From Balanoglossus misakiensis (taxonomy: Eukaryota; Animalia; Hemichordata): a DNA stretch of 64,000 nucleotides. The notes under the pieces were generated by a model. It was given only the letters and a program-made list of their open reading frames with translations. It was not told the origin of the DNA and made no database searches. Location: positions 12,183,337 through 12,247,336 of the forward strand of contig CM082586.2 of NCBI GenBank assembly GCA_040954595.2, written 5' to 3'. This document shows positions 1 to 64,000 of this stretch, piece after piece. The position numbers and the translations under genes are program-made. Positions within the stretch are counted from its first letter, which is position 1. Every line of letters begins with the position of its first letter.

Positions 1-1920
1 ATATGAATGGTCTATTGCAATAATCATTCCACTTTTTAAAAAAGGCCGCAAAAACGATGTTAATAATTATAGGGGAATCTCTCTTTTGAACACACTGGGT
101 AAAGTTTTCACTTCTGTTTGAAATCAGAGAATTACAAGGTGGGTAGAAGATACAAATCTTCTCTCAGATTGCCAGGCCGGTTTTCGAAAAAATCACTGTA
201 CAGTCGACAATCTATTTGTTCTTCATGCAATCATTCAGAAATATCTCGGCATCAGACGAGGAAAGCTTTATTGTATGTTCGTGGACTTTTCAAAAGCGTT
301 CGACACTATCAATCATTCTTTGTTGCTGTACAGATCACTTGGTGTTAATGACAAAATGTACACATTATTACAGTCCATGTATAGTGGTGTTAAAGCATGT
401 GTAAGAACAAACAATGTAACTTCAGCTTATTTTGATTGACCAAAGGGAGTAAGGCAAGGATGTATCCTCAGTCCAATCTTATTTGCACTTTTCATCGAAG
501 AACTCAATTCCATGTTGATGTCTGCCGGGCGTACAGGAATTCAACTGACACAAGATATTTATGATCTGTTTGCGCTTTTATATGCAGATGATGTAGTAAT
601 TTTTGCAGATTTGATTGCCAACCTGCAACACCTTATCAATATTCTGCAGGAGTTCTGTAAACATTGGCAGATGAAAGTGAATTTAGACAAAACAAAAATT
701 GTTATCTTTCGTAAGGGTGGTAGAAAGTCATCTAGAGAGGCATGGTACTTTGATAATACTGTAATCGAAGTAGTTTCTTATTACAAATATCTTGGGCTGT
801 TACTATCATCTACGAATGTATGGTCGAAAGCTGTCTCGACTCTTGCTTGCCAAGCAAACAAAGCAATGAACGTGCTGTTAACTGCTACTAGAAAAATTGA
901 TAGCTTTACGCTTAAGGTTCATTTCAAGGTTTTTGATGCGATGATTGTACCGATCTTGACTTACGGTGCCGAAATATGGGGTTTCCAATACTATGACTGT
1001 ATTGAAAAGATTCAGAGAAAATGGTGCAGACGACTACTGACAGTCTCAAATAATGCCCCTAATGAGGCAGTAGTGGGAGAATGTGGTCGTCTACCTTTAT
1101 TATCAAAGACCCTACGGAAATGTATTGGCTACTGGTTAAAGCTTATTGAGATGCCAACAAATAGACTCCCAAGACATGCGTACAAAATGTTAAGAAATCT
1201 CGATAACTTAGGGAGGCATACATGGGTCTCTTCAATCAAACATATTCTTTATTCACATGGGTTTGGTTATGCCTGGATTGCTCATGAGGTGGGCAACAAA
1301 GATATTTTTCTCAGCTATTTTCACTCTAGGGTTATTGATATATGTAAACAACAATAGTTAATTAATGCAACAAACAAACCTAAGTTACGCACATACTGTA
1401 CATTCAAAAGTATTCTTGAACCTGAAAGGTATTTAACTTTGAACTGTAATGTAAAATTTATACAGGTTCTTGCTCGCTTCAGATGTTCGTCTCTCCCTCT
1501 AGCGATAGAGGAGGGGCGTCATCGGGGAGTTGACCCAAACCATAGGTTTTGTAAGTTATGTAACTCTGGTGATATTGAGGACGAGTACCATTTTTTGTTA
1601 ATTTGTTCTCTTTATATCAGCATCAGAATCAAATATTTACCACGAAGTGCTTTCCTTGACCCAAACTACTACAAATTCAAAAGGCTTATGAGCTCCACAG
1701 ATTCACAGGTACTACTGAACATTTGCCACTATGTCTATAAAGCTATGGCTGTGAGAACAGCCACCTGTCCTGCATAGAGTGTATTACATTGTTTAACTTT
1801 CTCTGTAATTCTGAAATTAGCACTCAATCTGTATTTGTGCGATGGTTCACTTTATTTGAGAACGGGATGTTCTCCATGCATTTGGACCCGAGGTCTTGAA
1901 ACGCAATAAATTATTATTAT
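1..1920 (+). mobile_element. Degenerate non-LTR retrotransposon (LINE), RT and C-terminal part of ORF2; RTEX-like
   Basis: The frame from nt 2 reads W..AIIIPLFKKG..NNYRGISLL, QAGFR and FVDFSKAFD. Further on are KGVRQGCILSP, LLYADDVV, YKYLG and C-terminal RFCKLCNSGDIEDEYHFLLIC. Stops at 119, 437 and 1355 plus a frameshift near 335. Ends in AATAAA + (TTA)n tail at ~1905-1920. Begins upstream of the window. Confidence 0.93.
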
Positions 1921-4320
1921 ATATCATTTTGATATCAAAAGTACACTAGTCAAAAATGTTAGATGTACAGGAATAAGTTTATTATTACTGTACACCATGA
2001 AGTATGCCTGTAAACATTAATACTGCAGTGACTTATGCATGCTTCTCACTATTTTGGTATTGGCCCAGTATTCTTTAAAATCACCAGGAATGATGTTTTG
2101 AACATTTTTTTATTAGTATGATAGTTAAGTTTTTTGTTATCATTTTAAATTCTATTCTCAGATGCTGTGGAAACTCAGTAAAAAAATGAATAGGTGACCA
2201 GAACTCCAGAAGAGTCTATATGGTAATAACAAAAGTAGAAGCTATCTGAAAGGTGACTTGAGAAAGGTAAGTTTGCAGCTACAATCTCCACTTATAAACT
2301 AAGACCATGGGGAAATGTACCATACTAAAATAGCAGAATCCGTGGACTTTTGCATGCATCCTGTGCCGTATACCGGTACAGACGGTATTTTCATGAGTGA
2401 TGCAGTGTATTCTGTGCCAGTCATGATTTCACTTGTTCATTAGTGAAAATAACCTCAGTACAGCACAGATCACACAGAGAGAGTTCTGCTATTATTGCAT
2501 ATGTTCCCTCAGATTTCACAAAAATTAATGTGCAAGAATCTATCATATACACCTGACTCTATTCAATAAAAAAAAATTTGTGAGTGTGTTGATAATTTTC
2601 ACACATTTGAGTGTTTTAAAGAATAATAGACAGTAATGAAATATTTTTACAGCTGCAAGCTGGCATGGCACATGTGAAGCATCCATAGAGGAGGAAACAG
2701 CCAACAATGACATGGACAGGTAATGTCACAACTCCATTGAGTCACAAGGTTGAACACGCAGTGTTTTACAATGCTGTCCATTTATCACTTTCACTTTAAA
2801 CAGCTACTGTAAACTTATTAAAACCATGGTTTATGTGATCAATCTGTGATATGTCTGCAGATACAGTTTTTAAATTTGTTACATTCCGACGTTTAAGTGT
2901 TGTTGTTTTTTCCTGATTGTGTACATGTTGTTACTTTCGTAACTTTAGACTGATTGCAACAACAGATGTCAGGCCAAGAGAGTTCAAAGCAGTGCAAGCA
3001 GAAAATGGTATTGTAAACAGAGGTGCTTTTCTGAGCTATACAATGTCTTCCAGAGAGGTAATGCAATTGCATAACAATTAATGGAAAATGATATGGGTGC
3101 ACTATATGTTCTGACATTTCTATTTCATCAATATTATGGTCAGAGATCAACATCCCTCATGCAGGCTAAATATGATAATATAAGGTTATTCACTAATTAT
3201 ATTATATCATGCTACCGTCCACAATTCTGATTGGACGAGAGCTCAATCCAGCGATGATAAAATACTCAATAATGCACTGCTAAAACGGTGACCTTTGACC
3301 TAATCCAAGTAATATGTTGTAAAAAATGTGATATTTGCATAAATGTGTTATCTGGGAAACTTTTGCAATTTTTGTTAAAAATTGTTTTCGCTGAAACCGC
3401 TTGTCATATTGCATTGAACTTTGGCAGGCATGTTCCATGTAGAGATTGAAGTAAGATATTGTACAATTTGGTGATATTTTCATATTTGTGTTTTTGCCAC
3501 TTTTGAACAAATATTTTCTGTGAAACTGCTTGTTGGATTGCTTTAAAATTGTTTTTTTCTCTGATTGCTTTGAAATTTAAGATATAATTACATAACACAT
3601 ACATGTATATGTGCAACTTTTATTCAATTCTGATATCAGAAATATTCAATATTTAGCCAATTTTTTTGTAAGTTTCTTTGTTTTTGGTTAGCAAATCTTC
3701 TCCTAAATTGTCCAGTTGTTTTGAAAGTTACTGTTTACAAGGAGTTGTTACCCCCAACTTAGAAATGTTTACATAACTTTAATAGGCCAGCTGTTACAGA
3801 GACCACCGGCTATTAAATTTTAATTACCAGTGGCAGGTCAGTGTGTGTCTGTCTGTCTGTTCCAGGGCTGACTGAAAGAAGTTGCTTCTCATATGTGTTT
3901 GTACAGACAATTTTTGGTCAATTTTTTTTCTAGCACCACTTGTAAGACTGCCATGACACATGACAGTTTTTTGGGCATGTTCTTTGATAATTTTTTTACA
4001 TTCCATATTTCTATATCGTAAGATCATATCTGCTTGCAATGTCACCTTTAATTTTTATTCTGGTGTGTCACTGTTTCCGCATAATCCTCAAATGGGACCA
4101 CAGTGTCCTTGATGCTATTTTTTTTTTCATTTTGTGGAGGGGTAAACACAAGTCCTTTCAAAGATAATGCGCTGAATCAATGGCACTGTCTTTGGTGAAA
4201 TGGAAACAGCCACTCGTTTTGTAAATACTACATGTAATGCAAGGCTCCAGATCATGCAACACTAAAACATTGGTCAAGTAACTTAAAGTTATGAATATCA
4301 TTCTTTTTTTTAAAAAACAG

Positions 4321-6727
4321 GGAGAAACCAATTTGAAATACATTTGGTATCTCTTGCAAAAACAGGACATGACAACGCCTAGTTTGTATCAGGTGAAACA
4401 GCATCTAGCTGACCTACCTGGAAAACTGGAACCAAATTTGGTATGCATAAACCATAATAATCTTTTGTCTAGATATGCATTGCAATTTCCAGTTATGTTT
4501 AATTAATGCATGTAAATGTATATATTGTCGTGCTGTGAAACTGTTTTGCATGGGGGTAATTTACTTGTTATTCAAAAATATGCAGAACATTGACCATGTC
4601 AAATTTCCCCAAAATCTCACTGTTTATATAATAATAATGTTATTAATTGTCATTACAGTTTGTAGATGCCAAGGGACAGGAATACTATTCTTTGTCCATG
4701 ATCGACACTATCAGAAGCAGGATAGCAACACCAAGTACATCTGGGCGTCTATCTCATTACCCCAGAAAACAAACTAATAATGTCATAAGGTATGTTGAGA
4801 GTTACATAAATTCATTGGTAATGTCACCATGGTAATGTGCTTAAACTAAACTTAGAAATTTGTCATGATACCAAATCAGCACACAGATACATGTAGCGTA
4901 GATTTCTGAATGAACATGTCCTCATTGCATTGCATCGCATTGCATTGAGTCACCGACATCATTTATGGCTGTAATGTCAAACAGGCTAACTCAACAAACC
5001 ATACACGAGAAGATGTACACATTCGATAGTAAATATTTATTTGGTTCCTGCAGAATTCTACCTATAACACTGTGGGAACCAAGTGTAACTGATTTTAAAT
5101 GTATTTTGAAATAGGGAAATGTACGAAGCAAAGAAGTGGCATCTTCACCACAGATATCAAACACCAATGGTTGAGGTAAATGATGAGGTTTTTTACCTGA
5201 AAGACTTTTTATGGATTGACAAAAATGGGACACAGCTGCTTGGGTACATCTCATCAATATATGTTGACGTAAAATAGTACTGTTTTTGTTTTTTTCCAAT
5301 ATCATTTTTCTCAAGTCATCTGTTTTGGGTTGTTAGTATTGACTCGTTCATCAAATTTTTGTCTCACCAACATGTTATCACTTGTCATTTAATTTGTTTC
5401 AGATGACACCTGAAGATTGTGAAGGTGAAAAGCCAGGTATTTTTGTGAAGGTCATTGTTTGTAACATACGTGATCAAAAAGTATGTCATACAGACAAGAT
5501 CCTAGCTATCCATAGTAATCAACTGAGGGGCCACTATAAAAGGTGATGTGAACAGCAAAACAGTTGGATGGAAGATAGATTCAGAGAATGGATTAAAGAG
5601 ACTCTCCCATGAGGTATTTACAAATTCTACATTGTCATGGTTATCTGGTGGCCATGCATTTATTAAAAAGGAAGTGTAACGTTGGCTATTTTATCCCTGT
5701 CTTATATGATTGTAGACACTTGACTCCTTCCATCAGCATCAGGTGATAAGGTACATACCTATCAGTAAGCTTATAAAGATGGCCCAATTCAAGTTGGAAA
5801 ATAAAATCATGAAAATAATGCAAAAAGTGGCAGCTCTAGAGGCTTTAACTAAAATTAAACAAATCATGTCAATGGTAATGTTATCATGATTTATGTTATT
5901 ATGCGATCACATATACATAAATATAAAATTGTTATTTCTGTTACAGTTTGTCAAGTCTTTGGTGTATGGACATCCAGAGTGTAATTACTGTACCAATACA
6001 ATGTAGTTCTCTTCTCTGATGACGTTGGTAGCAGCAGTACCAAGAAGTGGAGTCCATTAAGTGTGTGGTGTTTGATGCTGGGAGGGCTACCAAAGGAGGA
6101 CAACAACAAACTTGAGAACATTTCTTTTGTAAATGCTTCTGCAAGAGTAGATGCCTTGGAGCTGAGCAAACCTCTCGTAGCCGAGTTGAAAGTGTTAGAG
6201 TCCGAGGGGGTTGTAATGTTTGACGCCAACCTCAATAAGGAAGTTTTAGTGGTGTCCCCTCTTTTCTTAGTAAAAGCAGACAATGTTTGGCAGTCGGAGA
6301 TTGTTAATCACACCGGTGCTGCATCAGCGAAATTCTGTCAATGCTGTACTGTAAGTAAATAGTGTTATTCTAGCAGTGGTACAATATGACATGCCAATAC
6401 CCACAACACATAAAATCACTCTTTGGGTATTAAAGTCAAGGTGTATTGCCGTCTAGAATCTCATAGCCACATTTATGGTTTGATAATTTGTAAGCAAAAG
6501 TGGCGGGCCTTTACACCAAAGCCAGTCCAGTCGACTTTTTCGTCTTTCCGAGGTTTATCCTGCAAGTACTGTTATATGCTGGTGTAACAATTTCCCATGG
6601 ATTAATTGGGAAATCATCATTATTATTTACAGGTTTCCAGAAATGAGCCATTTGAGAAAGGTGCTCATCGGACCAAGGACTCCACACAGACAATCATCCG
6701 CGAAATAGAATCTGCTGGCACTGATGG
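4321..6727 (+). pseudogene. Decayed spliced DDE transposase gene, CACTA/EnSpm-related (LFSDD..S.KKW type)
   Basis: AG/GT-bounded exons 4321-4440, 4659-4789, 5403-5613, 5716-5750, 5947-6350 and 6633-6727 (possible upstream exons 2162-2266, 2654-2718, 2967-3057). They translate to ..LSHYP.., VITVP/VVLFSDDVGSSSTKKWSPLSVWCLMLGGLP, ENISFV, EGVVMFDA, KADN..QSEIVNHTG....FCQCC and G..RT...T. Frameshifts near 5535 and 5995; no 3' exons found. Confidence 0.7.
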
Positions 6728-7036
6728 GTGAGTTTTGTTAATTTTATTCAAGCTTTGAATGTGGAGTAATTGTCTGTTGAGCATTGTGGAACATGCACGT
6801 TTGTCTTGTAAAATCCTGACCATATTAATCCACGTACCTTTTGTATGTAGAAAATGTACAAAATTTTACAGAAAGGGAGTGTCAATTTATCCGTGATGAA
6901 ACTTTTGCACCATGAACAGAAACACAAACAGTTTCTCTATTAATGTCCATGACAAGTCACAGATGCCAACACGGCACCGGGTACAAAGTTCAACCCCTGT
7001 TAATGGTTTTAAGTGGCGATGTGTAAACTAATTTAA

Positions 7037-8100
7037 GGGACCGTTCAGTTTTTACGGCCAGGGGGGGGGGGGGGGGCAAAATCCAGGGGGGGGTCACTTA
7101 AATTTTGAAGTCCAAAAGGGGGGGGGGGGTCATCTGTTATTTTTAAATGTTCAGGGGGGGGGGTCACAAACTTTTGCCACCGAACTTTTGCTTTTGAGTC
7201 CACAAAATTGCAGTTTCGCGCCCTTTATTTTACAAAAAAAATTAACATGGGAGGGGGTGTCCCCCTCCACATTAGAACATTTTTGCTGGTTTGTCTAGTG
7301 TACCAGGGCAGAGTGCTTGCCACCCCAACCCCACTGATGATAATATTTAACAAAGTAATACATAAAAAAGAATAATCGTTTAAACCATTTCGCATAACTG
7401 ACAGTTTCGTGCTCCATCTTCTATATGCTGGAAGTTTTATAAATGATGTCATGATGAAGATGACGCCAAATCTTCTTACTTTGAGTGGAATGGCAAAAAG
7501 TAAAATTGGTCCTCCCAAATATTGAGATGAATTTGCTTTTGAGTTCATAAAAATGCAACTTTGAGCTACATATTTTACAAAATTTTCTTATGTGGGACTA
7601 TGTGTACCATGTCAGACTTATTCCCACCCACCCCTATTCTTACTTTGAGTGGAGTGGCAAAATCAAAATTTGTCCTGCCTAACATTGAGTTAGTTTGCTT
7701 TTGAGTTCATTAAAATGCAACTTTGAGCACCGTATTTTACAAAATTGTCTTATGTGGGAGGGCACACCCCCGCCACTTTTCTTGTTTTACCAATTCTAGC
7801 AAGTATTGTATTGACTTGTCATTTTATTTTGTTCATAGATTTCTTTATTGCAACGATATTATTATAAGAAATTTATAATTGAGGTGTGAGGAACCTCATT
7901 CCCTTTATTGCATACAGTGTACATAGGATCAGGATGGCAAATGTTTTCAGCGTAGGGGGGGTCATCATATTTTTGGGTCTGTCAAAGGGTGGGTCATCAT
8001 TTTTTGGTGCTGGGCGAAAGGGGGGGGGGGGGTCGGCCTGATTTTGAAAACCGATGACTCAAACTTGCCGACCCCCCAGCCATAAAAACTGAACGGTCCC
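7037..8100. mobile_element. PIF/Harbinger-type MITE
   Basis: TIR gggaccgttcagtttttacggc / gccataaaaactgaacggtccc, with TAA on both sides (7034-7036, 8101-8103). Confidence 0.85.
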
Positions 8101-8103
8101 TAA

Positions 8104-8525
8104 GTGGGCCGCCGCAAGCAGAAACACCCCTGATGCAAACTTGCTACATTTTGCGTAAAATGTATCAAAAGTCAACGTGACGCATTACGCTTACAAACGA
8201 CTACGTACGTAAATTTAATTGCACTGCTTGTGATTTATTAGAGTCCTGGCTTTTGGGGGGCAGATGGAGCGCATATGGAGTCTTACACAATACCTCATTA
8301 ATTATGCACATACCTAATTCTAGGTGAACCAATAGAGCTAGGGTTCTGGTTTTTGTTGGACCTAGACTTGTATGGGGTCCGATTTTTTTGCCCAAATTTG
8401 GGGTGACCTCAAGTGACCTTTGACCTACTTTCCCATATCTTGGTATCCACAGCTGATACAGCCTTGGCATTTGCTGGTTACCATGGGAACCGCTTGTGCC
8501 CCGCCAACGCTGCTTGCAGCTTTAA
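8104..8525 (+). repeat. Single-core copy of the interspersed repeat also found at 17548-19160
   Basis: 8295-8475 matches the ~240-bp core unit at 18095-19100; both end in cgctgcttgcag. Confidence 0.6.
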
Positions 8526-10564
8526 TATTTTTTCTGCTATTTCCCTAGGGATTCATAGTCGATTCTATTTTCCTATCACGTGACCGATTCTGGCGAATCG
8601 CAACACAGTATTAGCATGAGGTATATTATAGTGTCATACATGAGAACGTGCACTTTTCTTCCTCTCTGGGGCTTGGGTCTGGAGGAAGTTAAAATCCGAA
8701 CACTCCATAGGGCCCTACGTTTCAAACAATTTACTCGGTCCAATCAGTTGACAAAATGTATCAATGTCGAAATGGAAATACTATTTTCAAAATACATTTT
8801 CCTAACGTGTTTCACCAAAGGGCGATACAGTGAATGTTTATCTAAAAACGGGAACGAGGTCGGATTTTGTTTCTTTGTGACGAGAGTGATGGTACACTTC
8901 AATGATTTGTTTTATCTGGCCGATTATCAGAAGACACGTCACCAAAAGAGGGCGCACTAAGAAGTCTATTCGGGAAAGCTGTGAAATAATGAACCTCCCC
9001 GCCCCCCCCCCCCCCAAAAAAAAATGTCCGTTCAATTGAATACAACGCAATACATACGAAACCCATCACCTTTTTGTTTTAAAGCAGTGGTGTGTTTACG
9101 CATGTACGTACATTCAATGACAATGGAGTTTGCAAGGAAAAAATGACAAAATAAGTCAAGTGTATTTATTTCTATATTTCTAGAAATTCATGAAAAACAT
9201 GTTGGTGATATTTACATAATAATAATCTTAGTCAAAGGCACGCAAGCACTGAACAATATGCTGTCTGCTCCATTAGCTCCAACTTTTCACTATGTTTTCA
9301 GTAATATTGCTCTGTGTATCTGCTGCGGTTTCTAGTATAAACTCCAGAAACATGACAAAATATCCAGAGTTTAGCTTATCAACACTACATGTATGTGCAT
9401 ATTCAGTATTATTATTGTGTAAAATTTAAATTCATGTCCGAACTAGAATTCATTTGTCAACAGTGATAACAATGGCCATTACACATACACAGGCAATGTT
9501 AATGATTGGAGTATTTGGTACTACATGTATATTAAAGTGATGTTTGGAGTAAAACAAGAAATTGCAATTTTTACACAGAATTAAAATACTGAAAATAAAG
9601 CTAAATGTTACAGATTTTCATCCAGTGGAATGCTCCTGCATGTAAAAGTTGCTTTGCCGGCGAAAAGTCGAGTGGGTGCGTAGTGAGGGCTTTTGTTATG
9701 TATTTTATTGTCCTGATGAAATGCGCCAGGACATAGACTGAGCTAATATTTATTATCGGATGATTTTGTCTAATATTTATTTTCGGATAATATTGTCTAA
9801 GTTGTCTAATATGGGGGTCACACACACCATTAAGACGGTTCTGAAACGTCTCAGATCACATACTGTCTTAAAAAAAACATGTGTGGACGGTGTATAGTGG
9901 TTCTGAAACAGCTTAGATTTGAGACAGCTTTGCCCGTCAGACCTGATCCGGTGTAAGGATTAAAACCTCTCTGCAATCCATTGTCTTTGGGACTGAGCCT
10001 CAGCGCCTATACACAAACTTTGTGTGTGTGAACACAAGGCGACTCAAACGATTAATGCTCTGTGTTTACCATAGGCAAATAGCGTCTCAATTTTGTTCGT
10101 GTATGAACCTGGTAAAAGGTAGAGCGTGTCAGAAGCATGAAACATGTGTAATTACACTATGTGTGGCGCTTTGGAAGGCATATCATATGCATTGTTGTAT
10201 GCCAGCAGTGACATGGTAAAGGATTTGAACAACCAAAAATAACTTTACAAGAGCACTACGCAGTCTTGGAAGGCTGTTTCTGATTGGTAAGGGAGCATTC
10301 GTTTTTTACAGGGAGGGGGGGCGGTGGAAATCAGGGGGGGGTTTACTTTTACAAAGCAGTTTTTAGGGGGGGACAAATTTTATAATCAATGGTTTGGGGG
10401 GGTCAATTTTTACAACAGATTTGTATGGAATTATAGCAAAAAACAACAGAATTGACGGTAAAGTGTATAAAATAGAATACGAACATTCTGTGTGATCAGG
10501 TGACAACAAGTACACTTTTGATCACAAAAATAACATTTTCAGGCTGTATCATGGCAATATACAG

Positions 10565-11754
10565 AAACAGTGAACTATGTGAGCTGAAAGTTTCTGACCT
10601 AGACATGTACATGAACTGACATAAATTCACAGCAGAGAAAAAGATGCTGAAAAAAGACAAACTGAAAATAGTTGAAGCGCACATTGGCCGGAAACTGTGT
10701 CAAACAACTCTGGAAAGTCTCAGAGTAAACCATGAGAGGGACAAAGAGGAGGATGAGCAGGAGGATGAAGAGGATGACTTGGACGAGGACAGTGAACCAG
10801 AAGATGAACATGTAGTGATAGGTGAACTAGGTGATTCAGAGGAAAGTGACTCAGAAAGTGATAGCGGCGACATTGAAAATGAACTCTTTCACATAAGGCT
10901 GCATTCACAAACACCTCTGGAGGGGGGGGGGGCAGGAGAATTGAGGGGGGGATTTGAAAAAATTGAGGGTATGTAAGGGGGGATTTGAAATAATTTAGGG
11001 ACTGAAAGGGGGGGACTTGAAAACTTTGACGACTAAATATTTATTTTGAGTCCACAAAAATGCAGTTTCGCGCCCTTTATTTTACAAAATTTTCTAATGT
11101 GGGAGGGGGACACCCCCTCCCACACCCACCCCCTCCATTCATCAGCACCTTTCAATCATTGACTGGTTTATCTAGTGTCCCAGGTCAGGGGATTTGCCCC
11201 CACCCCATGATAACTTTGAGCGGCGACGGTTAAATTTGTCCTCCCCAACATACCGGTAGTTGAGTTAATTTGCTTTTGCCGGGTTCATTAAAATGCAGCT
11301 TTGAGCTCTGTATTTTATAAAATTTTCTTACGTGGGAGGGGGATACCCCCTCCCAATCCCACTCCCTTCAATTCTCGGTTTACAATGTCTCCCAACACAG
11401 AATACAAATACTTAAAAAAAAAAAACAATGTTCATTGAGGGGGTACATCAGTTTCAAATTCTCTTCATGGGAGCGCTGTTTTTTTCTTTTTTTACAAGAT
11501 AGATAGGTGATGTGTTTTGCTCTGTGAAAGAAAATGGGTGGGGGGATTTCAAAATTTTGGCAGTTCGGAAGGGGGGGGGATTTGAAAATATTTCGGGTTG
11601 TGTACGGGGGGCATGTGAAAATTAGCGGTAAAAAAAATTGGATTCTCCCGTCCCCCCCCCCCCCCTCTCCAGAGGCGTTTGTGAATGCGGCCTAACAAGA
11701 TCAGGCAGACAATGCACTACTTGGAAATCAAGGAACTATGTAGAACTATGTTGA
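10565..11754 (+). pseudogene. 3'-terminal coding fragment (SAP-like helix pair, acidic tract, TRSGR motif), interrupted by the nested MITE
   Basis: ELCELKVSDLDMYMN*HKF / LKKDKLKIVEAHIGRK, then a D/E-rich tract. Removing 10897-11695 joins ELFHI to TRSGRQCTTWKSRNYVELC*. Confidence 0.5.
10897..11692. mobile_element. Nested PIF/Harbinger-type MITE
   Basis: TIR ggctgcattcacaaacacctctggag / ctccagaggcgtttgtgaatgcggcc with TAA TSD; its 3' part recurs at 58168-58396. Confidence 0.88.
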
Positions 11755-12294
11755 TTATGTGGTATGTCGAACATACACCAATATCTGACAAAGTTTGATA
11801 AGTTTAATCCGGTGGATAAACTTTTTTTTTTTGGGGGGGGTCACATTTTACAATTGAAGAATTTAGGGGGGACACATTTTAGAAAAGTAATTTCGAGGGG
11901 GGTTGCCTTTTACATTTAGTCGGCGACTCAAATTCCACCGGCCCCCCCTCCCTGTAAAAAATGAATGCTCCCTAGGATTTGAGACAGCTCAATCTGCATG
12001 TTATCAACAACTATATCCTGTTGTTATATCCAGGATTGTTGTTGCTACCCCTATTTATATCCCTATAAATAGGGGTAGCCAAATGGCTGCGTTCATTGTG
12101 TAATTGACTCTGAAGGAGGCAACACGCGGACACACGCTCCCGAGAATGCATGGTTTTCGACCACAAAATCCTTCACAATGCATACAAATTCCACCATGAA
12201 TATGTATCCTACCGATTTATGGCGTAAATTCCCCAGAGAGACGAAAATCAGGGGCGATTTTCAGCATTTCTTGGCGTCGACGGTAACCGCTTAA

Positions 12295-12599
12295 AGCCCC
12301 CAGAGCTGCCAAATTTCATGGATTTTCTTCCACAGTAAAACACTTCAAATATATTCCCTATCCTCTAAAATCCTCACCATTAAGCCATATTACTTGCATT
12401 TGCATCAGTTTGTCATCTCTTGGTGATGCATACCACGATAGCTGCGTACTGTTTGTATGGAGGCTGATTAAACCGTTTTAATACATAGCATTTTCAAATC
12501 GCTACATACAGCCATAATCGGGCATCAGTAAAGTGTTCACATATACCTCAGTAAAATAAAATTGTGAAAATAATGCAAAATGTGGCAGCTATAGAGGCT
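12295..12599. mobile_element. Kolobok-like MITE (TTAA target, AG..CT ends)
   Basis: ttaa|agcccccagagctgccaaattt ... aaatgtggcagctatagaggct|ttat. An inverted family copy lies at 28533-28871 and an isolated end at ~5810-5848. Confidence 0.75.
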
Positions 12600-12839
12600 T
12601 TATTGTATTTCCCCATGTTTTAGGTCTCCATTTTGATTCACAATTTCATGTCAACAAGTTCACATTCTACCACCACATCACATCTACACATCAACTATCA
12701 CTGTGATAGAAGCTACCATTTTCAAGTTAAAGATATACAGTCACCGCAAATTTACATACACCCATATATGGCTGAAATAGATTATTTGCGGGTTCTAAAT
12801 AACATATGGCGGCGCTCTTTTTTTTCGCATGTGCCGCCC

Positions 12840-14319
12840 TACGGCGCGCCAAGTGTTTCAAAATTATTTATCATTATTTTATAGAAAATTGATGTCTTTT
12901 AACAAAAAAATACGTAAAAACAGAAAAAACTGATTGGTGGTTTAAAAAACGAGTGTAAAAAGTAATCCATCGTGGAGTAAAAAAAACAACAACAACAACA
13001 ACAAAAAACTAACACACACAGAAGAAAATCTCACCTGTTGTCAAAAAAAACCCACCAAGCTTACCAAAAAAACGTCCACAAGGCAGTTGCAAAAAAAAAA
13101 AATCACTAATTTGTCACAAAAAAAACACGCGCACATTTTTCACGAAAAACGCACACTTCACAAAAAATACACACAAAGTATTAAAAAGAACACTCTTTGA
13201 AAAAAAAGAGAGACTACAACTTTTAAAAATGCACACCCCCAGAACAAACAACACAGGCAAACATAGAAAAAACACGAACATGTTAGCCATAAAAAACGGA
13301 GATATTTGTCACCGAAAAAAAACCCCGCACTCATGTCACCCAAAAACTAACGGGCCACTTTAAAAAACGCAGATGCACTGAGGTTGCAAAAATAAGCACA
13401 TTTTTAATCCCCCGAAAAAAAAAACAGGCAATTTGAAAAAAAAACACACAGCAATTTGCAAAAAAAAAAAAAAAAAAAAGGAACATTTGTCACCCCCCAA
13501 AAAACATGCAATTTGAAAAAAAAACGCAGAGCAATTTACCAAAAAAAAAAAATATAGGAACATTTGTCACCCAAAAAAACCAGGCAATTTGAAAAAAAAA
13601 ACGCAGAGCAATTTGCAAAAAAAAATATAGGAACATTTGTCACCCAAAAAAAAACAAGCAATTTAAAAAAAAAAAAAAACGCAGAGCAATTTGCAAAAAA
13701 AAAAAATATAGGAACATTTGTCACCCAAAAAAAAAAAACAGGCAATTTGAAAAAAAAACGCAGAGCAATTAGCAAAAAAAAGAAAATATAGGAACATTTG
13801 TCACCCCAAAAAACATGCAATTTGAAAAAAAAAACGCAGAGCAATTTGCAAAAAAAAAAATAATAGGAACATTTGTCACCCAAAAAACAGGCAATTTGAA
13901 AAAAAAAACACGATATAAAATTTGAAAAAAAAAATATATAGGCACATTTGTCTCCCAAAATATTCAGGCAGATCCAAGTTGTAAAAAATGGTATATTTGT
14001 CATCCAAAAAATAAAATAAGCGTGTTTAAAAAAACGAGCATTCAGTTGTAAAAATAAATAATAGTCTTTAACAACTTGAAAAAAAAAACGGACGCATTTG
14101 AAAGAATAGCGTATGCGCATGCGCCGAAAAAAAAAATGAGTGAGAAATCCTGGGGAATAAATGCGCATGCGCAAAAAAAAAAAAAGTGAACAATCCTGGC
14201 TGAAAAAAAAAAAGTGAGAGATTTCGGTAGAGGAGTCTGGGTAATATTTGAAAAAAAAAAAACGGAGTCTGAAAAAAAGTTGAATTGAAGAAGAGAAAAG
14301 AAAGGGGAAACGCACAAAC
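12840..14319 (+). repeat. Left TIR (~1480 bp) with internal A-rich tandem repeats
   Basis: Reverse complement of 31908-33521. Repeated unit ggaacatttgtcaccc-An-caggcaatttg-An-cgcagagcaatttgc-An at ~13480-13960. Confidence 0.95.
14114..14173. promoter_or_regulatory. Pair of NRF1/EWG/P3A2-type palindromic sites in the left TIR (putative promoter of the cargo gene)
   Basis: TGCGCATGCGCC (14114-14125) and TGCGCATGCGCA (14162-14173) match consensus YGCGCAYGCGCR (the first with one terminal mismatch). A donor-like aag|gtgtgt follows at 14401. Confidence 0.6.
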
Positions 14320-15246
14320 AACTGCTAGGTGTCGAGATACGTGGGAGTGAACTCCGAAGCATCTTTTGGGCATCATCGTTATCAATCGACATCCACAAAA
14401 GGTGTGTATCATCTGTATGTTATATTTAAGTTTATTTTAACCGTGGATAGCTGCAGTGCATGATAAGTCGTTATTTTGCATGGATTGCATCATGTTTAAA
14501 AAATCATGTTATCGAGTGAACTTTCTTATTCTACTATTTCCGAAGTATAAAAGTTCAGTTGTGTCTTTTCGCATCGTTTCGCATATAGTTAGCTCTGCGT
14601 GACAGGGCTGTGTGACGAAGATCGACGCACGTTTTGAGTTCGGAATCGGCCGTTTTTGGTAAGGAAACCATACCGCAACAAATCCGTTGAGTTTCGCCAG
14701 GTTTGGCTATGTAGCTTAGCAGGGCTGTGATTGGAGGCGTAGCCGTTAACAACACACAGCCCTGGTAGCTAAATTCCCACCGCTGGAGTGATGTAACAGC
14801 ACAGGGGACTCTCCCTCCGCGATTTTGTTTGTTTGTTTGTTGTTGTTGTTGTTGTTGTTGTTGATGATGATAATACCCTAACACTTACATGTCAACAAAC
14901 CATATTTATTAATAAAGAAATATGTATTTGTTTATTATGCCAAAAATCACCATCATCATCATCATCAACAACAACAACAACAAACAAACAGACAAAATTG
15001 CGGAGGGAGAGTCCCCTGTGGTAACAGGGCAATGTGTTGCTTTGCGGCTTGCTGCCAACCGCCAGCGGTTGATGATAGTTTACCAAGACAATTAACTTAC
15101 ATTCTTGAATTGTATGTAGTATTTCACATAGAGATGCATGGCATATTTTCATGTGTTACATTTTAACATACAGTTATTCCTCATTATGGTCTTTGTGAAA
15201 TAATGTTTCATATATTTTTCATATCTTCTTTCCAAAAGTCATCAGA

Positions 15247-18200
15247 ATGGATAATACACAAAGGTCAGAAATACAAAGAACATTGGACTCAATGGACACA
15301 CTTGAAGTAAGAACAGCCGTAAACAATTTATTTAGGGGAAGAAGGCAGCCAGCTCAAGTACAACAATTACACAACACACCACATAACACCAGCCGCGCAC
15401 AAAATCCTAGGGACACATCAAGAAAAACTGCTGTATTTCCTCGATCCACAGCTGTATATTTACCCAAATCAAGAATGTACCATATGAAACTGTGTGTCCT
15501 AAAATATGACGAAGCAGTCATGATTGACACAACAGGAACTGTACATAACTGTGATGGAGACTGGCTTTTCAAAGGTGACATTTGCTTAGAAAGTAAATGG
15601 AATGATATACAGGTGGAGCGAGAAATACAGAACATGATAAGCCTTGCATATCCAAACTATATGGAAAAATTCAAGTTTGTGGATGTTCCACGCAAGGGTT
15701 CAGTCCAGTTACGAATCGTTTCCCGCTCATTCAAATATACGGCAAAAGCAGTATGGGATACAAGGAGTTTGAATAAAACCATCTATGTCATGCTTGATTC
15801 AGAACATGACCACACCCAGGAAACTGCCAGCATTCAGCATTATCAGAGGTGTTCAAATGTTGTAGATACATATAACAGTACAGTGACTGCAGACGCGTCC
15901 CTCCAGTCCCCATCCATGGTACTTGATGAAGTCACCACTGAGATTGAAGGAAATACTACTACTTTGCAAAGCCATGATGATGAAAGATATGCATGCACTA
16001 CCGTTGTCCAACCTCTTCAAACAGAAAATGATACAACTATACAGCCTTTAAGTTTCACATCTAATCGGGCCATTGAAGACACTGTGCCATCTCCAACAAG
16101 TGAATCAATAAGATTAACAAGTACAATACATGATGATACAACAATGCAGCTAGTGCCTTTAAGTTTCCCAGACAGTGTATCCAATCAGGCGAGTGAAGAC
16201 AGGCCATCTCCATCAAGTGAACCAATGGGATTAACAAGTACAACTCATGACACCCTATGCAATGGACCTCAATCAACCACTGGACAGAGTCCAATTGGTA
16301 GACAACACCACCAAATGGAAAGTACTGCCAAGAGACATAAAGGAAATCCAAAGAATGTAAGTATCCTGCTCAATAAGTCTTCTCATGTTGTTTAGTTTCA
16401 ATAAGAGAGCTGTGCTCAGGCTGATGACGTGCTTGTGAGTGAGTGAGTGAGTATGTTTATGTTTGATCAACTGTACGCATCACAATTTTTTAATACAGCT
16501 GCTTCAATTCAAAATTTATGAAAGATAAAAATGAAAATATGGAAACTATTTCTTTGAATATTGTCCTGCCCCCCCCCCCCTGACAAATTCCTAGGGGGTG
16601 CTAACATGTCAACAGGTGAACCCCTTTGGTCGAATTGTGTTAACATACAAGTGACATTGACAAAAGTCACATAAAGACAATTAATGCCATGATTTTCTTA
16701 TTTGTAGGAGTGCACACTGAGAGACATGATTTGTACTGATGGTGCAGAGCAGCTTGTAGATTACGGTAATGTGAACCTAAGTACTTATTCAGCAAAGACA
16801 CATTCATCCTTGTCAGAAAAAGTAAACATGCATGATCAAGGGAGATGTAGTCTGATGTAGATTGAGTCATGACTTTTGAATATAAAAAAATGACGTTCTT
16901 GCCCTCAGTAAAATTTACTTGAATTTGCAAGATAAGATCAGTTGGTGCACATGCATATATTGTTCAAATGTCCATTATGTACTAGAATCCAAATAGTAGT
17001 TTAGCTGTGCCGATCTTCAATAAAATAAAACCTAAGGTTTGATAGCACTCTGAGATCCCCTAATTTCTTATGTTCCAGCATAAATCAGTTGATCTCAGTG
17101 TGATCAAATCCTTAATACTTACCAGATTATGACCCCTCAACTTCTGACCTTTAGCCATTCTGCCATTACATGTAATTTCAATCATGCACTCTTGGCTTGT
17201 TAGAAATGTCTGTGCCCTTCTTTCCAAGAAAACAAGAAACTTTAAAAGGATGGTGACGGGGATATTGCCTTGTTGATAATTGAAACAAATTACTAGCTTC
17301 CACTATATGTAGTGTGTTTCTCACAACAGGTCTACCAAACCCTGGCAATTACTGTGCAGTCAATGCGGTGATACACCTTCTTGCATGCATAAAACCAATT
17401 ATGGAATGTTTATCTGAGGTGGTTTCTGGTGGTCCATGTATTGAAGCTGTCATTGAGGTATGTCAAACTTTTCATTTCAAGTTATGCAAATTGTCTTTAG
17501 GTATTGCAGACTAAATGGGCATTACGATGACCTACTGAGTCATATGATTAGGTCCCATTGGTATAGGCATATATACCATGGGACCTTATGGGATCGGTTG
17601 CGTCTGTATGTATGTATGGATGGATGGATGGATGGATGTATGGATGTATGTCTGTATGTCCGTCCACATCAAAAACTTGAAAACCGCTGCGCGTATCACC
17701 TCAATATTTGGTGTGTAGGTGCAGGCTGGGCTGTAGATGGGAGTTTGTCCAAACGAAGTTGCCAGGCCCAAAAATATGCAAAATAGCTGGAAAAATGTGA
17801 AATTTATCAAAACTCTGAAAGTCAACAACTACTTGTCAGATTGCTTTAAAAATTGGTATGCATGTACCACATGTCAACTTCACATCGACCTGTAAGTGTT
17901 AAGTTAATATAATGGATGTTTTATTTTTTATGAATTTTTTAGTCTTTTTATTAAATTTATACCTTTACTTATATCTCTATGGTTAAGCTATGTCCACGTC
18001 TTATTGTGGAATTCTGGTCTGTGCAATAGTCCTGTAATGTGACTGTCTATTGGTCAGTGAGCACAATGGGGCCAAAATAAAAGGCAAAATTTTGGGCTCA
18101 CCTGTAACACCTGCTTAACATATTAATTATGTGCTTGCCTAATTCCGGGCTAACTAATAGGGCTAGAGGTTTCGTTCTTGTGGGACATGGACCAGTATAG

Positions 18201-21200
18201 GGTCAAAATTTCTTGCCAAAATTTTGGGTGACCTCAGGTGACCTTTGACCTACTTTCCTATATCTCGGCATCCAGAGCAGGTACAGACTTGGCGTTTGGA
18301 GGGTTGGGACTAAAATTGAAAAGCCAACATATTGGTCACCTGTGACACCTGCATATCTCATTTATTATGTGCATACCTAATTCCAGGCTAACCAATAGGG
18401 CTATAGGTTTGGTTTTTGTTGAACATGGACCAGTATAAGATCAAAATTTATTGCCCAAATTTTGCATGACCTCAGGTGACCTTTGACCTACTGTATCATA
18501 TCTTGGCATCCAGAGCAGGTACAGACTTGGCGTTTGGAAGGTTGGGACTAAAATTGAAAAGCCAAAATTGGGGGTCACCTGTGACACCTGCATATCTCAT
18601 GAATTATGTGCATACCTAATTCCAGGCTAACCAATAGGGATATAGGTTTGGTTTTTGTTGAACATAGACCAGTATAAGGTCAAAATTTATTGCCCAAATT
18701 TTGCATGACCTCAGGTGACCTTTGACCTACTTTATCATATCTTGGCATCCAGAGAAGGTACAGACTTGGCATTTGGAAGGTTGGGACTAAAATTGAAAAG
18801 CCAAAATTTGGGGTCACCTGTGACACCTGCATATCTCATTAATTATGTGCATACCTAATTCCAGGCTAACCAATAGGGCTATAGGTTTGGTTTTTGTTGA
18901 ACATGGACCAGTATATTTGTCACCTGTGACACCTGCATATCACATTAATTATGTGCATACCTAATTCCAGGCTAACCAATAGCGCTATAGGTTTGGTTTT
19001 TGTTGAACCTGGACCAGTATAGGGTCAAAATTTCTTGCCCAAATTTTGCATAACCTCAGGTGACCTTTGACCTTCTTTTCCATATCTTGGCATCCAGAGC
19101 AGATATGCTTATTGCTATGTTGCTATGTGCTATGTTGGCTTGGGCCCGCTGCTTGCAGATCTGCTTGCAATGTCACCTGTAATTTTTATTCTGGTGTGTC
19201 ACTGTTTCCACATAATCCTCAAATGGGACCACAGTGTCCTTGACGCTATTTTTTTATAATTGTTTTCGCAATTTTCATGATAATTCATTATTTGTTATTA
19301 TTCTTGACGTTATGTTTCTGTCAGTACATGCAGTGAATTGGTTTGTATTCATTCAAGGTAATATGTCACCTTTGACAGGTATTTTGATGTATTATACTTT
19401 TTTTCATATAATTACAATTACAAAATTAACTTAACAAATACTCTCCATTACAAAAGATTAAAGCTTATGACTGTATTCTTTAAAAAATAGTTATTGTGTG
19501 CAGTCATAGCTTCTCACTTCTAATTTTACTGAAGTGAGCAAAGTTGTCTCTCACAGCATATAACAATTTACCTTCTTCTATGCCATAGGATGGGTTATAT
19601 ACTTGATATCAGTATATGGTAGTGTCAACATTATTAAGCCAAAAATATAATATCAGGAATTTTCATAAAACACTTTTTCATCTATCATTCCCATTTAAAT
19701 CTAGATGATATCTTTGATTGGTGAAGAGGATTGTTTGGCAGAATACGAAACAGCAGTAAGCCATTTCCTCAAGTGTATGCCACGGGATATGGCTGGCGGT
19801 GGGTATGACCCTGCAGAAGTGTTGGACGAAACCTTGAAAGTGTTGTGTACAGAAAATGAGGTACAGTATTTTCAATCTTGTCTGTGTTAATTGATTTTAG
19901 GTCAGTCTTACATTTGTTCTGATAATGTAACTGTGTCAAGTTTGTCGGACATGAACCAGCAAAAATTTATTTAAAAAGTTTTTGGTTACCTTAGGTGACC
20001 TTGACCATCTTTCTGATATCTCATTATCTGGCTCAGATACAGCTTTGGAATTCCGTGGGAACCACTTGGGCCCCACAAACCATGCCTGTAGATTTAGATT
20101 TTAGGTCCAATTTGATTTATATGTACATATATACCATGGGACCTTATGGGATTGGTTGCGTCTGTATGTATGTATGTATGTATGTATGGATGAATGTATG
20201 TCTGTCCACATCAAAAACTTGAAAACCGCTGCGTGTATCACCTTGATATTTGGTGTGCAGATGCAGGCTGGGCTGAAATGGGAGTTTGTTCAAATGAAAA
20301 ATTTGAATTTGGTCAAAACTCAGTGACTCAAGAACTACTGGTCAGATTGCTTTGCAAAGTGTGTGTATTTACTTTATTGAGTTCTTTGTAATTAGGCAGG
20401 AACCCCCTCCTGATATTTATACACACAGCAAATTCCTGCATGATAACATAACTGGCTAAGTTTTAAAGATGCCAGCTGTTCTATTTAGTGTATGTACAGT
20501 ACATATGCCATTGGCAGCTTATGGGTCAGTCAGTGTTTGCTCTTTGATCTCTCTCTTTCTCTATGTGTGTGTGTGTCTGTCTGTCTGTCTGTATATGGCC
20601 ATGTACTCTGGTGTAGACATTTTCTGGTGTAATCCCTCAATGGGACCACCGTGTCCTTGACGCGATTTTTTTTCTTCCAATTGATAGATTTTTTCATTCG
20701 TTTCATGTTTTATAGCATTTAGCACAGGTAATCCAGACAACTTTGGCAGGTACACGGAGACGGATCTGGATTTACGAGGATGAGGAATTTGAAGACGACA
20801 GTTATCGTCATATCCTTTGTTTGACCCTGCTGTTATAAGGGATTTAAGCTGTAACTGTTTGCTCTATTTTCAGTATTTTTGATCAGTGAATCAATTGCAG
20901 TTTTGTGGTCCTCTAACAACAGCATGCCATTTCTAGTACTGCACTAATAAACATAGGCTGTATGTGTGTAACGTAACATTGACCATTGTTATTGTTGACA
21001 AATAAATTCTTGTCCAGACTTTAATTACATTTTTGAATGTGGGGCATTTCTTCATACTATAAGGATTTGAACAAAAAACTGCAGGAGATAAACAAACCAA
21101 AATTACCTGTACTGAAAACATCGAAAAGTTACAGCTAATTTCCTGACTTAAGTATATATTTTTGTAACAAACTAGATTCTTCATGTTGACGAGACCAGTG

Positions 21201-24200
21201 TTCAAGTGCATATATATCCATAAATACTGTTGTACACAAACTCAGAAACTATGAATGGTTGTATGGTGATTTTATCACGCATATATAAAGTAAAAAGGTT
21301 GCTGCCCTGTGGTAGTAACTAACAGATGGTGAGATAATGTGTTTTCAAGAAGTAGGGGTGGGCATTAATTTGAAACTAAATTGGGCAGACCTTTTCAGGG
21401 TGTGATCATTTTATAGGGAAAAATATAACAAATGATACTGACATCATTGATTTTGCTGATGATTGTCAATTTAATATTCAGTTTTCCTATACATTACCTT
21501 GATACACCCCTGGTACGTTCTTCAACTAAACCCAGGATCATCAATTGACAGTATGCTAAATCATTTTCTCACAGAGAGAATGATTTATTGTTGGCGAGAC
21601 ATTCCTTCTAATGTGAAAGTCCAAATCAAAGACAGCATAGACGGAGCACCTGAACCTTCTGAACGTATGTTTTTTTATTTATTTGATTATACATGTACAC
21701 TTAGTTACTTTGCTATATGTTTCACTGTTACAAATATAGAACTGAAAATATAGTTAATTTTCATAATTTCTCTTTGAGGGGTCACTGTATAAATATTGAC
21801 ATTGTCACGGTATCAATTTACCCCCAGAGATACTACAGAAGTAGAAACCCTTAAATGAAAAAGTGATTGTCATTTACTCTACTTTAGGGAGAAGGGAGGA
21901 AAAGGAACATCATTTTGTTTGTTTTCTTCATTATAGATGACAGCGTAAAGCATGTTGACTTCTGGGTAACAGAACCCAATTTAATATGTTTGGGGATTCA
22001 CAGAAATGATGGTTATGGCAATAAGGTAGGTTTCATACTTTCTGTAGACTGATCATAAAAATGTTAATTATCAAGAGAAAGTGAAGTATAATTCATTGCA
22101 CCACAACATGTGACTTTTGCTGTAGTTGCTATAGGGCATAAGCTCCAGGTCATGAATGATTTGACAACTGAGATGAGACACAAGGATGCTGATCAATGCA
22201 CATACAGTAGCTGGGGCCAGTGCAGTATTGTCTTCTACATTTTTCTAAATACAGTCAACCAAAAGAATAAGTAGCTTCTTTTATCCTAGGTAGAGCAAAT
22301 GATTTAGGATAAATTTAAATTGTATACTATTAGTCTTTGAAAAGTTTGATGCTTTTGTGATATTACAGGACAATAGGAGTATAAAAATTCCGAGGTCGAT
22401 GACTGCTGAAGCACTGTTGTCTCCACAAGATTTCCCTGCATTCTGGTCACCCCCTGATATGGAAGTCACTGCCATAGTTGTGCATTCTGAAATAAGGGGC
22501 CATATAATGTTGTTAGTAAAGAAGGAGGCAGATACATGGTAAATATAGTCTGTTTGCTATGTTCTTCTTTGTCATCATTTCGTGTGTAAAGCTGTTAAAT
22601 ACTGAAAAGAATGAATAATCAATAACAGATCAGTTTTAGTGAAATTTAGTCTGTGAAGCCTCTTAATTGATGGTGCTCATGAGAACATGTATGTAATTGA
22701 CTGCAGAAAAGTGATAATTGATATAATTTTACAATTTCTTTCTTTGACAAATTACAATTAAAGATAAAGTTTGAGTCTCTATGCATGTTATATTAATGTG
22801 TTAAAACTTATCAAATTCCCTGCTATTGTTAACACATCTCATTTGTTTTTGTCTGTTCAGGGTCATGTATGATGATGACCATGTAACTGAATTTATCATG
22901 ACTTCTGCCATTCTGAAGTATCTACAAGGAGGCAATCAACAAGACAGTGTCAATATCCTTTTTCTCTTGAAACCAGAACAGACGCACGTTTCTTGTTACT
23001 TCATGTAACATGTTACAAAAAACTGTTGATTTTATAGTGGATAAAGTGATCAGTACACAATAATTTTTTGATGTATTTCACAAGTGTCTCAGTGCAGTCC
23101 ATTTTAGAAATTGATACAAGCTCTGCAGTTAATGTCTGTTTGTAGGTGATCACTATTACACAGTCCTTGTGTAAACATTAAACTACCGTACACTTTGAAA
23201 ATAAATAGAATATCAGTACTTTCAAAGAAAACTTTAAAGGCTGTAAAAGTGATGAACATGTAGTCATTCTAAAATGGAAAATAGAGTTTTGTTTGTCTTC
23301 CTTAATTACTCACTAATAGCTGTGTACTCAAAGGCCGAAATGTTCAGTCCTTACCCTTCAAAGCTGAGTGATGCTGTGAGGATATCTGCTAAAGAAAGGT
23401 ATTTTCCTGGTGACAAAACATCCAAACAAAAGTTTTAGTTGTATGCAAAAGGACAGAACATAACATCTTTCATTTTTTTGCACATTCTATGTAATCAGGC
23501 AATATGTGTTTACTGTATCAAATATTCTCATTCGACATTGTCTAGCATTCTAATATGTTACCACAGATCTGTATGTGTGAAGACTTTTCATGATATGTCC
23601 AATGTTTTTCTTCATTCTGGCAAGAGGTAAAGGTTATTGTCGTAATCAAAGCCTCATAATGTCACTGAGTGTGTACATGTACTATTGTACCACTTTTTTC
23701 TTTTATTTTCCCTGCAGACTTCAGGATTCTGTTGACTTGAGACAAATAAGTTGTGGATTAGGTAAATATTTATCATATGATAACAAACCATTTTTGTCCT
23801 TGCTGTTGAAAATGGAGGGATAAATGGCTTGTTTCTCATGGAAAAATGATAATATGTGACTTCTATATTTGATGTTGTTAATTTAGAAGATTTCCCTTCT
23901 GTACTGCTTAGGGACAGAGTTGATATGACAGGACGTGTTTTTTTTTCCTTTTAAAAGAGTTGAATAGAGAATTGGTCAGAAGACGAGTTGGGAGAAGACT
24001 AAAATCTGTTGTTGGGATGGAGGATATTAAGAAGAAAGTAGAAAAGCTTGCCATCTGCGCAATAAACAACAAAGCCCGGAGTACAATTAAGAAACAAGAA
24101 GAGGAGCCCCTAAATTTATTATTTTATGGGCCACCAGGCACAGGCAAAACTATGTTTGCTAGGTTGCTGGCAGGTATGTTTCTTTTTGTGTCCATTCAAT

Positions 24201-26468
24201 CTGTTACAATGTATAGAACTCATTAAACTTTAAAGCTGTAAATTTGTTTTCAATATTAAAGCTTCAGTATTTCTCGTTTTCGCATAAATTTTGTTTGAAA
24301 CGGCATCTTCAATTTCTAAAAGTACATGATAATTGATTCTGAATCTAACAGTTATCATGCCCAGCTCTGTTCATAAACACATACAATTTACAATATAACG
24401 AGTGAAGAATGACTTTCTGTCCGGACAGAAAGTCAGGCTCTGTGGACACACGTGACTACTGCGCATGCGCACTCAAATGTGAATCTATGCGGAAGAGGTT
24501 TGGTCGCCCCAAATCTAGCGCCTCAGCGAAGAAATGCGCACTAATTCGGCGAAATTCTGGGAAGATAACTATATGGGAGAAATCAGTCGATGGAACCAGA
24601 TCAAATCTGAAAATGGTCTGACATCAAATATCAAAGTGGCACGTTTGCTGATCGAGATGTACAACATTTCCGTTGTAAACAAACCCGCGCATCATTTCAA
24701 GTGTTACGGGCAATATTTACAGCTTGCATATAGCTACAGTTGCCCAAACCTTTCTTATATCTTCATTATGTAGTATTCCATGATGAATGTACAGGAAAAA
24801 CGGGCATTTTTCGATGATGAAAAATGGATACACACGAGAAATACTGGGGCTTTAACCTATAATTCTCAAATGTTTCAAAAAACACAATGCAAAAGTCAAC
24901 ACCCTTCGTAATTTAATGGTACAGTTTTCATTTCACAGAGTACCACTTTCACAGAACTGTGAGAAAATTAGTTTTACCTTCATTTTTATTACTTAATATT
25001 TTGTTCCAGGTGCAATATAAAGGATGATACCATAATAGGAAATCAAGTTTTATTCAATGTATAAATAGAGAGTTTAGGGAGTATTCCTAGTTTCTTTCCA
25101 CTTTGCATAGGCTGTACATGGTTATCTTATACCATAGGATTGTGTGTAAAAATGCAAGAAACCACCGATAAAATATTGTCATTTTCTTGAAATTGTCAGA
25201 AATAATTCAGAATGAGAATCAAAATCAATATCTGCAAAAATAAAATTTATGTCAGACCAGCTTGAGTCTTGGAGTCAGCTCATCTAAAAACTCCTACCAT
25301 GAAGATCTAAAGTGGGGAGAAGGGATGACTCAGCAATTTCCTTTTTTTGGGGGGTCATAAAATTGTCGCTAAAATTACCATTGCTTCTCCAATAATTTCC
25401 ATGTTTGTCTTTGAATCCACACGCACAATTGTCATATAACTAGATGAAATGTACACAGTGAAGTGGTGAGGGGGGGGGGGGGTATTTCCATATCATGTAA
25501 GTCAAAACCTAGTCTGGTAATTTCTATATTCTAGATACAGCAATCGGTGCAGTAAATTCAAAAGCATTTTTAGTCATGGTTCTACTTTGTGCTTTGCCAT
25601 TTCAGGATGCTTATATGATGTTGGTATATTAAAGGAAGAGAAAGTTGTTGAAGTACAGAGAGATAATGTTGTTGCTCAGTATCTGGGAGAATCAGAGAAG
25701 AAAATGAAGAAAAAGATCGAAGAGGCAGCTGGTGGATTGCTGTTTATTGATGAGGCATACTCACTATATAAAGGCAAATCTACGAAGGACTTTGGAGTTG
25801 ACATAATAAACACCCTTATGCACTATCTCACTGGTGACTGTATGAGAGATACCCCAGTATTTGTTCTTGCAGGATATAAGATGGAAATGGAGAAGTTGCT
25901 GTCAGCTAATGAGGGTCTCTTAAGAAGGTTCAGGGAACCATGGATCTTCCAGCCATACACATCTGAAGATCTGAAACAAATAGTGTGCAACAAGTTGCTA
26001 ATGCAGGGGTTCCAGTTTGAAAGTGGTACTGATGGTGAGATCCTGGCCCTGATAGAGGCTGTACCGCCTGGATTGCGTGTGAAGTTAAATGCAGGACTTT
26101 GTGGTCGCATTATCGACTACATGAAGGATAGCATCGATGATCGGGTTTGTAATCCATCCAACACGACAGAACTGTTACTTGTAAAGCTAGAAGACATACA
26201 CAGTGTCAAAGAACAGCTGAGTGGGCAGTGGGTTGATGATCCCAAAACACACACAACCATTGGGATACAGACTGATCATGTGGAACTGACAGATAGTACT
26301 ACAGAGATGATATCTATGAAATGCGTGAATGTCAATACACAGACAACTGGCCATGTGGAAACTGCACATACACATGCACAGACTGTGATGTTGGGTTCTC
26401 TGAACAAAGAGACGCAGACTGACCGACTGGCGAAACTGATGATCAAGGGACACAGACATATCATGTAA
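15247..26468 (+). CDS. Multi-exon transposon cargo gene: N-terminal domain + S/T-rich linker + USP-type cysteine protease + CbbX/SpoVK-family AAA+ ATPase + TQT tail (~1,090 aa)
   Basis: Exons 15247-16356, 16708-16765, 17330-17457, 19705-19860, (20400-20454 candidate), 21482-21664, 21937-22025, 22369-22538, 22861-~22994, 23320-23398, 23718-23761, 23958-24173 and 25606-26468. All are phase-compatible AG/GT except two uncertain donors (20454, ~22994). Motifs: Cys box GLPNPGNYCAVNAVIHLL; His box AIVVHSEIRGH...WVMYDDDHV; Walker A GPPGTGKT; AQYLGES; Walker B LLFIDEAY; VLAGY; NEGLLRRF. Confidence 0.8.
17548..19160 (+). mobile_element. Helentron/HINE-like non-autonomous element in a cargo-gene intron
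   Basis: The 5' ttaggtccca...tgggacc hairpin is followed by a (GTAT/GGAT)n microsatellite and ~4.5 tandem ~240-bp core units (18095-19100). A related 5' end lies at 20101-20360 and an inverted copy ends at 54343. Confidence 0.6.
24260..24851. mobile_element. Kolobok-like MITE in the intron splitting the AAA domain
   Basis: ttaa|agcttcagtatttctcgt ... acgagaaatactggggct|ttaa. Confidence 0.8.
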
Positions 26469-26544
26469 AACTGAGGTCAACAATGGGACAGAGACTAGTT
26501 TGACTTTCTATTATGTCTCACCAGACAGGTACAATTATCAAGAG

Positions 26545-27415
26545 CAATCTGATTAAAATTAGATGTAGTGTTGGGCGCCATATTTACTTTTGCTGATTCT
26601 TGGCTGTTCTGTTAAAAAGAGACGCCCACACTACATCTAAACCTATGCCATAGAAGATCTCAATCAGAGCGGTAGTCTCGGTTACCCAGACGCCTTTGCT
26701 CTTCCGATGCTCTCCAGAAAAGGGTCTGGGGAAATACTATTGAAAGCTTTGTAAAACAAAATGGCCGATGTCAGGATTTTGATCATCGCCTGCTTGGCTG
26801 AGCTGTCAGTATGACCTTGGTCACTGATTCTCGACAATGTGTGATTATTTGTCATATCTTCATATCAAGAGACCGGTACTTGTTGGTTGATGCGAAAGGC
26901 AAAAGGCGTCCTCTGTTAGCATTGTTGGAGAAATTATACGAAATATCTTTAGTAGACGATTGTCGAAACTATTGCAGTGACCCGGGTCATACTGACAGCT
27001 CAGCCAATCAGGCGATGATCAAAATCCTGACATCGGCCATTTTGTTTTACAAAGCTTTCAATAGTATTTCCCCAGACCCTTTTCTGGAGAGCATCGGAAG
27101 AGCAAAGGCGTCTGGGTAACCGAGACTATCAGAGCGGTTGTTTAGAAAACTGGAGGTGTGGAAAAACAAACAAACTTGAACAATAGAAGTTAGTTTCCAG
27201 CGCGTGGCCAGTTCCGAAGTGTTAGGAAAGCCGCTCTGTGATTGGTCGAATGGATCCATTTGCCAAAACTAGATGTTCTATGGCATAGGTTCAGAATGAT
27301 GTAGTGTGGCACGTACACCAAGAACAGCCACGGCAGAGAACAGAACAGCCAAGTCAAAGACAGAGAACAGAACAGCCAAAGACAATGCCAAACTTATCTG
27401 ATTTTAACCAGATTG
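26545..27415. mobile_element. MITE with 9-bp TSD (MULE-like) in the cargo-gene 3' region
   Basis: TIR caatctgattaaaattagat / atctgattttaaccagattg; flanks tatcaagag and catcaagag. Confidence 0.7.
26673..27128. mobile_element. Nested foldback MITE with TAG..CTA ends and 9-bp TSD (AcademH-like)
   Basis: ~154-bp near-perfect TIRs starting tagtctcggttacccagacgcc; exact TSD tcagagcgg at 26664-26672 and 27129-27137. Confidence 0.88.
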
Positions 27416-28532
27416 CATCAAGAGCAGAGAGGTGGTGAACAATTATCCCTTTCACCTCTCTGGTGCCGTCCAAATCCATTGTTCTCTATGGTAAGGTTGG
27501 ACCTCTAGAGGGAACTGGGGGTGAAAGGGTTAAGGTCATATTGTAATTCACTTACAAGCATTTAAATATTCTTATATGAAAATGAGTATTATTCTTATAT
27601 GCAAAAATAGCTCTATACTATTATAGCTCCTATCACAGCCGTTTTAGTGATCTTTTTCACTCGTTTTTTTGTTTCAAAGCTGTTTTATTATTCCTTAAAT
27701 CATGCTAGAAATAGGTGATCATTTTAATGTGGATGTAATTTTGTTGATTAAAGCACCACATGGTTCTGACTCAGAAAAAGGTTTTTCTTTGGTTACTTGA
27801 ATAGCTGTAACTTTTGACGTTTTTTTTTAAATTATTTAGCTTACCAATGCAACATTGACGTGTATACAGAAGCATTATTATTATAAATTGCATTCAACTT
27901 GGGACACAAAAGCATTTATCAAAAATAACATCGGTCATTACACATGCACTGGCTATGTTGACAACCAGAACACGGCCATATGTAGTAGAACAAGAATCTG
28001 GTAATACACAGAAGCAGAATACGGATAAAACAGTAAAATGTTACTACTAATGTTGCTTTAAAATGGCATAAAGTACTGACCTGTGGTAGGGGAAAAAATT
28101 GGCATTTTCTGAAACCTTGGTGTAAATGGATTGATAAAGGCACTACTTGTACACACCAGTGGACTTTAGTATTTCCATTTATTGACAAAAATCTTCAAAC
28201 CAGGTCAAAATGTAGGTGTCAATCTAAACACTGTCCCTGTTATTTTTTTATGTACAAGAAAACAAAGTAACTGCTACCTATATGATTTTGTGGAATACCA
28301 AGTCTGACATCAATAAATGTTTACAAGTTTTTTCTATGGTGTATTGAGCCATTAATAAAGTGTGTTTTTTTTTTTGCAATGATGTCTTGTTGCTGTAATC
28401 AGAGCACATTCTTCAGTTCAGCATTGCCAGTTAAAAAGATACATTAAAATGTCAATGAATAATAACAATGTCGCAAACATTTTCATTTCTTCTTATCTCT
28501 TTGATAAATGGCCAAAGTACATTACATGTTAA

Positions 28533-28871
28533 AGCCTCTGGAGCTGCCACTTTTGCATTATTTTCATGAATTAATTTAAATTGGTCCATCAAAATAAGCT
28601 TGCTGTTAGGTATAAACAAACATCTTATCCATGCCTGATCATGGCTGTATATAGCGATCTGAAAACGCCATGTATGAAAACGGTGCCGCACCGATTTAAT
28701 CAGCTTCCATACAAACAGTACGAGGCTATATTTGTATATGTCGCCAAGAGATGACAAACTGATGCAAATGCAAGTAATATGGCTTAATGGTGAGGATTTT
28801 AGAGGATAGGGAATATATTTGAAGTATTTTACTGTGGAAAAAATATGCAAAATTTGGCAGCTATAGGGGCT
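28533..28871. mobile_element. Kolobok-like MITE, same family as 12295-12599 (inverted)
   Basis: ttaa|agcctctggagctgccac ... tggcagctataggggct|ttaa; the interior is the reverse complement of 12330-12425. Confidence 0.8.
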
Positions 28872-30549
28872 TTAAAGGTATACAGTCTCCGATGCAAATT
28901 AAGCCACATGTACCAGCATGGAAAGTGGAAATTTAGCCACTAATATCTCTTGTTTTCAGTAGGTAGCCATGTGAAAAGAAGTGTGCCACTTCATCATGGT
29001 TATCAAAAGATTTATACACACCCTTGTAACCATACATGGGTAACCGGTATGTGTAAATTGGAGGTGATTGTATTTCTTTATGGATATTAAAATGACATTT
29101 GTCTGATTAAGGAACATGCTCTAGTGTAAATATCAATACCCTTTTCATCACTTGCTGCTAATGGATCTATCCTTTCCTGTAGAGTCTGAAAACATTGCTC
29201 ATAATTTGACAATTCAAATGTTGGTGATAGCATTTCATTATTTGATTCTTCATCACTGTTGACAGTGATGTATTCTTCATCACTGTTGACAGTGATGTCA
29301 GTTTCCACTCCATAAGTGGCATAATCTATGTTCTCTGGATCTAACAGTTCTCTGATAGCAGTTTTATCAGAATTTTTGAATGCAGTAACACTTTGCAGCC
29401 ACAGCTGATTCGGACTCAAATTGTGTTCTGTTTGCAATCTATGTTCATTCCAGCCTTTCCTAAAAACTGTCAGTGAATAATTTATACGAGGAAGAAAAAC
29501 AAAATGAAGACACAGTATCTCTATAGGATTATCAGGATTTAAAAGACCCTGGCATTCCATCTGTAGAAAAACATCACGATAGTATTCCAAACAACATTTA
29601 AATGTATCTTGATGTAATCGTTCAATTCTTTGATTATAAATTGATGATCCAACAATGTGTGAACCTCTGTTGTCTCCACGGTGTGCCAGCATGAAAGCTG
29701 CAACCGTTGTATTTTCCATCCCATAATCAGATCTGACACGGGACGGAATGCCATATTCTTGCACTGCACCAAGGAAACCATCTAAAACAGTTGATGCCAT
29801 CTTGTTGTTGGCAGCAATGAGGTAGACAACTACTCTAGAATACCCATCTATTCCACCATGAACATATAGTCCCCATCTTTGTAATTTTTCCAGGCCATCT
29901 GCAAAAAATGAAATATGTATTAAGCCTTATGAAACTCTTGATAAATGTACACGTAGATCAATTCTATTGGCAAGGAGGACTATACATCACACACTTATTA
30001 ATTAAGTTCAATATTCAGAAAAGCAGCAATCCACATACATAATTATGGTAAATGTTTCACTAAGAAATAAAATCAACATGGAAAAACAGCATCATGGCAA
30101 TGATGCTTAAGCTAGCTTCAGATTTAGTTTGGCATTCAGTTTTGGTTTCGTGGGATGCAGGCCCACTTCATAAAACTGCATTTCCAGCTTCCTCACCCAA
30201 ATTAGTCTTAAGTATAAAAAGAATATGCTGAAAGACGAGTACACATGATCAATTGCTCAATGTATGACATGTACAACATTTTAGCACTTTAAAGTTATAT
30301 TTAGATGTGGAAAATTATTTTTTTTATCACATCAAATATGTACCTCAGAAGTGCATAATTGATTGGAATGTAAATTAAATATGAACACGGCCAAATGTGA
30401 TCAAAATATTTTTCATTCTAAATAGGGTTTCCTAAACTACAACTATACAAATCAGCTCTTGATGCACAATTACTCTCCGTTACTCGAAACCGAAGATGTA
30501 TCTGTATCAGACTGAGTCTAACTTAAGCATCTTTATGACAACTGTTCAA

Positions 30550-30844
30550 TATTGAGTATTATATTATACCAGTATATTGATGGTGTAAATCACGCTATTT
30601 GATTGGTCGAGACACGACACGTGACCATGGTATATTAGCCATATACCACAGTCATATATCTTAGTCAAAGAAAATGCCTTTTTAAAATGTTTTATGCAAA
30701 GTTTCAATATACTGGCATAATATAATAGCAATAAAACACCCCCAGCCATGGTATACCACGAGATTTTGACCAGTTCGTGCGTATATGTCGTGAACTGGTC
30801 AAAATCTCGTGGTATACCATGGCTGGGGGTGTTTTATTGCTTAA
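30550..30844 (-). mobile_element. Hairpin-bearing non-autonomous element (Crypton-like, tentative) in the transposase intron
   Basis: ~50-bp palindrome agcaataaaacacccccagccatggtataccacgagattttgaccagttc at one end; family copies at 60661-60975 and 62926-63248. Confidence 0.6.
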
Positions 30845-30934
30845 ATACAATAGTTCCATTTGAAAACATGCAGTGGTTTTAAGATTTCACTGACACGCAT
30901 ACACCTACATAGATAGATAAATACATAAATAGAT

Positions 30935-31065
30935 ACATGATACATACATATTTACATGCATGCATGCATGCATGCATGCATACATACATACATACATACA
31001 TACATACATACATACATACATACATACATACATACATACATACATTACATGCATGTACGTACATA
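30935..31065. repeat. (TACA)n/(TGCA)n microsatellite
   Basis: Direct inspection. Confidence 0.95.
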
Positions 31066-31907
31066 CTATCTATCATAATAACTTTGTGTAATGTAAACTC
31101 TTACCAATATGCCATAAACTTTGTGCTGCCGCCACATTGTACACACCATGCCTTTTACTTTTCATTCTCAAGAGTGGCCAACGCAGGGCTCGTTCAAAAG
31201 GTTCAATCCTCTGGAGACTTTCTCTTATTCGCTGTCTTTGAACGGAAACTTTCATAGATCTCAGAATACCTTCCACGATTCTTTCTCCGCAATGCTTAAA
31301 AGTCGATTCCTTGATTCTGCGTATGTGCATGTCAAGATCTGCATCACTAATGGGATTGTACTTATCTGTGAAATCATACCCTAATGATTTCAATCTTCTC
31401 CATAATGTTTGACGAGATATTTGGAGCATTTCTGAGATATCTTTCATTTTGAACCCGTATTCGATAAATAATTGTACCTTGTCATCAATATCATATGGTG
31501 GACGTCCAGGTTCACCAGTTCGAATAGTTTCAGTCTCAGATAGTCCACAGTTCACATCACGAGACGTATTAACATTCCCAATCGTAACTCAAGAGCGAGG
31601 ACTGTTTCCAGAGTTAGAGCTCCATATTTCCAAAACAGATTGCAACGCAATATGTACAGAGTTCAAGCAATCCAGTAACAAATGAATGTCCTGCACAGAA
31701 ACGGCCATTACATGGTGCTGCACCGCTTCTCTTATGTTCAGTGTGTAACGTATCATAGAGACAGTTCTCTCGACCATGTTACACACCACTCGCCGGTCAT
31801 TTAGACCAGACGGTAACCTGTTTCTGTGGTCTGGAACAAGTATCTTCACTTCCTTCACGAAGGAATCCCATAACGGCGCCATGTTTGCTTCTCTTCGACC
31901 CTTATCG

Positions 31908-33521
31908 GTTTGTGTGTTTCCCCTTTCTTTTCTCAACTTATTTTCAGACTCCGTTTTTTTTTTCAAATATTACCCAGACTCCTCTACCGAAATCTCTCAC
32001 TTTTTTTTTTTCAGCCAGGATTGTTCACTTTTTTTTTTGCGCATGCGCATTTATTCCCCAGGATTTCTCACTCAATTTTTTTTTCGGCGCATGCGCATAC
32101 GCTATTCTTTCAAATGCGTCCGGGGTTTTTTCAAGTTGTTAAAGACTATTATTTATTTTTACAACTGAATGTTCGTTTTTTTAAACACGCTTGTTTTATT
32201 TTTTGGATGACAAATATACCATTTTTTACAACTTGGATCTGATGGAATATTTTGGGTGACAAATGTGCCTATATAATTTTTCTTTTTCAAATTTTATATC
32301 GTGTTTTTTTTTCAAATTGCCCGTTTTTTGGGGGTGACAAGTGTTCCTATGTTTTTTTTTTTTTCAAATTGCCTGTTTTTTTTGGGGTGACAAATGTTCC
32401 TATATTTTTTTTTTTTGCAAATTGCTCTGCGTTTTTTTTTTAATTGCCTGGTTCTATTTTTTTTTTTTTGCAAATTGCTCTGCGTTTTTTTTTTTAAATT
32501 GCCTGTTTTTTTGGGTGACAAATGTTCCTATTATTTTTTTTTTGCAAATTGCTCTGCGTTTTTTTTTTAAATTGCCTGGTTCTATTTTTTTTTTTTTTTT
32601 TTTGCAAATTGCTCTGCGTTTTTTTTTTTAAATTGCCTGTTTTTTTGGGTGACAAATGTTCCTATTATTTTTTTTTTGCAAATTGCTCTGCGTTTTTTTT
32701 TTTTTAAATTGCCTGTTTTTTTGGGTGACAAATGTTCCTATTATTTTTTTTTGCAAATTGCTCTGCGTTTTTTTTTTAAATTGCCTGGTTCTATTTTTTT
32801 TTTTTTTTTGCAAATTGCTCTGCGTTTTTTTTTAATTGCCTGTTTTTTTGGGTGACAAATGTTCCTATTATTTTTTTTTGCAAATGCTGTGCGTTTTTTT
32901 TTTCAAATTGCCTGTGTTTTTTTTTCGGTGGATTAAAATGTGATTATTTTTGCAACCTCAGTGCATCTGCGTTTTTTTTTAAGTGGCCTGTTAGTTTTGG
33001 GGTGACATGAGTGCGGGTTTTTTCGGTGACAAATATCTCCGTTTTTTATGGCTAACATGTTCGTGTTTTTTCTACGTTTGCCTGTGTTGTTTGTTCTGGG
33101 GGTGTGCATTTTTTTCAAGTTGTAGTCTCTCTCTCTCTCTTTTTTTTTTACAAAGAGTTTTCTTTTTAATACTTTGTGTGTATTTTTTGTGGGGGTGAAG
33201 TGTGCGTTTTTCGTGAAAAATGTGCGCGTGTTTTTTTTGTGACAAATAAGTGATTTTTTTTGCAACTGCCTTGTGGACGTTTTTTTTTTGGTAAGCTTGG
33301 TGGGTTTTTTTTTGACAACAGGTGAGATTTTCTTCTGTGTGTGTTATTTTTGTTTTTTTTGTTTTTTTGTTTTTTTACTCCACGATGGATTACTTTTTAC
33401 CCTCGTTATTTTTTAAACCACCAATCAGTTTTTTGTATTTTTTTACGTATTTTTTTTGTTAAAAGACATCAATTTTCTATAAAATAATGATAAATAATTT
33501 TGAAACACTTGGCGCGCCGTA
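31908..33521 (-). repeat. Right TIR (~1614 bp)
   Basis: Mirror of the left TIR; longer because of extra internal repeat sub-units (32250-32930). Confidence 0.95.
32038..32097. promoter_or_regulatory. Mirror pair of NRF1-type sites in the right TIR (putative transposase promoter)
   Basis: TGCGCATGCGCA (32038-32049) and GGCGCATGCGCA (32086-32097), 155-215 bp upstream of the transposase ATG at 31882. Confidence 0.6.
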
Positions 33522-34696
33522 GCCACCCACTGAAAATCCGTGATTGGCTAGATCTCAAGTTAACGTGGTAACTGTAGCTAAATTTCCATAGGTGACCGTA
33601 TACCTTCTCTACACGTACTGTTGACTGACACACACAATCCCCTAACTCTCAACACATACATACAAAGACCCAACCCACTCCACGTGTAGTCTCCATGGCC
33701 ATGCCACCTAGCCCGCAGGCTACCACATCCAAAAGCATACACACACACAATACATGTCAATTTTACATGAGGAGCGGCTCATGTTCTTTATTCTAAACTT
33801 GAATGATATATAAACTGAAAATTTACCCCGCACCAAAACCCAGAGATAAAACCCTTTTTTCAGGATAAGGGGAAAAAACTCTGGGAAAGCGTAGGTAATT
33901 CACCAACTTTACAAAAAATTCTATTTCTAAATTCATGCCTCTTTCTGCCTCACAGAAAGAAAATGTTGGAAGTTTTACAATACCAAGCAAAATTTGGTAT
34001 TGTAGGTCTAAACTAAAACTGACAAAAATTAATATTTCATCTCTGAATGAATAAAGTGTTCTCAATAAATCATAATAGGTTTGGTGTTACACTGTTCTAA
34101 ATGTAGCATTTACAATTAAAGGGCAACTACCTGTAATTTTTGGTACAGAATTGTTAATATTGACAAATGCATTCAATTGACTTGAATACAATTGTTAACA
34201 ATAACAATGCTGATTATGCATACCAGAAATCGTGGTGCATACATAGACCAAAATTACGTACTGAAAAATTTGTCAAATGTAACACATAGTGGACCTTAAT
34301 GTCTATAAGAATGAATCTCAAACAATGTCACGTGAACGTAAAATATTAAATTTCATATTAAAATACAAAAAGAATAAAGTCATACTATTGAACACTGCAC
34401 ACAGCAGTTGAGTCTAAAGTGACTAATGTACTGGGGGCGATCCCAAACAGAAACGGGTCATATAGTCATAAATATCCCCCACCCTTATAAAGACCCCTTT
34501 CTCCTTGGGATGGCTCCTGTGATAAAATGAAACTGTGCTAGACTTGAAGAGATATACGCAGGAAACCTCATCAGTTACAGCCACTGCGAAGACTTCATTG
34601 ATGATCCCCCCAAATTGGGGGGGGGGGGGGGGGGGGAATGTAGATGAATGTTGAAATCTTCAAAAGCAAATTGAAAGTGTTTTACTGTCAAAAAAG

Positions 34697-36350
34697 TGTA
34701 AATAATGTGTTGCCTGTAAGCCATGATGCATGATCTCCATGCCATTCAATTTATTAGCGAATTTACTGATTTACTACCCTCCCCCCGAAATACAAACAAA
34801 ACAAAACAATTATGAATATATGGCTTCTGCAAACACATTATTTAGCAAATTAAAATCTTATCTGATAAAGTCACTTGAAAAGTTGAAAGACCCTCTTAAA
34901 TTGAGGAAAAAGAGGAATGTTAAAATGTAAAATAACTGAAAACTGAATGTGTATAAAACTTCTTAAAAAGAAGTATATCATTGTAAATAATGTGTTGCCT
35001 GTAAGCCATGATGCATGATCTCCATGCCATTCAATTTATGAGCAAATTTACTGATTTACTACCCTCCCCCCGAAATACAAACATAACAATTATGAATATA
35101 TGGCTTCTGCAAACACATTATTTAGCAAATTAAAATCTTATCTGATAAAGTCACTTGAAAATGTGAAAGACCCTCTTAAATTAAGGAAAACAAAGAATGT
35201 TCAAATGTAAAATAACTGAAAACTAAATGTGTATAAAATAGAGAAAACTTCTTGAAAAGAAGTATATCATTGTAAATAATGTGTTGCCTGTAAGCCATGA
35301 TGCATGATCTCCATGCCATTCAATTTATGAGCAAATTTACTGATTTACTACCCTCCCCCCGAAATACAAACAAAATGGCTTCTGCAAACACATTATTTAG
35401 CAAATTAAAATCTTATCTGATAAAGTCACTTGAAAATGTGAAAGACCCTCTTAAATTAAAGGGAAAAAAAGAATTTTCAAATGTAAAATAACTGAAAACT
35501 AAATGTGTATAAAATAGAGAAAACTTCTTGAAAAGAAGTATATCATTGTAAATAATGTGTTGCCTGTAAGCCATGATGCATGATCTCCATGCCATTCAAT
35601 TTATGAGCAAATTTACTGATTTACTACCCTCCCCCCGAAATACAAACAAAATGGCTTCTGCAAACACATTATTTAGCAAATTAAAATCTTATCTGATAAA
35701 GTCACTTGAAAATGTGAAAGACCCTCTCAAATTGAGGAAAAAGAGGAATGTTAAAATGTAAAATAACTGAAAACTGAATGTGTATAAAACTTCTTAAACA
35801 GAAGTATATCATTGTAAATAATGTGTTGCCTGTAAGCCACGATGCATGATCTCCATGCCATTCAATTTTTTAGCGAATTTACTGCCCCCCCCCCCAAAAA
35901 AAAAATACAATCAAAACAAAACAATTATGAATACATGGCTTCTGCAAACACATTATTTATGTTCTTATAAAGGAAATTTTCATCAATAAAATCAAAGGAC
36001 TGCAAACACTCAGACGATGCATAAATACTTGGCAATGTCAAGCCAAAGCAAATTACCTCGTCTGATACAGCCATTGGAAAAAAGTTCATTAAAGACCCTC
36101 GAACATTGAGGAAAAAGGCTAAAGACGTGCGTTTAAATAACTCAAAACTGTGTATAAAATAAAGAAAACTCCACAATGTGAAGTTTTTTTATTGTCCACA
36201 AAGTTTAAATAATGTGTTGCCTGTAAGCCATGTTGCATAGGCTCAATGCTATTCAATTTAAGAGCAAATTCACCAATATATTCCCCCCCCCCTGCCAAAA
36301 AAAAAAACAATTATGCCTATATGGCTACTGCAAACACATTATTTATGTAT
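34697..36350 (+). repeat. Tandem repeat, ~265-290-bp unit, ~6 copies (outer copies diverged)
   Basis: aaataatgtgttgcctgtaagcca recurs near 34700, 34985, 35274, 35550, 35816 and 36207. Confidence 0.92.
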
Positions 36351-37106
36351 TTAAAAAGAAAAAAAATCATCAAAAATCAAAGCACTATAAACCTAGTAAT
36401 CACACAATGCATATACATGCAACGATGCAAATGCATTAAAAGTGTGATATAAAAATACGTAATTATGTCAAGTAAAGGCAAAATCATTAAGGTAATATTA
36501 AAGAACCTACTTGTGCACTGAGTCTGTTGATTGGGGTCGTCGTTGTGTGGGACTCGCTAGCAATGTGGGGAAAATCTATTGATTATCGACAGACTCAGTG
36601 GGCAAGACGTGACCATAAAATAGATATACCAACATATCAAACTGTTGAATACTACGCAAAAAAAAAAACAACTAATGAAATGATCCCAGGAAACTACACT
36701 GGACTTGAAGGATCTATTGCAAGTTTTAGTGGACTTGAAGTATTTATTGAAATATTTTTCTCATCATGAAATTAAGTTAGTCATGCTAAACTATGGTATT
36801 ATAAAAACATATTGCAATTGAAACCTTCTCATCTGTTATAGCCATTGGAAAAATTCATTAAAGACATACCCTAAAAAATAGGAAAAAGAACACAGACAGA
36901 TAATAAAATCCTAAAAATTTAAAAATGCACACACATACATACCGTATTCTTTATTTATAATATGGGAAAGTACAACGGAGCAAGCGACAGACGCGCGCGC
37001 GCGCGCAAAAACATAAATTGCTTGAAGACGGACTGCAATCTTGGGATTCTTGGGATCTTGTAGAGAACCAGCTTCATCAGATGACCAAAAACATCCTAGG
37101 TGCGGA

Positions 37107-38118
37107 AAGAACACAACCACGGCAAACACAGAGTCCAGAATGTGACGAGAGAGTAGTCACAGACACCCAAAAATGTGGACAATTCGAATAAGAATTCGAA
37201 AACACAACCACGGCAAACACAGAGGCCAGAATGTGACGAGAGAGTAGTCACAGACACCAAAAATGTTGACAATTCGAATATGAATTCGAAAACACAACCA
37301 CGGCAAACACAGAGGCCAAAATGTGATGAGATGTAGTCACAGACACCCAAAAATGTTGACAATTCGAATAAGAATTCGAAAACACAACCACGGCTAACAC
37401 AGAGGCCAAAATGTTACGAGATGTAGTCACAGACACCCAAAAATGTTGACAATTCGAATATGAATTCGAAAACACAACCACGGCAAACACAGAGGCCAAA
37501 ATGTGACGAGAGAGTAGTCACAGACACCCAAAAATGTTGACAATTCGAATATGAATTCGAAAACACAACCACGGCAAATACAGAGGCCAAAATGTGACGA
37601 GAGAGTAGTCACAGACACCCAAAAATGTTGACAATTCGAATAAGAATTCGAAAACACAACCACGGCCAACACAGAGGCCAGAATGTGACGAGAGAGTGGT
37701 CACAGACACCCAAAAATGTTGACAATTCGAATAAAAATTCGAAAACACAACCACGGCAAACACAGAGGCCAGAATGTGACAAAAGAGTAGTCACAGACAC
37801 CCAAAAATGTCAACAATTCGAATAAGAATTCGAAAAAACAACCACGGCAAACACAGAGGCCAGAATGTGACGAGAGAGTAGTCACAGAAACCCAAAAATG
37901 TTGACAATTCGAATATGAATTCGAAAACACAACCACGGCAAACACAGAGGCCAGAATGTGATGAAAGAGTAGTCACAGACACCCAAAAATGTCGACAATT
38001 CGAATACGAATTCGAAAACACAACTACAGCAAACACAGAGGCCAGAATGTGATGAGAGAGTAGTCACAGACACCCAAAAATGTCGACAATTCGAATAGGA
38101 ATTTGAAAACACAACACA
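37107..38118 (+). repeat. Minisatellite, ~91-bp unit, ~11 copies
   Basis: Unit aacacaaccacggcaaacacagaggccagaatgtgacgagagagtagtcacagacacccaaaaatgttgacaattcgaataagaattcgaa, head-to-tail without spacers. Confidence 0.95.
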
Positions 38119-38154
38119 GAGAGTACTCCGAGACATCCAACAATTTTGAAAATA

Positions 38155-38470
38155 TTCATACATGCATACATACATACATACATACAGACAGACAGACATA
38201 CATACATACAGACAGACAGACATACATACAAGACAGATAGACAGACATACATACATACATATATATATATACAATACATACATACATACATACATGCATA
38301 CACACACACACACACGGGTACATGCAAACATACAACGACACAAATAAATATATAAATAAATGAATGAATGAACGAGTGAATGAATAAATGTATGTATGTA
38401 TGTATGTATGTATGTATGCATGTATGTATGTATGTATGTATGAATGAATGGATGGATGGATGAATGAATG
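38155..38470. repeat. Compound microsatellite: (CATA/CAGA)n followed by inverted (TATG/TGAA)n
   Basis: Direct inspection. Confidence 0.9.
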
Positions 38471-39859
38471 TTCAATACTACAATCATGCCTATATCCAGT
38501 GCATTCTGGAAAAATGACTGTCCAAGTTTATAGAGAGAGAGAGAGAGAGCCAGTCAAACAATTTTCAATGTTGGTCAACTGTTCATTGTCATATTTGCTT
38601 TCTGTATCAATACAGGACTAATGCTGTAAACCCTTTGTATTCTGTTTACCATTCGGCTTTAATATCTTAACTTGACTTTTTCTTTATATGTGGGTGCAAT
38701 TATGCTACAAAGCTAAACAGTAAACACCTGAAGGATGCTGTACCCTGTGCAATTAACGTAAATTTACACTAAGTGCTTGCTACATGCAATGCTTATTGTG
38801 CCTATAGGATTCAACAACCTTCAGGTTATGCTGAATAAATCATGGTGATAATTTAGCAGTGTTGGCAAACTGAAGTGTACAATTTAGTTTTAACCTACTT
38901 AAACCCTCTCTCTCTCTCTGACACAATGACAAAAAATGCTATCAGAATAATACATTTGTAATACAGATCATATAAATGAGGAAGGGATTGATCAATGTTC
39001 AATTTCGTCCTGTGGGAGAAGTTCTATTCTTGGAATGACGATGGAATCAAAGTCAGTAAAATAAAGTCATCCTGTCCTTGGAAGGAAACTTCTCTGCATC
39101 CGATTCACTGGGGCTTCTGCATTCATACATGTATCCTCTTATTGCCTATGCACAGAAAGACGACATAACACTCACCTTGTATTGATTGATTGATTACAGC
39201 AAATAAGAGACATTCAACATTCACACAGAAACGAAAATATGCTCCTGTCAAACACTGAACATGGGTAAAAAAGGGGCCCAGGATGTGACAACATCTGATC
39301 AGGTCACTTCTTGATCACTATGTAATATGGTGGTAGAACACACTTGGGCCCCACTTTTGTATTTTTGTCTGGCGTGACACTCCCTTAAAACTCTACCAAA
39401 TGAAGATAAGCCCGCGTCAAAAGAGTGAATTGAAGTCCGCGAAACTACAAGTTAAAGAATCTGATGTTTTTCATCAGGCAATGAACTGGTTGAATGCATA
39501 TTGGAAGAGAAAGCAATAGGATGAATTGGACATCAGTTACAGTATTCCGAGTATGCCGTTGACTCCTCTCTCTGTACAGTGATTATGAATAAGTGGAAAG
39601 ACCAGCTCTGGGCATAAATGCTATAAAATCAGACCCAGTTCATCATGCATTGCTGGATGAATATTTATCCCGACTGGAGCACACAGTATATACCGACCAT
39701 GTGCACTTCCAGTGTTTTTATATAATATGGATGTGTATAGGAGCATTTAAGGGGGTGGGGTGGGGGGGTTTGCTATCAAGTAGGGGGGGGGGGGCTTGCT
39801 ATCAAGTAAAATGAAGGAATGCATCGACTTTTATTATCAGTGGCCCGTAAGGTTAATGC

Positions 39860-40886
39860 TATGTTACCTTTGAAGTGCTTGGCGGCTATACCGGTACAAG
39901 CATGCACAGATTTATGTTGATAGACGTTACTCATCACAGGGACCAGTGACTGTTATCTGCAAAAATGAAAAATATGCCAATAAGTATTTCTGTGTCAAAC
40001 AGCACGGCAAAATGTATCTATGGACAGAGATGATCTCCTGTCTTCATGAACAATACAATATGTTGTACAGGGGCCTCCAAATGAGAAATTAAATTCTATG
40101 CTGTCATCCATGGCGTCTAGGAAATCTTTAAGAGAATAAGAATTATCTTATGTTACCCTCAGACACCACTTGGCTGCAATACAGGCATGTACACACATCC
40201 AGTTAGACAGATCAATGTTGATCACCAGAGAGAAACCATTATCTGCAAAAATGGAAAATATGACAAAGTATTTTAGTGTAAAAAAACATGACAGTAAAAT
40301 GTGTGGACAGATGATCTCCTGGATGGACAATACAATAAGTCACACACTGACCTCCAAAATGAGCAATTAAATTATATACATTCATCTATGGGGTCTAGGA
40401 AATCTTTAGGAGAAAAATAATTATCTTATATGTTACCCTCAGACACCAATTGGCTGCAATACAGGCATGTACACACATCCAGTTCAACAGATCAATGTTG
40501 ATCACCAGAGAGAAACTATTATCTACAAAAATGGAAAATATGACAAAGTATTTTAGTGTCAAAAAATAAGGCAGTAAAGTGTAAGGATAATCTCCTGGAT
40601 GGACAATACAATAAGTCACACACTGCCCTCCAAAATGAGCAATTCAATTCTATGCTATCATCTATGGGGTAAAGGAAATCTTAGAAGAACAATAATTATC
40701 TTATGTTACCCTTGCAAACTACTGTACTGCTTTACAGGCTTGAATATACATCTAGTTTGGCAGATTTTGATCAACAGCTAGATACCCCTTTCTGCAAAAA
40801 ATGGAAAATATGCCAATAAGTATTTCTGTGTCAAACAACATAATGGTAAAATATATCTATGGACAGAGATGATCTCCTGTCTTCAT
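39860..40886 (+). repeat. Diverged tandem repeat, ~280-bp unit, ~3.5 copies
   Basis: tatctgcaaaaatg(g)aaaatatg..aagtattt recurs at ~39955, 40240, 40520 and 40790. Confidence 0.8.
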
Positions 40887-40924
40887 GAATGTAATGTACT
40901 TCAATGGCTGGTTACTCAAATTTA

Positions 40925-42460
40925 ATTTGCATACTCACACCACAGGAATAATGTTACCTGGTTACCAACTTGGCATCTGGACAGGAGGATATTGGGCATT
41001 ATGGAAATCTGAAACTAATGAGAAAAAATTGTGTAAATATACAATTATAGCTGACTGCTATGAACTTCAACTTGGCTCCAATCCATAATTATTTCTCGTT
41101 GGGTGCTCAGTTGTTTCTGGTTCAAAGGCGACTAGTGCAAAGTGTCCAGGAAAACACAAGAGACACGGAGATGTCACATGACTGCAAGCCATGAGCCATT
41201 ATTTTGCATACTCACACCATAGGAATCATGTTACCTGGTTACCAACTTGGCATCTGGACAGGAGTATATTAGGCATCATGGAAATCTGAAACTAATGAGA
41301 AAAAATTGTGTAAATAGACAATTATAACTGACTGCTATGAACTTCAACTTGGCTCCAATCCATAATTATTTCTCGTTGGGTGCTCAGTTGTTTCTGGTTC
41401 AAAGGCGACTAGTGCAAAGTGTCCAGGAAAACACATGAGACACGGAGATGTCACATGACTGCAAGCCATGAGCCATTTATTTGCATACTCACACCATAGG
41501 AATCATGTTACCTGGTTACCAACTTGGCATCTGGACAGGAGGATATTGGGCATCATGGTAATCTGAAACTAATGAGAAAATTTGTGTAAATAGACAATTA
41601 TAACTGACTGCTATGAACTTCAACTTGGCTCCAATCTATAATTATTTCTCGTTGGGTGCTCAGTCGTTTCTAGTTTCAAGGCGACTAGGGCAAAGTGTCA
41701 AGGAAATCACAAGAGACACAAAGATGTCACATGACTGCAAGCCATGTACCATTAATTTGCATATACTCACACCATAGGAATCATGTTACCTGGTTACCAA
41801 CTTGGCATCTGGACAGGAGGATATTGGGCATCATGGAAATCTGAAACTAATGAGAAAAATTGTGTAAATAGACAATTAAAACTGACTGCTATGAACTTCA
41901 ACTTGGCTCCAATTCATAATTATTTCTCGTTGGTTGCTCAGTTGTTTCTGGTTTCAAGGCGACTAGGGCAAAGTGTCCAGGAAATCACATGAGACACGGA
42001 GATGTCACATGACTGCAAGCCATGAGCCATTATTTTGCATACTCACACCACAGGAATCATGTTACCTGGTTACCAACTTGGCATCTGGACAGGAGGATAT
42101 TGGGCATCATGGAAATCTGAAACTAATGAGAAAAAAATGTGTAAATAGACAATTTAAACTGACTGCTATGAACTTCAACTTTTCTCCAATTCATAATTAT
42201 TTCTCGTTGGGTGCTCAGTTGTTTCTGGTTTCAAGGTGACTAGGGCAAAGTGTCCAGGAAATCACAAGAGACACGGAGATGTCACATGACTGCAAGCCAT
42301 GAGCCATTAATTTGCATACTCACACCATAGGAATCATGTTACCTGGTTACCAACTTGGCATCTGGACAGGAGGATATTGGGCATCATGGAAATCTGAAAC
42401 TAATGAGAAAAAATGTGTAAATAGACAATTATAACTAACTGCTATGAACTCCAACTTGGC
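40925..42460 (+). repeat. Tandem repeat, ~278-bp unit, ~5.5 copies
   Basis: ttgcatactcacacca.aggaatcatgttacctggttaccaacttggc recurs at ~40926, 41204, 41481, 41757, 42035 and 42313. Confidence 0.95.
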
Positions 42461-43067
42461 TGCTAACAATCCCCAACACCTGCAACAAATAATAAATAGT
42501 AAATATTAATTTATTATCATAGACTGGTTGAGTTTAATGTTACCTATGGTACACTTACATTGTATTTTCCCTTTTAATCTGGTGGGTAGTTAGCTATCTG
42601 ATGTACATTAACCATTGTAAAACTCTAGGATCTGATAAACTTATTTATTTATCCAATAGACTTACAAAATGTGAAAATATTTCTATTTCTATGGGAGAAA
42701 CATGGACCGGTACTCAGTCAACTAATAATTATGGGGGAATAAAATTTCAACAAATTTAAAATTATTCCTGTAATTATCACCTGTCTATATTATGTACATT
42801 GTAATTGCTAAACTATACCATTCACTGGGTTTAGCTCCTTACTGGAAAATTGCCATTACAATTTATGCCCAGTTGTGGGTTTAAGAAAAATACACAGTGA
42901 TAAAAACTGCAAAATTATTAATGGAGTTTTCAAAAGTTATTCCCTAAAATCATCAGACATAAGTACTAAATTATCACTTAAAGCTAAGCCTACTAATCAA
43001 TACAAATTCAGCAGAATATTTAAGCTCCACAGCTGAGGGTTAATGAGAAAACAACACATTTCTTATT

Positions 43068-43245
43068 TATCATTATCATCATCATCATCATCATAATCAT
43101 CATCATCATCACCATCATTGCCATCATCATCACCATCATCATCACCATCACAACCGTCATCAACATCAGTACAACCATCAATGCCATCACCATAACAACT
43201 AGCAATAATAATTAACATCAAAACTGCCAACACCATCACCAACAT
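43068..43245. repeat. (CAT/CAC)n microsatellite
   Basis: Direct inspection. Confidence 0.9.
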
Positions 43246-43769
43246 TAACAGGAATAAAATCAAAATGTTGAATGACCCATGAAAATCAGAAACTGTCAAC
43301 CAACAGCATTCTACAAAGTCACTAGTTTATTAATCTAGCTGAGGTAATTGTATTATACTCTAAAATATTATAGGTTTATTATTATCAGTTTGTAAATTTT
43401 TAAGTCTAAGAATATTATAATATTAAAATTTCAAATGGCAATTTTTTATACGCATAGCTGACATTATACACCAGTAATTCTGAATGTTCATTTACTAAAT
43501 TATTGCAATTTCCAAAACAGCCATGTTATGTAAATTATTTTCCAATTTTCAAACGAGTGCTAACTTCACTGATGAAAAGGGGGAATTTAGACAAAGAGCT
43601 GTTGGTGAAACTGACTGGATGGTATTAAAACACAATTAAATACAGATCTGGAACATAAATGTTATACAATGCAATGTTAAATCATATTATTTAATCTGGA
43701 AAGAAATCATGCATTTGCGACAAATCAATTGTGATCACAATTACCGGTTCAATGCAAACACTGTCTGGA

Positions 43770-46700
43770 AGTTTTCATATCAAGCTACAGTACCTGAAAC
43801 AAAAATTTGTAATCACTGACACCCCCATCATTATGAATCGCTGACACCCCCACCCCCATCATTATGAACACCTTGGTTCACACAGGTTATTTGTTTACGA
43901 TTGTGAAACACTGTTCACTTAAGAACACAAGCATAGTCAACTTATTAACGATAAAACACATTATGGTGCAGCATTTTAATACTGCAGATTAGTTGAAGGT
44001 TTTCATATCAAGCTACAGTACCTGAAACAAAAAATAGTAATCACTGACACCCTCCACCCCTGACAACCCCCACCCCCGATCATTACCAATTAGAACACCA
44101 TGGATTCACACAGGTTGTTTGTTTACGATTGTGAAACACTGTTCACTTAATTAACACAAGCATAGTAAAATTATTAATGATAAAACACATCATGGTGCAG
44201 CAATTTAATACTGTAGATTAGTTCAAGGTTTTCATATCAAGCTACAGTACCTGAAACAAAAAATTGTAATCACTGACACCCTCCACCCCTGACAACCCCC
44301 ACACCCGATCATTACCAATTAGAACACATTGGTTTCACGTTGGTTGCTTGTTTACGATCGTGAAACACTGTTCACTTAATTAACACAAGCATAGTAGAAT
44401 TATTAATGATAAAACACATCATGGTGCAGCAATTTAATACTGTAGATTAGTTCAAAGTTTTCAAATCAAGCTACAGTACCTGAAACAAAAATTTGTAATC
44501 ACTGACACCCCCCTCCCCTGACACCCACCCCCCCACCCCCGATCAGGATGAACACATTGGTTCACACAGGTTGTTTGTTTACGATTGCAAAACACTGTTT
44601 ACTTAATAACACAAGCATAGTAAAATTATTAATGATTATAAAACACATCATGGTGCAGCATTTTATTAATACTGCAGGTTAGTTCAAAGTTTTCAAATCA
44701 AGCTACAGTACCTGAAACAAAAATTTGTAATCACTGACACCCCCCTCCCCTGACACCCCCCCCACCCCCGATCAGGATGAACACATTGGTTCACACAGGT
44801 TGTTTGTTTACGATTGTGAAACACTGTTCACTTAAGAACACAAGCATAGTCAAATTATTAATGATAAAACACATTATGGTGCAGCATTTTAATACTGCAG
44901 ATTAGTTCAAGGTTTTCATATCAAGCTACAGTACCTGAAACAAAAATTTATTATGGCTGACACCCCCCTCCCCCCATCATTATCAATTTGAACACTTGGT
45001 TTCACACAGGTTGTTTGTTTACAATTGTGAAACACTGTTCACTTAATTAACACAAGCATAGTAAAATTTTTAATGATAAAACACATCATGGTTCAGCATT
45101 TAATACTGCAGATTAGTTTCAAGGTTTTCATATCAAGCTACAGTACCTGAAACAAAAATTTGTAATCACAGACACCCCCCACCCCTGACAACCCAACCCC
45201 GATCATTACCAATTAGAACACATTGGTTTCACACAGATTGTTTGTTTATGATCGTGAAACACTGTTTACTTAATAACACAAGCATAGCAAAATTATTAAT
45301 GATAAAACTCATCATAGTGCAGCAATTTAATACTGCAGATTAGTTCAAGGTTTTCACATCAAGCTACAGTACCTGAAACAAAAAATTGTAATCAGTTACA
45401 CCCCCCAACCCTGACACCCCCCACACCCGATCATTACCAATTAGAACACCTTGGTTTCACGTTGGTTGCTTGTTTACGATCGTGAAACACTGTTCACTTA
45501 ATTAACACAAGCATAGTAAAATTTTTAATGATAAAACACATCATGGTTCAGCATTTAATACTGCAGATTAGTTTCAAGGTTTTCATATCAAGCTACAGTA
45601 CCTGAAACAAAAATTTGTAATCACAGACACCCCCCACCCCTGACAACCCAACCCCGATCATTACCAATTAGAACACATTGGTTTCACACAGATTGTTTGT
45701 TTATGATCGTGAAACACTGTTTACTTAATAACACAAGCATAGCAAAATTATTAATGATAAAACTCATCATAGTGCAGCAATTTAATACTGCAGATTAGTT
45801 CAAGGTTTTCACATCAAGCTACAGTACCTGAAACAAAAAATTGTAATCAGTTACACCCCCCAACCCTGACACCCCCCACACCCGATCATTACCAATTAGA
45901 ACACCTTGGTTTCACGTTGGTTGCTTGTTTACGATCGTGAAACACTGTTCACTTAATTAACACAAGCATAGTAGATTTATTAATGATAAAACACATCATG
46001 GTGCAGAAATTTAATACTGCAGATTAGTTCAAAGTTTTCATATCAAGCTACAGTACCTGAAACAAAAAATTTGTAATCACTGACACCCCTCACCCCTGAC
46101 AACCCCACCCCAATCATTACCAATTAGAACACATTGGTTTCACACAGATTGTTTGTTTATGATCGTGAAACACTGTTTACTTAATAACACAAGCATGGCA
46201 AAATTATTAATGATAAAACACATCATGGTGCAGCAATTTAATACTGCAGATTAGTTCAAAGTTTTCATATCAAGCTACAGTACCTGAAACAAAAATTTGT
46301 AATCACTGACACCCCCCACCCCTGACAACCCCCACCCCCGATCATTACCAATTAGAACACATTGGTTTCACACGGATTGTTTGTTTACGATTATGAAACA
46401 CTGTTTACGTAATAACACAAGCATAGTATAATTATTAATGATTATAAAACACATCATGGTGCAGCATTTTATTAATACTGCAGGTTAGTTCAAAGTTTTC
46501 ATATCAAGCTACAGTACCTGAAACAAAAAGTTGTAATCGCTGACACCCCCCACCCCTGACACCCCTCATCATTATCAATTAGAACACTTGGCTTCACACT
46601 GGTTGTTTGTTTACGATTGTGAAAGACTGTTCGCTTAATATGGTGCAGCATTTTAATACTGCAGGTTAGTTTAAAGTTTTCATATCAAGCTACAGTACCT

Positions 46701-48470
46701 GACACAAAAATTTGTGATCACTGACATCCCCCTCCCCCCATCATTATCAATTAGAACACTTGGTTTCACACAGGTTGTTTGTTTACGATTGTGAAACACT
46801 GTTCACTTAATATGGTGCAGCATTTTAATACTGCAGGTTAGTTTAAAGTTTTCATATCAAGCTACAGTACCTGACACAAAAATGTGTGATCACTGACATC
46901 CCCCTCCCCCCATCATTATCAATTAGAACACTTGGTTTCACACAGGTTGTTTGTTTACGATTGTGAAACACTGTTCACTAAATATGGTGCAGCATTTTAA
47001 TACTGCAAGTTAGTTCAAAGTTTTCATATCAAGCCACAGTACCTGAAACAAAAATTTGTAATCACTGACACCCCCCTCCCCTGAGACCCCCCAACCCCGA
47101 TCATGATGAACACCTTGGTTCACACAGGTTGTTTGTTTACGATTGTGAAACACTGTTCACTTAAGAACACAAGCATAGTCAACTTATTAATGATAAAACA
47201 CATTATGGTGCAGCATTTTAATACTGCAGATTAGTTGAAGGTTTTCATATCAAGCTACAGTACCTGAAACAAAAAATTGTAATCACTGACACCCTCCACC
47301 CCTGACAACCCCCACCCCTGATCATTACCAATTAGAACACCATGGATTCACACAGGTTGTTTGTTTACGATTGTGAAACACTGTTCACTTAATTAACACA
47401 AGCATAGTAAAATTATTAATGATAAAACACATCATGGTGCAGCAATTTAATACTGTAGATTAGTTCAAGGTTTTCATATCAAGCTACAGTACCTGAAACA
47501 AAAAATTGTAATCACTGACACCCTCCACCCCTGACAACCCCCACACCCGATCATTACCAATTTGAACACATTGGTTTCACGTTGGTTGCTTGTTTACGAT
47601 CGTGAAACACTGTTCACTTAATTAACACAAGCATAGTAGAATTATTAATGATAAAACACATCATGGTGCAGCAATTTAATACTGTAGATTAGTTCAAAGT
47701 TTTCATATTAAGCTACAGTACCTGAATCAAAAATTTGTAATCACTGACACCCCCCCCACACCCGATCATTACCAATTACATTTGTAGAACACATTGGTTT
47801 CACACAGATTGTTTGTTTATGATCGTGAAACACTGTTTACTTAATAACACAAGCATAGCAAAATTATTAATGATAAAACACATCATGGTGCAGCAATTTA
47901 ATACTGCACATTAGTTCAAAGTTGTCATATCAAGCTACAGTACCTGAAACAAAAATTTGTAATCGCTGACACCCCCCACCCCTGACAACCCCCACCCCCG
48001 ATCATTACCACACTGGCTGTTTGTTTACGATTGTGAAATACTGTTCACTTAATAACACAAGCTTGGTAAAATTATTAATGAAATTAATCACATCATGGTG
48101 CAGCATTTTAATACTGCAGGTTAGTTCAAAGTTTTCATATCAAGCTACAGTACCTGAAACAACAATTTGTAATCGCTGACACCCCCTACCCCATTATTAT
48201 GAACACATCGGTTCACACAGGTTGTTTGTTTACGATTGTGAAACACTGTTCACTTAAGAACACATGCTTGATAAAATTATTAATGAAATTAATCACATCA
48301 TGGTGCAGCATTTTAATACTGCAGGTTAGTTTAAAGTTCTCATATCAAGCTACAGTACCTGACACAAAAATTTGTAATCACTGACAACCCCCTTCCCCCA
48401 TCATTATCAATAAGAACACCTTGGTTTCACACAGGTTGTTTGTTTACAATAGTGAAACACTGTTCATGTT
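43770..48470 (+). repeat. Satellite array, ~210-235-bp monomers plus ~171-bp deletion variants, ~22 copies
   Basis: tcaagctacagtacctga recurs ~22 times from 43780 to 48345. Confidence 0.96.
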
Positions 48471-48652
48471 ATAACACCACCAATTCCATAGTGTAATATT
48501 ATTAACTAGTTTGATAAATCAGAAACTTCTGAGTGCGTGGTTACTTATACGGTATTTCATGTTTGAGAGTGCAAGGTTATGACATCCCCAAATCTGACTG
48601 GCAAGGTCAGAATGGGAACACCCACATGTGTGCAAGTTTTAATAAAATACAC

Positions 48653-48744
48653 CTGAGAGCATGACTGCACCCAGCAGATCACCCATTTACAAAGCTTTGT
48701 GTCATAACATGTGAGTATGATATTTTTATTTTTATAAGTATCAC

Positions 48745-48779
<35 letters not shown>

Positions 48780-49130
48780 CCATCATCATCATCAGTATCA
48801 CCATCTAAACCATCATTATCACCATCTAAACCATTATTATCACCATCACCATCAGTATCACCACCATCACCATCAGTATCACCATCATCACCATCAGTAT
48901 CACCATCACTACCATTATTATCACCATCATTATCACCATCACCACCATTATTATCACCATCACCACCACTATTATCACCATCATCATCACCATCACCACC
49001 ATTATTATCACCATCATCACCATCACCACCATTATTATCTGAGGGCATGACTGCACCCAGCAGATCACCCATTTACAAAGCTTTGTGTCATAACATGAGA
49101 GTATGATATTTTTATTTTTATAAGTATCAC

Positions 49131-49174
<44 letters not shown>

Positions 49175-49529
49175 CCATCATCATCATCAGTATCACCATC
49201 TAAACCATCATTATCACCATCTAAACCATTATTATCACCATCACCATCAGTATCACCACCATCACCATCAGTATCACCATCATCACCATCAGTATCACCA
49301 TCACTACCATTATTATCACCATCATCACCATCATTATCACCATCACCACCATTATTATCACCATCACCACCACTATTATCACCATCATCATCACCATCAC
49401 CACCATTATTATCACCATCATCACCATCACCACCATTATTATCTGAGAGCATGACTGCACCCAGCAGATCACCCATTTACAAAGCTTTGTGTCATAACAT
49501 GTGAGTATGATATTTTTATTTTTATAAGT

Positions 49530-49578
<49 letters not shown>

Positions 49579-49903
49579 GTATCACCATCTAAACCATCAT
49601 TATCACCATCTAAACCATTATTATCACCATCACCATCAGTATCACCATCATCACCATCAGTATCACCATCACTACCATTATTATCACCATCATCACCATC
49701 ATTATCACTATCACCACCATTATTATCACCATCACCACCACTATTATCACCATCATCATCACCATCATCACCATTATTATCACCATCATCACCATCACCA
49801 CCATTATTATCTGAGAGCATGACTGCACCCAGCAGATCACCCATTTACAAAGCTTTGTGTCATTACATGTGAGTATGATAATTTTATTTTTATAAGTATC
49901 ACC

Positions 49904-49935
<32 letters not shown>

Positions 49936-50400
49936 CATCACCATCATCATCAGTATCACCATCTAAACCATTATTATCACCATCACCCTCAGTATCACCA
50001 CCATCACCATCAGTATCACCATCATTACCATCATTATCACCATCACCACCATTATTATCACCACCATCACCATCAGTATCACCATCATCACCATCATTAT
50101 CACCATCACCACCATTATTATCATCATCATCACCATCATTATCACCATCACCACCATTATTATCACTATCATCACCATCATTATCACCATCACCACCACT
50201 ATTATCACCATCAGTATCACCATCACCACCATTATTATCACCATCATCACCATCATCATCACCATCACCACCATTATTATCATCATCATCACCATCACCA
50301 CCACTATTATCACCATCAGTATCACCATCACCACCATTATTATCACCATCATCATCACCATCACCACCATTATCTTAATCAGTATCACCAGTACCACCAG
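48653..50400 (+). repeat. Four tandem ~370-405-bp units, each an ~85-bp unique block plus a (CAY/TAT) triplet tract
   Basis: ctgagagcatgactgcacccagcagatcacccatttac at ~48653, 49039, 49443 and 49811. Confidence 0.92.
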
Positions 50401-51307
50401 ATTCACCATCATTGTCATCACTATTATCACCACCAGTATTATCATATTCAACACCGCTATGTTACGGTTAAAACTGCTGTACCAGTTAGTACAGATCTCC
50501 ATTTACCATGGTAACTGTACTTAAATTTGCATGCATGCATTTTGTCTGAAACACAGACGAACCCGTTACATGATATATTTTACATGTCAAGCAAAATGGC
50601 TGCTACATTTGTACATTAAAATGATACGAGGCAATAGGGGTTCATATGAAGTGCTTTCCTAGAAAAAAGACAACTTTATTTAATTCATTTAATAACAGGC
50701 ATATCAATGATACTTATCTATACCAGTCATAAATTTTCACCAACAGCTCTATGTACTAGGATCATTTTACCCTGGTTTGTACAAACACATTTGCTTTGCA
50801 AAACTCTGTACACAGAATCACAAAGTATGTAATGCCAACTTGAACTATGCATAAACATTAGGCTACCAATTCTGACGAATATTTAAGATGAATGTGACTG
50901 ATTGTCTGGATGAAAATACATCTCTGTGTAACATATATTTATGGTTAAATTAAACCTTTAGTAACATTATTATTTCTGTTATTTTATACCACTACAACCA
51001 CAATGCCAAAGCTAACGCTAGTAACAGATACAACATTACAGCCATTATTCTGGAGTAAATTAAGACCACTAAGAAACAAATATTAACCACCTATACCACT
51101 CAAGACATATTCATTCTCCAACCTATTGCGTCTCAAAGTATCCTGAAGATTCACCAAAACCAGACAATACCACATTGACATATGCTCTGCAGAAACTACT
51201 ATTATTGGTGTCTTTCTTACACAGATATAAAGAACTAATCATCATCATCATTGTTACTGTTTTTGTAACATCTTCATCATTATCATTGTCATCATCATCC
51301 TCATTAT

Positions 51308-51339
<32 letters not shown>

Positions 51340-52378
51340 CAATCATCATCATCATTGTAGTCATTGTAGTCATTATTTTTAGTTATTTTATTATCATCCT
51401 CCTATTATTCATCCTATTATTCCTAATCATTTTTTTTTCTCATATTACATTTGTCTTTCAATTGTCATTGATTTTAAGAATATTACTGCTCCAATTTCAA
51501 CGTGACTGGTGTGATCATCTTCTTTGCCGTAATTTGCATTTGAACATCATGAAGTTAATCCAAACTGAATAGCAGATGCCTACCATGTCGTTTTTAATCC
51601 TCCCTACCTTAAATAGGTTTTAAGCTACCTAAGTGAGTGATGAAAATCTCATAATATGATCGACACAATTTCAAGATGGCCGATTTTTGCCATGTTTAAG
51701 AAATGGGAGTTCATGAGCTAAAGTGATATTGAGTCTTTCTGAATCTTTGTAACAGAAAAAATAACAAAATGTGAAAAAAGTTTAATGAGTTTGATATGTT
51801 AAGTACAAAGACAGACATGTTTGACCAAAGGAAGTCATAACATACAGTAAACATATCATTTATTCTATCTCTTACTACAGTGAGTTGTCGACTTTTTACC
51901 CAGAATGCAATTATTATAATGTGATTTGACCCCCTAGCACAAAGTGAACACCTATTAAAGGCAGCCAGAATTCTGCACCATCTGCCAATTATGCAATATT
52001 TAAGCTGTCAAGTAAAACAATAAAGTACATCGTATACAAAATTTTACTTCCCTGCTCAAAGATCGGCTGCAATAATGTACATCTATTTCTGTAATCTTCA
52101 ACTTTTTCCCACAAGTCCTGTCATCTAGATCACATGGAAAGTTCCTCCTGCAATTTAAGAAAGTTGAAAACAATTTTGAGCACAAAATCAAAACTTTCAA
52201 AAAATATAGAAATCATGGGTAAGAGGAACTCATATGTTTTCATCTTCAAATTTGTATACAGTTGTTTATAAAAGTGTTGCCAGTTCTCATCCACATATAA
52301 AAATGAGATAACTACAGAGCCTTATATTATAATCCTAAATTTTAAAATTTAGGAGAACATTTACTATAGTTCTAAGCA

Positions 52379-52742
52379 GGAAAGTTAAAGGACAAAGTCT
52401 CTCTTTGCTACCCTTTTCCCAATAATTATGTTTGATACAAGACACCGTTTATGTTAATGTATATGTGGATATATAGTGAACCAACGTTCAACCACACACA
52501 ACTTCCATCCCGCTTGTAGACATGAGAGTGAAAAACTCGCCAAAATGAATAATCAGTGTCTACCATTTATTCATTTTCGGTGAGCTTTCACTCTCATATC
52601 ATACAAGTGGTATGGAATTTGTGTGTTGTTGAACGTACATTCACTACATATACAAATGTTCATTAACATAAACAGTGTGTTGTATCAAACCTAATTAATG
52701 GGAAAAGGGCAGGGAGAGAGAGACTTTGTCCGTTTAACTTCC
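52379..52742. mobile_element. Fully palindromic foldback/MITE (~364 bp)
   Basis: ggaaagttaaaggacaaagtctctc...tgagagtgaaaaactcgccaaaatgaataa mirrored by ttattcattttcggtgagctttcactctca...gagagactttgtccgtttaacttcc. Confidence 0.8.
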
Positions 52743-53269
52743 TAGGCTGTGAATACTGAAATACTTGAATAGACGCAGACATGGTCAATTGTCAATAGTC
52801 TCCTCAGTAAAAGTCCAGAAAATGTTACCACAGGCAGTTCAACATTAAGATGATACAGTTGGTGTTTGAATCAAGGGTGCTATTCTTTTGAACTTTATGC
52901 AAATGTGCAATTCAGATCATTGACTCAGAACAGCAGCTCACATTGTAAAATATTGGAAAATGCTTCACAAATCATCATTGATAATCATGATCACACCGAA
53001 AAAAGATTAGATAGCACAATTTTATTCCTACACTTTACATGGGGTGTAGTAAGTTGCAGTGCAGTGTACAGACTAAAACTGCAATGGAATTCTCTGCAAT
53101 TCTTACTCTCAATCTTGCCTTACTTGATGAATATTTTGTATACTAGTATGATTGTCATAATGGCAACAGAAAAAATGTCCCTCTCATTATCAAAAGGCCC
53201 TTAAAGTGGAGACCACCGGCAAAAATGACCTCAAATCTCTGATCCTAGATTCACCACTGCACAAACACA

Positions 53270-54343
53270 CATTGTGTCCGCTGTGGAAAAATCATATTGA
53301 CAGGCTAAAAATATTGTGTATGGAGACATTTACATAACCAAAACAAAAAAGTCCCACTATTTATACAAAGTATGTTTATCAGTGACCAGATGTGTTTGCC
53401 AACCTTTATATGCCAAGATTCAGAAGCGCAGCTGCAGCTGTTTCTGAGATCTAGGTGAACAAAAAATTATAATGACTCAAGAAAAAAGAAGAAAAAACTC
53501 CAGTAATTACAGTAGGGACCCAAGCGCCCCTTAAGACCCAAAACACCAAAAATTGCCCTAAGAACACAAATTTCACCAACACTTTTCATTACCTACTTGA
53601 GTTCCCACATGATAATTCCCACAAAATGTCACAGCAATATTGCTTCAAAAGTGGTAAAAACACAAGAATGCAAGTATCACCAGAATTGTACAATGTCTTA
53701 CTTCAATCACCATAAGGAATGTGCCTACAAAATTCAAAGCAATCTGACAAACGGTTTCATAGAAAACAATTTTTTGTGCAAAATCCCCCCAAATTGCCCC
53801 AAGAACACGAATATGGAAATTTCACCAACAAGGTATGTACGACAGCTTACTTGGGTTATCCCTAGGAACATGCCTACCAAAATCCTAATGATTCTGGACA
53901 AGAGGTTTCAGAGAAATGATTTTTTAACAAAAATCATAAAAATTACCCAAAAATTACAAATATGCAAATTATGCAACAAACTGGAAAAAATGACTTAGAT
54001 TACCTATTGGAAGCTTCATAATAAATTTTAAAGCAATCAACCCATGATTGTTTACAGTCTATAATATAAAAAAAAGACTAAAATCTTCATAAAAATAGAA
54101 AATTCATGATATTAACTAAAATTTTGAGGACTGTGTGAGGTTCAGTGGTTGACATAAGGTACATCCATACCAATTTTCAAAGCAATTTGCCCAATAGTTG
54201 TTGAGTTTCAGAGTTTTGACCAATTTCACATTTTCAAGCTAATTTGCATATTTTTGAGAATGACAACTTCGTTTATATCAAGGTGATATGCCAAGTGGTT
54301 TCCAAGTTTTTATTTGGATTGACATACATACCATGGGACCTAA
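53270..54343 (-). mobile_element. Degenerate HINE-like repeat(s), related to 17548 and to 3290-3700
   Basis: Ends catacataccatgggacctaa (reverse complement of ttaggtcccatggtatgtatg); 53650-53990 resembles the reverse complement of 3340-3560. Confidence 0.5.
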
Positions 54344-57300
54344 ACACAACGTTTCAGTCAACTTTATGAGCGTTGCTAGTCTAGTGAAATTCAAGTTGTA
54401 ATTGCTCGGATAGAAATTTGTCTAGTCATGCTTTATATGGATAGTTTTGGTTTGCTATGGAACTACTGACTATTTGGCTTGTTGTATGAATACGACTATG
54501 AGTAAACATTCATACAAACTCGTTATTATGATATAAAAAGCCTAAAAATGCATCTGAAACCCAATTTTTCGCTTACTATGAATATGTGTAATAAAATTGA
54601 ATCCTTCGTCAATGCTGGCCGGGGTCACAAATTATGTCACGGCATGTTTTTTCGTAAACACGATATTAAATTTAATTAAATAGGACCTAATGTACTCACT
54701 GAAACGTTCAAGTCGACCAACGATATTCCATGCACACTGTGTAACATCTTCAGAGGGACTCCAGCATAAAATTTGGATTCAAACGCGCACACAAATCATA
54801 ATATACTATTCTTCGTGTTCAGTGACGGCATCCATCCCGAATATTCTCGTCAGAGAGATAAAGTGCGCCATGACACCTTTGTGACGCAATCGTGTAAAAT
54901 TCCATTACGTTGGACAACTTCCACTGCCTGCGCTAGAAATACACAAGAAACTTGAACTGTTCATGATAAAACTTGCACCTGGACCTCTGGCGAATACTTG
55001 GAACCAGTATTTCAGGAATAATATTCCATTTTGAGGGCTTCGCGATCCATTCAATCCGAGCGATGGAAGTCAGAGATTCAAATCGCTACGCCATGACACC
55101 ACGACTATACAGCGCCCCCAAGGCCATGTTTTGTTTTTGTCAGCTGGCTCCAAGTACGAGTGTTCATTGCAAGCCGTGTAATATATAAGGCCAGATGGCC
55201 CAGACTGCTATGAAAGTTTCCCCGGGCAGTGTATCTAATACAGCGGATGTTATATAGCGATTCCCTTTCGCTACAGTCACGGTGACCAGCAAAGCCATCC
55301 TTTCCTTTTAGCATATAGCGCAGTCAGCGTGGGAATGGGCGGGGGAACAGACCAGTACTGGAAAGTAAAACTGTAAAAGTAAAACGTCTTTTCATATTTT
55401 AATAGACGAACTCTGCAAAAGTTTTATTCCCAAACATGAATTTTGAGATATTTAAAACTTGTATTTAATAGCAATTTAGGCCTACACTGGCCTACATAAT
55501 CAACATTTTTTCACACCGAGTAGGCTCGGATGCGTAACATTATGTACCGATCATGCCGATTTTGGAGAGAAAATTGTCCCCAAATGGCAAATATTTCCCT
55601 CAGCCCATAATTGGTGGGATAAATTCGTAGAGTCTGGTCGGAATGTCGGTTGATGAAGAGACGGGAACACGAGTAGAGTAGATTTAAACGCCAATGATAG
55701 GCCCATGACTTTATTTCAAAAAGGATCAACCGTGGATATACTGGACAAGGCCTGTAGTCCAGGCTGGACCCCACTCTGGAACGAACTCCTTTAGTGTAGA
55801 ACAGGGTGTAGAATGAACTGAAATGTGTTGGAACCCCCTGACTTTAGGAGCTGAAATCCACTCCTTTGTATATGCTGTAAAAGACAATAAATTTTCGCGA
55901 AATACGCGCAAGCCAAAATAGCGTGAAAATAAAAAGTCGCGTAATTTTTTTTAAGATGACGACGCAGTGAATGAAATAAGAGAACGCGAATATTAAAACT
56001 CGGGAATTAAAACAGTGGCCTCTCTCGATATCGCGAAAATTTCAACTCGCGAAAATAAAGTGTTTAGGCCTAACAGTAGTCATGGTAGCCTGAGGTTCTC
56101 CCATCCCATTTCCCGTTAGATTCTGCATTAATTCGGCATATCAACTCAACTCTAATGTACCAATTTACACAAAGCGTTACATAACAGAGTCAGTTTGTTG
56201 ATTTTTTTCTTTCTTTTCGTTAAAATTCAGCAATTGCAGGTTATTAGTTACAATTACTTCATGAAATCTAGAATGGTGCGACCTTTATAATCGACCTATT
56301 TCGCTCTCATCTGTGTTTTCAAAGATCTTTGAAATTGTCTCTTGTTTACTCAAGTTTCTTGTATACCCCAGATAACAAGTTTGGTTACCCAGACCCCTCT
56401 GCTTCTTCCGCTGCGCTCCCGAAAAGAGTGCAGCGGAAGAAGCAGACTCACCTGCTTTTTCCGTTGGACACTCCAGAAAGAAGGATGGTCCCGCAGAATA
56501 TACCCCACGAGGACGCTGTTGCTGACCTTCGACCCGTAGACTTTGACCCCGTAAAGCGTTGTAAACACATTTGAGATGCAGGCTAGCGAATCTGCCAGTT
56601 CGTTTTAATGGCACATTTTTTCTGTCGTCAACTCCAATGTCGCCTTTTCTATGGACGTTACTTGGCCAGTGTTCGTTACACATCCAGGACAGTGTCAATA
56701 TTTCTGTGAAAGAATAGCGGAAAACATGCGAAGCCAAGGAGCGAGCAACCAGCTGTTTCATGCCCCCAACACTGTCCACCATCATTATTCCTATATACAG
56801 ATTTGGCGCAGTGAGTATTGAAACATTACAGTATTTAGTGTGTTTTAAGATATCACAGATAGTTTTCACGACTTAATGTGTGGGTAGAATCACATTCGTC
56901 GAAATAACGCTGCTGTAGTCCCCTGATTCAGTCCGTAAACAAGGTAAGCTTGAGACATGGACGATCGACAATCAGTTTCCGCTGTTGATTTCGTCCTATC
57001 GCAACTCAGTAACTGGGGCCGAGTGATGCTCCATACATTAAAGTTCATGACTATTGACACCAATTGCAAAATATCAATGTTAAGGCGTGCTTTCAGAGAA
57101 TATTCAACCAGAAAACCGACAACAATTGATGACCTCATGTGACCTTTACTGGTTGAATCAGGCGACCACTGCAGTGTGATTCCAACGTTTGTGGGAAGAC
57201 CACAGGGAGCTCTTCCTCCTTGTTTGTAGTGTGTGTGTGTGTCTTTGTTTAATATAATAATGTGTGACAAAAATATTTATGTTTACAAATATGGTCATGA

Positions 57301-58167
57301 TTGTTTGTTTGTTGAGCGGTTAAGGGGAGTAACCCTTTCTGTGGAATATACCCACAAAGGTGAACAAATTTGTAAACAAACATTTTTCACAGAGTTGTTT
57401 TATTATATCCGCATTGCATCCAGCATGATCGCAGAAAACATCACCAATAATCCAAAATTGGAGTTGATGGCTTTATTTGGGACTATCATTATTTGGTTAT
57501 AGTCCACGGGCCAGAGACCGACAAACTCCCCCCCCCCTGCACCCAAGGAGTTTTTTTGCAGACATAAATTTTGGGAAAGCCTGTTTATCCAGCTGTCAGA
57601 ATGAGGTTAAAAATAAAATATTTCAGGATCTGAGAAAGCTAGAGATAAAATTCAAACATTCAGTCTTATAAAGTATGGTACAGGCTATCCAATGATTACA
57701 TGACTGACAAGGTCAGAGGTCAAGTTCAAACTTTGGGTCAAAATGAAAATTTCTCTATTTGCATATTGATCATACATAGTTTTGATTTACCTGAATACGG
57801 TTTGCTCGAAGAAGCTGTAAATTGGTCATCAGGGTCACCAAAATTGTAAGGGTTATCTCCTTGTTTTACCACTCATACTGATGGCTAAAATCTTTCATTG
57901 AATGTTTAATGTAGTCTGCCTGCAGTTGACAAGAATCTAACTAGTCAAAAACAAAAGAGAACTTTCCTAAAATAAAATAATTATGAAGAAAGGTACAACG
58001 ATAGAGAGTGTGACTTAAAATTGCTAATCTCATATACAGTCAATTCAAATTACAGGTTGTTATTTTCGTTCCTGACACACTTCCTAATAGACCCCTTAAC
58101 TTCTCCCGATTAGAACATGGTTATCATAGTCAGTCAAGAGATAACAATATTCTTCATGGAATTTGAA

Positions 58168-58396
58168 ACATCAGTTTCAAATTCTTTTCATGGGAGCGCT
58201 GTTTTTCTTTTTTACAAGATAGATAGGTGATGTGTTTGGTCTGTGAAAGACAATGGGGGGATTTCAAATTTTTGGCAGTTCGGAAGGGGGGATTTGAAAA
58301 TATTTCGGGTTGTGTACGGTGGGCATGTGAAATTTAGCGGTAAAAAAATTGAATTCTCTTGCCCCCCCCCCTCCAGAGGTGTTTGTGAATGCAGCC
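58168..58396 (+). mobile_element. 3' fragment of the Harbinger-type MITE at 10897-11692
   Basis: Near-identical to 11446-11692, including the terminal ccagaggtgtttgtgaatgcagcc. Confidence 0.85.
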
Positions 58397-59047
58397 TACA
58401 GGAGGTGGAGACTTCGGGGTCAACCCCTCTACTGTCTATGCCCCACACCCTATCTTATCAGTTGTAAATCTAGAATGCAAGCTATCAAATTTCCAATAAA
58501 TATGGTTATGTAGAGAGAGACTTTGTCCTTTTAATTCAAATTTATTTACACAAAACTTGAGTTTACAAGGAAATATTAAGGAATACTTTATTTTTGTTTT
58601 CCAGGGTCTGGCCCTACAGCTATTTCTTAGTTCGGGAAATAACAAATTAACACAATTTTCGTATGTTCAGATGTCAAAATTTATTCAATCGAGGTGAACT
58701 GGCAACGCGGGGCAACAGCTAGCTCTGCGTACAGGTCTGTGTGTTCCTGGCGTTACACGGCCTCCACGCCAAGAACACTGTACGCAGAGCTGGGCTATAC
58801 CATAGCAAGGCTGGCGATTACACCAACTGGTAGTGGTTTTGAGTGGTTTGACTAGAAAATTCTGTCTGTAGACCAAAACTCGTTCACCGATCGCCGTTTT
58901 GGAGCACACCGCATTTATATTAGACAGCAAATCGCCCCAAAACGTCTCACAACTTGTACAACAGCCCCTTTTTGAACTTTATGCAGCGAGAAAGACATGC
59001 TCAGCCGCCGCCATCTTGATTTACGCGGAAAGGATTGTAAGGGCAAT

Positions 59048-59215
59048 ATTAATTCGACACAACGTAAAATAATTCGACACAACACGTGAAATTAATTTGA
59101 CCAAACAGGTGATATTAATTCGACACTACACGTGAAATTAATTCGACACAACACGTAAAATTAATTCGACACTACACCTGTAATTAATTCGATTGTACAC
59201 GTAAAAATAATTTGA
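59048..59215 (+). repeat. Short tandem repeat, ~23-bp unit attaattcgacacaacacgtgaa, ~7-8 copies
   Basis: Direct inspection; adjacent to a YY1-like ccgccatcttg at ~59008-59018. Confidence 0.85.
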
Positions 59216-60660
59216 GATATTGTTGGCAAAATTATTTCTAACAAAGATAAGCTAAAATATTTATTTAGAACACATAAAATGATTTCTGCATGACTACAAA
59301 AAATAATTAAAGCACATAAAAAATAATTCTACATACTGGTAAAATTAATTCCAGGCTCTATACAATTAATTCTAACATGTTTTAGTAATAAACTACAATT
59401 TTGACCAGAACGAGCCCAAATAGATACCGGTAGTACATGTTACTTTGGGTGTTTTTCTCAATGTTTATAATGTGTTTTCATTGCCTGTTCTACTTGTGTC
59501 TGAACATATTTCAAGCTTCATTAGCTGTACAACTTTGTTTTCAATATTTTTGTTTTAAGTATTTACTGCAGTGTCTTCTTCAGAAAATGGGACTTCAAGA
59601 GTTGCAAGTTCAACATCGAATTAAAAATTGGAAGTCATGAATTAAAAATGGTGGTTTGAATACTGGCCTTGATAATGCTCCATATTAACTAGGTTTGTTA
59701 CTCTTTTTGGACAGGCAATTTCACCACCAAAGATGACTTCCCAGCAGGCACCAGCTGCTGCACTGAAAGCCGTAGAAGGTGTCATGCAAATGGCAAATTG
59801 CTGATGTGAATCCTATCAACTCCAAGCCCTAGAGATGGTCAGGTACTGATTCACAGCCACAAAGAGGTAGGTACAGTCAAACCTGTCTATACTGGCCAGT
59901 CAAGGGACTTTCCTAAACTGGCATTTATAGACAGGTGGCTTCTATAGACGGGTCAATTAATGTGCAATGTACATGTACATGAACTGAAACAAAGTGGCCA
60001 CTATATAGTGGTGGAAACAAACACAGATTTGACTGTCAAATATGTTATGTTGCCACTGCAGTCATTTCGATTGGTTTGATTATACTTTGCCAAAACCTGA
60101 GGAAAAAATATTCAAATTCCCCTTTTCATATTCTCCTATCAATGGTATAATACGCCAATGTCTTGGTAAAATTTTGGTGACATTTTCTGCTAACTGCTAA
60201 AGGCAAATTAACATTTGTTTTTTTCAGTATTTTTCACTGATAGAATTAACCCTAGTTTCTTGTTCAGCTCTGGATAGCTTTATGAAATGTTCAGTCTTTA
60301 GCTTTTCAACAGAACTTGTACATGAGTAATGGGCAGTGTGAATATTAAATGAACTCAGAATTTATTTTTCAACAATAACAATGTTTAACAATATGTAGAA
60401 CACCATTGTTTGAAAACCAAACTCTGAGTACCTTGATCGTGCCATCTGTTCGACCGTGTCATTAGTTCGACCTTCCACTATTCTTTCGATAATTAATTAT
60501 TTTATAACCTCAAAGTGTTGGACCAGTGCGTAATTGCCTACTGTGAATTTCCAGCCATTTGTTTCTGGTTGAATTATTGGCGTGATTACGGTAATTCTTA
60601 ATGTTTTACAGAGTAGAATAAGACATCACGGCTGATATCCAAAGTTAATGTTGGAGTTAT

Positions 60661-60975
60661 TTAAGCAATAAAACACCCCCAGCCATGGTATACCACGAGA
60701 TTTTGACCAGTTCACTTCATATACGCACGAGTGATAGCGAGTGCGTATATGGAGTTGAACAGGTCAAAATCTCGTGGTATACCATGGCTGGGGGTGTTTT
60801 ATTGCTATTATATCATGCCAGTATATTGAAACTTTGCATAAAACATTTTAAAAATGCATTTTCTTTGACTATGATAAATGACTGTGGTATATGACTAATA
60901 TATCACAGTCACGTGTCGTGTCTCGACCAATAAAATAGCGTGATTTACACCATCAATATACTGGTATACTATAAT
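60661..60975 (+). mobile_element. Copy of the hairpin element family at 30550-30844
   Basis: ttaagcaataaaacacccccagccatggtatacc... palindrome; body matches 30565-30730 in reverse orientation. Confidence 0.75.
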
Positions 60976-61039
60976 AACGATTTAATACTACTGTGTTTAC
61001 TTATGCAGTCATCGATGCAAACAGGAGTGCAGTCAACAC

Positions 61040-61356
61040 AACCGACAGTATACACATGATGACTGACAATGAGGGCAACAGTGTATTTTGATGACCGAGG
61101 GTGCTGCTAGTCACAACTAAAACAGTCTTGTTTTCCCGAGGGCATAGCCCGAGGGAAAACAGACTGTTTTGGTGTGACTGGCAGTCCCGAGGTCATTAAA
61201 AATACACTGTTGCCCGAATATGTCAGCCATCATGTGTTTTATAACACACCAAACCGATCGAACTGATGCCCCAGGCAACAGTTCGAAATGACTAAGGTCA
61301 CGTGATGTCTTAATGACGAATCACGATCGAGGGTTCGCTGCATGGTGTGTTATAAT
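61040..61356. mobile_element. Hairpin-bearing non-autonomous element (Crypton-like architecture) interrupting an exon-like sequence
   Basis: ~95-bp imperfect inverted repeat centred near 61145 (ggcaacagtgtatttt..aaaacagtc / gactgtttt..aaaatacactgttgccc), then a short tail ending ggtgtgttataa. Confidence 0.6.
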
Positions 61357-62925
61357 ACCTAATGTGAGCTGCAGCAAGAATCCACCTGTCACCACTGGCA
61401 CCAATGTTGTTCGAACTCTGACACAGCCACAAGTACATGTACAAAACCAGTCATTGGTATGTTATGTTATGAACTGAGTTATAATACCCATCTATCCCTT
61501 TTGCCTGGCAAGTGACATTTTATCACTTTTCAGTATTTTAATAGAACTGCATTTGGATAATTTGTTACCTAACATGACATCAGAAGATGGCAGCTTGATG
61601 TCTTAACTGAGGACATTGGATGACCAGTAGATAAAGATTTTCTTTGATATCAATGACATCAGACGCAGTTCCGTTGGCATTCAAATTTCCAGCTAACGGG
61701 GAATTTCAGCAATGTGGTGCAAATGACGACTGTGCAGACGAATGCCAAGATGCTGTTGAGGCACCATGACTGATACATGTTACCTGTCTGGTGGTTCTAA
61801 AGTATAAACACATATGGAAAAATAGTATACGGGATACCACAATATTGTTTTCCCATTACCTGGAAATGACAATGCTTTGGGTCACATGGCCAGATCATGT
61901 GATTGATATTTAAGGGTGACCCTTTTTTTTATTTGTTTCTCATCTCCAGAGGAATAGTCAGGCAGGACGGGCGGGCGAAATAAAAAAAAACGTGAACCAA
62001 AAAAAAAAACCTGTTTCAGTTCCATGTTTTATCCATTACAAACAAATGTGTAGGCCTATTTGTTTCTGTTCAATGTTCTGGCTGTTCAGTCATTGCAATT
62101 TCTTATCTTTCAGTCCAGTGTTTTGTGCTCTCTGTCCTTTTAGTCACTATAATTTCTTGTCTTTCTCTTTAATGCTCTGTCCTTTCATTCTCTACAATTT
62201 CTTCCCTTTCCTCCGGCCTCGATGGCTTCAGCCATGGTCCGACACGACCGCCATGATGAATATGACGTCATATTTGCAAAATCTCACAATTAGCCGTTGG
62301 GGGCGCTGTTGCTAGGATGATCGCCTCAGGCTCAGAGTCGGCGCAAATAAAACAGTTTTTTTTATTTTCATGTCGGAGCTGAAATTTACGGTCGGTCGGG
62401 AGATGAGAATCACAGAAAATAAAAACGTCGCCCTAAGCAATAACCCCCACCGAAGGCGGGTATACGCGATATTTGGGTACAATTCGAGACATATAGCACA
62501 AGCCGTCAGGCGAGTGCTATATGGAGGGAATTGTACCCAAATCAAGTGTATACCCGACTGAGGCGGGGGTTATTGCTATTATATTATATCAACAATTGTT
62601 TTTGTGGCATATCAGTGTCATTTTCTTACTGAAACGGCGTCAGAAAGAGAAATTACGATCGTGAACCAACATGGCGACGATGAATGTAAACACGAGCGGC
62701 CGGGATCGAGCATTAAACATGAAGCAGATGACAAAAAGTGACAAGACGGGCATCGCGCGTGACAAAGTGACAAATATTTTCACAGAGCAGTTCCAAAATG
62801 AAACATCTGTTCATTCAACAGTATTTTTGTTTTATTTATTTGATTTAAACACGCGCGACTGTGGTTTAACCGCACATTTTTGCTGCCGTATGCTAGTTCA
62901 GCGGCCCGTTTTAGCAGTGCATTAT

Positions 62926-63248
62926 TATTGAGTATTATATTATACCAGTATATTGATGGTGTAAATCACACTATTTGATTGGTCGAGACAGGACACGTGA
63001 CCGTGATATATTAGCCATATACCACAGTCATATATCATAGTCAAAGAAAATGCCTTTTTAAAATGTTTTATGCAAAGTTTCAATATACTGGCATAATATA
63101 ATAGCAATAAAACACCCCCAGCCATGGTATACCACTCGATTTTGACCAGTTCAACTCCACATACGCACTCGCTATCGCTTGTGCGTATATGTTGTGAACT
63201 GGTCAAAATCTCGTGGTATAACATGGCTGGGGATGTTTTATTGCTTAA
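62926..63248 (-). mobile_element. Third copy of the hairpin element family
   Basis: Near-identical to 30550-30844 in the same orientation. Confidence 0.8.
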
Positions 63249-63356
63249 TTTTAGCATCGCTGTATTGAGCTCTCGTCCAATCAGAATTGTGGACGGTAGC
63301 ATGATATAATATAATACAGAATTATTTACAGTCATGATTTGTATGTGTTATTACAG

Positions 63357-63970
63357 GCTAATACCAGTACTTCACTACCGATGGATCTGGACATACCAGT
63401 GCCCTCTACAGCTCAAGTGCATCAAGTTGACTCACCAGCAGCAAGTTGATCCACAACAACAAAAACAACAACAACAACTGAAAAGTGTTGTTTGGCATGG
63501 AGCCTTGGAATGGCAAGAGGTGTGTACAGCTCACATACAAATAACTAATTAAAACAATTGACTGTAGGTCAATGGGGTTATTGTGTTTGGATCATGTTGG
63601 ATAGTGAGCATTTTTCGATAAACGATTTGATTTTTAGGGTGCTTCCAGATGTATCTTTGGAGGGTACACATTACATAAATTATGAGCTTGGCTGAACAAT
63701 GTGTGGTAGTACCCATCAAGGAAGTACACAGATTGGTCTTTCATCCAGAGGCACACAGTGTACATGCAATGCAATAATTTCCCTTTGTATGTCTTAACAA
63801 AGCAACCTTATACGACAGGAGCAGATTTAGATAAAAAATTTCATCTGGGTGATAAACTATATAAGTCCACTGTTACTTGGGATTTGAAACTCAATGATAA
63901 TTTTGTTAGTGACATTCTCATGTTGGATGACCTACAACACTTTGTATTCATTAATTCATTGCATAAGTAG
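63357..63970 (+). pseudogene. Decayed exons: Q-rich/WHGALEWQE exon followed by a peptidase C76-like (herpes-tegument-type deubiquitinase) motif
   Basis: 63699-63794 reads MCGSTHQGSTQIGLSSRGTQCTCNAIISLCMS*; a shifted frame then gives TGADLDKKFHLGDKLYKS...ILMLDDL. This fits the GS.HQG...SRG.QC..N / DLD.IL..GD.LY pattern. Confidence 0.55.
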
Positions 63971-64000
63971 AGGTGAAATATTTAAATAATAACACATGTT

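What the first reader, a model, noticed from the sequence alone, without database searches (positions are those of the whole stretch)
12840..33521. Giant IS3EU-like transposon carrying a deubiquitinase-AAA+ ATPase cargo gene
Seen: 1.5-1.6 kb TIRs with TAC..GTA ends and a near-perfect TSD enclose exactly two spliced, convergent genes, a DDE integrase-type transposase and a USP-AAA+ fusion. About 4 kb is later nested MITEs, so the core is ~16-17 kb. Known: IS3EU elements have TAY..RTA ends; several prokaryotic DDE systems use AAA+ helpers (IS21 IstB, Tn7 TnsC, MuB, host ClpX for MuA). Inference: this is a two-component eukaryotic cut-and-paste system with its own protein-remodelling and anti-ubiquitin accessory. 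I do not recall this combination being described.
Basis: partly seen in the sequence, partly recalled or inferred. Interest (0 to 1): 0.93.

Follow-up and report, generated by a model that had tools for sequence, protein, structure and literature searches.

The report
Transposon carrying deubiquitinase-ATPase fusion gene
This 20.7-kb jumping gene of the IS3EU type, whose transposase is broken by a stop codon in this copy, carries a second gene that joins a predicted ubiquitin-removing protease to a predicted protein-pulling ATPase where many relatives carry a ubiquitin ligase, and that fusion likely serves to remodel or release the element's own transposase.

Summary
The element is real: 12840-33521, TACGG..CCGTA ends, TIRs of 1480 and 1614 bp (96.9% alike), a 7-bp target duplication and two convergent spliced genes.

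The second gene (about 1,090 aa) reads ubiquitin-like domain, linker, USP protease with its Cys-His-Asp triad, CbbX/EccA-type AAA+ ATPase. It is not a one-off capture. The fusion exists in Saccoglossus and Ptychodera, and a USP-like plus AAA gene faces a related transposase on metagenome contig L002. These transposases form one clade (SH-aLRT 95).

In 28 of 47 related loci with enough flank, the same position holds a HECT ligase, and some of these share the N-terminal domain. So this lineage likely swapped ligase for protease plus motor. The ATPase resembles the protein-threading CbbX, not IstB, TnsC or MuB.

The substrate is untested; the element's own transposase is my best guess (0.4). This scan found IS3EU with HECT on other DNA 12 times, never this form. 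Ten paper searches found no description; Repbase could not be checked. Verdict: new variant of a known kind.

The parts
12833..12839 (.). left target-site duplication (GCCGCCC)
   Evidence: sequence; empty-site consensus
12840..14319 (+). left TIR, 1480 bp, starts TACGG, internal tandem units of about 75 bp
15247..16356 (+). cargo exon 1: two N-terminal helices, ubiquitin-like domain (about residues 73-186), low-complexity linker
16708..16765 (+). cargo exon 2 (linker)
   Evidence: similar stretch in P0241 and P0244
17330..17457 (+). cargo exon 3: USP Cys box, catalytic Cys
   Evidence: (74% identical to P0244)
19705..19860 (+). cargo exon 4: USP, QDxxE-like motif
20716..20800 (+). cargo exon 5 (found by homology; donor weak)
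21482..21664 (+). cargo exon 6 (USP)
21937..22025 (+). cargo exon 7 (USP)
22369..22538 (+). cargo exon 8: USP His box, catalytic His
22861..22946 (+). cargo exon 9: USP catalytic Asp; end uncertain (22931, 22946 or 22994)
23320..23398 (+). cargo exon 10 (USP-AAA linker)
   Evidence: compared by eye with P0244
23718..23761 (+). cargo exon 11 (USP-AAA linker)
23958..24173 (+). cargo exon 12: AAA+ N-part, Walker A
25606..26468 (+). cargo exon 13: AAA+ pore-loop Tyr, Walker B, arginine-finger region, lid, C-tail, stop
29087..29898 (-). transposase exon 2: PF24764 rva_4 core, D260, D317, E352 (DD34E)
31105..31882 (-). transposase exon 1: N-terminal helical region, HTH; in-frame TGA at 31591-31589
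31908..33521 (-). right TIR, 1614 bp, ends CCGTA; its inner end lies 26 bp from the transposase ATG
33522..33528 (.). right target-site duplication (GCCACCC)
17562..19260 (.). largest nested repeat (with a 239-bp tandem array), in intron 3; borders approximate
26580..27500 (.). nested MITEs between the two genes; borders approximate
30550..30847 (.). nested MITE in the transposase intron, with other copies in the window

Best explanation
This is a non-autonomous copy of an IS3EU/GingerRoot-type DNA transposon whose second gene encodes a ubiquitin-like domain, a USP protease domain and a CbbX-type AAA+ ATPase, and this protein likely acts on the element's own transposase, predicted to strip or bind its ubiquitin and pull it off the DNA after integration. 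Shown: the anatomy, the three domains with their catalytic motifs, the stop codon, the same fusion in two other hemichordates, a USP-like plus AAA gene facing a related transposase on L002, and HECT ligase genes in the same position in most other relatives with enough flank. Inferred: the second gene is the element's own ancestral partner gene, whose ligase end was replaced once by protease plus motor. Predicted: the ATPase forms a ring and threads a polypeptide as CbbX does; the N-terminal domain picks the substrate; the substrate is the transposase or strand-transfer complex, the job ClpX does for MuA (recalled). On this reading the ligase lineages would tag the complex for host p97 or the proteasome, and this lineage would carry a private remodeller instead. 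The near-identical TIRs would give both genes the same promoter. This copy would move only with transposase supplied in trans.
For: Fusion in S. kowalevskii P0244 and P. flava P0247 (Pfam UCH E 1e-13, AAA E 3e-12 for P0247). Cys, His and Asp are kept in 3 of 3 hemichordate proteins. USP fold: TM 0.64-0.71 to USP models. Identity of window to Saccoglossus: AAA 129/170, USP 102/181, N-domain 62/116, transposase core 108/168, so the cargo is constrained about as much as the transposase. L002 has an intact transposase facing a USP-like plus AAA gene. Window, P. flava, Saccoglossus and L002 transposases sit in one 11-row clade, SH-aLRT 95, with none of the 28 HECT-linked rows. HECT-like ORFs lie convergent in 28 of 47 loci with at least 1.5 kb downstream. 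The N-domain matches that of HECT-type partners in L012, L035, L036, L037 (hhalign probability 80, E 1.4e-5, 0 of 100 shuffles). Best solved relatives of the ATPase are EccA1 and CbbX (E about 1e-20); the pore-loop tyrosine that CbbX needs for threading (PMC5437159, passages) is kept in window, P0244 and L002.
Against: Nothing here identifies the substrate. The P. flava link rests on accession numbers, not DNA; no link is shown for Saccoglossus P0244 or for the P. flava P0243/P0247 family. In L002 the catalytic His is absent, the gene is frameshifted and the Cys box lies beyond the contig. P0247 has a changed Walker A and His for the pore-loop Tyr. Transposase C-tails in the clade share no obvious motif (by eye). 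The class A N-domains were picked by eye for resemblance before the profile test, and class B N-domains did not match (probability 0.6, 10 of 100 shuffles). The ubiquitin-like fold is modest (best Z 6.5, rmsd 3.2 over 85 residues; no Foldseek hit under E 0.001). In the AAA trees the four cargo domains group with a long-branch SpoVK-like protein, P0087, at SH-aLRT 90. Fungal IS3EU partners are kinases and TET enzymes (PMC12730594, passages), which points to host regulation rather than transposition mechanics.
Confidence: 0.4

Rival explanations
1. The gene belongs to the element but acts on host silencing or surveillance factors: it removes ubiquitin from, or pulls apart, chromatin or defence complexes on the element so that it stays expressed.
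For: The same slot holds HECT ligases in relatives, a weak Ulp1-like ORF in L025 (E 0.0013, below the Pfam cut-off), and kinase and TET genes in fungal IS3EU, where TET is proposed to counter silencing (PMC12730594, abstract and passages). Helitrons carry OTU, UCH and Ulp1 domains (PMC11417382, passages).
Against: No DNA- or chromatin-binding domain was found in the cargo (Pfam). It does not explain by itself why cargo type tracks the transposase clade.
Confidence: 0.33
2. The gene belongs to the element and only stabilises the transposase against ubiquitin-dependent degradation or chaperones its folding; it has no role at the DNA.
For: An intact USP triad and a chaperone-type ATPase suffice for this.
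Against: L002 lacks the catalytic His yet keeps Walker A, Walker B and the pore-loop Tyr, which puts the motor rather than the protease at the centre, unless L002 is simply decayed.
Confidence: 0.15
3. The gene is a captured host or viral passenger with no role for the element.
For: GingerRoot elements capture gene fragments (PMC6839031, sections read). Atlas feature neighbours of the USP domain are giant-virus USPs, all under 0.9 and so leads only. Linkage is shown at DNA level in two places only (window, L002).
Against: No viral ATPase above 42% identity in the best 80 of 488 loci.
Confidence: 0.08
4. The family is no longer mobile here: the element inserted once and the raised read depth comes from duplication of a larger repeat in which it sits.
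For: The right flank is itself repetitive (X1 contig depth 509-823 against 264-340 inside the element). The stop codon and the nested-repeat junctions appear in the collapsed contigs too (records 8 and 16). No loose end showing another flank at 33521 is among the 12 rows shown of 161.
Against: A contig at the TIR end has depth 1545 and a second contig covers 31833 at about 1525 in X1, which suggests more numerous derivatives with the same ends. TIRs are 96.9% alike. This rival concerns age and mobility and is compatible with the others on function.
Confidence: 0.3

Closest known systems
IS3EU / GingerRoot superfamily (PMC10045372 passages; PMC6839031 parts 2-3 of 7 and passages; PMC8232023 passages)
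   Same: IS3-like DDE transposase (PF24764), TA..TA ends, TAYGG..CCRTA as in fungal IS3EU (PMC12730594), two proteins, partner gene in opposite orientation.
   Different: 7-bp TSD (usual 6; 5 of 77 GingerRoots have 7), TIRs of 1.5-1.6 kb against 100-150 bp in GingerRoot, 20.7 kb, and a partner gene ending in USP plus AAA+. None of the passages read names such a partner.
HECT-carrying IS3EU elements of animals
   Same: Convergent partner gene inside TATGG..CCATA ends; homologous N-terminal domain in class A partners; ubiquitin-system enzyme.
   Different: Ligase instead of protease plus ATPase; different transposase clades; 6.8-10.2 kb; clear 6-bp TSD in 3 of 5.
CbbX red-type Rubisco activase (PDB 3syk, 3syl, 3zuh), EccA1 (9lur), SpoVK
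   Same: Best solved relatives of the ATPase; Walker A and B, pore-loop Tyr.
   Different: Fused to USP and ubiquitin-like domains in an animal transposon; substrate unknown; source lineage not resolved.
IstB (IS21), TnsC (Tn7), MuB; ClpX acting on MuA (roles recalled, no call)
   Same: An AAA+ ATPase serving a DDE transposase is the working analogy.
   Different: No IstB, TnsC or MuB among the 10 PDB sequences at E up to 0.01; Pfam IstB scores 13.9 bits against a cut-off of 24.1 on the Walker A exon. ClpX is host-encoded.
Helitrons with OTU, UCH or Ulp1 domains (PMC11417382, passages)
   Same: A DNA transposon that carries a deubiquitinase-type domain.
   Different: Rolling-circle elements; no AAA+ fusion named in the passages read.

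Membership tests
IS3EU/GingerRoot | IS3/IS481-like DDE transposase with an HTH rather than HHCC N-terminus | tested here: met
   PF24764 E 7e-66; HTH_8 E 1e-4; no integrase zinc-finger family listed; D260, D317, E352
IS3EU/GingerRoot | TA..TA termini (TAYGG..CCRTA) | tested here: met
   TACGG..CCGTA
IS3EU/GingerRoot | TSD usually 6 bp | tested here: inconclusive
   7 bp with one mismatch, or 6 bp plus one base; 7-bp exceptions are reported; one insertion only
IS3EU/GingerRoot | two encoded proteins | tested here: met
   definition from PMC8232023 citing Kojima 2019
IS3EU/GingerRoot | groups with Repbase IS3EU transposases in a tree | not testable with these tools
   no Repbase sequences held; the tree has unnamed relatives and named animal proteins only
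autonomous element | intact transposase frame | tested here: not met
   TGA at codon 98 of 529
USP (C19) deubiquitinase | Cys box, His box, Asp and USP fold | tested here: met
   motifs in window, P0244, P0247; UCH E 1e-13 for P0247; TM 0.64-0.71. The five window USP exons scanned singly gave no UCH hit
USP (C19) deubiquitinase | cleaves ubiquitin conjugates | not testable with these tools
   needs an assay; His box is shorter than the canonical one (recalled comparison)
CbbX/EccA/SpoVK AAA+ | sequence kinship and Walker A, Walker B, pore-loop Tyr | tested here: met
CbbX/EccA/SpoVK AAA+ | hexamer that threads a polypeptide | not tested
   inferred from CbbX
IstB/TnsC/MuB transposition ATPases | sequence kinship to these DNA-targeting ATPases | tested here: not met
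   best solved relatives are EccA1 and CbbX at 1e-20; none of the three among 10 hits; IstB profile below cut-off
ubiquitin-like beta-grasp domains | beta-grasp fold of the N-domain | tested here: inconclusive
   model pLDDT 62 from 4 sequences; top rows are almost all RA, UBL, PB1 or FERM-F0 domains but best Z is 6.5

The most novel reading that the evidence does not exclude
A lineage of eukaryotic cut-and-paste transposons encodes its own AAA+ motor, fused to a deubiquitinase, to take apart its transpososome: a one-protein stand-in for the host p97/proteasome route that the ligase-carrying relatives would use. It would be the first element-encoded AAA+ helper of a eukaryotic DDE transposon that I could find, and the ligase-to-protease swap would be a natural experiment on how eukaryotic transpososomes are disassembled.
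Probability: 0.35. Interest if true: 0.88.

Novelty: new variant of a known kind. Interest (0 to 1): 0.72.

Why it matters
How eukaryotic transpososomes and intasomes are taken off the DNA after strand transfer is poorly known (recalled). IS3EU elements always carry a second protein of undescribed function. Here one lineage holds a deubiquitinase plus AAA+ motor where others hold a ubiquitin ligase: opposite enzymes in one slot. Any model of what the second gene does has to fit both, and two small cognate gene pairs make that testable. It also places a CbbX/EccA-type ATPase, known from bacteria and algae, in animal genomes as transposon cargo, where annotation lists it as an uncharacterized host gene.

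Tried and rejected
No genome is held for this window, so copies and their TSDs could not be collected. DNA around the P. flava and Saccoglossus genes was not read, so shared TIRs there remain open. No RNA holder was listed; this is no evidence on expression, and the splice model has no RNA support. Contig depth (X1: 264-340 inside, 27-34 for the lowest contigs, 509-823 in the right flank) hints at about ten collapsed copies, but the tool warns that depth is no copy number. The complex prediction of N-domain with transposase was not available, so there is no verdict on binding. The homolog search with the AAA exon among long proteins listed 120 of 373 hits, the named ones bacterial SpoVK-like or algal proteins, no USP-AAA fusion seen in the truncated Pfam lists. 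The search with the Saccoglossus USP region found nothing among 3029 candidates; the fused proteins are cluster members, not representatives. The N-domain found 3 proteins among 1.84 billion and no locus in metagenome or viral contigs; the transposase found none in viral contigs. The full-length P0247 model was poor (pLDDT 48) though Foldseek still returned CbbX and USPs. The origin of the ATPase is unresolved: one clade for the four cargo domains is not rejected (p-AU 0.586) but not shown; the careful tree did not finish. The five closest transposase loci besides L002 (L001, L003, L004 and others) have too little flank to show their partner. Rejected: IstB/TnsC/MuB kinship; the stop as a 5' untranslated region (upstream residues are homologous to P0125). 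Paper searches; those joining transposon terms with AAA, CbbX, deubiquitinase or HECT gave 0 papers, unrelated listings (69), or one paper whose only ATPase mention is a reference. The Kojima 2019 review is not held; Repbase and Dfam could not be searched; supplements of the papers read were not opened and may list partner proteins.
Full report
Observation. The element spans 12840-33521 with TACGG..CCGTA ends. The TIRs are 1480 and 1614 bp, 1370 of 1414 aligned bases identical. The flanks give GCCGCCC and GCCACCC. Contigs of two runs of one sample show the empty target: 51 and 65 records carry the right flank preceded by a consensus like the left flank without the 7-mer. The target is a high-copy repeat, so these are other repeat copies, not the empty allele of this locus. 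A 6-bp TSD plus one base fits too. Nested repeats make up roughly 4 kb.

Transposase. Two exons on the minus strand, 31882-31105 and 29898-29087, give 529 codons with D260, D317 and E352 and a TGA at codon 98. The core is PF24764 (E 7e-66). The nearest proteins are from Ptychodera flava (80% over the exon) and Saccoglossus kowalevskii (53%), so the source is likely an acorn worm. The residues before the stop align with the intact P. flava P0125, so the stop is a lesion. The run contigs over this place differ from the window at one letter each, which table 3 places at 31833, so the collapsed copies in that sample appear to share the stop.

Second gene. Thirteen exons, 15247-26468, all with AG acceptors, give 1083-1104 aa depending on one unresolved donor. 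Exon 5 was found through the Saccoglossus protein. The order is N-domain, low-complexity linker, USP, AAA+. The N-domain model (pLDDT 62, four sequences) matches ubiquitin-like domains at Z up to 6.5, a modest result. The USP Cys, His and Asp are kept in window, P0244 and P0247; P0247 scores UCH at E 1e-13 and its Atlas model matches USP models at TM 0.64-0.71. The ATPase is closest to EccA1 and CbbX among solved structures (E about 1e-20) and keeps the pore-loop tyrosine through which CbbX threads the Rubisco tail (PMC5437159, passages). It is not an IstB, TnsC or MuB relative.

Is the pairing stable? A search of 1.84 billion representatives with the N-domain gave 3 proteins, all from hemichordates. 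This is linkage by accession, not by DNA. S. kowalevskii P0244 is a full fusion. A second P. flava family has five records on three contig lengths, 99% alike where compared, as expected of a mobile gene; its transposase is unknown and P0247 has a changed Walker A. Among 80 metagenome loci fetched with the transposase (best 80 of 506), one, L002, has an intact intronless transposase facing a gene with a USP-like region (E 4e-5 to P0247) and the ATPase (E 2e-34 to P0244). Its catalytic His is missing and it is frameshifted; the contig is too short for TIRs. The window, P. flava, Saccoglossus and L002 transposases fall in one clade of 11 rows (SH-aLRT 95, quick tree of 85 rows) that holds none of the 28 HECT-linked rows; 8 of the 11 have no known partner. 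One origin for the four ATPase domains is not rejected (p-AU 0.586) but not shown.

What do relatives carry there? Pfam found HECT in 5 of 83 ORFs submitted (83 of 286 extracted). A profile grown from those five found a convergent HECT-like ORF at E under 1e-10 in 30 of 80 loci and in 28 of the 47 with at least 1.5 kb downstream. Many loci come from a few assemblies and some are near-copies, so these are not independent. In 5 of 22 longer loci examined, TATGG..CCATA ends enclose both genes (6.8-10.2 kb); 3 have a clear 6-bp TSD. The window's N-domain is homologous to that of HECT-type partners in L012, L035, L036 and L037 (probability 80, E 1.4e-5, 0 of 100 shuffles) but not detectably to a second class (10 of 100); the seeds were chosen by eye. 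The simplest history is that the element's own partner gene kept its N-domain and exchanged the ligase for USP plus ATPase.

Mechanism. Shown: anatomy, domains, motifs, recurrence. Inferred: the gene serves the element, since it is as constrained as the transposase and tracks its tree. Predicted: a CbbX-like ring pulls on a ubiquitinated substrate that the USP domain binds or trims. I rank the element's own transposase or strand-transfer complex first (0.4), by analogy with ClpX and MuA (recalled) and because one substrate explains both enzyme types in the slot; an earlier unchecked note of this scan reports a model docking a HECT partner on its transposase, which I could not test. Host silencing factors come second (0.33), since fungal IS3EU carry TET and kinase genes. 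Stabilisation alone (0.15) and passive cargo (0.08) follow. Whether the family still moves in this genome is open: depth suggests several copies and more numerous derivatives, but the flank is repetitive too.

Known and new. IS3EU/GingerRoot has TA..TA ends, usually 6-bp TSDs and two proteins; membership is met on transposase, ends and gene number, inconclusive on TSD, untestable on the Repbase tree. Deubiquitinase-type cargo has precedent in Helitrons, UCH included. I found no paper with an AAA+ or USP partner in IS3EU or an AAA+ helper in any eukaryotic DDE transposon; the Kojima 2019 review, Repbase, Dfam and supplements were not seen. This scan has 12 notes on IS3EU with HECT (read after my own survey) and none on this form.

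Verdict. A real, non-autonomous IS3EU-type element of a lineage that carries a ubiquitin-like, USP and CbbX-type ATPase fusion as its second gene. New variant of a known kind; interest 0.72. The bold reading, an element-encoded transpososome remodeller, has probability 0.35 and would deserve 0.88.

Noticed in passing
L025:13775-14680 (-): A Ulp1-like protease ORF (Pfam C48 E 0.0013, below cut-off) followed by a PHD-like Cys pattern lies downstream of an IS3EU-like transposase, beyond an ORF resembling a HECT N-lobe; possibly a third kind of ubiquitin-system cargo.
   Followed up: partly
L032:14680-15672 (+): RING plus B-box (TRIM-like) ORF about 4 kb downstream of an IS3EU-like transposase, same strand.
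   Followed up: no
window 31833-33521: A second run contig at about five times the internal depth covers the start of the transposase, and the TIR end is similarly deep: likely non-autonomous derivatives with the same ends.
   Followed up: partly
window 12790-12839 and 33522-33606: The element sits inside a very high-copy short repeat; dozens of contigs show the uninterrupted form.
   Followed up: partly
window 440-1777 (+): Reverse-transcriptase-like ORF of a LINE, interrupted by a stop at 1355-1357 (named from the sequence, no family scan).
   Followed up: no
window 34820-50390: A run of different tandem arrays (periods 276, 91, 280, 277, 229 and a CAT-rich array of about 368) with strong negative GC skew at 43000-52000.
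   Followed up: no
window 5985-6362 (+): Short ORF that reads like real protein (125 aa), possibly an exon or transposon fragment; not identified.
   Followed up: no
window 26220-26465 (+): The cargo C-tail has several repeats of a short 'QT(D/E)' motif, resembling TQT-type dynein light chain LC8 binding sites (recalled); not tested.
   Followed up: no
L081-L160: CbbX-type ATPases are common in phage and giant-virus contigs (488 confirmed stretches) and the giant-virus ones form their own clade.
   Followed up: partly

Follow-up and report, generated by a model that had tools for sequence, protein, structure and literature searches.

IS3EU/GingerRoot DNA transposons, in those parts of the reports available to us (PMC10045372, PMC6839031, PMC12730594), have TA..TA ends of the form TAYGG..CCRTA with terminal inverted repeats (TIRs). 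Their GC-rich target site duplication (TSD) is usually 6 bp and sometimes 7–8 bp, with 7 bp in 5 of 77 GingerRoot elements (PMC6839031). We took our criteria for termini and TSD from these papers. The element analyzed here shares with them the TA..TA ends, a DDE core, a GC-rich TSD and a second gene on the opposite strand. The cargo in the same excerpts comprises alpha-kinase, TET/JBP and host gene fragments and does not include a USP, an AAA ATPase or any U12 intron, and the present element is set apart on the basis of those descriptions. Its TIRs are 1.4 kb in length, compared with 100–150 bp in GingerRoot (PMC6839031).

Ubiquitin/Ubl proteases are carried by other transposons. The accessible portions of the literature place OTU and Ulp1 on Ginger1, Mutator and Helitron elements, C19 on an IS5-like Trichomonas transposase (PMC2836005), and UCH in Helitron2 (PMC11417382). 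Like the cargo gene described below, these are cases of a mobile element with its own deconjugating protease. However, in those portions the proteases are fused to or lie beside the transposase or RepHel and none is reported with an AAA+ motor, whereas in this element the USP is encoded apart from the transposase and is joined to a CbbX-type ATPase. We found no description in the literature of an architecture that combines a USP with a motor of the CbbX clade.

The transposon

An earlier note on the window (the whole 64-kb stretch of DNA analyzed) had assigned the gene at 15247–26468 to a transposon, and an element with TIRs, TSD and an IS3EU transposase was found around it. The element, likely of acorn-worm origin, holds two genes, the transposase on the minus strand and the cargo gene on the plus strand.

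12840..33521, no strand: complete IS3EU/GingerRoot DNA transposon, 20,682 bp, ends TACGG..CCGTA, 7-bp TSD
12840..14319, plus: left TIR with tandem subrepeats inside; 1371 of 1415 aligned columns match the right TIR
31908..33521, minus: right TIR
31105..31882, minus: transposase exon 1; helical N-terminus, HTH and start of the DDE core, with an in-frame TGA at 31589–31591
29087..29898, minus: transposase exon 2; DDE core of integrase type, matched by Pfam rva_4 at E = 8.8e-67

The TIRs (~1.4 kb) are 96.9% identical. The flanks GCCGCCC and GCCACCC form a 7-bp TSD with one mismatch, and there is no 6-bp TSD match at the flanks. Just one pair of TACGG..CCGTA termini is found in the window, where 0.05 matches would be expected by chance. 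Judged by its termini, TIRs, TSD, an integrase-type DDE core lacking HHCC and an HTH-like N-terminus, the element is a member of the IS3EU/GingerRoot class. The N-terminus of the transposase gave HTH profile matches in a Pfam scan, and the Asp residues of the catalytic core are invariant across 36 sequences. The transposase is interrupted by the single in-frame TGA and thus lacks the intactness that marks an autonomous element; this copy would therefore need transposase in trans.

Structure of the cargo gene

The cargo gene has 13 exons making a stop-free frame of 1087 codons, separated by 10 GT-AG and two AT-AC introns. All exons are on the plus strand.

15247..16356: exon 1 (aa 1–370); N-terminal helix, beta-grasp/PB1-like domain (aa ~72–188), Ser/Thr-rich linker
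16708..16765: exon 2 (aa 371–390); ECTLRD aligned to EKTFQD of homologue P0146
17330..17457: exon 3; USP Cys box with Asn393 and Cys398
19705..19860: exon 4, USP, exon model
20716..20809: exon 5, USP, exon model
21506..21664: exon 6, USP, exon model
21937..22025: exon 7, USP, exon model
22369..22538: exon 8; USP His box with His643
22861..22952: exon 9; Asp659–661
23314..23398: exon 10; last part of the USP plus linker; matched by P0143 in tblastn (E = 3e-7, 69% identity)
23718..23761: exon 11; linker helix
23958..24173: exon 12; AAA N-helices and Walker A GPPGTGKT (aa 786–793)
25606..26468: exon 13; pore loop Tyr826, Walker B DE 849–850, LAGY, Arg907/908, lid, Thr-rich tail, stop

The protein consists of a beta-grasp-like N-terminal domain, a low-complexity linker, the USP (C19) domain and an AAA+ module of the CbbX/SpoVK/EccA clade. 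All 14 motifs searched for are on the plus strand at the places and in the order given earlier. A single gene joining USP and AAA had been proposed, to be abandoned if no homologue joined the two domains. The 1087-aa frame is free of stops, and four annotated hemichordate proteins join both. Ptychodera flava RefSeq protein P0151 (XP_070562339.1, 790 aa) contains all three domains with the Asn, Cys, His and Asp residues, and three more hemichordate models (P0143, P0145 and P0147) span the USP–AAA junction. Alignment with P. flava XP_070533303.1 across this junction gave 220 of 302 positions identical with one gap. At 0.5–1.5% drift 0.8–2.3 nonsense changes are expected, with a probability of none of 0.1–0.5, so the intact frame is weak evidence of selection.

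Two details of the earlier reading required revision. VNILFL had been taken as a protein motif, but coding ends at V and the remainder is read-through into a U12 5′ splice site at 22953; the spliced sequence at the exon 9/10 junction is VIIAVYSK, where P. flava has VVIAIYSK. Linkage of the exons at 22861 and 23958 holds in that both belong to the same gene, but they are not joined directly, as 23314–23398 and 23718–23761 intervene. The two U12 introns, exons 10 and 11 and the shared N-terminal domain had been overlooked.

U12-type introns

The criteria were a 5′ site RTATCCTT, a consensus taken from the part available of bioRxiv 2020.10.12.336362, and a branch sequence TTCCTTRAC lying no more than 45 nt from a 3′ end that is AC and in phase.

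20810..21505, plus: intron 5, U12-type AT-AC; 5′ end ATATCCTT, branch-like TTCCTATAC (7/9), 3′ end TAC, phase 1
22953..23313, plus: intron 9, U12-type AT-AC; 5′ end ATATCCTT, branch TTCCTTAAT (8/9), 3′ end CAC, phase 1

There are just two RTATCCTT sites on both strands of the window, both perfect and both at exon ends (20810 and 22953). About three would be expected by chance in such a window, so the sites are informative by their placement and not by their number; the positional chance is ~1.5e-4. Each intron has an in-phase AC 3′ end, and the other ten cargo introns match the branch consensus at no more than 6/9 positions. By these splice signals introns 5 and 9 are U12-type. Intron 9 is placed by an alignment to P0143 that has no gaps across the exon 9–10 junction. 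The 3′ end of intron 5 is less certain; at its position the model of homologue P0149 reads through as N-I-L-L-end. Such introns probably explain the fragmentary database models of the gene. Intron 9 lies within the last USP strand, so that its retention would end the protein before the AAA module.

One U12 intron is apparently common to a cargo family that is only 32% identical in the USP domain. According to the portion available of PMC10639083, minor introns are regarded as ancient, with new ones hardly ever arising. Two in a transposon gene would thus represent either a very old capture at the DNA level, retained over a long history of selfish evolution, or a rare new gain. We found no description of U12 introns in transposon cargo in the literature. 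The Physarum polycephalum introns (bioRxiv 2020.10.12.336362, in part) likewise link a DNA transposon with U12 introns, but there the intron itself is proposed to be a transposon relic, whereas the AT-AC introns of the cargo gene are of the ordinary kind, have classic branch points and sit inside a transposon's own gene.

The USP domain

The USP boxes occur in order, and Asn393, Cys398, His643 and Asp659–661 are all present, as the earlier note had claimed; they are kept in the hemichordate homologues. Single exons of the window all fall below the Pfam cut-off, the Cys-box exon giving E = 0.076 for UCH. The full-length homologue P0151 scores E = 1e-13 for UCH (51.9 bits, the cut-off being 23.9) and E = 3e-12 for AAA, and P0145, P0146 and P0148 also exceed the UCH cut-off (38.1, 35.5 and 25.9 bits respectively). 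The Atlas model of P0151 residues 290–590 matches UCH clusters with TM 0.72–0.78 over 258–275 residues, both sides being predicted, and the predicted model of P0143 residues 1–165 matches predicted UCH models with TM 0.70–0.75. The expected C19 fold is thus recovered by profile in homologues P0151, P0145, P0146 and P0148 and by fold comparison in P0151 and P0143.

Two hemichordate families with USP domains just 32% identical have both retained all of Asn, Cys, His and Asp, a pattern that speaks for selection on catalysis in hemichordates. The hemichordate copies would have a USP with deubiquitinase activity. Both of the two non-hemichordate relatives have lost the catalytic Cys or His: Cys is replaced by Asp in Actinia tenebrosa (P0148/P0153), and the His is absent from a metagenomic relative, L086. 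A search of 1.84 billion representatives gave no close host USP; the five matches at E ≤ 0.001 were all from the cargo's own family.

The AAA+ module

The earlier assignment to the CbbX/SpoVK/EccA clade rather than to IstB/TnsC agrees with the profiles. EccA, SpoVK and CbbX models match the last exon with E = 1.6e-31 to 7.6e-26, all under the equivalog cut-offs (91–153 bits for the window exon, P0121 and P0122, against 423–467). By profile the module is therefore a member of the clade but not an orthologue. We also considered an IstB/TnsC/MuB ATPase, which the profile does not support: IstB reached 14.8 bits against 24.1 (E = 0.021) in the Walker A exon alone, and 12.7 bits in P0121.

Among solved structures, the AAA model is best matched by CbbX (Foldseek E = 2e-12), with Z = 17.9 in VIA (rmsd 4.1, 177 aligned) and the next row at 11.4. 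Walker A and B, pore loop, AGY sensor and arginine finger align with CbbX/SpoVK/EccA, and all AAA motifs are intact. None of the homologues that cover these sites has lost Walker A, Walker B or the arginines; the pore-loop Tyr is replaced by His in the second hemichordate family. Identity to P. flava is 80–88% in the AAA module compared with 68% in the USP. The nearest sampled relative is a five-repeat EF-hand protein (P0001). CbbX (the red-type Rubisco activase, PDB 3syk), SpoVK and EccA1 (PDB 9lur) are closest in sequence and structure, but identity is ~33–40%, and the present module has no Rubisco or secretion context and is fused to a USP in an animal transposon.

The N-terminal domain and its distribution

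The N-terminal domain was modelled with pLDDT 54.7 and pTM 0.52, and its top structural rows are PB1/Ubl folds (Z ≤ 4.6, rmsd 4.4, 83 aligned). A search of 25,733 ORFs with a profile of three sequences found four in IS3EU loci (E = 0.002–0.31), compared with 4.4 for the best reversed control. After three iterations ten loci were found, all ten on the strand opposite the transposase and nine of them downstream of it. L080 and L093, and weakly L050 and L104, also carry HECT, and the domain thus heads both this cargo gene and HECT-ligase genes carried by other IS3EU elements. From its sequence distribution the effector part of the cargo looks swappable. The HECT loci share the transposase family, tail-to-tail layout and N-terminal beta-grasp-like domain with this element, but HECT is a writer where USP–AAA is an eraser plus motor, the opposite chemistry. 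We found no literature naming both IS3EU and HECT.

Binding of cargo to transposase was predicted with a score of 0.58, compared with 0.01 for the best of three controls; the runs share at least 36% of contacts and partner pLDDT is at least 55. Of 78 solved pairs 51 reached the binding mark, as did 2 of 108 mismatched pairs. However, scores of 0.60 or below include only 5 of the 78 solved pairs but all four passing mismatches, so the prediction is weak. The domain heads the HECT cargo, and the model weakly places it on the transposase core; from these we infer a transposase-docking module.

L086, an unrelated metagenome contig, has the same USP–AAA gene tail-to-tail with an intact IS3EU transposase that is the closest among 119 loci with a core match (46% identity). 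Its cargo scores E = 2e-8 for the USP-like domain (best reversed-ORF control 5.9) and E = 4e-55 for AAA. The Actinia models have no AAA domain in the profile scan. USP–AAA was found in 1 of 44 IS3EU loci with at least 1.5 kb downstream, and HECT in 7 of 39 scanned; the superfamily in general therefore cannot depend on USP–AAA. The P. flava homologues, located at the level of contigs, are on six different ones, two being 99% identical.

Possible functions of the cargo protein

CbbX threads Rubisco as its substrate, and ClpX takes apart the Mu transpososome. By analogy, the protein encoded by the 13-exon gene may act on its own transposase–DNA complex, a reading that we put a little short of an even chance on sequence and modelling. 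The N-terminal domain would dock the protein on the element's transposase, the USP would remove ubiquitin from it, and the ATPase would form a ring, thread the substrate and remodel the complex. Retained intron 9 would end the protein after the USP domain, so the efficiency of the minor spliceosome would set the amount of full-length protein. A broader version is possible but doubtful, in which IS3EU elements carry a modular helper, a docking beta-grasp with a swappable effector (mostly a HECT writer, here a USP–CbbX-type unfoldase), and the U12 introns switch between USP-only and full-length products.

The substrates might instead be host chromatin or silencing proteins at the element, such as ubiquitinated histones or methylation adaptors, stripped by the AAA ring. 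The catalytic residues are intact in hemichordate copies, OTU, Ulp1, C19 and UCH domains are widespread on transposons (PMC2836005, PMC11417382, in part), and the TET/JBP genes of fungal IS3EU elements have been suggested to act against silencing by methylation (PMC12730594, in part). Yet profile scans found no chromatin-reader or DNA-binding domain in the cargo protein, and the shared N-terminal domain and weak complex prediction favor the transposase as partner; we consider this anti-silencing role unlikely. Conservation of the ATPase motifs in all covering homologues, the loss of Cys or His outside hemichordates and the greater conservation of the AAA module would fit a protein in which the motor is the working part and the USP mainly a ubiquitin-binding adaptor feeding the ring, as p97 cofactors feed ubiquitinated substrate. 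Retention of the catalytic residues in two families with such divergent USP domains speaks against it, making it quite unlikely.

A host USP gene might have been captured with its introns and fused to an ATPase by chance, and now be neutral or serve the host. Capture by GingerRoot elements takes place at the DNA level and includes host introns as well as exons (PMC6839031, in part), U12 introns are mostly ancient (PMC10639083, in part), and in this copy the cargo is intact while the transposase is broken. But a distant organism (L086) has this pairing too, as do two hemichordate families 32–47% identical, near-identical copies are dispersed, the N-terminal domain is shared with other IS3EU elements, and no close host USP was found among the representatives searched, so we regard a passenger as distinctly improbable. 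Very improbable is target capture, with the AAA module coating or bending target DNA and recruiting the transposase. The gene does adjoin a DDE transposase, and MuB, TnsC and IstB-type ATPases are the known transposon AAA+ proteins (referred to in the part available of PMC10045372), but the module is of the wrong clade, with MuB at Z = 10.4 against 17.9 for CbbX, and has the CbbX-type pore loop and helices.

If the broader, modular version is correct, a cut-and-paste transposon of eukaryotes would encode a ClpX-like remodeller for its transpososome, and a selfish element would retain minor-spliceosome introns as a switch between USP-only and full-length products. The element itself bears on how eukaryotic DDE transpososomes are disassembled after strand transfer, and on why many transposons carry enzymes of the ubiquitin system. 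The element is a defined two-gene system in which both questions are approachable by point mutants.

The element and its neighborhood

The cargo gene sits within an element of 20,682 bp bounded by TACGG..CCGTA. The TIRs of the element are ~1.4 kb long and 96.9% identical, and its TSD is GC-rich, 7 bp long and has one mismatch. These features match the criteria for IS3EU/GingerRoot elements in the available portions of PMC10045372, PMC12730594 and PMC6839031. The main features are:

12840-33521, the element
15247-26468, + strand, cargo gene: N-terminal beta-grasp-like domain, linker, USP (C19) and AAA+ module
31589, - strand, in-frame TGA in the transposase, a two-exon gene (rva_4 E = 8.8e-67) tail-to-tail with the cargo gene

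The Ptychodera flava homologues of the cargo protein lie on six different contigs, and two of them, P0146 and P0151, are 99% identical yet on separate contigs. Such dispersal would be expected of a mobile family.

The window contains further repeats:

122-1777, decayed LINE reverse transcriptase (RVT_1 E = 8e-18), interrupted by stops
5985-6362, frame of 125 aa carrying an SDD..KKW motif, with no notable Pfam match
12324-12475 (just outside the left TIR) and 28692-28843 (inside the element), 152-bp repeat, 91% complementary
14800-15020, ~230 bp upstream of the cargo ATG, small inverted-repeat element, CACAG..CTGTG, with GTAACAG flanking both sides
17557-19250 and 20130-20670, family with 238-bp subunits filling cargo introns 3 and 4; also at 8249-8510, outside the element
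26673-27128, 456-bp non-autonomous element directly 3' to the cargo stop, its arms 154 bp long, bounded by TAG..CTA and flanked by a perfect 9-bp TSD, TCAGAGCGG
34697-50500, right of the element, several satellite arrays (units of ~280, 91, 277 and 229 bp) and long CAT/CAC microsatellites

The frame at 5985-6362, with its motif, resembles Plavaka/ESTA-like CMC transposases. The element at 26673-27128 is Academ-like, and we take its TAG..CTA termini to be of that kind. Academ TSDs are 9-10 bp in the part of PMC10045372 available.

Two predicted AT-AC introns in the cargo gene

All 14 of the motifs searched from the earlier note were found at their places, in the correct order and on the + strand. 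A cargo model with two AT-AC introns has 13 exons and 1087 codons and is stop-free; 220 of 302 residues align with the P. flava homologue P0143 (XP_070533303.1), with a single gap. P0143 extends from the latter half of the USP domain into the AAA module; its alignment reveals an exon at 23314-23398. In this model the AT-AC introns separate 20809 from 21506 and 22952 from 23314, interrupting the codons of His516 and Ile686 in phase 1. A model restricted to GT-AG introns also gives an open frame (1081 aa). It was rejected: two of its donors are weak, the conserved exon 10 is lost, and the alignment with P0143 has a gap of 11 residues.

There is no suitable GT donor for exon 9 at the place that P0143 demands. 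The exon end reads A/ATATCCTTT, with the corresponding acceptor TTCCTTAAT..CAC/. RTATCCTT occurs just once more in the window, counting both strands: at 20810, where exon 5 ends, which is also the other weak place of the GT model. By chance alone, a 64-kb sequence should hold approximately three such 5' motifs, so that their count is uninformative; the chance of two both falling within 60 nt of the two required exon ends is ~1.5e-4. Taking the U12 consensus from the available text of bioRxiv 2020.10.12.336362, the branch-point match is 8/9 and 7/9 in the two AT-AC introns, and at most 6/9 in the remaining ten. The chosen 3' end of intron 5 gives a gap-free alignment to P0146, at a site that no close homologue covers. 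Across the other IS3EU loci (222 kb) U12 motifs were not enriched, with six on the cargo strand and seven on the opposite strand.

In a second, distant family the P. flava model P0149 ends NMN-NILL, where sister copies go on NMN-MSW. NILL is the product expected from reading through A/ATATCCTT, and intron 5 is therefore probably U12-type in this family as well, judged from the protein alone. The earlier note had listed VNILFL as a protein motif; this proves to be the same sort of read-through into an AT-AC intron. Retention of intron 9 is predicted from the genomic sequence to stop the protein 18 codons later, giving a USP without the motor. Inside U12 intron 9, in the segment 22984-23012, a GT donor at 23005 would allow an in-frame splice to exon 11 that skips exon 10, and is a possible major-spliceosome route round the minor intron.

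USP and AAA modules are fused in one gene

The proposal that USP and AAA belong to a single gene is borne out. The homologues P0151, P0143, P0145 and P0147, which are gene models rather than measured transcripts, join the two, and rule out two separate genes. The fusion is real. P0151 (XP_070562339.1, 790 aa, a cluster member) carries the N-terminal domain, the full USP and the AAA through Walker B in one model, and P0145 and P0147 also cover the USP-AAA junction. By domain, the window protein and P0151 are 33% (N-terminal), 17% (linker), 32% (USP) and 47% (AAA) identical; identities with the close family are 68% for the USP and 80-88% for the AAA. Asn393, Cys398, His643 and Asp659/660 are conserved in all hemichordate homologues covering them. 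In the Actinia homologue the Cys is replaced by Asp.

The last exon as query retrieved 24 proteins similar in length, headed by P. flava (79%) and Saccoglossus kowalevskii (62%), which makes an acorn worm the probable host. HMMER with the USP half against 1.84 billion representatives gave five matches: P0143, two P. flava proteins, one from S. kowalevskii and one from Actinia tenebrosa. Searching for longer proteins with the AAA exon, no UCH appeared in the Pfam annotation among the best 120 of 348 matches, where the named proteins were bacterial or algal multi-AAA; with P0143 residues 1-195 there were none among 577 candidates. Both runs missed P0151, so this word search is insensitive here.

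Folds and origin of the modules

The C19 fold proposed for the protease was upheld by the Atlas model of P0151, with a TM of 0.72-0.78 against USP clusters. The AlphaFold model of P0151 is weak across most of the USP domain (mean pLDDT 49.9); fold searches with it returned AAA proteins only and are uninformative on that poorly modelled part. A PDB sequence search with P0146 gave no matches. Profile, PDB sequence and structure comparison agree with the earlier assignment of the AAA module to the CbbX/SpoVK/EccA clade, the homologue P0121 matching EccA1 (E = 1e-32) and CbbX (E = 6e-30) in the PDB sequence search. The pore loop and arginine finger fall where they are described for CbbX in the accessible part of PMC4580454.

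In a tree of 40 AAA domains selected from 440, the five from hemichordate cargo make up one clade (100/99), joined at 91/85 by P0001 and the domain of L086, a metagenome contig with a USP-AAA gene and a transposase. A single origin of all cargo AAA domains is neither rejected nor shown (p-AU 0.48), and we therefore name no donor. Of the proteins sampled, P0001 is the closest to the hemichordate cargo ATPase; its 1654 aa hold EF-hands and five CbbX-type AAA modules in tandem. Atlas feature matches of the cargo USP homologues are Nucleocytoviricota USPs; such matches are no sign of transfer. As to a possible giant-virus origin, none of the 15 pattern matches in a scan of viral contigs with P0121 was a relative.

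Capture of the AT-AC introns at the DNA level from an old host USP gene fits the GingerRoot reports (PMC6839031, in the part available), and also the finding that minor introns seldom arise anew (PMC10639083, likewise). Since the HMMER search found no close host USP and L086 has no visible introns, the introns may instead have been gained inside the element.

A possible helper of transposition

Our leading reading, held at a little under even chance, is that the cargo protein is a helper. It would dock on the element's transposase, its USP domain would take ubiquitin off the transposase, and its AAA ring would remodel the transposase complex. For the cargo AAA, a ring, substrate threading and the likeness to ClpX/MuA are carried over by inference from general background. 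Complexes of cargo residues 1-189 with three transposase pieces were predicted without alignments. The score was 0.58 against 0.01 for the best control, with contact agreement of at least 36% and partner pLDDT of at least 55. Of 78 solved pairs, 51 passed the mark used, as did 2 of 108 mismatched ones. Scores of 0.60 or below include only 5 of the 78 solved pairs but all four passing mismatches, so that the prediction lends weak support to binding of the transposase by the cargo N-terminus. Swapping out the catalytic core lowers the score to 0.00, which hints that the core may be the contact surface.

Other roles can be envisaged for the same protein. It could act against silencing by the host, which we consider unlikely, and rather less probable still is a USP serving as a ubiquitin-binding adaptor. 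We give slightly less weight again to a passenger or domesticated gene, and very little to target capture of the TnsC kind.

Cargo genes of other IS3EU elements

IS3EU cargo genes are already known, as are transposon-borne deubiquitinases (PMC2836005 and PMC11417382, in the text available). In the part of the literature covered, we found no description of a USP-CbbX fusion, of an AAA+ remodeller in IS3EU or of a transposon whose own gene holds U12 introns. The second ORF may already be described in Repbase reports or paper supplements.

A pattern scan of metagenome contigs gave at least 120 loci; among the matches listed, 118 have an IS3EU core and 44 have at least 1.5 kb downstream. USP-like and AAA frames tail-to-tail with the transposase occur in one of these 44, L086, whose transposase is also the closest to that of the window among the matches listed (46% identity). 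At L086 (1-4476) the cargo gene encodes USP-like and CbbX-AAA domains, and the IS3EU transposase frame is intact at 512 codons; neither shows visible introns. There is one frameshift near 750, and the His box is degenerate and lacks the catalytic His. An exact-peptide metagenome scan with the transposase gave 0/89, and in the genome-contig pattern scan 1 of 39 loci was a true relative. This is L007 (917-2168), where an IS3EU-type transposase lies on a contig of 2.2 kb assigned to a Phycisphaerales MAG; it may be eukaryotic contamination.

HECT domains were found at 7 of the 39 loci with ORFs scanned (105 ORFs). A profile of the N-terminal domain built from three sequences matched four ORFs (E = 0.002-0.31; best reversed-sequence E = 4.4), and on iteration, which inflates E-values, ten loci. 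The match and the transposase lie on opposite strands at all ten, and at nine the match is downstream of the transposase (L102 contains a second transposase fragment). HECT is clear at two of the ten loci and weak at two more. In one IS3EU locus (L093, 70-2751) the cargo has a HECT domain and a CUE ubiquitin-binding domain besides the shared N-terminal one. The N-terminal domain itself models at low confidence as a beta-grasp/PB1-like fold. Since HECT and USP-AAA loci share this domain, the second gene of IS3EU looks like a common head with an exchangeable effector.

Follow-up and report, generated by a model that had tools for sequence, protein, structure and literature searches.

A DNA transposon in Balanoglossus misakiensis carries, as cargo, a predicted gene for an AAA protein whose C-terminal tail contains four QT-anchored motifs of the LC8-binding type, three of which fit position rules for LC8 sites. 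We favor, at a probability of roughly 60%, the reading that this tail is a multivalent LC8 docking strip, in which LC8 dimers would zip neighboring tails together and stabilize an oligomer of an accessory enzyme. The window referred to below is the whole stretch of 64,000 nucleotides that was analyzed, and positions are counted from its first letter. Papers are cited by PMC number from excerpts of their text.

QT-anchored motifs in the C-terminal tail

The original prediction placed four LC8-type motifs in the tail that follows the AAA lid, and all four were present as read, spread over 57 residues of the ORF at 25521-26468(+) (Table 1). LC8 recognizes a KxTQT-type consensus, as in ELM, and the GIQVD sequence of nNOS is another LC8-binding motif. 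Among the four motifs, only NKETQTD fitted the K-x-TQT pattern, and a search for the nNOS GIQVD motif in the excerpt of PMC3078936 gave no match. The sites were scored with position rules coded after Jespersen 2019 (PMC6607443), a simplified version that is distinct from LC8Pred. The rules ask for T, I or V at position -1 and T or V at +1, and they bar an internal proline, a hydrophobic residue at +2 or -4, an aromatic residue at -2 and a small residue at -3. Three of the four tail sites passed. The exception, AHTHAQTV (motif 3), has A at -1 and the hydrophobic V at +2 and could be occupied only through cooperativity. Motif 4 agreed at six of seven positions with the Rapali consensus as quoted in an abstract. 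The prediction of four canonical LC8 sites therefore stood for three good matches and fell for AHTHAQTV, a poor one, all of these being matches of sequence.

The anchoring glutamines are spaced 24, 13 and 12 residues apart, which leaves linkers of 16, 5 and 4 residues between the 8-residue motifs. The 78 residues of the tail include only these four glutamines, each followed directly by T. One DNA contig of run X1, from which the assembly may itself derive, covered 24827-26581 with no substitution and one gap.

Table 1. Positions of the motifs, exons and transposon features in the window
Feature	Position	Strand	Remarks
C-terminal tail	26232..26468	+	78 aa + stop; predicted unfolded (pLDDT 24-29); without F/W/Y
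Motif 1 TTIGIQTD	26253..26276	+	fits position rules; IQT anchor
Motif 2 VNVNTQTT	26325..26348	+	fits position rules; TQT anchor (NVNTQTT = 26328-26348)
Motif 3 AHTHAQTV	26364..26387	+	poor; fails rules (HTHAQTV = 26367-26387)
Motif 4 LNKETQTD	26400..26423	+	canonical K-x-TQT-D; best of the four (NKETQTD = 26403-26423)
Last exon, AAA core and lid, CbbX/SpoVK/EccA type	25606..26231	+	Pfam AAA E 3e-7
Exon with Walker A GPPGTGKT	23958..24173	+	Pfam AAA E 3e-6; collinear with P0122 N-terminus
Predicted exon 1: unnamed N-terminal domain, then S/T-rich linker	15247..16356	+	ORF
Predicted exons 2-9, USP (peptidase C19)-like region	16708..23004	+	motif order read by eye; splice model
Cys box GLPNPGNYC	16708-16765 and 17330-17457	+	Pfam UCH below cutoff
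His-box-like exon	22369-22538	+	read by eye
W-x-x-x-DD exon	from 22861	+	read by eye
IS3EU/GingerRoot-like DNA transposon, about 20.7 kb	12840..33521		TIRs, termini TACGG..CCGTA
Left TIR, about 1.5 kb, internal ~75-80 nt tandem units	12840..14319	+	self-match
Right TIR, about 1.6 kb	31908..33521	-	self-match
Left target duplication GCCGCCC, 7 bp	12833..12839	+	flank letters and contigs
Right target duplication GCCACCC, 1/7 mismatch	33522..33528	+	flank letters
Transposase gene, two predicted exons 31882-31105 and 29898-29087	29087..31882	-	rva_4, HTH

The motif cluster was compared with four backgrounds and exceeded chance against each, although the tests are post hoc because the region was chosen for its motifs. 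When the residues of the tail were shuffled, four loose anchors arose in 43 of 200,000 trials and at least three rule-passing sites in 28 of 200,000, and dinucleotide shuffles of the tail DNA produced four anchors in 2 of 20,000. The six-frame translation of the window, in which stop-free stretches of at least 30 aa add up to 63,386 residues, contained no other stretch with more than two anchors per 60 aa. None of 269 other fetched AAA proteins (350,143 residues) exceeded two loose anchors or one rule-passing site per 60 aa.

The motifs were expected to lie beyond the folded AAA domain, and this was supported by an AlphaFold2 model, a shallow one built on a three-sequence alignment: a mostly confident lid (exon residues 121-200) formed a block with pLDDT 59-89, and exon residues 211-286 were coil with pLDDT 24-29. 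The low pLDDT of the tail is weak evidence of disorder, since with three sequences even the AAA core stayed below 50. The tail had no match among PDB sequences up to E 10.

Motifs 1 and 2 are followed by an HVE stretch common to both, in DNA as well as in protein, so the two are probably not independent events, and the common stretch looks like an old duplication. All four anchors are encoded by CAG followed by ACT or ACA. The shared stretch and the uniform codons both speak for an alternative that we consider unlikely yet serious, namely that the motifs are a by-product of short duplications and CA/GA-rich simple sequence in a dispensable tail, perhaps that of an unexpressed passenger gene; LC8 may then bind one peptide in vitro, and the binding would have no role. 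Against such an origin, the tail is not a simple repeat, an (ACACAG)2 run is absent from the entire window, and Q-T was retained at all four sites while their flanks diverged.

Relatives of the cargo protein

Two close relatives, both Ptychodera flava RefSeq models, were detected in protein searches: XP_070556525.1 (P0122) and XP_070559078.1 (P0255). In the representative-protein search they were the two close relatives among the best 150 of 16,027 matches, which were otherwise crowded by multi-AAA proteins; among the best 120 of 373 matches of the last exon, multi-AAA proteins likewise dominated, most of them bacterial or without a name. A profile of the lid alone recovered the same two relatives together with two weak matches and found no related locus in metagenome contigs, and a region search with P0255 matched only P0255 itself. 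As the protein searches were word-limited, more relatives probably exist. In a FastTree analysis of 90 AAA domains, the closest non-redundant ones of 778 extracted, the cargo protein, P0122 and P0255 formed a clade of three with a support of 1.0.

P0255 is 41% identical to the cargo protein and carries a TQT array that starts just past the lid, with 15 TQT triplets (11 non-overlapping) in tandem units of 19-22 residues. Its last 105 residues (537-641) proved to be the TQT repeat in a shifted frame, with 20-22 of 22 residues compatible versus at most 11-13 in shuffles. The array is thus longer in the DNA, and there is probably a frameshift within the RefSeq model, as its repeat register suggests. 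Only three registers of P0255 passed the coded LC8 position rules, and the repeat unit is unlike the cargo tail except for the QT anchor. The closest relative, P0122 (78% identical), stops about 13 residues past the lid, before any anchor, so that the tail is missing in one of the two relatives. On the expected conservation of the QT anchors the two relatives are divided: P0255 has an array in the same place, and P0122, which may be a truncated copy or gene model, has none; as the protein sequences read, the array is shared with one of the two relatives by position and not residue for residue.

The relatives pull in both directions on whether the motifs are a by-product of duplication. P0122 is without the tail, and the P0255 array is a young, frameshifted tandem repeat made of ACACAG-like DNA that readily spells TQT; both favor such an origin. 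P0255 also has C in place of G in Walker A and, with its frameshift, may be a decayed copy. On the other side, QT arrays stand directly past the lid in two lineages that are only 41% alike.

S/T-Q is the consensus of ATM/ATR-type kinases. The tail could accordingly be read as an S/T-Q cluster that these kinases phosphorylate in response to DNA breaks and that would tie the enzyme to transposition damage, and T-Q does occur at motifs 2 and 4 and repeatedly in P0255; moreover, a reference title names ASCIZ, which is a multivalent LC8 client, as an ATM substrate. However, T precedes Q at two of the four anchors and follows it at all four, a pattern of the LC8 anchor rather than of the kinase consensus, and we regard a kinase-target cluster as hardly probable.

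The transposon and its cargo gene

The AAA protein was predicted to be transposon cargo, and its gene indeed lies between the TIRs of an element with an rva_4 transposase and defined ends. Inverted self-matches paired 12839-13941 with 33522-32454 (86.7%) and 13415-14319 with 32797-31908 (83.9%). In element-free contigs, the left flank continues into the letters after the right copy, with a loose end at 12839, and the element end meets other flanks at 12840 in contigs of runs X1 and X2, which derive from one sample and are possibly the source of the assembly. These empty-site contigs and foreign flanks fix the boundary exactly, with a 7-bp duplication that has one mismatch. Other insertion flanks, present as loose ends, finish in GCCGCAG and GGTGCAG, which suggests a GC-rich target preference. 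The flanks at 12735-12839 and 33522-33560 place the element within another high-copy repeat. Contig depth over the element interior was about 310-340 in X1 versus 31-42 in several low-depth contigs; as support for several near-identical copies this was set aside as a hint only, since depth does not equal copy number.

The transposase matched Pfam rva_4 (PF24764, E 9e-67), which we take to be a marker of IS3EU transposases, and gave weak HTH matches; its DDE core motifs are WHID, RSDYG and NQRIERL. The hallmarks of IS3EU/GingerRoot elements are TA..TA ends, a GC-rich duplication of 6 bp (rarely 7-8) and passenger genes (PMC10045372, PMC12730594, PMC6839031). The element described here likewise has an integrase-like DDE domain without HHCC, an N-terminal HTH, a GC-rich target and TA..TA termini, TACGG..CCGTA, that conform to the TAYGG..CCRTA of fungal IS3EU (PMC10045372, PMC6839031, PMC12730594). 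Its cargo gene is oriented opposite to the transposase, like the fungal alpha-kinase and TET/JBP passenger genes in the excerpts on IS3EU. The GC-rich 7-bp duplication is inside the 6-8 range of PMC6839031 but off the modal length, the usual duplication being 6 bp, with 7 bp in 5 of 77 GingerRoot elements. The excerpts also give 100-150 bp for the TIRs and 3.9-12.9 kb for the length of Selaginella GingerRoot elements, as against 1.5-1.6 kb and 20.7 kb here. These TIRs, about 10 times those of Selaginella, are foldback-like, with tandem units of ~75-80 nt and A-rich runs.

An in-frame TGA is present at 31589-31591(-), at codon 98 of the predicted transposase, some 30 codons ahead of the HTH region. 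The contigs that cover this stop, from X1 and X2, are each one letter off the window, and since that sole difference is apparently at 31833, the TGA seems common to the run consensus. It could be the mark of a non-autonomous family, or there could be a downstream start or an unseen intron. The interrupted frame makes an autonomous element less likely and leaves its family membership unaffected. The transposase query found no related locus in viral contigs.

The cargo gene can be assembled from an ATG at 15247 by joining about 12 GT-AG exons in frame, and in this hand-made model all of the 12 splice combinations that were tried yielded a single open frame of about 1,050-1,090 codons. The final exon begins at a splice acceptor at 25606, inside the ORF that holds the motifs. 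The stop in the transposase adds to the case for motifs that arose as a by-product in a dispensable tail, and the fact that the ~12 exons still join in frame counts against it. A MITE-like insertion at 26673-27128, with 154-nt arms that are 98% complementary, lies about 200 nt past the cargo stop codon, and high-depth repeats occupy introns at about 17500-19200, 20000-21000, 24300-24830 and 30557-30890.

The predicted domain order is an N-terminal domain, an S/T-rich linker, a USP-like region, an AAA domain of the CbbX/SpoVK/EccA1 type and the tail. Predicted exon 1 had no Pfam match; the N-terminal domain (15247-15830) resembles unnamed sponge and cnidarian hypothetical protein clusters (Atlas 0.92-0.94) and is possibly a module common to the cargo genes of related elements. 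For the USP-like region, the Cys-box, His-box and W-x-x-x-DD exons follow one another in the order of the USP boxes, as read by eye. With exons scanned singly, the Cys-box exon matched Pfam UCH at E 0.035, or 14.1 bits versus a cutoff of 23.9, and the His-box exon had no Pfam match. USP21 was the top PDB match, at E 1. Under the splice model, one chain would join a USP-like protease region and an AAA domain; the RefSeq models of both Ptychodera flava relatives are without the USP region.

A deubiquitinase-type domain on a transposon has a parallel in the VTD and OTU deubiquitinases of Helitrons, which differ in fold class (USP-like here, below cutoff) and in transposon class, and for which the excerpt of PMC9741609 reports neither an AAA domain nor an LC8 tail. 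Another alternative is that the tail acts as an LC8 sink or decoy against germ-line transposon silencing, with the USP-like region shielding element proteins from degradation. Fly transposon silencing requires LC8/Cut-up, which dimerizes the piRNA complex PICTS via two Panoramix TQT motifs (PMC7861614), the Helitron-encoded deubiquitinases are active and are proposed protectors of transposition proteins (PMC9741609), and TET/JBP genes on IS3EU elements are proposed to counter silencing (PMC12730594). A decoy is nonetheless very unlikely in our judgment: Panoramix homologues are known from insects only, according to the excerpt of PMC7861614, and LC8, being highly expressed (PMC6607443), would hardly be depleted by an element protein of low copy number.

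In the AAA domain, both Walker motifs (A and B), the pore loop and the arginine finger were all found. The last exon contains Walker B LFIDEAY, pore-loop QYLG and RRF, matched the solved structures of EccA1 (E 7e-21) and CbbX (E 7e-20) and had an Atlas EccA1-family score of 0.96. The R at the sensor-2 position (G-N-A/G-R) is absent and replaced by G; the position is R in 79 of 87 other domains and G in 8 of 87. The missing arginine was considered as proof of a dead ATPase and was rejected as such, as those 8 relatives likewise have G. A fold search ranked CbbX first, but at E 1.8e-3 and from a low-confidence model. The CbbX structure 3zuh has six chains, and by analogy with known families the cargo AAA domain may make a CbbX-like hexameric ring and hydrolyze ATP. 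As in CbbX, SpoVK and EccA1 (PDB 3zuh, 3syk, 9lur), Walker A and B, the pore-loop tyrosine and the arginine-finger region align, at E about 1e-20. The cargo differs from them in being an intron-containing animal gene with a divergent lid, G or similar at sensor 2 and an added QT tail, and no such tail was found in the 269 other fetched relatives.

Elsewhere in the window, a reverse transcriptase fragment at 512-1357(+) (Pfam RVT_1, E 5e-10) lies outside the transposon, and an ORF at 53609-53998(+) with a weak Arrestin_N match (E 0.003) is probably a host-gene exon. A satellite with a unit of about 229 nt, in about 22 copies, spans 43770-48400 and is followed at 48680-51000 by a long CAT/CAC-rich simple repeat with a strong negative GC skew.

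A possible LC8 clamp on an AAA oligomer

The LC8 homodimer has two symmetric grooves, in which it binds two chains in parallel (PMC6607443). Dimeric display of the motif increases the affinity for LC8 by orders of magnitude, and display on a protein that is already oligomeric increases it strongly (PMC3078936); short linkers let weak LC8 sites fill cooperatively (PMC12803091, PMC10046861). According to the excerpts of the latter two papers, linkers measure 4-5 residues in Nup159, 16 in fly ASCIZ and 3-41 in ASCIZ constructs, and the linkers of 16, 5 and 4 residues in the cargo tail fall within the spacing of these known LC8 clients.

In the mechanism that we propose, a CbbX-like AAA ring would show several tails side by side, and such pre-dimerized display, as known families suggest, would make weak LC8 sites bind tightly. 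Motifs 1, 2 and 4 of two adjacent chains would be occupied by LC8 dimers, and motif 3 at best cooperatively, and two to four dimers would form a short ladder between the tails that stabilizes the predicted oligomer. The product, as drawn from the splice model, would be an accessory enzyme of the element that remodels and deubiquitinates. In this picture LC8 is a clamp and not a connection to the dynein motor.

The original prediction had LC8 recruited for oligomerization or trafficking. We prefer the oligomer role, itself predicted, and trafficking is disfavored by PMC6607443. A transport role would have the tail link the protein, perhaps with the transposition complex, to dynein via LC8 for delivery to the nucleus or germ cells. 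LC8 is a dynein subunit long viewed as a cargo adaptor, and viral peptides bind it, those of HPV E4 and rotavirus VP4 among them (PMC6607443, Table 2). However, both LC8 grooves are used symmetrically and LC8 is now accepted as a dimerization hub and not an adaptor, according to the same paper, and the transposase pieces carry no QT anchor, which makes dynein transport very improbable to us.

The preferred reading, LC8 as a clamp between tails, is favored by the three of four rule-passing sites, the rarity of the cluster, the aromatic-free tail that is predicted to be unfolded, the linker lengths, the P0255 array and the open splice frame. It is weakened by P0122 being without the tail, the possible decay of P0255, the duplicated stretch and the frequent failure of motif matches to bind: in PMC6607443, binding was seen for 7 of 19 matrix-predicted peptides and for 16 of the 47 phage-display peptides that were tested. 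The weak disorder evidence, the sub-cutoff USP call, the hand-made splice model and the transposase stop weaken it further.

ASCIZ, Nup159, KANK1 L2 and Panoramix likewise have several QT 8-mers in a C-terminal region predicted to be disordered (PMC5963919, PMC10046861, PMC12803091, PMC7861614) and, as the excerpts describe them, share with the cargo tail a mixture of strong and weak sites and linkers of 4-16 residues. They differ in being host proteins with measured binding, whereas the cargo is a transposon passenger, with the motifs beside a ring-type AAA domain and known from sequence. Taken separately, tails with several LC8 sites, passenger genes on IS3EU elements and deubiquitinases of transposons (PMC9741609) are all known already. 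A USP-like or AAA cargo is not mentioned in the excerpts of the IS3EU papers (PMC10045372, PMC6839031, PMC12730594). Searches of open-access titles and abstract starts brought up no relevant paper on an LC8 client encoded by a transposon or on a cargo of the CbxX/SpoVK type, and the combination of a USP-like region, a CbbX-type AAA domain and a QT tail on an IS3EU element did not surface in these searches either.

LC8 arrays in themselves are a well-known type of feature, which limits the surprise. If the binding is real, a cut-and-paste transposon would join viruses and the fly silencing complex in using the LC8 hub, and LC8 would act on an AAA ring instead of a simple dimer. A bolder version, which we think quite unlikely, is that a protease-AAA ring encoded by IS3EU elements in animals resembling acorn worms co-opts LC8 via independently expanded QT tails, either to assemble or to hinder LC8-dependent transposon silencing. 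Were that co-option true, the hub of the fly piRNA anti-transposon pathway would have been turned to a transposon's use.
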